A stretch of DNA of 56,752 nt, filler included, from Sluysia triapertura (Eukaryota), in the NCBI GenBank assembly GCA_046118255.1. It is 4 parts of 4 records of this genome, joined end to end, with 100 filler letters (N's around TTAATTAATTAA, not from the genome) between each part and the next. Parts side by side here need not be neighbours in the genome. Positions count along the whole stretch, not along the records: positions 30,852 to 43,983 come from JBJNIA010057656.1; 3 more parts are not named here. One strand, given 5' to 3'. Positions within the stretch are counted from its first letter, which is position 1. Every line of letters starts with the position of its first letter. Below, piece after piece: positions 1 through 56,752 of the stretch. The position numbers were made by a program, and so were the translations under genes. Below the pieces are notes generated by a model. The model was given only the letters and a program-made list of their open reading frames with translations, was not told where the DNA came from and ran no database searches.

Positions 1-90
1 CTTTAATTTTAAATTATAAAAATTAATTAAAATAACTAATTTTTACGTTATCTACGTTGACGTGCTTCGCAATACTTCATTATTAAAAAC
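1..90. repeat. Interspersed repeat end, near-identical to 26059-26140
   Basis: ctttaattttaaattataaaaattaattaa...tttacgtt..acgt(t/c)gacgtgcttcgcaatacttcat occurs at both loci in the same orientation. Confidence 0.85.
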
Positions 91-401
91 ACTATCAAAA
101 CTCAATATTATATACTAAATCCAATATCATTTTATAATGAGCAAACATTTTTATTGAGTTATGAAATTAAACAAATATTAATTAAGTTAATTAACAAATG
201 TACTTTAATGTTTTAACAAATAAAACCTTGTAATATGTTATTTCTTTGTATTTTTCATTATTTTATCTTGGTTTAAGTATTTTATGTACTTATCTTACCA
301 ATACAGTTCATCATAATACCTCATTTTAATTTTTTACTAATGCTGAACTTATTCTGTTATCCTGAGTCTTGACCCTTACATCGACCTTTATCCTTCCCAA
401 C
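90..401 (-). mobile_element. LTR-like repeat (TGTTGGGA start), homologous to 56482-56752
   Basis: Reverse complement aligns over ~270 bp with 56482-56752 (e.g. ggataacagaataagtt; tttgttaaaacattaaagtacatttgttaattaacttaat; atgtttgctc); both start TGTTGGGA; no TSD seen. Confidence 0.7.
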
Positions 402-890
402 AGAACTGAAATACTAGTATCTGAATTGATAAAATGATTTGGAAATAACAACTTGAAAATCAATAAAGAAAAGTAAGAATTGAAAATAGCGATAATACCA
501 AAATAAATGAAACAAAATATATTGTAAGACATTTGGTGTGAAACCAAAGTACGAAATATAGGCTATTATATTGATTCAAAAATGAACGTGGAAGAAAATA
601 TTACTTGTATTGTTAAAAAGTTTAGTATCAATTAAAGAAAATATCAAATATTCGAAACTTTATTAAAAAAGGAACAGCTATACCTTTTGTTCATTCATGG
701 ATAACTAGCAACATAGATTTTAACAATGGTATACATATAATTAATTTGATATGGAAAAGTGAAAAAATTACAATTAATATTAATCAAGCAACAAGATTAA
801 TTTTCTAAGTTAGAAGAAGATTTCATGTAACACTTTATCTTAAGAAATTACATTGGTTGTCAATAAAAGCAAGATCAGAATATTTCATTG
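402..890 (+). mobile_element. Decayed L2/CR1-group non-LTR retrotransposon, RT C-terminal region
   Basis: Broken frames give NNNLKINKEK, VRNIGYYIDSKMN, SNIRNFI, NQATRLIF, HVTLYLKKLHWLSIKAR, matching the conserved L2/CR1 post-RT motifs; stops and frameshifts present. Confidence 0.75.
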
Positions 891-1651
891 AGACATAATA
901 ATTCATACAGAATCCACAGTGATAATAAGCTAGGTGATGTACAACCAACTTTTAGAGAATGTCAAATTACTGGAAGATTATGAAATATTCAAGAAAAGAC
1001 AAAGACAGAAATATTATAATGAATGATTTATTTTAAGCGCTTTTGAGTATTTACTTTGCGGTAGATATGAGCCCAATATAAATTAATGTTATTATTATTA
1101 TTATTATAGTTTGCAAAAACCAAAAATTGTTTTGTAAATATTTACATGAAAAGTCCACACCTACAAAATTGACATAATGAACAATAAGAAATGCCTTAGG
1201 ATTTTCGGACAAGAATTCGAGTTATATTTCAAAAGATTTTTTATTTAAAATAAATTGTATAAATAAATGATTGATTTAATTACTTTATTTCAGCATATTT
1301 TATTACAATATCTTTTCATAGTTCATAAAACTTATACGTTGCCACGTACTTTTTAAATTCCGTTTAGTCTTTTTATAATTTTAAATGTGCCTTCTAGTAT
1401 TTTTTCTTTATATTGTTTTATAAATATAAATACAAACTAAAGTAAAAGTAAAGTACTTTTTTAGTTTTGGTTTTTATTTTATACTTACCTATTTTATAAA
1501 TTTAAAATTAATTTTTTTGATATAAATTATATTTTTGTGTTTTAAAATATTATTTTTGTATATTATAATATATAATTTTATTATGCTTATTTTTATTTAT
1601 TCCGGAAATTTAATATTTTAGATTTATTTATGTTAAAAGTTTATTTTTATA

Positions 1652-2188
1652 ATGATATTTATATGCTTGGTATTTTTGCTTGTAATTAGGAATATTTATT
1701 CCTACAGTATTAATTCTTCGGTATTGGAAAAAGGTATCAACGAACATTTTAAGGATTTGTACAGTCCCGATGTTTTTAATGAAAATTTATTGGATGATTT
1801 TCTTCTAGTAACTAAAGGATCTCCAGATGCTTTGACAGATTTAAGATGGCATCTTCATTTAATAAATATAATATGGAATAAGATTGATGAAATGAAAATT
1901 GATAAGAACTTTAAAAATAGATCTAGTTTTAATATTAATTTTAAATTTCGAGTTGATAAAGAGTTTATTAATTATGTTACCAAATATAATAAAGGAATTG
2001 ATAGTTTACCATCGCAAATTAATGATTATATTTTAAATAATTTAATTTGTGTGAACTTGACAAGAAGTGTAGGTGATAGTACAAATTATTTTTTAATTGA
2101 TAATTTTAATCTTGAAGACACAGTAACAATATCTTTTATCGTGCTAAGTATTTTTGTTGTTTTTAAAATGAATAAAGGATTTTTGTAA
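1652..2188 (+). CDS. Hypothetical 178-aa protein with hydrophobic N- and C-terminal segments
   Basis: Long ORF for such AT-rich DNA; signal-peptide-like start and C-terminal hydrophobic stretch; no family recognised. Confidence 0.4.
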   Translation: MIFICLVFLLVIRNIYSYSINSSVLEKGINEHFKDLYSPDVFNENLLDDFLLVTKGSPDALTDLRWHLHLINIIWNKIDEMKIDKNFKNRSSFNINFKFRVDKEFINYVTKYNKGIDSLPSQINDYILNNLICVNLTRSVGDSTNYFLIDNFNLEDTVTISFIVLSIFVVFKMNKGFL

Positions 2189-2243
2189 TGTATGAAGATA
2201 AAATTCGAACTAATGAAATTGAATTAATTGAATCTCCACCAAT

Positions 2244-2462
2244 ATGTCAAAACTTTTGAAAGGCTCTGTGATAGGATCAAATAGTTTAATGGAAAATTTT
2301 CTTATATTTGTCGGACTATCTGATAAATTAAGGTACAGAGACGCAATTAATAAATGTACTGAATATAAGAAGAGTATTGAATTATACACTAGAAGATATG
2401 AAATACTCTATGAAATAAATATTTTTCATGTTATTATGAGTATTTTTGTGATTGTTTATATT
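2244..2462 (+). CDS. Hypothetical ORF running into an assembly gap
   Basis: Open frame with a hydrophobic segment before the N-run; continuity across the gap cannot be verified. Confidence 0.25.
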
Positions 2463-2638
2463 NNNNNNNNNNNNNNNNNNNNNNNNNNNNNNNNNNNNNN
2501 NNNNNNNNNNNNNNNNNNNNNNNNNNNNNNNNNNNNNNNNNNNNNNNNNNNNNNNNNNNNNNNNNNNNNNNNNNNNNNNNNNNNNNNNNNNNNNNNNNNN
2601 NNNNNNNNNNNNNNNNNNNNNNNNNNNNNNNNNNNNNN
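2463..2638. other. Assembly gap
   Basis: Run of N. Confidence 0.99.
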
Positions 2639-2724
2639 ATTAATTACTTTATTATTTTTTGTTTTAAAAAGAAAAATTTTTAAAAATCTTGAAAATTTGA
2701 AAGCCGAAAATATTGTGATGTCAT

Positions 2725-3780
2725 ATGGCGTGCAATAACGGATGCGATTTGATTTCAGAAATGGATGATGGTTTTAATATGTCTTACTTAAATGGTACTA
2801 AGATTCAGAAAATTGATACTGGCATCTACGAAACTGTTTATAAAGCTAAAAATTTAGATTCAGATGAAGTTAAAGCCTTAAACGAGGTAACATGGAGTGA
2901 ATATGATGAGATATCAGTTTATGTTCTTCGAGAAGCGTACAGTTTGAAGCTGCTTAATCATCCTGACGTGGTTCCGTTAGGAGAAGTTATGACGTATGAT
3001 CAAAGATCATGTATAGCGTTGGAATTTAAGCATTCTGATTTAGTTATAACATACGATCAAAGATCATGTACAGTGTTTGAATTTAAGTATTGTGGTTTAG
3101 TTATAACGTATGATCAAAGATCATACATAGTGTTTGAATTTATGCATTGCGATTTAGTAGATTACATGTTCGAAGTGAATTTTGAAACTACATAACATAA
3201 AATTAAAGATTTTATGAATCAAATTTTATCTGTTTTATATTTTTATCATTTTCGTAAAGTGGTTCATCGTCATTTGAAGTCACGAAATACCTTGGTTGAT
3301 AAAGAAGTTGACGTTTTAAAATTAAGTGATTTTAGGCTGGCACGTATGTATCCAGTACCAGCTAAAGATCTGGCTAAAAATTTAACAACTGTATGGTACC
3401 ATCCAATTTTTGTTATTCTTAATCATCGCCAGTATGGCGTCAGTGTTGATAGTTGGGCAGTAGGTTGTGTATTCGCAGAATGGGTTATAGTACTACCGTC
3501 ATTCAATGGCGATTCAGACATCGACGTGATTTTCAAAAACTTTTACATTGGTTTATGTAATTTCTTGTGTGAAGAAGTGATCGACCTAACTCACGAAATG
3601 TCAGAATACCATGATTATAGTTTACTCCACTTTTTGTTAGTTAAACTAGTTGATTTTAAAAATTATTATAGTAAAGAGTTTATTCATTATTTGTTTGTCT
3701 TTTTATTAATAAATAAACAATACCATTTTAAAAATCATTGTAGTAAAGAGTTTATTCATTATTTTCTGTCTTTTTGTTGA
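2725..3780 (+). pseudogene. Intronless CDK1/2-like kinase pseudogene or pseudokinase
   Basis: KIQKIDTGIYETVYKAKN, LRE, LNHPDVV, VFEFMHCDL, HRHLK, LSDFRLAR, TVWYHP, YGVSVDSWAVGCVFAE, FNGDSDID follow the CDK layout; in-frame TAA at 3193-3195 joins the two ORFs; G-loop, VAxK, HRD and DFG are all altered. Confidence 0.85.
2986..3156 (+). repeat. 3 x 57-bp in-frame tandem repeat inside the CDK N-lobe
   Basis: Units start at 2986, 3043 and 3100, each encoding V(M/I)TYDQRSxxxxEFxxxxL. Confidence 0.95.
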
Positions 3781-3857
3781 TAAATGAACAGCATGATTTT
3801 AGAAATTATTGCAGTGAAGAGTTTACTCATTATTTGTTTGTCCTTTTATTAATGAAC
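3652..3857 (+). repeat. 3 x ~72-bp tandem repeat at the CDK 3' end
   Basis: Units at 3652, 3724 and 3795 (FKNxxSKEFIHYLFVFLLIN); a 1-bp loss shifts the third unit into ORF 3774-3968. Confidence 0.9.
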
Positions 3858-4631
3858 GGTGGCAAACGTTTACATGATGTTGAGAAGGAGGTAGCAATGC
3901 TAGACTATGGTGTGGCATTAAGGCCGATTTGTTGCGGTGCGCGTCGGGAGCGGTTTCACGAGGTCTGATGGTGCGAAGGAGATTTCGTCGAGTCAAGTGG
4001 TACGTGAGAAAATCTTTTCATTGTAAGATTCTTATTGTCAACGAAATGTTATTTCACATAATGAGAACATTTGTAGATATATTCAAATTTCATGATAATA
4101 AAATTACACTAGTTTTTTATTGTTTATTTTGCCCTCAACGATTTTGTATAAAGGAATTGAAGTGCCTTAAGCACGAATCTCATAATAATAAATTATTAAT
4201 TTCTAAACAGTATCAGTTAATAACAAGTTTCTTTAACCTAATGAAAAAAATGTTTTATTAAATTTAAATAAATTAATAATTTATAAAGAAATAATTTTAT
4301 TAAATTTAAATGAATTTCTAACAAAAAGATTAAAACCTAACGCTAACAGTATAAAACCAAACGACCCCACAATAGCCCCATAAAAAATAAACGACAAAAT
4401 TAAGTGAGATTTAGCATAAATTGGTATAATTGATTAATTGAAAATCAATATAACTGATTCATTCTTAATTACATAATTGATTTAAATTTTTTTGGATCAT
4501 CAAGTTGCTTTTAATCGATATTTTATATTATGGAAGCCAATCCTATTTCGCTGTGTTTCGTTTATATCATTAAGTTTTATTTGATAAGTTTAAAATCATA
4601 CTAAATGTGGAAATATTTAAAATATAATAAT

Positions 4632-4815
4632 AGAATAAAGAGAGAGTTTTAACGTGAATCCACCAACGTACTGGACTTACCAGTTTGGGCCAGCCATTGG
4701 ATTTGAATAAAATGATTCTTAAGTAAGGCTGAAAGAAATGCACGAAATGTTTTGTTAATGATGCTAGTTTATATATTGACAGTGAAATATTAAAATTTTC
4801 TGGAAGTAAATAAAC
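4632..4815 (+). mobile_element. AGAATAA-ended interspersed repeat, truncated copy 1
   Basis: agaataaa...gtgaatccaccaacgtactggacttaccagtttgggccagccattggattt...tctggaagt shared with copies at 12115, 23617 and 35069. Confidence 0.8.
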
Positions 4816-4818
4816 TCG

Positions 4819-4855
4819 TGCCCAGTGTGAGGATCGAACTCACTACCTCCAGATA
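4819..4855 (-). pseudogene. 3' half of an elongator tRNA-Met-like gene
   Basis: Minus strand ATCTGGAGGTAGTGAGTTCGATCCTCACACTGGGCA: T-arm GTGAG/CTCAC with B box; resembles metazoan tRNA-Met(e) 3' half; no 5' half. Confidence 0.6.
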
Positions 4856-5778
4856 AACATTTTGAACCATGTTTAAATCTAGGTTTTATATTAAGTGTTA
4901 TACATTTGATTAAATTTAAAAGAACCAAAAGCTGTAAGAAAAGAATTTCGTAACAAAACGTCTTTCGAAAAAGAATATAAACCGTTTACTACAGGTGAAC
5001 CCATATCAGATTTATTTTTGTAAGATAAGAATAATGAAAAGAATAATCTTAGTAAATATCTGTTGTTATTAAATTGTGATTTGTAAAGGTGTTGACAAAG
5101 TAAAAAAGCATTTTTTACTGACCTTTCATGCACTTTAAATTCTATTAAACAATCTTCGTTTAAACATATTAAAACACAAACTACCACATTTTCCAACGAG
5201 AAAATCTATTTTGCAAGAGACTGCCAACATCATATTTTAAACGAACAATGTTTAACAAATTAAGCTCACACAAAATAAGTAAATTTTATCGATAAGTAAG
5301 AAAATATCCACAGATCTCAATAAATGATACACCGATGTTGAGTGATAAAACTTCATAAATATCAATTTCTGCATTGTTTTGAATTGAAATGTGTGAAGTA
5401 TGCACAACATTTATCAGACATTTTTATGTAATCGATTTAATTGGCCAGAGATGTAATCAAAATTTAAGTTTTAATTATCAGAACTACTTCCAACAAACAC
5501 TTTTATTGAAGATTTTCATCTTTACTGTCGATTGGGATTGATCATTTTCGTCTAACTTGTAAAGGTTTTTCAAATTACTTGAACTTTAATCTTCATCTTG
5601 TGCATTTTTAGTAAAATTTTATAAATTTTTTTGAGAATATATTAAATTATTGGTTTCTGAATATATCAGAACAAATGTATGCATTAGTTATTCCAAAAAT
5701 ATCGATGATTCCAACAAATAATCATCAATTATATCAAAAGTATTCCTTAATAGACTTCATCTATTTAAATAGCATCTA

Positions 5779-7328
5779 CAGTGGACCACAGATATAAAAT
5801 AACAGCAGTTTTTTTGTTTTATTTTAATTAATTATTAGTGATATTTATTTCTGATGTTATTATTAGAAGCATATATGAAAACAATTAAAATATTATTAAA
5901 AATAAATATCTAATTACTGCGCCATATTTGAATTAAAAAAATAAAAAGTGATTTTTACATGTGACAAAATTATAGCAACACAATTATAAAGTTTAATACA
6001 TTAATTAATTAGTCAATTTTAGTCAATCAAAGGTAATTAATTTTATTTAATATATTCTATTTAAATAATTTTTTGTTAGCTATTATAAATATAATTAAAA
6101 AATTTTTACAAATAAATTATTTTAAGATGCCAAAAGGAGAAACAATTATTGCCTATTGAAATTGGACAACTTTTGGTCTATAAAGATGCAAATTTGGGAA
6201 TAAGAGAAATTGGACGTCGCATTAAAAGAGATGAAGCACAATCAGTCGATTTCTTCAAGATCCCGAGAATTATGGCAAGAAAATAAGAAGATGACAGAAA
6301 CCAAAGTTGACATCGAGAGACAAAATGAGCATTCTTCGTGACAAAAATATGCCGCCAAAATAGATTAAATAGGTTCATCACTTCCTTGTTCAATAAGAAC
6401 TGTCCAAAGGGCTGCAGGTAACTGCCAACACTTAAGATATGAGAAGAGAAAGCCCAATCCAAAACTCACAGCAGTGCACAAGTCGGCACGGGTCACCTTG
6501 GCACAATTATACTTATCATGGATTTTAAAATTGCATCAAATTATATTCGGTAACGAGAAAAAAATTTAATCTTGATGGCCCTGATGGATGTCAGTTTTAC
6601 TGGCATGACCTGAGGAAGAGTCTGAAGTACTTCAAAAAACGTGGATTCTGAGGTGGTTCGATGGTGGCATTGGTAGACTTTGGTTGGAATGAGAAAACAG
6701 AAATTGTGTTCTTAGACGATAAATAAAACTCATAGAAGTATATTCAAACACTCATTGACTTTCTCATCCCCGTCGCAGGTCAAATTGGAGGCCAAAACTG
6801 GATCTTCAAACAAGACAATTGTTCAATCCCTTGCTCCTCGGAGACAACTAAATAACCAAAATCGGGTTTTGAGTTGGCCTTCTTGTAGCCCTGACTTAAA
6901 CCCCATTGAGAACCTCAGGGTTTAATCGTTCGGAAGGTTTACCGGAATTGACAAAGTAAAGGATTTGAAAGCAGCCATTCTTGCTGATTGGGAAGAAATC
7001 AGCCTTGGGGAGATGGAAAGTCTAGTTAGCTCAATGCCTAAAAGACTTATTGAAGTCTTAAATCAGAATGGTGACTTTATTGGCTATTAAAAAATTTTAA
7101 TTTTCAAGTTAATTAATTATTAAACTAGGTGTTGTTATATTTCTCTCATAAACTAAAATTACTTTTTTTAAATTAAATGTTGTTTATGTGATGATTAAAC
7201 ATTTTTGTCGTAATCAAATTAAAGGGTATAATCTTTAATAAATTATATTATTTTTTTCATAATTATTCAACAATTATTAAATGAGATGCATTAAAAAACA
7301 ACTGTTGTTATAAATGTCTCAACCTCTC
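5779..7328 (+). mobile_element. Tc1/Tc3-like DNA transposon, degenerate; transposase at 6127-7090
   Basis: TA-CAGTGG left end; frameshifted transposase with MPKG, IREIGRRIKR, FGNEKKFNLDGPDG..YWHDLRK, WIFKQDN, WPSCSPDLNPIENL, SMPKRL; imperfect repeated motifs near both ends. Confidence 0.9.
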
Positions 7329-7589
7329 TAGAAGAGAGGTTGGAGGATACTTGGTTTACTGGTTTAACTCATGCACGCGCAATTCGAATTTTATTATGGA
7401 TAGATTAGAGTTAATATGTTGGTTCCTTTCATTATGAATTAGATCATTCTGATTGGTTGAATGTTCTGTAATTGTTTAGTCATTTCTTCGTTAATGTATA
7501 TAGATAGAAAAATTTATGGTTAAATAAACAAAGGAATTATTTTGTCATTTTTACGTCATTCTAGTAAAAAGATCATTCTTTAGATATTA

Positions 7590-7970
7590 TTTAAAATTTA
7601 ATAATGGAAGCCAAAATAATATATGTACAAATTAAAAATTATTCATTTGTTATTTTTTGAAAATGCTAAATTCGGGATTATGGAGTGTAAGAAACCAATA
7701 GAATATACTTCATAACCTATCAGAATCCAAAATGATTGCATATAATCATACAATCATGCACAGTCATATTCAAAATGGACGAATCAATTAATTTATACAA
7801 ACTATCAACTAAACTTGGTAACAAAAGCATGTTGGAACCTGAAATTTTCCCTATCCTATGTTATTTGAAATACAATCCTTTTATGTCAATAGTTTTGCTA
7901 GTTGTAAAGTTGTTGTGTTTCGTACTAAAAACATGCAATTCGCTAAATCTGTAGAAAACATTAAAAAATG
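7590..7970 (+). pseudogene. Divergent TATA-binding-protein-fold gene, frameshifted and intronless
   Basis: LLFFENAKFGIMECK, IQSCTVIFKMDESINLYKL, LEPEIFPILCYLKYNP /fs/ YVNSFASCKVVVF parallel the TBP repeat motifs (LIFxSGK; IQNMV...IRL; YEPELFPGL...IFVSGKVV). Confidence 0.6.
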
Positions 7971-8279
7971 ATTTGGTGTCTCATTTAAATTTGCATAATG
8001 TCAAGTAAATTAGTACATAAATTAGTATATAAATTAGAGAATTTAAAATATAATTTTATTATTTTTAATAAATTATTATCGTGAATCAAATGAACATTCT
8101 CTAGTGTTACAACCGATACCAAGTAGCTCTCTTAAATTCGGCCAAAATGGAGACAACAAAGCAGTGCTAAGAGTCCACAAAATATCGGACAATTTGAATC
8201 AGACAAAGAAAATGTGACCCATTATAAATTATCACACTTAACGACAAATATTATTAATATTAAATGTAATAATGAACAA

Positions 8280-8970
8280 TTATTAATTTATTATTATTGG
8301 AGGACGTTTATCAGAATTTAGAACAAATATATTATTTAATAATCATATTAAGTTATGTAGTAAAAATCTTGAAGAAGATACTTTGTAGAATCACCATCAT
8401 CTGTTATTTACCCAGATTTTGAATTTGCATTATTACCAGATCATGACCATTTTAGTAGTAAATATTTAGGTGCATCTTGTAATAAGTATAATTTAAATAG
8501 AAAATTCGTACGACTTTACTTGTAGCATTTCATAATTTACATGGATATCACATTCATCGTATATTAAAATATGCATTGGCAATAACATGTATACCTCAAA
8601 GTTAAGAAAATATTTCAAATCGCATTTGTAAATATTTTCAATTAAATTTATAGGTATTTTTCAATTTTTACCAACTTGAATTTTTAAAAAATATATTGAT
8701 TATAATTCAAATAAGCGCAGTCTATTAACAACAAAATTCCAGAAATGTTTTACAAGTTTAAAAACAATTATCTTTTTGGTACAATGTAGAAAATTTAAAA
8801 CAACATACTAATATAAGATTTTGTTATACCGCTACAAACTTAATTACGTATAAAAATGAAAACCATTTTAAAAATTCAATTAAAGTTGCTGATGATTTGA
8901 TTGCAGTTTTACTTGGAAAAGAATTATTATACTTAAATAGATCAGAGTTAAGTAAATTAAGAATTAATTA
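8280..8970 (+). mobile_element. Heavily deleted Maverick/Polinton protein-primed DNA polymerase B relic
   Basis: Ordered motifs SVIYPDFE (YADFE), DHDHFSSKYLGASCNKYNL (DHCH..GKYRGAAH..CNL), AFHNLHGY (FHNL.GYD), IKFIGIFQFLP (RFIDSFQFL), FKNSIKVADDLIAVLLGKELLYLNR..ELSKL. Confidence 0.75.
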
Positions 8971-9609
8971 ATTACAATATGAAGAATTAGAAAAATATTA
9001 TATATAAGATTAAAAATAGAGTATGATAACAAACTGAACTTATTAAAATTCATATTAAATTGCATATTTTGCGTAATACTATGTTAAATTTTATAATTAT
9101 TACATATTACACAATTATTGTTATTTCATTATAATTGCAATAGTTCTTGAACGTGACAAACACTTTAAAAATTATCATTTGGTACTATTTTATAAATAAA
9201 TAAATAATATTTAAATTATAAATGGTTGATAATTACTAAATTATCAATTTCAGTATTATTTATTAAAAAATTGTGAATAAATATTACATGCAAAATTTAG
9301 TAAATATTATCTACTAGTTTGGTAATACAATAAATATTTTCTTAGCTAATGTAATATATTACATTTATATTTTATTTGATTTATTCAAACAAAACCAAAA
9401 TATAAATAAACTTTGAATAACAAATATTTTGATTATGGAAATATTCTTTAAATAAAATTTTTTATTTATTTATTTTAATATTAAACTTAAATTTACATAA
9501 ATTATAATTTTTTCACGACTATTAAGTAGTTTGAGATATTTAATAAACACTAACATGAATAATATACATTTCCCATTTGTAATATTTGTTAAGAACAGAT
9601 AAAAACAGA

Positions 9610-9947
9610 AGACCTACACTGGAATAAGAACCTGTTGTTAATTGACTCACTACTGGCATTTTCATGGAATTTAAAGAAAATTCTTCCAATATTTCTTTCT
9701 AAACAAAAAAATGTAGTATTAAACATTAGTTAAAATTTCGTGAATTTAATTATAAAATAATTAGTATTCATTACAATACATTTCTTTACCGGAATTTAAA
9801 TCCGGAAAATGCTAAAATTTTGATATATCTTTTCTGAAACTTGCTTCAATTTTATTTAATATCATTTTATTGTATTATTATTTATTTCTACCACTTTATT
9901 TTATTTTATTTCTAACATGATTTAAGTATTAAATGATACTCTTAGAA

Positions 9948-10004
<57 letters not shown>

Positions 10005-10210
10005 TAACTTTTTTGTTTCGAGCTTTAAAGACTACACGATATGGTTCATTTGGATAATACCAAATCTGCATAAGACATTTATAAATTTTATGATCTTTAG
10101 CACTTAATTTCGTTTGTAAACTTCGTACTGCATCTTGTGTTAATATTTCGGAACTAGATTCCGACAAAATTATAGAAAGTATATCAACATTAAACCGGGC
10201 TACTTTTCGT
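9610..10210 (-). CDS. Probable exons of an unidentified host gene
   Basis: Exon 10009-10210 bounded by tttcAG and GTtaat is open (RKVARFNVDILSIILSESSSE...VFKARNKK); small candidate exons near 9790-9833 and 9615-9698 with GT/AG borders. Confidence 0.4.
9948..10003. repeat. (TAA)n microsatellite
   Basis: Perfect trinucleotide run. Confidence 0.97.
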
Positions 10211-12114
10211 CTGAAATATAATATTATAAATATTTTTATTTAATGTCTTAATTCATATTTTACGTATAAGTATTTATTTAATTTTTTTAAGACACCAGAA
10301 TAACTGTGAATATAAAGCTAATCAGAATTTATTAATTACCACTCTATAACATTATATTTCGTAATAAGTAAATATAAATTTAACTTAACAAATGTGTAAT
10401 TATTCAAATTCATTCGTTTTGGAATTTTCACTCGTATATTAATCCGTTTAATATTTAAAATAAAAAATATTATACAAAACATATATCTATATTTTTGTTA
10501 ATTATTTCAAAAATAAATTAAGCTTATATTAGTAAATCAAACATTTCAACATTAATAGTTAAATTGAATTATTACACTTTAACATAATTCATCTTGATTA
10601 ATAATGGTATTTAAACAATACATTCGAAATCATTAAACCTTAAATAGACACCATTTTTATTCTTATTGATAATAGTTAAATAGATAAAATGTTCCTACTA
10701 TTAATATTTAATAAATTATTATCAATTTTAAATGTTTTTCTTTCAATTAAATCATTATCATGAAAACATCACATATATAGTAAATGCAAAATAATTCGAT
10801 ATAATTTTTGAATTATCAAACTACTTTATACTAAATTATTAATTGTAGTATAACCTACAAAAAAATGAAATAATTTAAAAATGAAAAGTACGACTTACTT
10901 TTTACTGAAATCAATCTCTGGTACACTCATAACTCTTAATCAAATAAGTAAAAAAAGACTATCTTAATATTTTATAACAAATTTCTTGCAAATCCGAAAC
11001 AAAACTTTAAAATATATATTGACTTTTTAGTAAGTTAGTATTTACATAGTATATTTATCAACTAAGTGTGTATCCATATGTTCTCAAATCAACACTCACA
11101 AAACTTGATTTAATTTTAGTATTATAATGCTGTTTTTAAAATGATCTTCAACTATTAGTGTATGTAATGTATATAATTTTTTATTTTAACGAATTTGACT
11201 AATTAAATTGCTATTTCATTTTTATTGCTTTATAAAAGTGAAGCACAACTTTTATAAAACGTTGCTAATTTTAATCAAAAATTTATAAATTTAAAATTGT
11301 GTAGGTTGATATATATACTTTACATATGCTGCATAACTTAAAATGCATTCATTTGATTGTTTAAATTGTAATTGTTTTTTTATTTTGAAGCATTTCAAAA
11401 ATATAGAAGTAAATTAATATGTAAAATTGTTTTTATATTTTGATACGTTGAAAAAGAAACAAAATAGATTAATATACAAAAATGATAATTATATATCATT
11501 TATTAGGCTAATCATCAGACTGAACATAATAGAAATTAGTTGAAAAGGAAATTATAAGCATAATGCAAATTTCAATATAATATTTTTAATTAAAAATATC
11601 TTGTTGCTTAAATATGTAACAAAATTTATTTTTTTTGGTAGATGCTTCTTCCTTTTTTACTAAAAATATTTAAAAATTCAAAGATTCATTTTAAAACTCA
11701 TTAGTTTTTTTAATATTCGCTTTTGCAAGTTAAATCAAACTAGTTTCGTGATTCTGAGTTATCACTTTGTATCTATACCTCAGAAATATCAAATAAATTA
11801 ATTTATTTTAAATCAACATGCAAGTATTTCTGATAGTTAATACAGAGTTTGAAGACTGCAATTATTGAAAATTAAGCGATTAATCAAATCAATTCAAATA
11901 GTTCTGAAAATGACATCAACATTTTCCTGTTATCAAAGAAAATATCAATAATTATTTCAAAACTTATCAGTCTTACAATCATAATCACATCTATAATCGT
12001 AATCATCATAAGTATCATTGGACAAATCATGCAAAACATTATTCTAAACGAATCTAATTAAACACCATTATCGATATCTAGTTTATCATCATTATCTATC
12101 TGTGATGAATTCTT

Positions 12115-12790
12115 AGAATAAAATAGGATTTTAACGTGAGTCCACCAACGTACTAGGCTTACCAGTTAGGGCTAGCCGTTGGATTTGTAGGTAAAAGATT
12201 TTGAAGTAAAGTTTAGAACGATTTTCTAAAACGTGCTTGGTTTTAATATTCTTAGCTTAACAACTTTACTGTTAATTTTCAAATTTAGTAATTTAGGCTA
12301 AGTTCTGGAGGTATAAATGAAAATTAATATAAGTTATCTCTATTTTTAAGTTTCTAAATGATTAAAGCAAAGAGAAATAATTTATAAAGTATTTTACGAA
12401 GATCCTATGAAAAGGATCTATAAAAATGATTTTACGTGATTAGAATTAAATTCTAATAGTTGAAAGCTTTATTCTACTGAATATTTTATAATTGAAACTA
12501 TAAAATTTAATAATAAAAAAATGAATTTTTAAAAATTTTTAATATACAATGGTCAGTTTTTACAATGTTACAAATACAAAAAATATATAGCAAGGAATTA
12601 GTTTTAAATCCTAAATTAATGGAATTTTAATATTGATTTTACGGAAGATCTATTATAAGATCTTTTATAAACAATTTACAAAAATGATTTTTAGTTGATT
12701 TTGCGGGATATATATGGTATATCCGTAACTTAATATAATAAACTAACGTATTATTGAATCGAAAATTTACAAAAATTTACAGAATCTGGT
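12115..12790 (+). mobile_element. AGAATAA-ended interspersed repeat, copy 2
   Basis: Same core as copy 1 (gtgagtccaccaacgtactaggcttaccagttagggctagccgttggattt), tctggaggt motif, then agatc...gatct dyads; right boundary approximate. Confidence 0.75.
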
Positions 12791-15700
12791 AAAACTTATA
12801 TTTGAAAACTGTGCTTAGAAATTATACTTGAAAAAATTGTGTTAAAAATTGTGAGTGTTTATTAAAACTTTCAACTACAAATATTTGATTAAAACAAAAT
12901 GTTTTATTTAATTTATGGAAACAAAATAATTTAAAATTTTATAATTAATATTAATGCTTACGTTAGTTTATCCAAAAGAATTAAATAATAATAATTCCAA
13001 AAATAATAATAATTCCAAAAATAATAATAATCCAAATATTAAATCACAAGTTACAAAATTAAAAAATAAAAATCAATAAATAATTACAATATATTAAAAA
13101 ATCAATGTTATTATAAGAACCAATTATTATATGTATATTTATTACGTTTAAACAAAATCAATTATATGTATGTATGTTATGTACGTTCGTCACACATATG
13201 TTCGTACCATATCAATTCTATGCCATATGTTTCTAGTATTTTATCTTTACATATTCATATTTATTAATAGCTTTTTTCAACGGAAACGTGTTTGACTTCT
13301 GGTGGTTGTTGTAAATCTAGTTATTTGTTTGTTTTCCGTTTTTATATTCTTGACGTTGTCATCTAGAGGAAATGACAACGTCAGATTACACTACACAATC
13401 ATCCATGCAATCAAAAAAATGAATAAAATACAAATACAATCGCAAGAATAATACCAAAACATACTTTTGGTAGTAGTAAGATATTGGTGAGAATAGTAAG
13501 AGCAGTAACATTATTAATCTAGATGATGAAATGGAATATTGGGGAAATGTTATCAATAATTATATCGAACTTTTAGACTAGAGAACAATGTTAATTAAAG
13601 TGAAAAATAAATTTGATCAATTCCAAAATGAAACCAAATAAAATCTTTCGAAACTGTAAAAAGAAAATCACATTTCAAACAAAATATTACCAAATAGCAA
13701 TGAAATGCCTCCTAACATATTACAAGTCAATCTCTATAACCTGCGAATTTGAAATATGAAAATAAAATTGATGAAAATTATGAAACAATAAACCATTTAA
13801 ATCCTCCATCACTATTTCGTTTTATATGATCGCTTTTATTGATCGCTTAAAATAAAATCTTAATTTTATCAGAGTTAATGATATTTATTTATATAATTTA
13901 TTGTGATTTATTTTCATTATATAATAATTATTTTAAAAAAATAATTTATGCAAGATATAATAATAATCACTTATAATAATCAATAAGAGAAATGTTAATT
14001 GAAACACTTTAATAATGATAATTTGGATATTAATCTTATTGAATCGTATTCAATTTATTTCTGTTAATCCTCATGATTTAATCATGTTAAAAAATGGAAG
14101 TTGTATGGGTTTGTTTAGTTTAGTCGAAAAAACCAAACCATAATTTAGATTTTTTATTATTTTATGAAAATATTTGTCAATGTAATTATAGACGTAATTA
14201 TCATTTTAATAAAACCAAAATATTTTTAGATAGTATTGAATGAATTTTGTATAATGTAATTTACAAAGAAGCAGAAATCAATTTTACTGAAACTGTTTAT
14301 AATTTTGGCGATGGGATATAATTGTTAAATTTAATAAATACTTTAAAATTTTCAAATTTAATAAGAATATTATTTTTGATTTTAATTATATATTTAGAAA
14401 AGAATAAATTAACTGGATTATAAAAAAACTCTAGCCGTAAGGCCTTTTAAAATATTCAAACACTTTACGAAGTTTAAAAAAACAAATTAAACTGCTCAAA
14501 AACAACTTTTTAAACAAAAGTGAATTAATAAAATATAACTATTAATGTACGTACGGATGTGAAATGAAGAAGATAGCATAGATGACCAAGCGTATAAATG
14601 TTTTTATGAAAATTTCTTTGGGACGAATTATCGTAATTTCAGTATATATATAATTTATCGTTTTATATAATGCATTGGAATCTGTTTGACACTTGAAAAT
14701 CGCGTTACATTAATTCGAACAATAGGCATATAAAAACCAAACCATAAGGATTGCAGTGATCATTAATTCATAGATGATAATCTTTTAACATAATTTGTAA
14801 GGAAATTTAAATTGTAATATTTGTAAGTAATTATCGATTTTTTAATTGTGCCTTTTAGGCAATAAATTAATATTAAATTTTGTATATTTATTTTATTTTC
14901 AGGTACGATGGAAAAACAAACAGAAGTATTAGTGGTAGTAGTAGTAGTAGTACAATGTGTTAACATCTAGATGAATAAAATTTTTGGATCTCAGTATTTT
15001 TATCTATTATTTTACTTTACCGGAATTTTTTGGAGATGTTATTTCCAACATTTTACAACAATCATTTTATACTCTTGTATTATACACTTTTGATTAACAG
15101 TTTCACAGTACCCTTGAAAAATTGTGAATTTTATCACAAAAATGTTCTTTAGTCTACTAATTTGGTCATGATTAGAATCCAGTACATGACGAGAGAAACC
15201 TGAACGAATTCCACTGTTCAGATTATTATAACAATGTAACAAATTATATTTCATATTTACATCAAATTCATGATTGAGTTATACAATGTATAATATTGAT
15301 ATAAAATCTAATTTGAGGGATGAACAAGAATGCGGAGCTGATACAGACTAAAATCATAATGGATAAGCAATGTCGATAAAATAATAAAATACGAAAAGAA
15401 AATATGAAAAAAATAAACACGCATACAAAAGTGCAAACATATTTACATAATTAAATATAAGCATGCATTCAAACAAAACGGAAGTGAAAAAGTAAGATAG
15501 AATAATTTTGACAATAATAAAATTTATAATGATAACAATTATAAAAATGAAGTTTAAATTGAATTGTTACGCAGTTTAACGTGATAATGTTGATGTAGTT
15601 ACGAAGATATGAAATTACCATGAAAGTTATTATTGTGATAGAGGTTATGGTAACAATAAGCAAATTATTGATAACTATAAACAATGACTATATGTGTTTT

Positions 15701-17108
15701 TTAAATGACACAAGTAATTTATTTAGTTTTTTGTTTACGTAAAAAATGTTCATGTGTTTATAATTTTGATGTGAAGATGTGTAGTTCCCTAAAATAATAA
15801 TTCAAATGTCGATTTAATTCAATTGCACAGTATAATATTAGATAATATATGTATTAGATGTCAACATTAAAAAACTACCATTAATGGCACAAGCCAAATC
15901 AGCATTCTTAGTGATAAATTAAGCCAATATTGACATTAAAAATGTACAGAAGCAGAAACCTTGCGAGTTTTTGGAAATGAATGGGATCTACCTATTCCAA
16001 AATTTTATGCCTTTGTCAGGATAATTGATTGTCACATAGATTCTAAGATAATAATATATTAAATTAAATAACCGGAAAATTCAGCATGCGGTTATCTAAA
16101 AATTAAATAATTTATGTGAATACTAACCTGCTTCGTACCAGTAAAACAATTTTTATCTAGAATAAAATAAAATAATTATTTGGGAAATACAATACTTACT
16201 GATAGCTTGATTATTTTCATATAAATGCCTCAATAAAAATTCAAGAATTATTAGTGATTACATTGCTGGTTAAAAGTAAAATTGGAATTTTAGTACGTCA
16301 TTATTATATCCATTCCCCAACAATTTGGCAATACTTTATAAAGCATCAGGTAATCGACTATAATCGTTGACTAGACGGTTCAATATTGGTATTACTTTCA
16401 AGACGGTGATAGTAGTACACAAATTAATTGACGAATTACACTATACTTTGTGGCGTTAACATTAATTCGGATTATTTATAGTTCCAGCTATTAGTTCAGT
16501 TAATCATTGTTCCATTTAATTCCTATTCATTCAATTGTTACAGTTCCTTTCTACTTGCTAAAGCGTTGAACAGTTTAATAACTTAATTTTATTATCCACT
16601 TTGTCAAGTTATCAGTAAGTTACTTGTACTAAGTTTAATTTCCATTAGGAATTATAATTTTTGACGAAAAATCTTTTAATTTTTTAATTTAACTTTTAAA
16701 ATTTTTCTTTAAATAACACCAGATGGAATTCTCGAGATAATATTTTATATTTTGATTATTTTATATATTATTTCATACTAATTATAACTTTTCAATTAAC
16801 GTTTGTATTTATTAGTTTTATGCTTTGTTTTTATTAATAAACCTTAGTGTTCTTTACTTCTTTATTTATTTGAGTAAAAAAGAAATGTAAAACCTAAACT
16901 GAAAAAGATAATATTATCAACACAATTTCAACAAAAAAAAGAGTTATAACTATTGAATAAGATAATTATAAAGTTATTAAGATTGTTTAGAATTGATTAA
17001 GTAACCAATACCTAAAAAAGAACCGTATGATTTAAGAAAAGAATTATTAAAGTAAATAAGTTAAAGATAGTTTTAAGAAAAGATTTTTTATCTACACAAA
17101 GTTTAGGC

Positions 17109-17202
17109 CAGTGATGGCGAACCTATGACCCACGCAACGATTTCAAGTGACCCACAAGTTGTTTTATTTTTTTCCAACAAATTCCAAATTTTTTTAAATG
17201 TT
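17109..17202 (+). mobile_element. hAT (Charlie-type) left end truncated by gap
   Basis: CAGTGATGGCGAACCT terminus preceded by 8-bp GTTTAGGC, resembling Charlie-type target sites. Confidence 0.65.
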
Positions 17203-17302
17203 NNNNNNNNNNNNNNNNNNNNNNNNNNNNNNNNNNNNNNNNNNNNTTAATTAATTAANNNNNNNNNNNNNNNNNNNNNNNNNNNNNNNNNNNNNNNNNN
17301 NN
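17203..17302. other. Assembly gap with artificial TTAATTAATTAA linker
   Basis: 100-nt N block with a central six-frame-stop linker. Confidence 0.97.
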
Positions 17303-17324
17303 AAAACAAAAAAATTATCTCTAA

Positions 17325-17496
17325 CCCTTTGCGGTCCTATTTAAAACAAAATTTTCACAATTAAACTCCTGACCCAAAAAACATACCCAAATCGTATTTA
17401 AATTATTTATTTATTGATTTAATTACGTTATGTTATATTTATGTAATATAACAAAATTGCAATGCCGGGGCTGCCCCGACAGTGGATCGCAAAGGG
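17325..17496. mobile_element. piggyBac-type MITE (172 bp)
   Basis: TIRs CCCTTTGCGGTCC / GGATCGCAAAGGG (12/13), flanked by cTAA and TTAA. Confidence 0.85.
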
Positions 17497-19349
17497 TTAA
17501 AGGGTTTACTATCTTTATTCATAACTTGAAGATATTATCTTTATTCATTATTAAATGTTTACAAACGGTATAATTTCACGAAGCACAAACTTCAAAATAG
17601 ACGTTAATTGCTTTAAAGATTTTTAATTTATTATATTTATCAATAATTTAGAGACAGTTGTCTTTAATCATTCTTGAATTTTCAGATAATATAACAATCT
17701 TTTTATATTTATGTTTAGGTTTTTGAGTTATTGACCTTTATTATTATGTGAGTTCCACGTCAATGAAATTCATCAGCATTTGAATGTAAATAAGTTCGGT
17801 ATCTGTTGAAATCGAGCAATAAATAAGTTAATCTGAAAGCATGAGCCCATAACTTTATGTAAAAGAGCTTCATTCGCACAAAACCGTGTAATGTTCCTTA
17901 AGAGAAATATTGTGTGGCTTCTCATCGAGATTTATATCGTTTTCGTTGATTAGTCTCGATACATCTTAGGTATTTCTACTAGACACTTGTAAAATAAAAT
18001 TCATTAGAATCAATTCGACGTTTTCCAATTTTTCATTATTAAAATCATCACTTAGTTCATATTCAGTCGAAAAATCACCCGATACACCAAAATCAGTTGC
18101 TTTTCTATCTGATTGTTATTTTTGGTTCTTTAATACCATGTTTTGGAATATAACATTTATTAAGTTTTGAAACATCACAATCATTAAACGTAATTTTTTG
18201 AATGTTTATTCATTTTTGCCAATAAATTTAATTAATATAATATAAAAACAAATAATAAATTTTATTTAAATTAAGCTTTTAGCAAAATTTCATGAAATTT
18301 TTAATAAAATCAAAATTAAGCAATTTAATAATGAAATAGGTGTAAACTGAAAAAGGGAAAGTAGGATGGTGAAAAATGGAATGTGAATTTACTATTAAAT
18401 GTGATTATTCTATTTTTAAGTTTAAGAAGGTTTTGAATCGCTGTAATTAGTTTATTTTCGAGTGGCTTATTATCCAGAAACCGATATTATATTCGTTCTA
18501 TTGTTAAGTAAAGTGAAATCTGAACAATACTAAAAGAAGCCTGAGATAACAAAATCTAACTATAACAGTCATATAAGCAAAATAAGTCACAACAAATATA
18601 TAACTGTATAGATTACTAAACAAATGAATACGTAACCTTTGAGGCTTTCAATAAACATAAGAATTTATCAGTTTTAAAATATTTTATAACTTTTCACATT
18701 TTAATATTCGCGAATTTTTTTAAATCAACATTAATACTAAATATAGCCGTATCTTTCTGTAGCTTGAGCCCAAATTTTGAAATCAAAGCTTATTCCAAGT
18801 AATAATTGTCTCTTTGGAAATTAGTGTCCTAGTTCAGGATCTTTGTGGTGTATTTGTTGTGGTCCTACGAATTATTAAATGTAATTGAACACATTATAAA
18901 TAATACTTAATGCGCAATCTATTTTCTTTAATAAAGATCACTAGATTATAAATTAAACCAACAATTTGAATATAAGCTCATTGATGCGAATTTTATACAT
19001 ACCTTTTATTTTCAATTTACCACAGAATTTCGCCTGATCTTAATCAATTTGCTCAAATAATTAGCTTTAAATAATTCTTGTGTTTAAATGAAATTGTGAA
19101 ACTAATATACAAACTATCTATTAGAAATTACAATACCAATAGGATGTACCTTGTATGGAAATTTATGTTAGGTGGTAAACAAAATGCATCCAAATAAAGT
19201 TTTTAAGTAGTTGTTTATATTTGTTATTATCTATTTTAATACAATGGACCCATTAAATAAGAAATCAATCTAAATTTTTGAAATATCAATTTTTACTAAT
19301 GATTTATCGTTTTATTAGAAAACTATAATTCTATAGAATATTAAATCTA

Positions 19350-19814
19350 TTGGACAATCGATTTGAATTTTCAGAATCTATAAACGGTAACACAACATCT
19401 ACTCTCGGGGCAGCAGCATCATCAAACTCTTCAACACATCCATTATTACAAAATACTTGTACACTTCAACGTTCTCTGTCAACTCCATCTAATTCATCGC
19501 ATGCTTCTGCTACTTTACACGGCACGCATTGTCATCAACATCAATATCATGCTCAAGGATCGAATTTGCACCCAATATCACAAGTTCAATTTCATCCCTG
19601 GAATGCTAATCAAGAGAGCATTGGTAATACATCACCACTTAATACATCCATCGGAGTTGCTAATGGTAATAACTTTAATGATCATGAATGTATTGATAAT
19701 AATATTTTAATCACCACTACTCACTCATCATTGTTCGTTGAAGATCGTCCAAGTGATGATGAAGAAGACACGGATGCTGATTCAGATGATGGTTTGCCAC
19801 ATATAACAATGTAA
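19350..19814 (+). CDS. Probable exon encoding a Ser/His/Asn-rich, acidic-tailed disordered region
   Basis: 154-codon open frame, visibly GC-richer than flanks, AG acceptors just upstream; no family recognised. Confidence 0.5.
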   Translation: MDNRFEFSESINGNTTSTLGAAASSNSSTHPLLQNTCTLQRSLSTPSNSSHASATLHGTHCHQHQYHAQGSNLHPISQVQFHPWNANQESIGNTSPLNTSIGVANGNNFNDHECIDNNILITTTHSSLFVEDRPSDDEEDTDADSDDGLPHITM

Positions 19815-20995
19815 TAATTGTTAAATGTATTTCTTTCATTGTAGATTTATGAATGCATTTATTACAAAAGAAAGATTATATTTAAATTGGAATATGTTGT
19901 GGAATAAATAAATATAACAATACGAATTGAGTTTTTACATTGATAATTTAAGTATATATATATTTATTGATTTTATTTTATCAAAATTATAATATATAGT
20001 TCATTTGTTATTTATATGCAGCTGAGAGTAATAATTAGAATAAATGATTAAGTTCAAGTATTTAGTAAATGTTTCGATTTTGAACACACTGAACTAAGTT
20101 ACTCAGTTTTCAATAACTAGGAGTCTGTCGGTCTCTTTAAAATAACTACTAACACTACGTATTACATGAATGTAAATCCGTAGAACATTTTCATTTACCG
20201 AAAATTTATAATTGTAACAATTTTTTATAATCTTTATTTATATTAATGTAAAAATTTGTCTTGGCTTCTAAGCCTTTAGAAATTTATACTTATCTCTTCT
20301 TTAAATCTATATCAATTTTAAATAAGTCTGAATATTGTTTTATTTTGGTAGTGTTGGATTAAAATAAAAATAAATTGAATTTGAATTTATAAAATTATTT
20401 TTTAGTAGATCTGAGTGTATTTGTGTATACTTTATGAAACTTGATCTTCTTTTAAAATTTAAGATAAATTTCATAACATCTTTACTGATACTATTAATGT
20501 TATGTTGACTAAAAGTGAAACATTCAATAACACAACATAACTTATGAACAAATTATACAAATGAATAAAGAAAGTATAAGTAAATACAAAATTTTTATCG
20601 AACATAAAGATAAAAACTTAATTTTGTCACTGTATCTTCGTGTAAACCAATCTACTGCACTTCAAAAGGATCATCTAAAGAAAAATGAATATATAATTTA
20701 TAGAATAAGAGAAAATTTTACGTTTTTAGATTCTCTGTTATGACCATTGAATTCATTATTTCTATTCACTAAATACTTATTGTATAACTTTCGTAATTGT
20801 AGGTATGGATGTATAACTCTAGTTTTAATTTTATATTCTCTTATATCGTTTATTGTAATAATTCTGAATATACGGGTGATCTGATTCTAACAATATTTCA
20901 AGATCACTGGTTATATATAATTCGATATATATTTTAAGAAAGATAGTATGCATAGGTACTGATGATCTGCATACTACATGTGAAACTCTAGTTAA

Positions 20996-22205
20996 TTAAT
21001 TTGCATTCACACAATCAAAACAATGCAATTCTAAAAATTGATTACTGAAACATGGAGGTTCGTAGCTACAATACTCATCCGTACTTTTAAATAGTTTAAT
21101 ACTCTTCAACTTTCGTTTTCGTGTCTGAACTATTTCTAAATGAATTAACTTAATTCGAGCACGAAAACGTGATTCATGATTATAAGATTGTTTAAAACAT
21201 CTGCACATGGATGTAAAGAAATAACGAAGATTGATCATTACACTTAACTAAATACATCTAGTAAACTTTTCAACCAAATGACACATTAATTTACTAATAC
21301 AACGAAATAGGTATGATTTCGAATTGATACTACTAAATAAATTACAGTAACTGGAACTTACAAGACATTGACGTTGAGAAACAGGTTCCATAAAATTATG
21401 ATGTTCTAGATTTTGAATTAGTGCTGACCGAATTCTAATATCAACAATTATAACAAAATTTAATTTCAATCTTTCTAATGCATAAAGATTGTAAATGTAA
21501 AACAGCATCAAAATAGACTTATAACTATCAAGTGAATCAACTGGTTTATTATTTGAAAACGTAAACGAATATACTCCCGATATAGCGATTACATTAAGAT
21601 CAACATATTTGTAAGCCTTACAGCCTTCTTGATAACTGGGCATAAACAACAACGCTTTATATTTATTAATTGTAATAACTGAAGACAAATCGTTATTCAT
21701 TTTATCTAAGTAGACAGTCTTAATAGTATATAAAATTGATACCGATATGTTTTGGAGTTGACTTCGTTTATCAAAATCTGCATTTACAATTTGTTTTCGT
21801 ATAATATCATATTATAGACTATACATTCAGTACAATATAATCGCCATATATCATTTGAAATTAGAGCAGTTAAAATTCTCGATTTAATGAGTTTTACGTT
21901 GAACTTTAATCTTAATTTCCGAATTCCGTTCTGATTTACAATTGATAGAGCATTGTGACTATTACTCATATGATAAGTAGGTGCTAATACTGATTTATCA
22001 TCACTAAAACATTGATCCTCTAACAAAATATTAGCAGCTAAAAAGGTTTTGCACAAATGCATATGCTGCTTGAATTATTGAACCAAAATGTTTCATTGTA
22101 TTATTCGACGATTAAAGTGTCGCTAGAATATTGACTAATTTCCAATAGGTTTGTGGTGGTTTGTGAATGCTTGACGAGTAGTAGATCAGACATGTTAGCA
22201 GACAT
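20996..22205 (-). pseudogene. Interrupted intronless ORF of the CCCH-like family, downstream of a stem-loop/CCAAT module
   Basis: Colinear minus-strand ORF pieces; C-terminal LEIVQTRK...STDEYCSYEPPC resembles LTEITERK...TGECCKYFKNC at 26.4 kb. Confidence 0.45.
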
Positions 22206-22299
22206 AAAAATATTCTTGTAAAGTTTTCTCTCTTCGTTGTTTTTGTGAATTATCTTGTAGAGATTTTAATTTTTTAATTCATTTTTCTAGATGATGACC

Positions 22300-22474
22300 G
22301 ATGATTGGTCATCCAATCAGAATAGTTTGTCTGCATACTAGTAAACTTCATTCTGGTTGGATGGCCAGTAATCTGTATGAAATTTTAATAAAATCGTCAT
22401 AGCGAGTGATTACCCATCATCAGTGTTGACACAAGTCTGATGACAGTAATGAACAATGTCAACAATGGTGATGG
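22300..22474 (-). promoter_or_regulatory. Stem-loop plus paired CCAAT-like boxes upstream of the 22.2-21.0 kb ORF
   Basis: Arms 22414-22431 and 22457-22474 pair 16/18; gattgg..ccaatcagaat and ttctggttggatggccag motifs; homologous to 55976-56115. Confidence 0.55.
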
Positions 22475-23292
22475 TAGTAACAACTTTTGTTGATCAATTT
22501 GATGAAATAAATGAAATAAATGAAATTTTATAATAATAATAATAGCAACAATAATGTTGTTATTATTATTTGTTATTTTAATAAGAAAATGTTTAAGAAA
22601 TGCACAAACTTCTTGTCTTCTTAACTTACAAGAACTTATTACCTCTTTCTTTAATTTCTAATCATATTTTAAAACTGATAATCTTTGAGTACAGATTAGT
22701 TTGAATGAATTTATATTTGTGATAAACGTTGTAAAGTATGATAGTATTTGTTATAGTGAAATGGAGAATGTTAGAATGGATTTTTAGATGGTGATTTAAG
22801 TTCTTGATTGAAGGTAATATTTGAATATTGAAAGATTGTGGCCATAAGATGAACTAAGAAGAGTGTGGCAGGGTAAATGTGAAAAGATAAACTACAATAC
22901 AGCTCTTGGTATATTTGAAATATTATTGTGCAATGTTTTATGTGATTTGTTTATTTATTGTGTTTGAATGGTATTGTATTGTGTTGTTGGTGACCGTGCA
23001 ATGATAAATGCAGAATTTAAGATGTTGTAATTGATTCGAAGATGCAAAGTAGATAATTTCAAATGTGGATATTATTTGGTTGTTAAAAATGTCGAGTTAC
23101 ATGTTTTCGATAGATTTGCTGGTGTAACTTGATGGTGTAAGATGAAATGTGGTTTGTGTATTATAAGATTATGGCTTAGTTTAGGTAGGTGAACTGTTTT
23201 GTAAGTGTAGAGGAAGTACGTTTGAGAATATCAGAGTGTTGAAGGTTTAATTAATTTTTTTTGAAATATAATAGTTATAAAGGTGGCCCACT

Positions 23293-23617
23293 GATTAAAG
23301 GTTCGGTTTCAGAACCTAATTAAAATCATTGAAAATAAAATCTAAGGTTCAATTTTAGAACCTCATCAAAATAACTAATTAAATCTTAAAAGGTTCAATT
23401 TAAGAACCTGATTAAATTACTGACTATTAAAATTCATCTCTTTTTTACATTTAGGAAAAATATTATACTACAATTTTATGACCTCCAGATTTGATTAGAC
23501 ATTCAAGTACTTATACGTTTTGACATACAGATAGAATCCTTTCGCTTAAATCCAACAGCTAGCCCTAACTGATAAGCCTAGCACGTTGGTGGACTCACCT
23601 TAAGTTTGCTTTATTCT
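23293..23617 (-). mobile_element. AGAATAA-ended repeat, copy 3, with three 46-bp units
   Basis: Core motif on the minus strand at 23548-23598; AGGTTC-N7-GAACCT dyads at 23299, 23345 and 23391. Confidence 0.75.
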
Positions 23618-23639
23618 GTTAGGTTAAGAAAAAATCACA

Positions 23640-23828
23640 GCAATTATGAATTTCAGTTAATTGAAATGAATGTACTAGATTTAATGGTTTGAATGAAAGT
23701 ATAATTTTAATGTTTTGAAATGTAAACAGGTTTTAATGGATTTGGAAAAAATAGGATATAAAATATAAGAAAATGTGATATTTCATGTGAAGTGGTAATT
23801 TGAATTTTAAGTGAAAAGGTGGACCACC
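23640..23828 (-). repeat. C/A-skewed arm beginning GGTGGTCCACC, homologous to 26740-26900
   Basis: ggtggtccaccttttcacttaaaattcaaatt...aatatcacatttt vs ggtggccaaccttttcattcaaaatttaaatc...aatatcacatttc. Confidence 0.7.
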
Positions 23829-26058
23829 AGATCCTTAATAGTAAAACTTAAGTAATTAAAGCAATATGTAAATTTATTTGTAATAATCTAGAAGACAAAT
23901 CGATTAACTCATACAGTATCAATAAAAGCATAAACCGAGCTTTTATCATCAATTATTTGATATTTTATTATTATATCGATAATCAAAACTTTTACCTGTA
24001 CTTGAGCATTAACCTTAGCATGATGGAACAACTTCTTTTGAAGTTCATCAGCGTCTCTCTGAAGACTCTGTCCATTACACCTGCTTTGGATACCCTTGTC
24101 TCAAAATTAAAACCGTCACGCTCCACTTACTTCTGATTACATTCCATGAATCTTACTAACTTGAAGATACATTTTTCAATATACGGCATATTTACATATA
24201 TTTCAAACATGATCATCACCATCTATCATCATCAATACTCTACAGACCATAGCGGCCTGGTAATTCAGCATTATACCAATGCTATCATCAAACTATAACC
24301 TTAACCTCAAAATTACCATCATTTCCATAATTATTCTGAAATAGGTGATTTCGTAAAGTTTTGTTTTTTTGAAATTTTAATTCGTTTAGCGGATGCTTGC
24401 GCAGATGTCATCCAAGATAAATTTTTACATGTGCATGTTGCTTATGTAGTAATACCAAGTTATAAAATTATCACATGACGATTATGACATTGTCAATAGA
24501 AAAATAATGTTTTAATGTATTTATTAACATCAAACATGGCGTATAAGTAACAATAACAATTTGAAAAATTATTGAATTTCTCTTTATTAAAACAAAAATA
24601 AAAATTGTTGATTGAAAATAAAATAATAATAATATAAAATAATGATAATGGGGTAGAAATTTATTATTTTAATGCAGTAAGAAATATTATAAAATACAGC
24701 TACATCAAACTCGATTAACACAAATTAGATATATTTTACATACAACATTTGTAGTACAAATTCAAAGCACCTGCTTTATTAATACAGTTTAAAATAAGAT
24801 AATCATTTACATTATAGAAAACTGTTTGCAAAATAAAAGTGATCTGTTCGTTTACTTGACTAGTAATATTTTCTTCACAATTTGTATTTTTTATGTTCTT
24901 ATTTTCATACTCTACGTTTTTTATTTGAAATAGTACCTGAAACAGTTTCAAATTTATCGTTATTTTAAATATTCTATTTATCTCATTTACAAAAATCACT
25001 TTGTAAATCAATTATACATTTATGTAAATTTTGTTGTTTTGTATATTTAGTTACTGTATTTGAAATAAAAGTACTTTGACACAAACACATTTTAGAGTGA
25101 CGTCTATATAGCCACTCGAGATGATAAAATGTAGAAATTAACAATAGTAGTAGTACAGTAAGCTTTCTACTGGTAACAAATAATAACGAAATTAATTTTT
25201 CTGGACGATTAAAGTAAAACGTAAATGAGATAAAGTAAAACGTATTTAATGTTATGTGATAGTATAGTTTATACTTTTATTTTAAATTATCAAATTACAA
25301 CCCAATAACTAAACATATTCGGAATATCGATATATTCTTTAAAATATCACAATTATACAATGAAAATTCTTTTATAATGGTACACTTCTATTATATAAAT
25401 AAAACTAAATTTCCTTTTAATGAAATGTCTTCAATATATAATTCTATTATTACTTCAAAGTTACAAATCTCTAAATATTAAAAAATAACAAAACTTAAAT
25501 AAAATCAATAAATGTTGGCGACCGTATTAACAACACGAATAAAATAACAAATAAAATATACAAATTAGATTTTTCTAATACTTATTTTAGCCTATTGCTG
25601 AAGAATATGCTAAAGCTAAGAAATCTTCAATTTCTTCTTTGTTTTTTTGTTCTTATTTTTCTGCAAAAATATGACTGCTTATATAGCAGTTTGAATATCA
25701 TTTGGGAAATTGGACAAGACGGAAATTAATTTGTTTATATTTTAATGATTAAATTTCAACAGTAATTTCCGCTTTATCTTTTTAATTATCTAAAGATAAT
25801 GGGATTTGTGATAAATAATCATCTTATCTTTTCAACATCATTAAATGAAAATTTAATAGCATTATTAATTTATTAACTTAAATTAAGGATAAAATTAATG
25901 AAATAATAAATTTATTTTAAATAGAAATCTTTTGTATAATACGTTGTGCGTAAACCGTACGTCGCATGTCAAGTTCAATAATATATTTAAATTGGTACAT
26001 TCATGAGCATTAATTTAATATATACTTTACTTATACTTAAACATTGGAACATATTTAA

Positions 26059-26140
26059 CTTTAATTTTAAATTATAAAAATTAATTAACTAATTTTTACG
26101 TTATTTACGTCGACGTGCTTCGCAATACTTCATCATTATA
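26059..26140. repeat. Second copy of the repeat at 1-90
   Basis: Near identity apart from a short indel and a few substitutions. Confidence 0.85.
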
Positions 26141-26279
26141 CTAATCATTATACTGTGGTTTTTATTAAAATTTACGTGGAAACCTACGGCAAAATAGAAA
26201 ATGGTCGTCATTGACTTTAACATCTGGTATAGATAATTGCTGCAAATTGAAATTGATTCAAAGGTTCAATAAAAGAGCT

Positions 26280-26720
26280 TTTATTCTGTCATAATTGGTG
26301 CTTGATAATCTGATTGATAACTAATAACATGCTTAACTTCATAAATTGTGTGGTGGTACATGCAGTTCTTGAAGTATTTGCAACATTCGCCAGTTAGAGT
26401 GACTTCATAGATGCAGACTCAAATTTTTTTACGTTCAGTTATCTCAGTAAGATTACACACATACGTACAATCATGCCTATAAAATAATATTATTTACCGC
26501 GTTTATTAATAATGGTAGGCTTTTCTATATAAAGAAAGGAATGAACTTGAAAAAAATCACATTACGAATAGAAAGTATGAAAGAGTTCGCCTTTGATCTT
26601 AGACTTATGAGTTACGGCTAGTCCGAAAGATTTTAAATTTGCAATAATGCTAGAAGTCAAGTTTAATCACTAATTGTGAGTTTTCTTTTATGATAGATTC
26701 GTGTAATATTTATAAACTAT
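26280..26720 (-). pseudogene. Decayed ORF with CCCH-type zinc finger
   Basis: CNLTEITERKKI*VCIYEVTLTGECCKYFKNCMYHHTIYEV; aligns with 54405-54510. Confidence 0.6.
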
Positions 26721-27216
26721 GCGGCAGTCAATAATAAGGGTGGTGGCCAACCTTTTCATTCAAAATTTAAATCATTATTACACATATCTAATATCACATT
26801 TCTTAACATTTCATATTTTACTTGTACAGATTCAATAAAATTCTTTTACACCAAAACATTTTAAATTCACAATTCCATAACCTCAAAATCATAATCAACA
26901 TCGAAAATCAACAAATGTATTTCTAAGTTAATTCAAAATATTTTAAAATTCACAATTCTTCAACATTCAAATCATCGATATCATTCAAAAACATTAACTT
27001 TACATTTTAAAAGTTTGGTAAAACTTCATTACAATCAAAATGGAAATTCTTTAACATCTTTAACTACGGTATTACCTTTTTACTTTATCAGTACTATAGA
27101 AAGACTATAAAAAGATTATTTTCATAAGAGGTTTATACTTTTGCTATTTTTATTCTGTTTTGATATTTTAAAGAAAGATAAAAAGAAAATAAGTTTCATG
27201 TAATTTAATTTCGTGT

Positions 27217-27223
27217 ATTGTTA

Positions 27224-27281
<58 letters not shown>
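27217..27281. repeat. (TTA)n microsatellite
   Basis: Trinucleotide run. Confidence 0.95.
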
Positions 27282-27282
<1 letters not shown>

Positions 27283-27477
27283 GTATTTTAATTTTATTTC
27301 ACTATTATTAAATTTGATAATTATTATTCTCATTTTATTATTTTATCAACTTAATTTGTATTATTATTACTGTTATTATTTTCCATTCATTCTCATTTTT
27401 TGGCTCCTAACAACAATTATTATTATCAGTTTTTTATTCATTAAAATCATATTTTGTGTCTCCACAACTGTTTGCAA

Positions 27478-27720
27478 TGTCAGTAATGACAGTTTTCCAA
27501 TTATTTCGCATCACCTACTGTCATTACGGACAGTTACTATTAATTGAAACTCTTATATGAAGCTTGATTTTGATTGGCCATCGAATGGCATACATATTTT
27601 GTTGATTGTTTTGTGATGTCTCCACAAAAGTAATAGTTTCAATTCCTTGACCACTAATTATTGCCATAAATTGTCTCTCAGTCAATTTGTTATCAACCAA
27701 AAGTAATTGGACAACTAACC
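27478..27720 (+). promoter_or_regulatory. Stem-loop plus CCAAT-like boxes upstream of ORF 27837
   Basis: Arms 27478-27493 and 27517-27532 pair 15/16; tgattggcc and aattggac motifs follow. Confidence 0.5.
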
Positions 27721-27836
27721 TAAAAGATTACTTTAATAAATTACTAGAAATAAAGTAAAAAATAAATAAAATTTTTCACAATTATTTGAGATAATTACTT
27801 TAGTAGTTAACAGAAAGATTTTAATTTTTAATATAA

Positions 27837-28780
27837 ATGTTCAAATTATTAAAAATGACTTATAATGTTGAAAACTCAATTCATTGTAATTATAAAGCAT
27901 TTGTATTTTATTTAAAATTAAATCCATCACAAGAATCATTTGAGATTAAACAATTAATGATGAAAGAAACAAAAGCCTATTTCGATTCTCAGCTTGAAAA
28001 TTGTATAATTTCTCCATGTCGACATAAAACCCAAATAATAGACTTAGATTATTATTTTTTAGTAAAAAATAAATCTAGTTCTGCATATTTCATCGAGCTG
28101 ATGTCGAAAAGTGATAATATTAGTGTCAATTGTTTGAAACAAGCTCAAAATTCCAGTGAAGTACATACTTTAATAAATTTATATACTCATAATAATGCTA
28201 TGAAACTATGTGATTCGATTGATTCATTTATAAATTCTATAATAACTTTTATCGTTATTAGTCCATCGTTTTATACATTTCAATATTTAATTTGTCTGAT
28301 GCAACATTGTCTTCCCAGATTCTTATATATCAACTTTCGACACAAGTGTAAGATAATTCAAAAAGTAATTAAAACGAAATGATGTGCACTAATTCATTAA
28401 ATGTTAATCACTGTGTATCGGTACATAATTTAAATCCTTCCAATGTATATTTAATGCACTTCATAGCGGCAGACGTAACATCATCATGGATTTGTGTCTC
28501 CTTCACAAAAGTTATCTCATTCTTATGTATTGTACCCCGTAAAAAGAATACTCCAAATGATTATTTTAGATGTGGTATCTGTCTATATGGCATGTCACTT
28601 GATGGTGCTGGATACAAATACACACGCAAAATCTCAGAATTACAAAAGGATCCAAATGAAGAGCCTATCTTCTTCGATAATTCCCACCGTATCATACAAC
28701 TTATTTTCAGCTTAAGTTTCAAACCAGTTATTTCAAATTCTTACATTAATAGTGAATTAAGAAATGTTGTGTTACTCTAA
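27837..28780 (+). pseudogene. Frameshifted intronless ORF (~310 aa), possibly the CCCH-like family
   Basis: Two overlapping ORFs; PRKK...ICLYGMSLDGAGYKY resembles ERKK..VCIYEVTLTGECCKY. Confidence 0.45.
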
Positions 28781-30687
28781 TTATAAAGTGATTCTTTCGT
28801 TTTACAAAAGTTTTAACTATAAAGTTTTAACACGGCGAATGGACAGTAACGGTTTCCAACATCAACAATCATCACTCTCTTATAAACTTTAGAATAACAT
28901 TTTTTTAGTTACGTTCTAATCTATTTCATGTTTAATAAATGTTTCAATACTCATTTTCATTTGATTTCTAATAAAGTTTTTAATAATAAAATTTCAAGCA
29001 TGATTTTCTTAAGTATCAAATGTTTTCTATATAACAATTATTATCATTTAATCGATCAATGATCTCAATTTAACTTAAATTTTGAATTTGAATTTAAATA
29101 CTTGTACAGTTATAACTTAATAATAATGAAAATATTAATTTATCATCCAAAATAGGGTTTTTATAAAAATCTTATTTTCATTCTTATTTTATAAATGTCA
29201 AATTATGAATTGTTCTAGTGTTACGTAATTTCTTAAGGAGTATGCCTTTAATGGAAGTTGATTGTGTGTTTGGTTATTAATTGTGCATGATATTCTGATT
29301 CCGCTCTACGCGAGGTTATATTTAGTTTATATTCCTAACTTATTAATGGAATTACGATCCGTTTTTTACAGCGAGATTAATTATAAAATACACTTTATGT
29401 AGGATTATATTTAAACGTAACCCGAAATTAATGATATTATGATTACTTAATAGTAAGGATATTAAAAGGTTAAAACTGTATAATTTTGAATCTATTTTAT
29501 TCTTGATCTAATTTGAAGATATCAATACAATGTGAATTTTTTAAATAATGTAATGTATACGATTAACATAATTAAAACTTTATTAAAATTATCGAATACA
29601 ATAACTTGATCACTTCAGAAAAATCACGTTAAAAATAAATAAAATATTTGTAAAATTGATGCTGTGTGGATTCATACATAAGTTTGTCTCAATTATTATA
29701 TAAGTAATAATTGCAATATCAGAAAATTAACTAAAATTTTATGATAACAAAAAATTAAATCAGAATTTAAGTTTATTTTTTCACTTTTACTAAAACCGTG
29801 ATATTCCCATAAAATAAGAAACTAACGATTATGCCAAGAGAATAAAATCAGTTAAAATTTGGTCCTTATTATATTAACAATTCAGAAAGATGTTTATGAA
29901 AATTTGTCACGTAAATTCACGTAAACTGGTACAAAAAACACAATTTTTATATGTTCAGACAATATGAAATATTAATTTCAGTAGTAGTTTGCACTAACAA
30001 TTATTTGAAAATAATTGAAGGTCTTTTAAAACTAGTAATAGATCTAGTACTAAAAGTACTAGTATTCAAAATTATTATTATTTTAATAAAAAAATTTAAT
30101 AAATACTTAACAATTTATAATTATTTAAATAATTTATATAAATACAAAATCATCAGAATTCATAAAAACATAAAGTTCATAATTATAAAATCATAAAATG
30201 TAATTATACAGATTCATAAATATATCCACAATGCAAAGCACAAAATTTAAACTGACAATATTAAAGCCTTTATCACCATAATATAGTTCAGATGAATCAA
30301 CATAACATGTATTAACACATCTGCAGTGGATCTGATAAAATCCAATTATTCATTTTTTTCGCGTGCTTAAAATCACCACAATTAATATATCAATGCTAAG
30401 TGGTCGCTCATCTAAAAAATTTGATAAAATTTTAGTTAATAAAGTACCATTATGTATTTTGTATTATCATTTACAATTATATGATTTATAAATTGTGAAA
30501 TAGCTCGTCTTTGTGGTTCATCATGTATCTTTAAAGGAATTTGAATAGATTATGCTGCCATTTCGTTAATTTTTTTTAAATTATTGATTTATATTTTTAT
30601 TGAAACTAATTAATTTTTGTCATAGTTATAATAACTATAATAAGAATAATAAAATAATAAGAACAATCATTATAATAAAATAATATT

Positions 30688-30690
<3 letters not shown>

Positions 30691-30746
<56 letters not shown>
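30691..30746. repeat. (TAA)n microsatellite beside a gap
   Basis: Perfect trinucleotide run. Confidence 0.95.
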
Positions 30747-30749
<3 letters not shown>

Positions 30750-30751
30750 GA

Positions 30752-30851
30752 NNNNNNNNNNNNNNNNNNNNNNNNNNNNNNNNNNNNNNNNNNNNTTAAT
30801 TAATTAANNNNNNNNNNNNNNNNNNNNNNNNNNNNNNNNNNNNNNNNNNNN
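30752..30851. other. Assembly gap with artificial TTAATTAATTAA linker
   Basis: 100-nt N block with central linker. Confidence 0.97.
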
Positions 30852-31653
30852 TGTGAGAGAATGTTTGGTTGTGAGATTGTGAATTGATTGGATGATGAGA
30901 GAGTATAAAATAAAGATTTCTAAATTTTAACGCACAATAACACCAATAATGACGACGACAACAACAATGATGATAGATATGGAAATCCAAGCATCGAGTA
31001 AAGTTTTTAATTTTTATTTATTTATTATTTTATTAAAAATAATAAAAGTAATTAATTTTATTTCAATTTGAATAATTTTAATATTGCTACCAAACATTGT
31101 AGCAACGAGTGGTTATAACAGCAATAACAATAGTTGTAACAGTAATCACAAAATTATTATAACAATTTAGTATTATTATGACAATAATTATTATTATTGT
31201 GATAACAATTATGATAATAATAATTGTAAAATTATAGTAATCATAAATTATTACGACCGTGCTTAATTTTTGTATAAACTGAATAATATGTTTAGTAATT
31301 TATTTTGTAAGATGTGTCGATTTGTGCAGGTGTTTGCTTGTGATTATTATGAGTTTATTTGTAGTTCACTGCAAGTATAAAGTAACATTCACAGTTAATA
31401 ATAAAAATTTATGCAGAACGTTCTCAATTCTTTACAAAAATTTAAATCACGGACAAATGAATAGTTTTTTTAGCAATACTAAATATTCATTTAAACAAGA
31501 ATATTCTAGTTTCCAAATAGATTGGTTTTCTCCGAATTATACGATCCAGAAATGGTATAATTGGTTTCGTTTGTTGCAAACAGTTGGTTTTATCAGTTGC
31601 TGTTTGTGTGTTCAAAACTAATTTTACCATTCATCTCCTCTTAACTATGAAAC

Positions 31654-31812
31654 TGTTAGACTTCATAAAATGGACTGACCGGGGATCGAACCCGGGACCA
31701 TCGTCTGCGCAGTCCGACTGCTCTAGCACTGAGCTATCAGCCCCGTCTAACAATTTCATGTTTAATATATTCAATTATACTACTTGGCACTTTTAGGCCT
31801 TTTACCCCAACA
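31654..31812 (-). mobile_element. tRNA-bearing TG...CA element, copy A (159 bp, exact 4-bp TSD AAAC)
   Basis: Minus strand TGTTGGGG...TGTTAGAC-[tRNA-like 31671-31743]-TTTT...GTCTAACA; aaac on both flanks. Confidence 0.9.
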
Positions 31813-32339
31813 AAACATCTTTCTCTAAGCATTATACTAAAAGTAAAAAAATTGTTTCAATGACTTGTAATTTTTTTAATTTAATTAATTGTGTGACAAA
31901 CATCCTCTCTATTATGTTATTTAACATCTATGTATTAAAATTTGATAATGCATTTGTTGTTTATTTCTATTTTATTGTCAAGTTTTATTTTGATTATTAC
32001 GTAAAAGTCAATTTAATCATTAAATGTAAAATAAAAAAATCGTAAAATAAAACCGCATTACATTTTAACCGAGTCTTTAGTGCAAGGTAAACTTAAAATT
32101 AACAATATTAATTATACATTACGTAAATCATTACCAAACTAACCACAAACATTGGCTTAAAAATAAAATTTTAGTAAGATTTCTGAAGATTTTGTAAGAT
32201 TCAATCAATGTTTGATACTACTGTTTTGAAGCAGTTTCCTTACAGCATAAGTACTAATTGTTACAATAAGTTTCTTTTTTGTAGAAGAAATTCATGTTTT
32301 TTATAAGGGTAAATTTCAACATTTATACACTTTAGAAAA

Positions 32340-34074
32340 AATTCCACCATATCTACACAATCAAAATAATGAAATTCAAGAGGTGATAATCACGCAACAA
32401 CAACACATTAGGCAAAAAGGTAATAAGCACGCAATAATCATACCACCTCCTAATTATCATCCTGGGTTGTCAAAATCTCAGAAGCATAATAGACGTCGCC
32501 GTCAAATAAGACGTCTCCATAAAAAGGCAAAACTATATAAAAAAGATAAAATAATCAATCCTTTTCTTAAAACGAAACGTACTTAAGCTTTTTATTATTC
32601 CTAAAATAAGTAGATTATTTTAATTAAGAAATAAAATAGAAAAATAAACTAACAATTAAATTATTCTATATATTTTTTTATGTACTCTTTTTATTTTCTT
32701 AAAATATATACTATTTTGTTCAGATCGAGAAATGACTCAGCCTCATGCAAAATTATCAACAACATTTCTTCTTTCTATAATGGTATTGACGGCTTCTGTG
32801 GTCAGAATGACACACCTGCTATTTTCTTTAACTTTAAAACAACCCCCAATACTTTAAAATGTGAACTTGATGAACCATTTATAACCCACCTGTTTCACGT
32901 GAACAAAGTAGACGCCCCATTCGTCTTAAATACACTACAAGGATATCCCACTAATGATAGACCCATCTTAAGAGCAGCAGCAAAGGAGAATTTTAGGGTC
33001 TCTCTATTTGTTGATTTCGTTCCTCTACAAATACGAGTACAAAGTTTCTCATCTTTGTACATCACTAAGGCCTCAGATAAATGTAAGATTTATGTCGAGT
33101 TGCATTCTACATTCGCAGTCTTATTTGCGCTGGAAGAGCAGCAATTAGATATAAGAAATCACCCTATATTATATGATTCAGACAAAGAAAATATCTATAA
33201 ATGGGAAGAATGTGTAACTTTTACACACACGCCTCACATCTCTATATCGAATAAATCTAGTTTAATGTTTATATCAGTGCAATTAGCCTTAGATTTTAAA
33301 GACATACATCAAGTTATAAGAGCTTGCTTGATGAATTATCACCAGGCTTTCCATTCTACTGAGACTATCCGTCCTAGGATGAGGATCAAAAATTTTTTAT
33401 CCATAGATCATAAATTGCGGGAGGATGACGTAAAGGACGCATAGGACATAGATGAAATAAGAAAGTTCTGGCTAATGTCATACGATAAGATTTTAGTTTC
33501 TTTTTGCCCTGATATAATTATAAGAACCTTCAGAATTCCTTACGGTTGGTTAAGGGGTATAGTCAACTTAACCTGTACCAATCAAGTCTGTCATACTTCT
33601 GCGAATCCTGTAAGTAGAACTCGAAGAGTTTTACAATTATTATATTCATTTACACCGCGTTCTTTTAATTGCGAACAATTGGAACGTGATTCCTACCACA
33701 GTTGGTTATAAATAAAAATCAATGTCTAGTACCCTGTTCTTCTTCTCTATAAACATACTACAAAATCTTTCTTCAAACACGATCTGCACACACGACAGTC
33801 ACATTACATTTAAATATGCCACATCAATACCCCATGAAAATATCAGACATAAACAGGCAGAATCTGAAGATGACGTCAGAACTATCAAAAGGCGCAAATC
33901 AAATTCAGTAGATCTTGATGACAGCGACTGCGAGTCCATCCAATCCGATTTCCAACACGTTTTTGGAAACCATGGGAACATATTAGAAGATGAATATTTT
34001 GATTGTATGGATATTATCGACCTGACGAATTAATGATAACAAAATGGGGACCGATTTTTTTGATCGGGGAGTAG
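32340..34074 (+). mobile_element. 3' end of a Ty3/Gypsy-like LTR retrotransposon: basic pol tail, extra ORF, PPT
   Basis: Tail PPPNYHPGLSKSQKHNRRRRQIRR matches the integrase tail at 40340-40480; PPT ggggac...ggggagtag directly precedes TGTTGTG. Confidence 0.75.
32724..34033 (+). pseudogene. Extra ORF (~440 aa) of unknown function in the Gypsy-like element
   Basis: Follows acceptor ttttgttcAG; two in-frame stops and a frameshift; homologous to 39070-40244 (minus). Confidence 0.7.
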
Positions 34075-35098
34075 TGTTGTGTATGTATATTTGATAATCA
34101 TTTATTATTATGTGTTTGTGTATTAGTTTTAATTATTGATTATTTTAACGATTATTAATAACAATTATTATCTCAGAATTTTTGGAATTATTTAATTATC
34201 CTTTATCTTAATGTAAGTAAAAATTTACTATTTAATAAATATATATTATAAAATAAAATATTAAAATTAACCTTTAACTTAACATAAAAATTTACCATTT
34301 AAATAAAATATTATAAAATAACTTAAAATATTAAAACTATTGTTTTAAATTGGCCTCAAGGTCATTTAAAACTATATATAAATGCAAAAGTTTCTACACA
34401 GCATACACAGTTTTTCGGTTTTTCAGTTTTTTATAACAAGCTTTTCACAGTCAACTGACCTACTGTTTGGACACAATTTTTGAATTTTGAAGTACTCTCT
34501 CGTCGGACAATTTTTGACTATTTCTCATTCGTATTAGAATAAGTTTTTGTTAATTTATTTTATATAAGATTGATGCACTTGTGTATCGTACGTAACATAC
34601 AACTTAAAATCTATTTAACAATAATTCGGAATCCCATAACGATTCCCATGCAAAATACGTTTTTCTTTTAAAAAATTTTACATAAGATAAAGGACTAACT
34701 TTATTATATTTATTATATTATTTTATATTTATTATATTTTGTATAAATTTTTGGTTAATAAAACTTACAAAATATACGACTTGTTATTTGATATTCATTA
34801 AATTCTATAGATTTTGTCAGAATTTGATTCTGACCAAGAAAAATACATTAATTACGAATCCCTTTATAGGATTCTACAAAAAATATTATCTAAATTGCTT
34901 ACTTGAAATTATTTGTATAAAATACCTACCTCCAGAGGTTGACTTATTAAACACTCAGATTTGTGTTAAATTATTTCATTAACCTTTTTAATCGAAATCC
35001 AACGGTTGGGCATAGCAGGTAAGTCCAGTACGTTGGTGAACTCACAGTTTTAACTTAAACTTTTATTCTATTTACTTAACTTTATTTCGCTCACAATA
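34075..35098 (+). mobile_element. Probable 3' LTR (TGTTGTG...CACAATA) interrupted by an insertion at 34536-35069
   Basis: Starts at the PPT; TATA-like ctatatataaa near 34372; end is a near inverted repeat of the start. Confidence 0.55.
34536..35069 (-). mobile_element. AGAATAA...TTATTCT element, complete copy 4 (534 bp)
   Basis: 7-bp terminal inverted repeat, ATT on both flanks; core motif at 34995-35045; internal dyads gaatccct-ttat-agggattc and tcagaat-ttg-attctga. Confidence 0.75.
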
Positions 35099-35279
35099 GT
35101 TTAGTTTATTATAACAGTTTATGTGTTGAAGATTTTTTTTATTTTGAGTCTTGTAATTTGTGTGATATGAGTTGAAGTTGTGCAATGTCAAGAGTATTAG
35201 CGAATGACTTTTATATAAATATGTAACTGTACGTGGGAATACAAGTACAGTATATGACAGAGAGACCACAAGAATGGCA

Positions 35280-35918
35280 CTGGATATTGATAATTTTCAG
35301 CAAGAATGACAGTTGCTACACCATTCTGAACCCTCTAACTACCTGATCCTACTTGCACTTTACATCAGTAATGTTGTATCTACCCATACATCACTAACAA
35401 TATACCCAGTACCACAAAATTACAGGTATCGACCAATATCCTCCACAGATTGGACCAACTGATTTCGACCCTATATATGTGATGCTGCATTACAATACAA
35501 ACGAAATCCTAAACTAAGAAACCTTATCACGCCTGACATCCAAACAACCAGGTAGTTCATATACAATATCGTGGCCCAACAGATCAACCCATCTTCGAAA
35601 ATCAAACCTAAACAACCACCTCCTTCAATCCAATCCCTATACAACAAACTCCAAAACACTAGTGACAACCCGATAGATAAAATATTCCAATCCATATATG
35701 ATGTTATCCAACAGATTAAGCCACCCAAATTCCCAAACATTATGGCCCAACACAAAAGAGGCTTGCAACGCGAATCATTACAACCCAGCTTGGATAAGAT
35801 CTTCGCTAAAATCCAAGCCAAAGCATTCCATATAATTACTGGAATAGCCAACTTACCTATCAATCCCATACCAGAGGAAATCTGCCAGTACTACAGTACC
35901 ACCGTTCGACTCACTTAA
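35280..35918 (+). pseudogene. C/A-rich decayed coding-like segment, possibly retroelement-derived
   Basis: 115-aa Pro/Gln/Lys-rich ORF with composition like the nearby retroelement relics; no diagnostic motif. Confidence 0.25.
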
Positions 35919-36299
35919 AGTCACTCAGCTTCCAGTATTTCTATTTATCACACAAAAGTAATAATCATTCATCTTTAACTTGGGATCAGCGAATAATTTT
36001 CTTTTTATGTACGACAAATTATATTTGAATGAATTGATATAAGCTTCAAATAATTTAATATGATGGAACGAAATCTAGATACTTGAAATGATATTAGTTT
36101 TGTTTTTATAAAACAATTTAAAATTTTTATGAATTATGACTCTGGTTCAAATAAGTTCAACCTTTCATACTAGTTTTTAAGTCCCATTGGACGAAGTCAA
36201 GCTTTTCAGATATAAATTTCTGATGATTCATTCATTCGATGAAAATAATTATCGATAAAACGAATATATAACAAAAATAAACGAAAAATCTTTATTGCG

Positions 36300-37090
36300 C
36301 ACTACTTAATTATCCAATCATACTTCTTCACTCTGTGATTCATTTTTGATAACTTTCAAATTATTGTTTAATATTTGATGCAGTTTTGAATTTAGATTTA
36401 GGTTGTCGAGCTTGGCCTCTGCGTGCTAATATTGTCATACTCAAATGAGTTAGATATTATGTCTGTGTAGTGAATCGTGCATTTCTCTTAACATTCTTAA
36501 ACACGATTGTATGATAACATGATAACTCATTTTGTTGACTTGCAAAGAATGTTTCTAATACCAAATTACGTTCTCGATCGAATAAACTAATTAGTTGAAT
36601 GGATTCTTGGCATGGAAGTATATTCTGAAAATCGCATTTATTTCTGACAATCTTATTGAGAATTGATTGTAAATTATCATAATAAATTCTATAATCTGAA
36701 TCCCGTTGCATTTCTTCACAATACATTTTATATATCTACAAATCTGGGTATGATCGATTTTCATTAATTGATTTTCACGTTCAAAAACACTTCTAGTAAT
36801 ATCTGAAACGGGTATTTCACTTATTTCAATGTGCAAACCTTTTTCATACGATGCAATAGGTGCAAAATTACCAATTGGAATATGAATATAAGGATAAGAT
36901 ACTAAATTGGTTTGTAATACTGATATATCAAAATTAAGTACACCCTCGAAACTGAACTAATTAATTGTGCTACGATACGATTTATTGAATTATACGTTGG
37001 TGTGGTTGCTTCAGCGAATTTATTACATATTTTAAACATAGCTTCGACTCTATTAAAAATGATTGGCACCACACGTACATAAAAAAACAA
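36300..37090 (-). pseudogene. Interrupted intronless ORF of unknown function
   Basis: Three colinear ORF pieces; weak resemblance (FK...RF...LTHL) to the 21-kb ORF. Confidence 0.3.
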
Positions 37091-37419
37091 AAGAATAAAA
37101 AGAAAGGTTGATGATAAAGATAAAGAATAATAATGATAAAAATAACATAATTATTATATGTTTTAAAATAATGATATTGTTGATGTTAATATGAAAGTTA
37201 ATATGTTGTAATCGTGGCAATTATATTATACGACAATAATCTTAATAATTATTATATATTTTGATTAGATCTGTAATAACAATAGCTATAGTTCATGATG
37301 ATTATGTACAATGGTTATGTTTGTTTTTTGAATGAGTCAAGTAGTTTGATTAATGTTCTATGTATGTATGCAATGTTTTTATGTGATGAAGCATGGATAT
37401 TTTGATTTGATTTCCATAC

Positions 37420-39030
37420 ACCTCACCATTCTCAAATGTTGCAAGCGCTCATCACCATGTCAAAACCAAATAACATTCGAGAATTTAAATGGTATCGATC
37501 CCACTGGTCAACTGCTAGCCCTACTTTTTAGTAGAATCCTGGTCAACCAAAAGGTCTCGACTGCCTGGAAGAACTACAACACTGTACTGATAATCAAGCC
37601 AATAAATATGACTTGGAGCAAGACGTCGCTTCATGGAGACCTTCAGCTATAGTGGACTGCAGCTACAGAGTCTTTGCTAAGATCTTGAATGACCGGTTAC
37701 TGGCATGGGTCAAAAGTGCAACCTCATCAGTACACACCAAGCTGCTCTTCTTCATTCAGATGGATGCACAGAGCACAACTTCCTACTCCACCCACTTAGA
37801 GAAATAGTGGAGTCGATAAATCACAGAAAATCGCTCAAAATCGAATTACACAGTCTTCCTCGACTTAGTTCAGTGCCGCACAATCTGATAAGGCATACAC
37901 TCTCAAGTATGGGACTCTAACACCAAACCCCGAACATCCTGAAGGACCTATACCAAGACAGCAGTACCACTACTTACAAACCCGTACCGATCATGTATGG
38001 AGTGAAACAAGGATTTCCATTATCCATTAAACTATTCTGTCTGTCAATAGACTATCAGTTTCGCCAGTTCACTGATAATGACTACATCAAAATAACTGAC
38101 GACCTGAAATTTCCTCCATACCTGGCACATACTGACGACATAGCCCTCATCGGCACTACCTTCAATAGACTACAACAAATTGTGAACGAAATTGTCCGGC
38201 CTACGAAATGCTTCTACTACAACATTCCCGACTCGAGTTATTCACCACTAATCGAAATTACTCCGATTCCCTGTGTCACCAACGTGATGTGTCAGAACGT
38301 GATGTGTGCGTTAAGACTATTCAATACTCATACACCGATGATACGCACACTGGCACATCGGGAAGTTATACGGATAGCCAGAAGCCGGATGAATGGAGAT
38401 TGTGTGGATCTGACCCAAGCTCTTACGTGGCTCAATGGAAGTCCTACTGATAAACGCGCTAGGTTGCAAACATGGTGGTTGAAAATCTGAATTTCTATTA
38501 AGAACTTGAAACGAAAATACGGATCTCTGTTTCATTCATCTGCTCTGACAACTACAATGTCCAACTATCACTGAGTCGGACATACTTGGCGACAACCGAA
38601 TCATCATTAACCACAAAGTCGGCACTTGCAATACGAGCTGATCAGCACTTGCAATACCAAGTGCCAGGGTATCTATGTCGACTCTCTCATGCAGTACCCA
38701 CTTTCCAACCAATCCCTGTCACTTGAACCGGAAAATAATGCATGGATGTTTATGATCAAGGCCCGGAACAGTATCATTAGTCTTAATTTCAGTCCACGGA
38801 ACATACGTCTCCATCTGCCAGTATCATGTCGATGGTGTGGCTTCTGTTAGACTTCGTAAAATGGACTGACCGGGGATCGAACCCGGGACCATCGTCTATG
38901 CTCTACAACTGAGCTATCAGCCCCGTCTAACAATTTCATTTTTATTAAATTCAATTTTACCAAATGGCACTTTTAAGCCTTTTACCCCAATATTTCCCTT
39001 TCTGAAAGATTTGTCCATAAATCGTAAAAG
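37420..39030 (+). mobile_element. Decayed R2/NeSL/Utopia-like (RLE-type) non-LTR retrotransposon
   Basis: AWKNYNTVLIIKP, SWRPSAI..CSYRVFAKILNDRL, DGCTEHNFLL, SVPHNLI, GVKQGFPLS..LF, LAHTDDIALI, WMFMIKARN, CRWCG; zinc knuckle interrupted by tRNA element copy B. Confidence 0.9.
38845..38992 (-). mobile_element. tRNA-bearing TG...CA element, copy B (anticodon arm partly deleted)
   Basis: Aligns with copy A; flanks cttc/tttc. Confidence 0.9.
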
Positions 39031-39069
39031 ATAAAAATAAAGTGTTAATTAAAAACGTTAAATCACTGT

Positions 39070-41140
39070 AATGTCTTAGTCTGAATAATCAGAAGAACAA
39101 TAATCGATCGGTAGATAATCAAGTGGAGTAAACTAAGGTATACATTGTGTAGCGGTGTTGAAAACAGGTTTCCATTTCTTTAACTGCGAATGGAGAGTGG
39201 TGAATTATGATGAATTTCATGTTGGGTATGTGACTGATTTGACGTCGAAGGTCGCGCTTTTGGTTGTTGTAGCTTTATGAAATCAAGCGTTGCTGGTTGA
39301 TTGGTGGCAAGTATAACTGGCCGATCAGCGTGAGATAACAATAGAGTAGACACAGACTCAGAAATAGAAGTAAAAAGAGATGGTGGTGGACATTACAACT
39401 AGAGATAAAGGTCGGATGAAAGATTAGATATAAACTGAATACAGATAGGGGAAGAGTAGTTTCCAAGTCTGCCGAGATGAAGCAGATTGTCATTCTTAGT
39501 GAAAGAGATTAGATTGTGATTAGTCATGTTAATCACATCTCGTAACCACCAAAAGGAAGTTGAAACGTGTCGATCATGAGTCGTGGATTCAATGACACAA
39601 GGATTTTGTTATGTAAGAAGATAAGAAAGTACGAGCGGACGGAATCTATATCTTTGTATTCCGTAAGATTAACGCCACTAATACTTTGGATGTCGCGCGA
39701 GAAATTCTTTATGCGACATCACGGAAGAATCTTAGTTTCATGTAAGGCACGTGATATGGGACTTATCAAAGAAATCAAAAGCATGTTGGAATGCTGCAAA
39801 ACGTCGTCAAATTGGTATAATAAGTCCTGCTGTGCCAACGCCCAAGATTTTGTTGACAGAAAAGATGGAAAAGTATCAGGGTGCAACGGGAGTAACAAAG
39901 CTATTGTTGTCGGATAATCTAAAGCCTTAATCAGAACCTCACAAGTTATGGCGAAATATGTAAAGTGTAGAATGGAAGAACTCTAATTTCGCAACAACAA
40001 TGGGTAATTATTTACAATTAGCGTTACTTATACGACCCCTCGTGCTACAACATATAAAGAATCCAAATTATCAGGGTGTTGGTCAAACCTCAGAGGAAAA
40101 ACATGAGTTTTGAATCGACAAGGAAAAATGTGAGTTGCGATATCGCCTTTCAACTTATTATCTGTGGAGTGGAAGTCAGAAAAAAGGCAGGGGTTATTTT
40201 TTCAAAACGGAAACAGTCAATAGATTTTCGCCTGAGTAGACATTCTAAAATAAAACAAGGTACAAGTATAATGGAAAAAAAGTAAATTCGTAAGATTATT
40301 CTTTTAATCATTATTTATAATAAATAATACAATTTTTGGAATACCTTTCTTTTTAAGAAAATGATTACTATGTAGTTTGGTATTAAGAGCGTCTCGTGAA
40401 TTGTAGAATCGTCTCAATTGTGGTCTACGACGATTCCTTTTCTGACTTAGTGAGTCCGAGTGGATAGTTCGGCTGAGGTACGTACATTTTGGAAAATGAG
40501 TTTGTACTCTGATTGACACATCTAACGTCATAACTTTTTTTACAAGAGAATGAATGAGGGTGGTTTATCGCGACCTTTCGTTTTTGGTATAACTATTGGA
40601 ATTGATTTATGTACCTTTCTATTTCGCAAGTTCTATTCCTCACTTGGTGGCGCTCTACATCAATTTACATGTACTACGAAAGTTTTGGTAGAATCCTTAA
40701 CGAATAAATTAGTATTCATAATTTTCATTACACTTCATATGGTCCTTTAAAAAGTTTACGTAATTTTGGTGAATGTCCTGGTCATGATAAGGGATATCTA
40801 TTAATACTTTATCACAAACTGGAAAAATGTGTTACTTAGCTTTTTTATCATATGTATCCTTATAATACTCTGAATAATATTTAATTTGGAGACCTGCTCG
40901 TTTCAAAGCATCTTGTAAATTTTCTCGCATTATTGTCACATTTTCCGGAATATTCGTGTATTATGTGTGGTGCCCAACCTAAATCTGCGGAAGTGTTTGA
41001 ATGTTTACCGTACATTAAATAAAAAGGGGCGAAATTAGTGGTTGGGTGAACTGAACTTGCATAAGCGAATAAAGATGGAGCAATGTATAAATCCGAATCG
41101 GATTATCTGTCATTAATATAACTTCAATAGTCGCCAACGA
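39070..41140 (-). mobile_element. Decayed Ty3/Gypsy: integrase C-terminus plus downstream extra ORF
   Basis: DLYIAPSLFAYASSVHPTTNFAPFYLMYGK, KGPYEV (GPY/F motif), basic tail RNRRRPQLRR; extra ORF begins after ttttattttAG at 40244. Confidence 0.8.
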
Positions 41141-42178
41141 CAATATAAATTTTCGTGTATCCATTTAGCAATGATCATGTTTACATACTAGTTTCTTCAA
41201 TAGCCATGTACGTATAAATATTCATAACTTTATCTGATGCTATATACATTTTATTACACTATAAATATATATATATTTTAATTAGTTCACAATCTTAAAT
41301 TTTGATTAGTATTAACTTATTACATTTTTATTACACTAATATAAACGCATCAATACAAATTAAAATAAAGTCATTGAAATATGTCGTCAATTATTCTAAA
41401 GGCTTCGTTGCTTGTACTCAAGCATGAATCTCAGCTACATTCAAATTCACTGTACAATTAAAATTACTTTACAATTTTTTAAATTTGTGAAAAAACCAAA
41501 TTAAGACCATTTAGCATACTATTTTAACTCGCAATATAAATACCTATAAATACAATATTTTAATTTCAACGATTAGCTTTTTAGTATGTTTGTAGTATAA
41601 TTTAAAACGTACCAGAAAAAATAACATCAGGTGTTTCTTAACCCCGTCCTATACAAATAATAAATTTAAAATTACTAAAGAGTTCACGTTAAACTTAAAG
41701 GTTAGATTTTTCCTAAGTTTTTAATTAATCATTGAAAATTGTCATAAAAATTTTAATTTATTGACAATACATACAAAAATTTTATAATAGGTAACAGAAA
41801 ATAAAAATAAGACATAAACATAGTATCTTAGAATAGACAATAAAAATGTTGAAAAACCTTCCACTTCCTTAGATAAGAATACGCACATACAACTTTCATA
41901 TATAGGATTAAAATATAAAGTAAATGAAAGTGATCAAATCTTTGTTGAAAACACAAAGTATTCTTAATTCCAGCTCAAGCATATAGATTTCCATAATTAC
42001 ACAATTTAAAGTTATGCGAGGGAATTCAATATTGATTTTTTAAAATATTAATCGATAAACAAATCTTTTACTGAAAAACCTACTAGAACTTAATATAATT
42101 AACATCACAAACGAAAATAAACCTAACACATTTAAATAAAAATACAATTATAACGGCACACTTGCTAATAATGTTTGC

Positions 42179-42487
42179 TCAAAAACCATATTCTTTCAAA
42201 ATATTTTCTCGTTCCGACGGAGGAGGTAAAGCAGGCACAAGACCTTTAGCTTCCCTTTCTTTTGTTATCATTTTCTACACTAACCAATAAATGAAAAAGT
42301 AAAGATTAACCCAAAATTTGCGGCATTCAAAAACATTCTTTTGATAATTTTTACATTTGGAATTATCTGAACCATATTTCTCGGAACACCGTAACGACAA
42401 TAGTTTCTCCTAGCTAACATCATTTTTAGATTATATTACCTCATAACAAGGGTCTTCATCTTTCCATATTTGTTTCTGTTTAGACAT
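42179..42487 (-). CDS. CHCHD7: CHCHD7/COX23-like mitochondrial twin-CX9C protein, 80 aa, 3 exons (42440-42487, 42311-42409, 42179-42274)
   Basis: Spliced product MSKQKQIWKDEDPCYEEKLLSLRCSEKYGSDNSKCKNYQKNVFECRKFWKMITKEREAKGLVPALPPPSERENILKEYGF: CX9C-X10-CX9C, CRKFW and G..P..P...ER..IL tail; GT-AG introns of 30 and 36 nt. Confidence 0.92.
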
Positions 42488-42759
42488 AAAATTATTTTTA
42501 CATTTAAAAAATAATGTACAATTTTAAATACTTTAAATACGAAATAAAGAACATCATTTATCACATTTTGTTAATATACAAATGAATAAAAATTAAGTCT
42601 TATATGCATGGCCTGAAAATCAAATCTTATTTTAAACAAATTTTGTTATTTAAAAAATAAGTAATTTTTTGTAGGCATAATATTGTTTAATGAATTAATT
42701 TAAATTTAATTAATTAATTTAATTTTATCTGTTGATGGACAAATAATTAAGTTATACAT

Positions 42760-43210
42760 TTTTCAAAATTTGAAATTTTTCGCGAGTCGCAATTAAATAC
42801 GTATTAAAAAATTATGCAAAAAAATCCAGATTATAAATTACATCCGTAGCAGGAGTGATCCAAATTGTTTCCTCCAGAGCACAATATCAACTGTTCGTTG
42901 CAATTGCAATGAAAGTGTACAAATTCAAAATCGGTCTGGGGTCGGTCGATCACTGATTTTTATGTTGCGTCACTGTTTATGTTCACTGTTTATGAGTCAT
43001 CATTCTTAACTTGGGCGGAAATGAAATTTGTTACAACGTTTCACTTAGTCTTCCATATTTGTTGTCAGTAATTTAAAAGACATTTTGAAACACATAATAA
43101 CATATAATAACACAAATATGAAAAAGGAACTCGGGTACATTTATCGAGGACCACAAATAATCTTTCAAAGAGCCCCATGTTGCTCGCGAGCCGTGGTTTG
43201 GCCAACCCTG
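42760..43210 (+). mobile_element. Internally deleted hAT (Charlie-like) element
   Basis: Right end gctcgcgagccgtggtttggccaaccctg followed by ttatacat (also at 42752-42759); SNLKRHFETH BED-finger-like fragment near 43070; left TIR not recognisable. Confidence 0.55.
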
Positions 43211-43769
43211 TTATACATCAACAAACTTCTTACATTAAAATAAAAATAATAAATTTAATTGAAAAATAATTGAATTCTAATGTGAAGTGTTTAATGTTCT
43301 TATTCTCAAACAGATCATTCCACAAACATTCGAAATTCACTTCAAGATCCTTCTCTCTCATAGTGTTTGGATTCACAAGTGTGTGTTAGGAAATTAGGAA
43401 GAAATACATAGAGCTATAAAAGGAAGAGAGAACTGGTATAAATTGATGGATTTAACATTATAAACACTGTCGAAAAAAAATCATGAAAATAAAATCATAA
43501 AAATTATAACAGCTAAAGAATACCTTGACATTCCAAAGAACTATGTAAGGTGTCGAGACTTTTTGGAGGCTTGAAATGTACCTGAAAAAACTTTGAAGGT
43601 ATTAGAATACCTTTGAGCTTGTGGACCTTGAGATCATCTGAGACTTTATCAACCTTTAACTATTCTTGAAACTTTGATAAAATCTTTGAGTAATATTATA
43701 AAGTGTATATAATCTTTAAAATATTTGAGAAATACAATCATTGTTCAAAATAATAAAGATAAGTTTAAC

Positions 43770-43983
43770 ATAGTAATAATTAACATGAAGAAGTAGAAAA
43801 AGGAACCAGAGAGGTGAAAACATCTAGAGCCTTCCGAACGACTTATAAACTAGTAAAAAACTTTAGAACCTTAATAAACCCTTTAAACATAGAATAGGAT
43901 TAAGTCAAATAGATTAATTAATTAAAAATCTTAATTAACTTAATTAAGAAAAAGTATGTTTTTGTGAATAACTTTTGAATGCG
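43770..43983 (+). repeat. Partial copy of the LTR-like repeat at 45607-45996
   Basis: Shared gaagtaga.aaaggaa, actttagaacct.aataa, aattaacttaatta.gaaaaagta.gtttttgtgaataac. Confidence 0.8.
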
Positions 43984-44083
43984 NNNNNNNNNNNNNNNNN
44001 NNNNNNNNNNNNNNNNNNNNNNNNNNNTTAATTAATTAANNNNNNNNNNNNNNNNNNNNNNNNNNNNNNNNNNNNNNNNNNNN
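43984..44083. other. Assembly gap with artificial TTAATTAATTAA linker
   Basis: 100-nt N block with central linker. Confidence 0.97.
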
Positions 44084-44724
44084 TAGTTTGTGTATATGTG
44101 GAGCGTTTTTAAGCGATGAATTGTGATGAACTATATGTGATGAATTATGATGAATATTATATGACGAGTTCCCAACACTTAACAAATTTGAATTATAAGC
44201 TTACGTTGATTCCGTTATATGGAATCAGAAAAATTAGATTTTACTAACTAGAATTAACTTCTAGTATGGGAAAACTTCTAGACAATTAATTTTAAGATTT
44301 TGAAGCTACAATAATAAAAATTGAACAAAATTTGAACACTTTATTAGCAAAATTAACGTATATAATAGATTAAAGAATAATTAATATAATAGTAAGTATC
44401 GAATTAGTTTGTTCAAAATCGTAATAAGATTTTATAAAATATTTTTCTCTAGATCTTTACAAGATCTAAATAAAAAGACTATTTTAAGTATATTTTACTT
44501 ATGATATTCAGTGAATATCTTGCCTTATAAAAAATTAAGCTAACGTGATCCTAAACAAATTGAATGATCCGTTCAATGTCTTGATTAATAACTGGTAACA
44601 AAATCAACTCTCGAACAAAATTAAGATTTATAAACAAATATAATTGACTCTTGAACAAAAAATTAAGATTTATAAACAAACTTTTTTGTGTGAGGTTTGT
44701 TACATTTTCATGAAGGTATTTATT

Positions 44725-44832
44725 TTTGTTTTAATCTGACATTGGTCAGATTAAAACAAACAAAATAATATTTATCAGATTAAAACAAACAAAATAATAT
44801 TTATCAGATTAAAACAAACAAAATAATATTTA
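44725..44832. repeat. Perfect 16-bp hairpin whose right arm begins a 3 x 29-bp tandem array
   Basis: tttgttttaatctgac-attg-gtcagattaaaacaaa; unit tcagattaaaacaaacaaaataatattta x3. Confidence 0.9.
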
Positions 44833-45606
44833 AAATAATAATTCATTAATAATTAAAATTCGTTTATTTTGTTTAGGATCGCGTTAAAATCAAAATAATT
44901 TTAAAATTTTAAATAATATTAACGTACTTTTAGTTTTATAAAATTCCAGAAATAATCTTTTAACAGTAAAAATCAACAATTGAATTAAAAAATCAATAAT
45001 AATGAATAATAATGTAAATAATTTAAACAAATCATCAATACTTATGTTCGCACAATAGTTATAAATAGATTTATTTTTCACACAATAGTTATCAACAGAT
45101 TTAGCACACAATAGTTATGAATAGATTTATTACCTTACACATGGATATACAGTACTTATTGATGCATCAACTTAAATTGAATATAAATCTAATCAAATAT
45201 AAAACTTATCTTCAATAATAACAGCACGCCGCACATCAATTTAATAACATCTATAGAATGACATTTTAATGGACATTAATTTTATATATACTTTTACTAC
45301 ATATGTTCATTATGATACATAGAAATTTAAGGTTTTAATGAAGAAAATTATCTATGTTGACATATTTTTCACTATTTCGGTATTCATAATACTGAAACGT
45401 ATAATTTTTTATTATGTGTGTTTCACATTCATAGGCAAACGTCAAACTCAAAGTTCTTGATTAAAATTGATTTTTAAACCATTTTAATTAAATTAATTAA
45501 TAAATGTACGTATAAATTTTTTTGTAAAACTATAGAAAATAGTGATTCTTTAATCTTCATTTTGCGACACCCTTACTTTATCATCCGACGATTCCAACTT
45601 AATCAT

Positions 45607-45996
45607 TGTTATTAATATTAAAGAAGTAGAGAAAGGAATCACAATAGTAAAGGCGAAAGTATGTAGAACACCCTGAGCAACTTATAAAGTATTAAATAAC
45701 TTTAGAACCTGAATAAGACCTTTAAACGTAAAGCAAATGCAAGTTTAAAAATAGAATAATTAATTACAATCTCAATTAACTTAATTAGGAAAAAGTACGT
45801 TTTTGTGAATAACGTTTGGATAAGCAATGTTACGTCAAAATGGTAACTAAGCATGTGTTTCTTTTAAAAAGAGACACAGATAAAAGCCTTGTTTGATTGC
45901 GTTTATGTAAGGAAAGTCTTAATATTTAGCAAAGTCAAGTTTTAATTAGAGAATGTTGAATTTTTTAATCAAAACGAGTAAGTTTCATCAATAACA
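45607..45996 (+). mobile_element. Solo-LTR-like repeat (TGTTATT...AATAACA)
   Basis: TG/CA ends with a 7-bp perfect inverted repeat; second partial copy at 43770; no TSD seen. Confidence 0.55.
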
Positions 45997-47222
45997 AACA
46001 AAGTTTTAAATGAGAAACCGATTTATAAATATCAGATTCGGACATATGAAATAAAAAAATAATGAAATAATAAAATGAAATAATAATTAATTACCTATCA
46101 ATTTCTGAAATTAAAAAATTAATTACAAAACAAATAAGTGGAACTAACCACTTATCCTGAAATCATAAAATAAATACAAATTACTTTAAAAAATAAATAA
46201 AAATCAAATAAAAACTAACTGGATGTCACCATTTTCCTAAATAAAAATTTAAATAAATAAATTAAATAACTTACGGTACACAAGCTGTAATTGGTTGATT
46301 TAATATACAAATGTAAATAGAATTCTAAAAGTTGAGTTATTACTACTTATCGTTGAAATTGTCCTTTTGATTTAAATTTACACTGATTTAATTGGCGCTA
46401 TTCGTCAATAAATCCATTATTCTTTTGTTCAATTGGTGCTCTTCGTTAAATTGATAATCGCTCAACTGGTATACTAGTGCTCGATTAATACAATGAACGT
46501 CGGAGAATAAGATATGGTCACAAAAGATCAAGACTATTACCATATTAATTGTATCAACTAAAGATTTTCGTAAGTTTGTGTTTTTAAGTTCTGTCTCTGT
46601 TAATAAACATAAAATACACTTAAAATATATCATTATACTCTTTAGTTTTCAGTTAAAGACAATTTACTTTATAAAATTATTAATTTATTTTAGAATTTAG
46701 AAATTCTAATCATAAATTGTTATTGTACAATATAGATCGGTATGCTAATAGATCTTTTGAAGAATTTAATATTACAAAACAGAACTTTATTATTACTCGG
46801 TATCTTTATTTTAATTTATTTTTATTTAATAAATCTTTGGAGACTTTAAATTTCTTTTGTATTATAATGCTGAGATTGTCTAAATAATCAGTAGAGTTGT
46901 TACGAATAAGAGAGAAAATATAAAAGAGAAATTAATTTTGAGAAAACTTAAAAAGGCTTTCAATTAAGTCGATACTATTATTGTGTCCTAATACGATAAT
47001 TGCAGATAATATTGATCAAGTTATCTGAGTTAAGTCATTTTGTAGAGATAACTTTTTAGTAAACGTTACAGAGATAAATGTTATCACAAATTTAACATAG
47101 TTACTTTGCGCATTCGTTTATATGGAAAGTCCATAACTATTCTATATTTAGATATTTTTAGGTACTGTAAAGTTAGTGCAGTAAAATATTATATGCTTTT
47201 ATTTTACTTTCAATAATATTTA

Positions 47223-47385
47223 TGTTGAAAAACAGGTCTAAAGTGCCATTTAGAATAATAATAGTATAATTGACTTAATTTGTTAGACGTGCTGATAGCT
47301 TATTGATCAGAGCATCGAACTGTACAACTATGAGGTAAGAGGTTCTGGATTCAATCCCGGTCTGTCCATTTAATGAAGTCTAATA
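47223..47385 (+). mobile_element. tRNA-bearing TG...CA element, copy C (diverged)
   Basis: tgttg...aaagtgcca...tgttagacgtgctgatagct...ccggtctgtccatttaatgaagtctaata; flanks ttta/tttg. Confidence 0.85.
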
Positions 47386-49920
47386 TTTGCCGTTCTCAAA
47401 ACATGTTCTTATAACGAAATATTTCTGACTTAGCAATTAAAAAATTAGCAGAAAATAAATTATATAAATAGAAAGAATACAATAAATTTCTTAATTTCAA
47501 TTGGTTATTACATTAATCCAGTTTATTAATAGATCTATAGGATTTCTTACAGGAATTATTTATTATTGTGTTATATTATTAATCAAAGATAAACTTTAAC
47601 ATATTAAGATAAAAATGTTGCATAAATAAATGTTGAACTTTATTATTTCATTTATAAATTTAAATTACATTTTGTACGTGTTTTGCTAAAAATCTCACAT
47701 ATTTGTAATGCACAATTTAATACACAAATATGTAAATAATTCAATGTAATTGATTTTAAATGAAATATATCGATAGTAAAACCAATTTAATAATGTTCTA
47801 ATTTTAACTATAAATTATTGATACTATTTTTAGCTTCTAAGTATATTACTAATACAGCTATTTATACGACACACAATTATTTTTTCTATCTTTACATTTT
47901 CATTGGTTGGTTAATTTATTAAATGAATAAAAACAAAGTGTACATTGTTGAAAAAATGATTTCTTGTTTTAATAAATTTTAGAATAGTTGCCAATGAAAG
48001 ACAATTTATTTAAAATGTTCCTGCCTCCGATTCAATACCAGTTTCTTTTATTATTTAATTTAGTATATATATTCCTTATCAGTGCTCATTGGTGGACTAG
48101 TTATAGTATATTGATTGTCATTGTTTTTCCATTCCTTGTGATCCAGCTAATATTGGTATTTCATCTACATTCAATGTTATTAAGACCTTTAATGGATGAT
48201 ATATATATTAAAGAAAAGCAGGTATAACAATATTTATTCTAGTGTGTCATATCGTTCTAAATTTAATTGTAAAGTGTTTTTGTATTATGTTTGTATTGTT
48301 TTAATATAATAATTACTTTGCATTACTATGACTTAATTATGGCAGATATTTGAAAATATGTTAATTTCTAAGATCCATGCGTTTACAGCTTGGTTGAATT
48401 ATCGATTGCATCTAAATGATAAAAATAAATTAAAAGATTGTTTAGTAGATTTATTCAATGGGCATAATTGGCAATATTTAACAGAGACTTTTATAGGTGC
48501 ATCTTTTGATAAAGTTGGTAATTTTACTGGGTAAGAGAAATTATTATATGAAATTTAAAGGATTTATTTAGAATTTCACAAATTCAAAAAATTGATAGAA
48601 TAAGTTGGATTGTTAAGGAATTGAAAGAATGGTAATATTTATATAACAAATATAAATTAAACTAATTGTAAAATCAATAAAATAAAAGTGAAGATTGTAA
48701 ATATAAATTTGATGAATGAAATGTGGCTTTTTAGTTTGGGTTATATTTCTTGAAATATGTGCAAATATTCAACTTTTATTACATTTCATGACATGTAAAA
48801 CGAGACAACAATGAGACAAAATAGTGATAATGGTATGCAATAGTATTTAAATAATTTTCATTAGGTAAATAGTAATTTACTAAAGATTTTATTAAATGTT
48901 TGCTTTTTGTACTTATTTTAATATTTTAAGAATCCAAAATTAATCAGTGCCAACTCCAGCGTGGAGATATCGTCCCGGTAGAGATATTTTAGTGCTACAT
49001 TCCACATATATAGATTAAGTCTAATTTTCTACAAATTAACGTATACTTTTTATTATTTCACAATAAACTACAAAATGAAGGTTAACAAAAATAACGAATA
49101 ATAAATAAGCATAAATGAATTTTTGATTATTTAATATTTAAATCTAAGTATAAATTTGCGTAACAAAATGCGCTTTTTTATGGAAACAATGTTTTCCAAA
49201 ATGGATTTTTTTTCCAGATGTTTCATTTTTGGTTCCCATTGTAAAATCCGATTAATCTTTTTTGTTATATAGTTGACTTTAAATAATTTTGTAAGTTTAG
49301 ATTTCGAAAAAGATCTGATATAAAATAACAGCTTCTGAATTTAATTTTAAAACAAATCTAAAACATCTAAGTAATATTAAAATAAAATTACTGATTATAC
49401 AATTATAATAAAATTTAAATATAATTTCTAAGTAAATCAAATAAACAAAATTATAACAAAAATGAAATTAAAAAAAATTTTAGAAATTTTGAAATAATCA
49501 AAAAGAAACGCCAAGAAATAAAAATGTAGTAGAAGAAACGTAGATCTAAGTTTGTTGTACTTAATTATCAAGTCAAAAATATTGTGGATAGAACGCAAAT
49601 AATTTTGTGATAATGAAGATATAAAGACCTATAAGATGAATGTATATGTAAATTATAGTATGGCCAAACAAATAAAGCTTACCTCATAGCGCACGATTTT
49701 ATTTTAGTTATCTAAATTTTAAACGCCTTTACTTATTCTATGTAAACGATTCTTTTAATGAAAATCACCAAACCTGAAAACTGAAAAGATAAAATCATAA
49801 TAAGATAAGATTTTTAGGCAGCATACAATTTTTAATAAAAGTTGATTCAACATAAAATTTCATAATTGAAAAATTGGATATTAAAATGATAGTCCAATTT
49901 ATGTACATTATTTAACAAAC

Positions 49921-50050
49921 TGTTGGGGGTAAAGGCCTAAAGTGCCATTTAGTATAACTGAATATAATAATCTAGGGCTGATAGCTCAATGAGTAGAGCA
50001 TCGAACTGCGCAGCGAGGTTCCGGGTCAGTCAATTTTATGGAATCTAACA
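49921..50050 (+). mobile_element. tRNA-bearing TG...CA element, copy D (internal deletions)
   Basis: tgttgggggtaaaggcctaaagtgcca...gggctgatagctca...atctaaca; flanks aaac/aaat. Confidence 0.85.
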
Positions 50051-50960
50051 AAATGCTATGTGTTAATCAGCATTTTATTACTGAAGTATTATTTACATTT
50101 ATGTTTATTTTATGGATGAAACACAATCTCCGACCTGAAAGTATTAAAAATTAAAGATATCATTGATAAGAAATATTACTCTTTAAGAGTATTAAAAAGT
50201 AATTCTAAATTTCGTCACGAAGTGATTGTCTATTTGAGAATGTGGTGAAAATTAGTTACATTTATGAAATAGAACAGTGACAGTTGTCCCTCATTTGACT
50301 TTGAAGGCTTGGAGCACTTTTACAAAATTCAAGAAAGATATGATGAACCAATATTAAAATATAAAACCAATTCAAATGTAAAACTAATTATATAGGTTTA
50401 TTAAAAATAATTTCATAGTTAATTATGTAAATTTGATAAAGTATACAAGATTATTATAATGTTATCTTGGTAAAGATTTAATGCTCTACATATCATTCAA
50501 CCATTTATCATGACTGTATTTCGTCATTAACACAACTTATATATACATAAAAACTTTATTTCAAGCGCATCATAACATATCTCAAATATGCCATCACAAA
50601 ACACCTCATCAAATCTGGTATCAAATCTGAACTATTAAAATTATGTATTTGTCAATCAAAATTAAATCTTTACTAAATTATATTAACATTACTAGGTTTC
50701 AACTTCTATAAATGATATAATCACGATTGTCATCATCTATGTTCTCTGTAAACTGTGAGCGTGTTTAAATACTTTGTTTAAATATCGGTTTTGAGAAAGA
50801 GATCCTTATTTCTTTAGCAACGGAAAAAATATTTAAGTATGGTTTTATGATTGTTGAATCCGTGATAATCGAGCATGGTGTGGTAAACAAAGAATTTATA
50901 TATTTTATTAAATAGATACAAAAAGAAAGAAGTTGTTTAAATGAACTAGAAAACTATATA

Positions 50961-51439
50961 CAGTGGTGGCCAAATTATTAGACTAAAGACCATTTTTGTG
51001 ATAAAATTTAACATTTTTCAAGGACACTATGAAACTATACATACCATTTACCGAAGTTTTCACGGAAAATGTAAAATATTGGAAAATAACTACTTTCTCC
51101 AAAAATTTCTGGTGAAAGTAAAATAATAGATAAAATTGCTGAGATCCAAAACATTCGGAAATTTTATTCATGAAGAATGATAACACAATTTACTACAAAT
51201 ATGTACAAACTGTTGTATCAGTACTTTTTTTGCCCTCCTTTGTTATCCAATAATTTCCTGATCCTTAAAGGCATGCCATGGAAATACTTGGGTCACAAGT
51301 CTTTGATCTCGTCATCGTGATGCCATACATTTATCAGCGTTTCAATAAGTTCCGTCCTAGTGAAAGAGCTTCCAGGGTAGCAAATATTAAGAAAACCAAA
51401 GAAAAACATATTTTTCTTATTTTAGTCTAATAATTTGGC
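50961..51439 (-). mobile_element. Internally deleted Tc1-like element
   Basis: TA-CAGTGGTGGCCAAATTATTAGACTAAA with inverted copy tttagtctaataatttggc at 51421-51439; minus-strand ELIETLINVWHHD...GMPLRIRKLLDNKGGQKKY* transposase C-terminus. Confidence 0.85.
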
Positions 51440-52445
51440 TATAAGGTTAACCCTCGTACTATTATTAGAATTTTAAAAAAGTTTAAAGAAGTGGAATTTT
51501 GTTCAAATGATCTACAAATCCAGTAATGTGAGAAAAAACTGGATCTGTTCCGGTTGCTATTGATATAACATTTCTTAAGCTTAATACAGAATTTCATTTA
51601 CTACTTTTTTAATAATAGTAATGCTTATTTTTTAAGTTACGTTTATTTTTTAAATTCAGTTTCAAACTTACGACCCAATCTCAGTTACTAGTCGTGATTT
51701 TATTCGGACGCATTATAAAAATTAAATTCATCTTTTTAACGATATTAACATTTTCAACAATATTAGTATTTATGTTCATATTTGTAATGATTTTGATTTT
51801 TTTACTATGTTTTAAATAACAGTAATGTTTATGTTTTAAATTATCCTAATAAACTCCACTGTTCGAATCCACCATAAGTAACTTATGTCCCGAATGCTTC
51901 ACGCAACGAGAATTACTCTATTAGTTATATTACTAGAAATTGGTATGCTCAGGGAACATAGGTTATAATGTATCGATTATAATATTTTAATAAGGTTTTC
52001 TATAAATGATTTAAAAATAAAGATTTCAGTAATCAGAGTAATAATCAATTAATAAAGAATTTAATAGCCAATATAAATAAGAATAAAATTACATACTCAA
52101 AAACAATTACCACTAAAGTATACGACGGGAAATTTTATGTGCTTGTGTATGAATGGCATTAAGTGTACTAACGATTTTGAAACTAAAGATGCTTAAAGAT
52201 ATTTAAGATAAAGCAATATTTTATAGCTTAATGATCCTGTATAAAACTGTATTGTAAAAAATTACAATATTCGATAGTAGAATTCAAAATCATGATGATA
52301 ATTTATAATTTCCTGGGTTGCTGGAATATTAAATAACTCTTGAGAACTATGAAAATTCGAAGTGAATATATTTGTTTAAGTGCACAGAATGATGTCTAGA
52401 ACTGTGTAAAATCTGAAGTTGTATGAAATGTAATTTTATAACCTT

Positions 52446-52982
52446 AGAATAAATTAAATTAAAATGAGATTAGTCGACCTAAAATTCTAAGTTTTGATAG
52501 CTAACGTTCTCCTACATATTATCGGAATTGAAGGTTAATTGAAGTATGTATATTAAGATGGATTTGTTTGAATGTAATAGAATTGATAAAAGCTGAGGTT
52601 TGAAATATGTGAAATGAAATGGTGATTGGATATGGCTTGTGTTTTAAGATTCGCTAACTGTGGTGAGCTTAACTTCACAATGACATATTTTACCTTCAAG
52701 GCATAACATGCAAAACATATCAGCAATCAAAATTCAACAATTTTTAAACAACAATTAAATTAAAATATTTACAACAACCTAAATTCAAAATAATAGCAGT
52801 TTTCTACTTCTTCATTCCTTCATATACTTCCAAATTTTCTCACTATTTCACGTAAATAAATTTTTATTCTTTATAATTGTTCACTTTCATTGTTAACACT
52901 TTTTATGTTCAACAATATTATCTAATTGCTCGTGGTATTGTTATTTTTATTCTAAGTATTATTTCGCTTTTCAACTTATTCT
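52446..52982. repeat. AGAATAA...TTATTCT-bounded unit with G/T-rich left half and C/A-rich right half
   Basis: Same 7-bp ends and similar length (537 bp) to 34536-35069; skew flips near 52670; internal homology not established. Confidence 0.4.
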
Positions 52983-53737
52983 AACAGTTTTTATGTCCAT
53001 CAGTTATGTATTATTTGATAATTCACAATACTACAAGTCATAAGTTCATTACAATTCTTTATTATTACTTTCTTTTTCATCCAATCAATTACTTAGTACT
53101 TATTATTTCATAATCTACTACATCAAAAGCAAAAATTCTTTATTATTACAATTAATTTAATTTTATTTTCATTCAAATAGAAACTTACATAATTTTTCAT
53201 CCATTTGAAGTAGTAGTAGTTAAAAAGGTACTAAAAAAACGTAATAATTACTTCTTAGCAGTCAATAAAAATTGATCAATTAATCGATTGTTTTAAAAAT
53301 TTTTAACTATTTATGGCTGTAACGTTTTATAAATGTTAAATGTAAAGCACGTTTAATTTTTAATACGCTTATTCAATTATTTCACATTGAATTGCACTTT
53401 AGAAGATATTCTTAATCTCACATGAAACTATGAAACAAATAAGTTTATTTTCTTGATATAATGTTTACAAAATTTTGATAAATTTGTTAACAAATTAAAA
53501 AAACATTCAATTTAAAACTCTCAAAGTGGGAAAGTTTGTTTAAAAATCTATTATTTTTTTAATACTTAGCTGTTACAAAGAACAATTCAATTTATTTGTG
53601 TATCTGTTGTTATAACAATGCACGTTTCTCGTTTGGCTATTAAAGAAGTGGAAATCTCGGGCTACGTTCTAGTTAAACTCAAAGAATCTTCCTTTTTTTG
53701 TGTTCATTCGTTACGTAGATTTTGTTTTAGGGTTACT

Positions 53738-53895
53738 TGTTAGATTTCGTAAAATGGACTGACCGGGGATCGAATCCGGGACCATCGTCTGCGCAGTCGA
53801 TGCTCTACCACTGAGCTATCAGCCCTATCTAACAATTTCATTTTTAATATATTCAATTATACTACTTGGCACTTTTTAGGCCTTTTATACCAACA
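53738..53895 (-). mobile_element. tRNA-bearing TG...CA element, copy E (tRNA-like 53755-53825)
   Basis: Close to copy A; core GGGCTGATAGCTCAGTGGTAGAGCATCGACTGCGCAGACGATGGTCCCGGATTCGATCCCCGGTCAGTCCA; no TSD. Confidence 0.9.
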
Positions 53896-53960
53896 AAAAT
53901 AAAATTTCTTCAAATAAGTCTATTAGTTACAAATCATTTTATGAACATCAAGATAATAAT

Positions 53961-54660
53961 ATGCTACCTATTATCAATTCCAGAACTAAGAAGCAGATTG
54001 ATTTATTAGAAATTTTAATATGGTATCATAGCGAACTTCAACTTTTAAAAGAACCTAATATACTTCCTAATGTAAAACACTGGCTGAGTTACTTTAACTT
54101 GAAGTATGATTCCCTTAGTAACGTTAAAGTCATAAATCTTAACCTTGACTAACAAGATTTTTTATTGCCAAAGTCAAGAGTAGTATTGTTGATAACGATC
54201 ATCAATAACGATTATCAACGCTTATGTCAAATCCAATTTACGAAAGTGCTAATGAAACAAGTATGATCGATGCATGCTTATCAGCAAATCATATATGCCA
54301 TTTCAACAAACACCATAAAGGTCTATTAAAACAAATACGGAATCCTTAATTACAAACGTACAAGAACCAGTTTATTAATCGAATATAAGTACGGAATTTA
54401 TTCCTATCTGAGTGATATCACAATACGTAAAGCACAGTGTCCTTACCAATCAAATGCTTATGGAGAATGTGCCACTTTTGGAAAATTTTGTACCTTTTAT
54501 CACAATATATTTCAACTTAATGGAGATGACTATGAAGTTCATCAACAAGTCAAAGTCAGTGATCTTCAGAATCTTCCAAAGCACGAAAACACTAAATCTT
54601 GCTCAGATTTCACAACAGAAGTCTATTGCAATATGAGTCTAATAAAAATTAATATAAACT
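53961..54660 (+). pseudogene. Frameshifted intronless ORF with CCCH-type zinc finger
   Basis: Frame not shown in the ORF track reads YLSDITIRKAQCPYQSNAYGECATFGKFCTFYHNIFQL (C-x9-C-x6-C-x3-H). Confidence 0.65.
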
Positions 54661-55975
54661 TTTCTATCATTTTAGTTGTAGATATTACTTATTATATGTT
54701 TAAAAATAAAATCTTTCATAGTGTTTTAATCTTTTATTTGTATGAAGAAAATTTTAAAGAAAATATCATTTTAAATCGTTTAAAGCATGAATTTAATAAT
54801 GTCTTTTATTTTTTTAATTCAGGTAAAGGTAATTTATACTTTTCTTATTGTATATACTTGACTTTAACACCCTTAAACACAAAAAACATATTGAACTTAA
54901 TATCAAAACAATTGATACCAAACGTATGTCATCCAAAAACTATAACCCCAAACACAATTTAATTCTATACAACTAAAATCATATTCGTTTCAACAACACA
55001 CAATAATTCGTTACAACCGTTTTTATATCTTATTTCTTTCCAGACCCACCAAAATCAACTTCTATTTTTCAAAAACATTTTAAAACCTACCAATTACATT
55101 CAAAAATCAACATAAAACAATATCGAACTAAATCAACACATTGTACATAAAACCATACTCTCTAATATTTTAACATTCTCATATTTATCTCCTCTACATC
55201 AATTAAAACAATTTATCCGCTTAAGTCAACTTAAACCCACATTCTCTTAACAGGCAAACCACAATTATATTCAATTATTTATTGACATTAAAAAAATCAT
55301 CTAAATATTTTATTCTCCATTTCTCAACAATTCAATCACAATCACATTCGAGATTAACTAACAAATATCTTCAAAGCAATCTAAACATTCTAAATTCATG
55401 ATCTGCATCATTTAATTTTCTACAACACATAAAGACATCACTACTTAAACATATCAAGAAAATAAATCACATTTCAACATCGTACAATCACCTTTTGTAC
55501 ATAATAAAAGTTAAGATATACTAAATTTTAGTACGTAGATACTATTTTGTACATACTATTTTCTTTGCATTTACTAAACTACACCCTTATAACATATTAA
55601 TAATCATGATCTATTAACATTTTCAGTTAGAAACATTATTTCATATAGAACATTAGGCTTAATTATCTAAAATTTACGTAAAACTAGAAAACAGCAGTTA
55701 AAATCTATATTAAAACGCGTTACACATTTTCTTAAAACATAAACATCACAAATTCACAATTCTGTAAGCTTCATCTTTTTTTAAGTCTAATGTGCTCAGA
55801 AGGTGAAGAATAAAAGACAGATCAAGTATAAAGTTCTTTTTAAAGATAAAGAATTTATGTATTTATCAATAATAATAACATTTTTGTTATTATTATTACT
55901 ATTACCATTTTAATTTTCATTATTTATTTTCGGCTCAATTTATCAAATACAGACGAATAATTAACTGGGAAGCTG

Positions 55976-56115
55976 CCATCATCAGCAGTGACATTTTTCA
56001 TTAACATTTATAATTTAATATCACTGTTGATGATGGTTGGCATCACAGTGTAATTTAATCAATTTTCATTTTTGTATGTAATTTATGTGTTTCTATTGGC
56101 TGTCCAACCAGAATA
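55976..56115 (+). promoter_or_regulatory. Stem-loop plus CCAAT-like box, homologous to 22300-22474
   Basis: Arms 55976-55991 and 56021-56036 pair 15/16; ctattggctgtccaaccagaat. Confidence 0.55.
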
Positions 56116-56292
56116 AGTATTACTGCTTTTATCATTTTATTAATCACGATACCTTATGAAATTTTTACTGTAACAAAATTTTTCATAACTACAAAAGTCC
56201 CAAAACAAATTTTGATTACTAAATAAAACGTGGTGAAAAACAAAATAAAATTTTGTATAATTTGCTTAGAAATAGATCAGATACAATAAATA

Positions 56293-56481
56293 ATGGATAT
56301 ATCCACGTGTTCATGCATTTCTGACTATGATTGTTCCGAAAATGGTAAAGATTACGATCACGAAGCTAACGATTATAAACACGATGATTATAAAGGTAAC
56401 TATTACAAAGTTAAATACTATAAAGATGATGATTACCAAGCTAACGATTATTAAAGATGATGACTATAAAGTTAATAATTA
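56293..56481 (+). pseudogene. Start of an ORF with degenerate 15-nt (xxDYK-like) repeats, frameshifted and cut by an LTR-like insertion
   Basis: MDISTCSCISDYDCSENGKDYDHEANDYKHDDYKGNYYKVKYYKDDDYQANDY*; repeat continues in another frame. Confidence 0.35.
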
Positions 56482-56752
56482 TGTTGGGATTAGTGAAGAA
56501 TAAGGGTTGATATAAGGGTCAAAACTTCGGATAACAGAATAAGTTGAACGTTATTAAAGAACTAAGACGAGGCATTATGATGAAGTGCAATAGTAAAATA
56601 ACTATAGAAAATATTTGAATCAAAGTAAAATAATGAGATATACGAAAAAATAACCCTGTAAAAGGTTTGCTTTGTTAAAACATTAAAGTACATTTGTTAA
56701 TTAACTTAATTAAAATTGGTTTAATTTAATAACTCAATGGAAATGTTTGCTC
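56482..56752 (+). mobile_element. LTR-like repeat homologous to 90-401, truncated by the window end
   Basis: TGTTGGGA start; long alignment with the reverse complement of 140-401. Confidence 0.7.

Follow-up and report, generated by a model that had tools for sequence, protein, structure and literature searches.

tRNA-bearing LTR-like units of probable Helenus type in Sluysia triapertura, one of them behind a Gypsy integrase remnant

The DNA of Sluysia triapertura analysed here (56,752 nucleotides, referred to as the window) was found to hold five units of 130–163 bp, built on a tRNA-like core between TG...CA-type ends; matches of 4 bp are seen in their flanks. They are best explained, with a probability of about 0.83, as the LTRs, mostly solo, of a Helenus-type (TRIMp3) family with a tRNA-derived promoter in the LTR, probably inserted by a Gypsy-type integrase. 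tRNA-bearing LTR retroelements of the Helenus (TRIMp3) class were already described in 2024 by Kojima (PMC10886601), the only description in the literature searched, and the present units, as plain members, would extend this little-studied class. New here is the position of one copy directly behind a Gypsy integrase remnant, a decayed frame and a tract of 11 purines.

Anatomy and dispersal of the units

All five copies placed in the window by the first-pass annotation were recovered, its coordinates being the low ends of units of which three lie on the minus strand. No sixth copy was found by nhmmer. Identity between copy pairs is 77–94%. The copies, with the parts of copy 1, are:

Copy 1, 31654–31812, minus strand: 159 bp, LTR-like and tRNA-bearing; perfect 4-bp target site duplication (TSD), sharp depth edges at both ends; probably a solo LTR
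Leader of copy 1, 31753–31812, minus strand: 60 bp, AT-rich, with TATA-like words; putative U3
Inner arm of copy 1, 31745–31752, minus strand: 8 bp, complementary to the final 8 bases of the unit and, when paired with them, lengthening the acceptor stem
tRNA-like core of copy 1, 31671–31743, minus strand: A box, B box, G3:U70, A73 and a distorted anticodon arm; putative R region
T4 run and 13-bp tail of copy 1 with the CA end, 31654–31670, minus strand: putative Pol III stop and U5
Copy 2, 38845–38992, minus strand: 148 bp, with the anticodon arm lost by deletion; possible 3' LTR of a Gypsy remnant
Copy 3, 47223–47385, plus strand: 163 bp, the most diverged (77–80%); flank match 3/4
Copy 4, 49921–50050, plus strand: 130 bp, two internal deletions; flank match 3/4
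Copy 5, 53738–53895, minus strand: 158 bp; the flanks do not match (1/4), and the inner arm and tail show a paired change from C-G to T-A

The layout proposed earlier held for the leader, the tRNA-like core and the short tail but not in every detail, as the exact TGTTGGGG start is present in only two of the five copies, copy 4 is missing both the inner TGTTAGAC arm and a portion of the variable/T arm, and in copy 3 the T4 run is absent and the acceptor stem disrupted. The ends of the copies read TG/TA...CA/TA, with TGTTG at the 5' end in 4/5, and the T4 run stands 17 bases from the unit end. A perfect 8-bp inverted repeat lies within the inner 99 bp of the unit; covariation of this inner helix is confined to one pair in two copies and does not exceed that of shuffles (46/500).

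The flanks were also as claimed, those of copies 1 to 5 matching at 4/4, 3/4, 3/4, 3/4 and 1/4 positions, respectively. This amounts to 14/20 bases (p = 0.0005 relative to pairs drawn at random from the window), or 11/16 (p = 0.003) when copy 2 is excluded. Among TSD lengths of 2–10 only length 3 (p = 0.02), apart from 4, fell below 0.2. The duplication is perfect in a single copy, the chance rate of a 3/4 match is 10%, and both the one perfect TSD in five and the unmatched flanks of copy 5 were counted against the Helenus assignment.

Depth on copy 1 was taken from the contigs of one sequencing run (possibly of the source sample). In this run 11,414 of the 6,252,256 contigs fall on copy 1, with a summed depth of 0.4–2.6 million inside the unit compared with 0–112 outside; 504 run past its 3' end into unlike sequence (agreement 0.41), and one carries two copies head to tail with a spacer of exactly 4 bases. 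On the contigs of this run the unit is a very high-copy dispersed repeat with two sharp ends. Long flanks shared by the copies, which had been named as a sign against a mobile unit, were looked for and nothing in common was found beyond AT-rich chance; segmental duplication was therefore rejected.

The tRNA-like core largely answers to its earlier description. The Rfam tRNA model matches copies 1, 2 and 5 at 46–48 bits, and ARAGORN calls two of the five copies (one with anticodon GCG, the other without an assigned anticodon). The A box is present in all copies (in one with a change) and the B box in 4/5, G3:U70 and, by alignment, A73 are found in 5/5, and the acceptor, D and T stems are 90–100% paired, but no copy has a canonical anticodon arm, this being either disrupted or lost. 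In its D and anticodon arms the core is similar to planarian tRNA-Cys, and the T arm alone fits an Ala-type body. The identity rules of alanyl-tRNA synthetase lie in the acceptor stem. The suggestion of an aminoacylatable tRNA mimic is nevertheless unsupported, because the anticodon arm is broken and Cys-like despite G3:U70 in all copies; moreover, G3 varies (1.7%) about as much as G1 and G2 (about 1.5–2%) in the contigs of one run. The first seven bases of the core gave no match in the Schmidtea tRNA tables searched, and a search of phage tRNAs returned Lys/Thr labels at about 80% (7 records), which do not inform the isotype. Under the best explanation, the tRNA fold most likely survives as the relic of a promoter rather than as a tRNA that decodes.

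Comparison with Helenus and a proposed cycle

According to the available text of Kojima (PMC10886601), animal Helenus LTRs are 104–323 bp long with a 4-bp TSD, a tRNA in sense orientation, a T run and a short tail. The units of the window share this order of leader, sense A/B-box segment, T run and tail, together with TG...CA ends, the 4-bp TSD of animals, a length within the range and the occurrence of solo LTRs. The disagreement between anticodon and body isotype is likewise found by Kojima in most families (PMC10886601), and one family, Helenus-2_TeGr, has a 23-base stretch around the B box in common with the copies (by eye). No flatworm is among the hosts listed by Kojima (PMC10886601). 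Searches meant to place the host of the present units, with CDK and tubulin pseudogenes and, in an atlas, with an exon-like frame, gave no match. Outside this genome, pattern scans gave no relatives, the 45 viral loci being phage tRNAs or chance matches and the one locus from a metagenome pattern scan matching over 19 bases only; this lack of relatives was also counted against the Helenus assignment.

The units differ from described Helenus elements in three respects: the inner 8-bp arm pairs with the tail, one copy follows a coding Gypsy remnant on its 3' side, and the two-LTR form and PBS are not seen in this window. The first-pass annotation had called for a search for paired copies flanking a PBS/PPT or gag-pol. 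No paired LTR was found among the five copies and no PBS-like motif beside any of them (11 motifs, 1 mismatch), so that the defining two-LTR form is not seen in the window, but a purine tract and a Gypsy integrase remnant were detected at copy 2; this tract lies behind the coding remnant and not in a TRIM interior. Neither solo nor 3' LTRs would be expected to have a PBS beside them, and some of the Helenus families that Kojima lists are, in the available text, known from the LTR alone (PMC10886601).

By analogy with Cassandra (PMC10886601), a two-LTR parent would be transcribed by RNA polymerase III from a site immediately ahead of the tRNA-like core in its 5' LTR; the polymerase would sometimes pass the weak T4 stop, read through the primer-binding site and polypurine tract, and terminate on reaching the T4 in the 3' LTR. 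A helper Gypsy would then reverse-transcribe this RNA, with the tRNA-like segment in the role of the repeat (R) and the 60-bp leader restored from the 3' LTR. Recombination between LTRs would leave the solo units of the window, immobile on their own; copy 2 possibly belongs, as its 3' LTR, to a decayed coding Gypsy.

Cassandra itself has a Pol III promoter inside its LTR and the same model of transcription from 5' LTR to 3' LTR; it differs in being derived from 5S rRNA and found in land plants, and its transcription has been shown, whereas that of the present units is a prediction (per PMC10886601). The ta-TRIM of taeniid tapeworms, with the Gypsy partner lennie, is also a TRIM with many solo LTRs and a mostly 4-bp TSD (52/57), but the available text on it has no mention of a tRNA-like LTR or Pol III ("polymerase III", 0 occurrences) (PMC4558846).

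Copy 2 and the Gypsy remnant

Four features were identified around copy 2:

Purine tract, 38993–39003, minus strand: 11 purines abutting the 5' end of copy 2; putative polypurine tract
Decayed stop-poor frame, 39122–40564, minus strand: 481 codons with a membrane-span-like stretch near the end; candidate env-like ORF3
Gypsy-type integrase, 40543–41141, minus strand: broken C-terminal half with a GPY/F module, detected by HMMER; 5' part of the element missing
Decayed LINE (reverse transcriptase), 37350–38844, plus strand: ends at copy 2, RVT_1 E 0.004; likely insertion target

The order on a single strand is thus Gypsy integrase, frame, 116 bp, purine tract and copy 2, which is that expected of a 3' LTR. 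The integrase remnant gave 76 HMMER matches at E ≤ 0.001, and 20 of the 24 matches scanned bear rve, RT, RNase H or SH3_Tf2-1. It is collinear over 41141–40543 with RT- or RNase H-bearing proteins (P0057, P0063, P0069) and is therefore retrotransposon pol. An atlas search of the piece gave rve/SH3_Tf2-1 only below 0.9 (a lead only), and searches of PDB, plasmid and viral sequences gave no match. The 481-codon frame holds 10 stops, a number as low being reached in 0/2000 shuffles; homology searches found no homologue of it. Homology of the remnant stops near 41165, followed by AT-rich DNA, the element being 5'-truncated; a matching 5' LTR, PBS, gag and RT were not encountered, nor was a second LTR in that piece. 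Continuation of the LINE frame across copy 2 was considered and rejected, as it fits for two residues only and not with a 4-bp duplication, and the GC content falls at once.

There is a little under an even chance that copy 2 is the 3' LTR of this decayed coding Gypsy, and hence that the tRNA-bearing LTR is common to a coding Gypsy. The same odds apply to such an LTR being common to a coding Gypsy with an env-like third frame and its non-coding dwarfs. If so, one LTR would drive Pol II from the leader in the autonomous element and Pol III from the tRNA boxes in the TRIM, and this would be the first direct link of an animal Helenus to its helper. On this reading the 8-bp leader/tail duplex that caps the acceptor stem may also protect the genomic RNA against nucleases that process tRNA.

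A somewhat less probable but serious alternative is that copy 2 is a plain solo LTR flanked by a cttc/tttc TSD and came to lie behind the Gypsy remnant by coincidence or through a later rearrangement. Its flanks do match at 3/4, no 5' LTR survives in its piece, and the junction with Gypsy is a single case. Furthermore, copy 2 is diverged by about 5% from copies 1 and 5 outside the leader, compared with a rough 16–21% decay of the upstream frame by stop density, so it may be younger than the remnant. However, a 3/4 match has the chance rate given above, and here it may indeed be chance because the two flanks belong to different, unrelated elements (44% GC on the LINE side, 27% on the other). 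A solo LTR would also require that the 3' LTR of the Gypsy itself be missing exactly there, and the abutting tract is uncommon, 11 purines occurring at 44 of 112,462 positions (0.04% per position) and adjoining only this one of the five copies.

Other readings and implications

The first-pass annotation left a choice between a solo LTR/TRIM and a Ginger-like MITE, and the former is favoured by the Helenus anatomy. A Ginger-type miniature DNA transposon with a captured tRNA or SINE head, moving by cut-and-paste, is very unlikely. TGTNR ends and an AT-rich 4-bp TSD are traits of Ginger2 in the available text of PMC2836005 and PMC3845634, Ginger1 and Ginger2 have an integrase-type enzyme, and the perfect 8-bp inverted repeat of the unit could be read in the same way. 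Nevertheless, the ends of copies 1, 4 and 5 are complementary at only 4/4, 5/8, 6–7/17 and 14–18/50 positions, and the reading fails because the terminal inverted repeat (TIR) is thus 4 bp, compared with the 40–270 bp and 50–180 bp given for Ginger in the available part of PMC2836005 and 16 bp for a Ginger2 MITE in that of PMC3845634. Those accounts, as available, also give Ginger no tRNA core and no purine tract, whereas here a tract abuts copy 2 and the integrase beside it is that of a retrotransposon.

It is slightly less probable again that every copy derives, as a solo LTR, from a coding Gypsy family with a chance tRNA relic in its LTR and that no non-coding TRIM form is involved. Coding Gypsy, at copy 2, is the sole internal sequence seen beside any copy in the window, and tRNA-like sequence is present in other Repbase LTRs too, as Kojima reports (PMC10886601). 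Against this, a spacing of one copy per 11 kb is a very high density for so short an LTR. In addition, 22 runs of at least four T stand on the sense strand of the 2,173-base remnant, too many for transcription by Pol III, and the well-kept boxes would then serve no purpose.

Least probable of all is a SINE of tRNA origin whose ends are unusual, or a set of dispersed tRNA genes or pseudogenes, with an RNA that is possibly a charged tRNA-Ala mimic: the Rfam scores, paired stems, universal G3:U70 and acceptor-stem identity rules favour it, and SINE2 elements share the tRNA-like head with A/B boxes, but the units have a fixed upstream leader of about 60 bp (54–70 bases before G1 of the core), no A-rich or simple-repeat tail, one TSD length and sharp ends on both sides, in keeping with the earlier view that this is no classical SINE, while unshared flanks, an anticodon arm defective in all copies and the unmatched first seven bases speak against tRNA genes.

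For the Helenus assignment the practical consequence is that thousands of tRNA-bearing LTRs can inflate tRNA gene counts. Kojima proposed Gypsy as the Helenus helper and considered the partner unlikely to share the LTR (PMC10886601). If copy 2 is the 3' LTR of a coding Gypsy, it would run contrary to that argument, and Kojima's question of which autonomous element moves animal Helenus, and of how the two come to be a pair, becomes testable in one genome; it would also suggest that the family originated through an internal deletion in a Gypsy already carrying the tRNA in its LTR.

Five copies of a tRNA-bearing unit

The window was found to be AT-rich eukaryotic DNA (26% G+C) in four pieces, joined by linkers of 100 N each (17203-17302, 30752-30851 and 43984-44083). 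BLAST and a profile search located exactly five copies of an LTR-like unit in it, copies 1 and 2 on one piece and copies 3 to 5 on another.

Copies of the tRNA-bearing unit
31654-31812, minus strand, copy 1
38845-38992, minus strand, copy 2
47223-47385, plus strand, copy 3
49921-50050, plus strand, copy 4
53738-53895, minus strand, copy 5

The copies are 77–94% identical, and each consists of a leader, a tRNA-like core beginning 54–70 bases in and a 17-base tail, which opens with T4 in four of the five. Their flanks match at 4, 3, 3, 3 and 1 of four bases, respectively (14/20 in total, p = 0.0005). A match length of 3 gave p = 0.02, the remaining lengths within 2–10 were unremarkable, and comparison within the window revealed no kinship between the five sets of flanks beyond the 4-base match. 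The TG...CA-type tRNA-like units with 4-bp flank matches described in the first-pass annotation were confirmed with small corrections.

A second dispersed family (~60–95 bp, copies 78–93% alike, no Rfam match), five two-copy repeats (72–91% alike) and several coding-like regions were also identified. The CDK-like kinase contains a 57-bp tandem triplication (2985-3158).

Other features of the window
4631-4726, 12114-12209, 23533-23603 and 34986-35072, both strands, second dispersed family
14947-15168 and 50967-51196, two-copy repeat
23709-23829 and 26741-26860, two-copy repeat
43779-43980 and 45611-45821, two-copy repeat
139-396 and 56495-56752, two-copy repeat
1-85 and 26059-26138, two-copy repeat
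2719-3780, plus strand, CDK-like kinase, broken, without introns
6116-7087, plus strand, remains of a Tc1/mariner-like transposase (E 0.0045 to Pfam DDE_3)
7736-7951, plus strand, TBP-like fragment
32251-34033, plus strand, successive frames of 111, 263, 88 and 105 aa, no Pfam match
36594-36956, minus strand, divergent tubulin C-terminal fragment
54330-54959, plus strand, frame for Unkempt-like CCCH zinc fingers (E 0.0045), separated from copy 5 by 435 bp

Resemblance to Helenus and dispersal

The unit most likely belongs to a kind of element already described, Helenus, defined as TRIMs bearing a tRNA-like sequence within the LTR (Kojima, 2024; PMC10886601). The published LTRs begin with TGT and a leader, continue with an A box, a B box and a T run, and close with a short tail and ACA, which is the layout of the units here and agrees with the earlier proposal of a tRNA-containing solo LTR or TRIM. 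Copy 1 and the bivalve family Helenus-2_TeGr have 23 consecutive bases around the B box in common, judged by eye. Animal families have 4-bp TSDs, frequent solo LTRs and Gypsy as the supposed machinery, and their hosts belong to six phyla in Table 1 of that paper, flatworms being absent. However, the defining form has two LTRs and a primer-binding site, neither of which was seen at any of the five copies in the window; some of the families listed by Kojima are known solely from the LTR. Within the literature searched, which left most subscription journals and Repbase outside, only Kojima (2024) describes Helenus, and nothing closer was found.

A typical Ginger-like MITE, the other option originally proposed, was not upheld, as the unit ends pair over 4 bases only, compared with TIRs of 40–270 bp and 50–180 bp given for Ginger (PMC2836005) and a 16-bp TIR for one Ginger2 MITE (PMC3845634). 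A SINE was rejected, in agreement with the first-pass annotation, on account of the fixed leader, single TSD length and absence of a SINE-type tail, and segmental duplication because the flanks of the copies are unrelated.

Among 6,252,256 contigs of one public run, possibly from the source sample, 11,414 lie on copy 1, with a summed depth of 0.4–2.6 million within the unit vs. 0–112 outside and edges at both its ends (31654 and 31812). From the 3′ end of the unit, 504 contigs exit into differing sequence, and one contig holds a head-to-tail pair with 4 intervening bases. The unit is present at hundreds of distinct sites, depth itself not being copy number, and five copies per 56 kb in the window make thousands of genomic copies likely. 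Subfamilies were evident at 31699 (410 contigs with a different anticodon/variable arm) and at 31756 (106 with a different leader, which that of copy 2 resembles).

The tRNA-like core

Rfam tRNA matches were obtained on three copies (46–48 bits), and pairing in the acceptor, D and T stems is 90–100%. The suggested aminoacylatable tRNA mimic is not supported: G3:U70 is present in all five copies, but ARAGORN assigns a GCG anticodon or none, the anticodon arm is lost in copy 2 and the acceptor stem is broken in copies 3 and 4. Among the Schmidtea tRNAs searched (PMC7962491), tRNA-Cys(GCA) has D and anticodon arms similar to those of the core, and the T arm of the core is identical over 21 bases to one row labelled Gln with isotype disagreement; its acceptor stem is absent from every row searched. 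Variation at G3 about equals that at neighbouring positions in the contigs of the run. The row matching the T arm has what we read as an Ala-type body, differing from its label. The core is most plausibly the relic of a promoter; under the identity rules for alanine, alanylation in vitro may be possible, and processing would be needed.

An inner 8-bp arm is complementary to the tail, in a predicted duplex stacking on the acceptor stem. One such pair is altered on both sides in copies 4 and 5, not beyond shuffles (46/500). Speculatively, an older LTR of 99 bp may have begun at this arm, or the duplex may shield against RNase P/Z.

Copy 2, a Gypsy remnant and a model of mobility

A broken integrase lies upstream of copy 2 on the same strand; translated with X at stops, it gave 76 matches at E ≤ 0.001 (best 1.9e-9), collinear over 41141-40543 across several frame breaks. 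In 24 of these, top-ranked and long ones, a domain scan found rve, RT, RNase H or SH3_Tf2-1 in 20 and RT or RNase H in 13. Three near relatives (P0015, P0063 and P0069) have an apparent aspartic-protease domain after the integrase, an unusual order (by Pfam in the first two, by eye in P0069). There follows a 481-codon frame with 10 stops vs. 28–34 in other frames (0/2000 shuffles as low; region picked after inspection), with one membrane-span-like stretch and no homologues in database searches. Next come 116 bases, an 11-purine tract of a kind occurring at 44 of 112,462 positions, and copy 2, beyond which lies a LINE interrupted at its zinc knuckle. G+C content is 44% on the LINE side vs. 27% on the remnant side.

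The standard 3′ end of a Gypsy element has an integrase followed by a third frame, a short UTR, a purine tract and the LTR, and we put the probability that copy 2 is the 3′ end of the remnant at roughly 60%. Several points weigh against this reading: the arrangement is a single case, and the 5′ LTR of the remnant does not survive; the 3/4 flank match of copy 2 could instead be a TSD, although chance yields such a match at a rate of 10%; and apparent decay of the frame (16–21% by a rough stop count, inflated by out-of-frame stretches) exceeds the ~5% divergence of copy 2 outside the leader. That Gypsy and the unit have a true family-wide LTR in common is put at slightly under even odds, the opposing view being a one-off chimera at copy 2 through template switching or recombination. 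With 22 runs of T4 or longer in 2,173 bases, the remnant would depend on Pol II; TATA-like words occur in the leader of four of the five copies, and AATAAA in that of copy 2, both weak signals in AT-rich DNA.

The unit has an integration signature, dispersal, promoter boxes and a terminator-like run. In the model proposed, Pol III would initiate in the 5′ LTR, pass its leaky T4, cross the PBS/PPT and end within the 3′ LTR. The leader, whose omission from a Pol III transcript had been raised as a puzzle, would be rebuilt from that 3′ LTR. Reverse transcriptase and integrase would be supplied in trans by Gypsy, and recombination would yield solo LTRs. Copy 2 is a candidate lead to the helper element of a Helenus-type family.

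Follow-up and report, generated by a model that had tools for sequence, protein, structure and literature searches.

Two diverged Ty3/Gypsy relics of Sluysia triapertura share a third open reading frame that does not resemble env

Introduction

Third ORFs other than env have precedents in Gypsy elements, namely CERV of Cer1 and the ORF3s of bdelloid rotifers; the locus described here, which holds two relics (copies 1 and 2), adds a variant with an orphan protein. CERV of Caenorhabditis is a protein of 517 aa, in which gag-derived exons are joined to a 3' ORF; it contains an M domain of the cysteine-loop type and a Rossmann-type G domain, is made from a spliced mRNA, and has the proven function of a nuclear protein required for export of the genomic RNA (PMC10309623). 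CERV is reached via a splice acceptor and carries a short basic nuclear signal, and the present ORF likewise has a candidate acceptor and a KRRK motif. Unlike CERV, however, it apparently has its own ATG and is weakly predicted to be strand-rich, and it gave no hits in the phmmer search.

The Juno and Vesta elements of bdelloid rotifers carry family-specific non-env ORF3s behind pol, typically spliced, which are DEDDy exonucleases, GDSL esterases, and coiled-coil or membrane proteins (PMC5408684). The likeness is that of a third ORF behind pol in animal Gypsy elements, but no such Pfam or NCBIfam family was detected in the present ORF at E up to 1. Planarian Burro elements are Gypsy elements with unusual accessory domains, whose polyprotein, about 4900 aa long, includes BIR, BCL2, MATH and ankyrin domains as well as env domains in frame (PMC6431247). 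In Burro, however, the extra domains and the env-like part lie within the giant polyprotein upstream of RT, no ORF behind integrase is described in the available part of that paper, and the named domains are unmatched in the present ORF. The insect sORF2/FAST-like proteins, of 63-107 aa with one membrane helix, are non-env accessory ORFs as well, sORF2 being located downstream of pol in some moth elements (PMC11952523), but the present ORF is about four times longer, with its 328-codon main frame, and has no membrane segment in copy 1.

The present ORF shares with errantivirus env of F-type and gB-type (PMC13524379) the slot behind integrase and before the PPT, and the integrase piece of copy 2 is 32% identical to the integrases of env-carrying elements; in contrast to these proteins, it has no env domain or conserved cysteine pattern, is shorter, and lacks an anchor in copy 1. 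The initial annotation had placed the ORF where errantiviral env is expected. The same slot is indeed occupied, but this framing is weaker than implied, because flatworm env-bearing elements are reported to have a gB-type env between gag and pol, in the order GAG-ENV-POL, and non-env ORFs are known behind integrase.

Results

Layout and Gypsy context of the two relics

The window is the whole stretch of S. triapertura DNA that was analysed (56,752 nucleotides; assembly GCA_046118255.1), and all positions count along it. Copy 1 is located on the plus strand and copy 2 on the minus strand; the two are convergent, with about 5 kb between them, in which unrelated relics were found. Every peptide quoted in the initial annotation was located in the sequence, and the third-gene observation made there was confirmed as a whole, its interpretation being partly supported.

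The Gypsy context was well supported in copy 2, in which the end of the integrase core is followed by a GPY/F (SH3-like) domain of Ty3/Gypsy pol at 40660-41123 (minus strand), with stops and frameshifts. The end of pol is thus formed by an integrase of Gypsy type with its GPY/F domain at the C-terminus. This C-terminus matched a profile of seven Gypsy integrases at E 1e-8. For the profile, a generic RT motif scan gave 76 loci, 13 of which were inspected for pol-like ORFs, and the seven with full pol and an integrase zinc finger were used; the other 69 were excluded from the profile, and all 76, including these 69, were searched against the window. By tblastn, the copy 2 piece was 32% identical to L002 (E 4e-7), which is a Pfam-confirmed Gypsy pol, and to L026 (E 1e-6). 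The closest among the seven integrases compared were L002, L026 and L019, all from env-carrying elements. Pfam SH3_Tf2-1 was matched at E 0.064 only, and no further relatives of the piece were found in additional searches. The part of pol upstream of the integrase end, RT included, is absent from both relics, and the undescribed Gypsy lineage proposed initially is therefore conjectural.

Behind the integrase, copy 2 carries a basic tail in two frames (40304-40613, minus strand). The homologous tail of copy 1 is located at 32287-32586 (plus strand), and the protein alignments between the two scored 59 and 64, values that none of 500 shuffles reached. The claim of a common basic pol tail therefore stands as to homology, but the name of pol is lent to copy 1 by copy 2: no integrase is left in copy 1, which is tied to Gypsy solely via this tail.

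At the 3' end of copy 1, a candidate polypurine tract was found at 34066-34074 (plus strand), immediately 5' of TG; the pattern of a PPT-like tract plus TG (34066-34076) occurs at only two sites in the scanned window. It is followed by a candidate 3' LTR, TGTT...AACA, at 34075-34597 (plus strand; right end guessed from motifs), with a TATA-like box at 34373-34382. Of the PPT and LTR proposed initially, the tract was recovered, but the LTR is no more than a candidate, since neither a second LTR nor a TSD for copy 1 was found within the window. For copy 2, a tRNA-bearing repeat at 38845-38992 was considered as the LTR and set aside as probably a separate insertion; its TSD letters match at three of four, the same as in two other old copies.

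Homology and past selection of the third ORF

The main frame of the third ORF of copy 1 spans 328 codons at 32725-33711 (plus strand) and is interrupted by a single stop, at 33442-33444. The homologous ORF of copy 2 is located at 39498-40221 (minus strand), its main frame, from 40198 to 39548, containing three stops, with frame changes near 40190 and 39550. The homology that had been noted was clearly supported: by tblastn within the window, 254 aa aligned at 27% identity (E 2e-11), the Smith-Waterman score was 153, whereas the best of 2000 shuffles reached 78, and a single one of nine frame pairs scored, the remaining pairs reaching 24-41. At the DNA level, no cross-match between the copies was detected by blastn.

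As judged from the comparison of the two coding sequences, the ORF was under purifying selection at the protein level in the past, because identity by codon position was 0.50/0.62/0.28 against a background of about 0.27 (0.25/0.29/0.27), the values for positions 1 and 2 being inflated by the protein-guided alignment from which they were taken. pS was 0.79 and pN 0.46, and 42 of the 66 identical residues are encoded by different codons. These 66 residues are mostly hydrophobic, proline and threonine, and include three aspartates, three histidines, one cysteine and no glutamate. The best-conserved blocks are at residues 208-283, and no internal repeat was found in the protein.

Further copies were present in public run X1, in which 706 contigs fell on 31900-34150 and aligned from 32282-32287 onwards in copy 1, the LTR being covered by this comparison at 34075-34150 only. 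One contig joins the tail, the spacer and the ORF start (32509-32778); its alignment shows 31 differences and contains 18 gap letters. Within the ORF, 13 of 24 codons differ synonymously only in the gap-free fragments (three of the six listed), eight change the residue, three are identical and none is a stop, as counted by eye. This synonymous excess, together with the codon-position and pS/pN values, supports the protein-level conservation claimed initially. The element with the third ORF is a multicopy family. In X1, the basic tail had a summed contig depth far exceeding that of the ORF, depth not being equivalent to copy number. Run X2 (organism B, share 0.09) was considered as a second host and rejected, since the ORF depth was 2-4 and one piece was identical to the window, a possible carry-over.

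Spacer, candidate acceptor and start codon

Between the tail and the ORF lies an AT-rich spacer, of 137 nt and 14% GC in copy 1 (32587-32723, plus strand) and of 59 nt and 22% GC in copy 2 (40245-40303, minus strand). The pyrimidine-AG acceptors annotated at 32723 and 40245 are both present: each spacer ends with a pyrimidine tract, followed by CAG at 32721-32723 in copy 1 and by TAG at 40247-40245 in copy 2, and these are candidate splice acceptors. Equally pyrimidine-rich sites have frequencies of 1.6 and 0.3 per kb per strand, falling to 0.31 and 0.09 per kb when a following ATG within 12 nt is required, by criteria set after the sites had been seen.

An ATG is located 8 nt behind the acceptor in copy 1 (32732-32734, plus strand) and 1 nt behind it in copy 2 (40243-40241, minus strand), in both cases in a frame other than that of the long ORF; the short peptides begun by the two ATGs are similar as read by eye. 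Because an ATG stands directly behind the acceptor in both copies, the third ORF probably has its own start, and the ATG at 32732-32734 is likely to be the original start of copy 1, broken within the first 20 codons. The acceptors meet the long frames in different phases in the two copies; if translation started upstream, one copy would therefore have to be broken, and if it started at the ATG of the ORF, both would.

C-terminal ends

In copy 1, a separate frame at 33716-34033 (plus strand, 105 codons) contains KRRK and an acidic end, with 15 D/E in the last 55 residues. This frame was open in only six of 5000 shuffles and was favoured by the codon-position model, and it is likely to be the C-terminal part of the third gene, displaced by a frameshift. 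The KRRK motif and acidic tail reported for copy 1 are thus both present, but in a frame apart from the main one. For the C-terminal region of copy 2 (39050-39497, minus strand), no single coding frame was assignable and the frame test did not discriminate; hydrophobic stretches are found in two frames, with hydropathy of 2.2 and 2.6, and one frame has a short basic motif with acidic residues behind it. No alignment was detectable between the C-terminal tails of the two copies.

Search for env features and for relatives

No Pfam family, including Baculo_F and gB-type env, was matched by the third ORF of either copy, whereas all three real env ORF3s used as positive controls matched Pfam, at E 2.5e-39, 3.2e-37 and 8.7e-260. 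Pairwise scores of the third ORF against the three control envs were at the shuffle level, in agreement with the view that it is unlike env. The coding frames of copy 1 peak at Kyte-Doolittle values of 1.24 and 0.95, against 2.41-2.64 in the controls; the reported lack of a transmembrane anchor holds for copy 1, but is put in doubt at the end of copy 2 by the hydrophobic stretches there. By eye, a short hydrophobic run was read in the frame of the copy 1 ATG, whereas the long frames begin with hydrophilic sequence; both copies are broken near the start.

Word-based protein searches, restricted to near lengths, gave 78 candidates for copy 1, none of which passed, and 4588 for the two-copy alignment, none at E up to 1. 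Exhaustive phmmer search against 1.84 billion representatives gave no hits, and the first 239 residues had no usable match in the ESM Atlas. No relatives of the third ORF were found in viral contigs, in which four pattern hits were due to chance, or in metagenome contigs, prokaryote genomes and phages. The best E values against PDB sequences were 0.54 and 2.7, not a match, and no family was found in Pfam, PHROGs and NCBIfam. These results place the ORF outside the known families of these collections; none of the collections is one of animal genomes, and the blanks say nothing on other animals. Structure models of the two ORFs had pLDDT of 34 and 30, unusable for a fold test, and both are strand-rich in the N-terminal half and mixed alpha/beta in the C-terminal half. 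In the literature, as covered by titles and the starts of abstracts, no description of the present ORF was found.

Discussion

It is very probable that the third ORF represents a real, selected gene other than env. As a tentative explanation, which we hold at somewhat under an even chance, the relics are two distantly related Ty3/Gypsy elements with a conserved non-env third gene between integrase and the 3' end, likely spliced, and its product would be a soluble nuclear helper, of a predicted size of about 430 residues, acting on the element's own RNA. Spliced expression is predicted with reasonable confidence: a short leader from the 5' LTR would be spliced to the acceptor, and translation would begin at the ATG directly behind it. 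The KRRK motif would carry the protein into the nucleus, where it may work like Cer1 CERV or HIV Rev in letting the unspliced genomic RNA exit; an element splicing out gag-pol would face the same export problem. A nuclear location, suggested by one KRRK motif in copy 1 only, appears evenly balanced. RNA export or processing as the job of the gene, suggested by analogy, is possible but doubtful. Against an export role stand the finding of KRRK in one copy only and in a separate frame, the empty homology searches together with two poor structure models, and the fact that the cysteine-loop M and Rossmann-type G domains of CERV are not evident. A bolder version is unlikely, in which an ancient Gypsy lineage of the host group (probably flatworms) would hold in its env slot a new family with a new or unrecognised fold, a Rev/CERV-like exporter evolved independently of both, and the pol tail of some members would carry a RING finger as a second accessory module.

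The same anatomy would also suit a counter-defence factor, that is, a soluble protein dampening piRNA, RNAi or chromatin silencing, or altering a host pathway. A fast-evolving orphan under selection fits such a role, the basic-then-acidic tail may suit a chromatin protein, and the Burro elements of planarians have domains that target the apoptosis and ubiquitin pathways of the host (PMC6431247), but no chromatin, RNA-binding or nuclease family was matched, and we consider this role rather unlikely. A similarly low probability is given to a real gene with an internal promoter, located within or upstream of the AT-rich spacer, the acceptor-like sequence being incidental. The spacers are very AT-rich, and an own ATG right after AG in both copies would make an upstream exon unnecessary; however, a pyrimidine tract with YAG in both copies is unlikely by chance at the site frequencies observed, the copy 2 spacer is merely 59 nt long, and bdelloid ORF3s are described as typically coming from spliced messages (PMC5408684).

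Less likely still is a captured, much-changed enzyme or structural protein beyond sequence detection, comparable to the bdelloid ORF3s that are DEDDy exonucleases or GDSL esterases. Such captures are documented in the same position (PMC5408684), and the fold pattern of both weak models and the conserved blocks at residues 208-283 would agree with one, but Pfam, NCBIfam, PHROGs and PDB sequences gave no match, and the shared residues are mostly hydrophobic, proline or threonine, with few aspartates and histidines and no glutamate. A highly diverged or truncated env, or some other membrane protein, with its signal peptide and anchor obscured by decay, is improbable. The env position behind an acceptor, the env-carrying elements to which the closest integrases belong, the hydrophobic run in the copy 1 ATG frame, the hydrophobic stretches at the copy 2 end and an RTRR site at residue 298 of copy 1 would speak for such a protein. 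They are opposed by the lack of a Baculo_F or gB-type match where controls reach E 1e-37 to 1e-260, by shuffle-level pairwise scores, by the low hydropathy of copy 1, by a length of about 430 codons against 609-711 in the control envs, and by the single shared cysteine; moreover, about 8 codons separate the copy 2 ATG from the first homologous block, too short for a signal peptide unless it was deleted there. It is very improbable that the ORF arose as a randomly acquired piece of a host gene and is carried along without selection: the higher X1 depth on the tail, itself not a copy number, may mean that many tail-bearing elements carry no ORF or another one, but the two elements, which have no DNA similarity, share a conserved protein frame in the same position with saturation at third codon positions, synonymous changes are in excess in the X1 copies, and no host gene family was matched.

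Third ORFs of Gypsy elements are often called env from position alone, and the few that have been studied proved to be RNA-export factors, nucleases, esterases or tiny fusogens. The material described here is two dead copies. Selection was kept until silent sites were saturated, and the third gene therefore mattered to the element. If its product is a nuclear exporter unrelated to CERV and Rev, it would represent an independent solution to the export of unspliced genomic RNA, and the generality of this need across animal retrotransposons would become testable.

Organization of the two Gypsy relics

The window is about 25% GC, and gene relics and repeats are scattered through it. Two Gypsy relics, herein copies 1 and 2, each carry a third ORF at the position of errantiviral env. 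In copy 1 (plus strand), a basic frame that runs to 32586 is followed by a 137-nt spacer, a candidate acceptor CAG (32721-32723), the main ORF frame of 328 codons with one internal stop (32725-33711), a C-terminal frame of 105 codons with KRRK and then an acidic stretch at its end (33716-34033), and a purine tract followed by TG (34066-34076). Copy 2 (minus strand) consists of integrase remains (41123-40660), a basic tail down to 40304, a 59-nt spacer, a candidate acceptor TAG (40247-40245), and the homologous ORF, which extends from 40221 to about 39498 and is interrupted by three stops and two or more frame changes. Unrelated relics separate the two copies: a tubulin C-terminal domain fragment (36594-36956, minus strand; E 8e-5), a weak reverse-transcriptase match, and a tRNA-bearing repeat. 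The decayed reverse-transcriptase relic (37535-38840, plus strand; Pfam RVT_1, E 0.004 and 0.08) is probably of the non-LTR type, and ends in a CxxC motif at the start of the repeat.

The decayed integrase of copy 2 matched Pfam only weakly (SH3_Tf2-1, E 0.064). We then built an integrase profile from seven loci with full pol and integrase zinc finger, among 76 fetched viral-contig loci with an RT motif, and searched it against six frames of the window. Copy 2 was the only match (E 1e-8 at 41123-40695), with a second frame matched at 40948-40796; its closest single matches, at 32-33% identity, were the env-carrying elements L002, L026, and L019. Copy 1 has lost the integrase, and its Gypsy assignment comes through the basic tail homologous to that of copy 2 (scores 59 and 64, higher than all 500 shuffles). 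The Gypsy context proposed in the initial annotation is supported, for copy 1 through this tail. RT, which would serve to place the lineage, is absent from both relics.

In the public sequencing run X1, possibly of the source sample, 706 contigs aligned on 31900-34150, most of them below 95% similarity. A contig showing 31 differences reaches from the tail across the spacer and into the ORF, providing a third example of linkage. Summed depth, which is not a copy number, reached 12,000 per bin in the tail versus about 100-1100 in the ORF; the stretch 32432-32583 (plus strand) was 10 to 100 times deeper than the ORF. At 32516, nine contigs depart from the tail, meeting a stop sooner and continuing as different sequence. 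The basic tail may be that of a far larger family whose 3′ cargo differs. Given the depth figures, many elements with this tail may lack the ORF or carry a different one. At 32287 (plus strand), one contig has a loose end with 10 in-frame codons before the tail, CPxCR and then hydrophobic residues, that resemble the end of a RING finger; in some family members, a RING domain may sit between the integrase and the tail. No RING-like sequence was found in copy 2.

Conservation of the third ORF

The two ORFs share 27% identity over 254 residues (tblastn in the window, E 2e-11). Their alignment score was 153, against a shuffle mean of 34 and maximum of 78 (2000 shuffles), and the remaining eight frame pairs scored 24-41. 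Since blastn detected no DNA-level similarity between copies 1 and 2, they are not a local duplication. Identity at the three codon positions of 200 aligned codons was 0.50, 0.62, and 0.28 (expected 0.25, 0.29, and 0.27); the protein-guided alignment inflates the first two figures, whereas the shuffle and frame-pair tests are independent of it. Different codons stand behind 42 of the 66 identical residues. Three of the six short X1 fragments printed inside the ORF align gap-free with copy 1; by eye, their 24 codons include 13 synonymous-only differences, 8 residue changes, 3 identities, and no stops. These independent copies agree with the two-copy codon pattern. The gene was therefore subject to purifying selection during the active life of the elements, which speaks against neutral cargo. 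Homology and protein-level conservation, as initially claimed, were confirmed by the shuffle scores and the codon-position pattern. We hold this anatomy and selection of a third gene with high confidence.

Comparison with env

Neither ORF matched any Pfam family. As positive controls, three ORF3s from fetched loci, two F-type and one gB-type (L002:5188-7014, L026:270-2099, and L019:3549-5681), were all recognized: Baculo_F was hit at E 2.5e-39 and 3.2e-37, the gB-type fusion family at E 8.7e-260. Their alignment scores with copy 1 stayed at shuffle level. Excerpts of a survey (PMC13524379) give gB-type env and GAG-ENV-POL order for Platyhelminthes. Hydropathy peaks were 2.4-2.6 for the controls versus 1.24 and 0.95 for the coding frames of copy 1. 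The proposed lack of an anchor agrees with copy 1, but in the last 450 nt of copy 2 the coding frame is ambiguous, and hydrophobic stretches occur in two of the frames (2.2 and 2.6). In addition, each copy is disrupted close to its start, which leaves some chance of a signal peptide. A degenerate env is an unlikely rival; the Pfam results with their controls favor a protein that is not env-like.

Start and predicted function

The pyrimidine-AG acceptor sequence was verified in both copies, each with a pyrimidine tract and 25 nt upstream free of AG. Comparable sites have a frequency of 1.6 and 0.3 per kb per strand, falling to 0.31 and 0.09 per kb for those with an ATG close behind. ATG lies 8 nt (copy 1) or 1 nt (copy 2) behind the acceptor, and both ATGs open similar short peptides, yet neither shares the frame of its long ORF. 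Most simply, the gene would have its own start directly behind the acceptor, and a break would have arisen in the first 20 codons of each relic; in that case, splicing would serve only to remove gag-pol. An internal promoter could drive the ORF instead, with the same ATG; given the acceptors, expression by splicing appears rather probable.

No relatives of the protein were found in searches of protein representatives, viral and metagenome contigs, prokaryote genomes, phages, PDB sequences, and family profiles, all of them collections other than animal genome assemblies. The two AlphaFold models were of low confidence (pLDDT 34 and 30), making fold searches uninformative, and share no more than a first half rich in strands, a long helix at about 191-210, and mixed structure beyond. 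Hydrophobic residues, proline, and threonine dominate the 66 shared positions, which include a single cysteine and no obvious catalytic set; a captured enzyme is a less likely reading. The C-terminal frame of copy 1 is open beyond chance, as only 6 of 5000 shuffles were, and did not align with copy 2. Its KRRK-then-acidic layout is typical of nuclear proteins.

A spliced subgenomic RNA would yield a soluble accessory protein, which would be imported into the nucleus, a location we consider evenly balanced, and there would most likely help export of the unspliced element RNA. This role is tentative, being suggested by analogy with CERV, the RNA-export factor of Caenorhabditis Cer1; a counter-silencing factor is a rival with the same selected anatomy. 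The likeness to CERV is of anatomy, not family membership: CERV contains gag exons together with two domains, M and G, none detectable here.

Other features of the window

A TG...CA repeat of about 160 bp with a tRNA-like core is present in five copies (31654-31811, 38845-38992, 53738-53898, 49921-50050, and 47231-47383), two of them called by ARAGORN. Of the 4-letter TSD, all letters match in one copy and three in three copies, and one copy has no TSD. The repeat resembles solo LTRs of Helenus TRIMs, as described in excerpts of PMC10886601. Copy 2 has at its 3′ end a purine tract (38993-39010, minus strand) that directly adjoins the repeat at 38845-38992. This repeat is more likely a separate insertion than, improbably, the 3′ LTR of copy 2 itself; in the latter case, the copy 2 element would be an autonomous partner of the tRNA-LTR family.

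Elsewhere lie a broken CDK-like kinase copy (2719-3777, plus strand; Pkinase E 3e-7 and 1.5e-20), which contains a 57-nt unit repeated three times in tandem and is preceded by a 183-codon orphan frame (1637-2185), and plus-strand fragments of TBP (7736-7951; E 0.001), an Unkempt-like CCCH finger (54330-54959; E 0.005), and a Tc1/mariner-type transposase (6116-6922; E 0.005).

Relation to known third ORFs

No description of the ORF was found in the titles and abstract beginnings of papers. Gypsy elements are abundant in planarians (excerpts of PMC11410931), and the accessory domains of planarian Burro elements are different and lie inside a polyprotein (excerpts of PMC6431247). Third ORFs other than env are already known, including CERV, DEDDy and GDSL ORF3s of bdelloids (excerpts of PMC5408684), and insect sORF2 (excerpts of PMC11952523); the orphan, selected ORF3 described here, of predicted function only, is a new variant.
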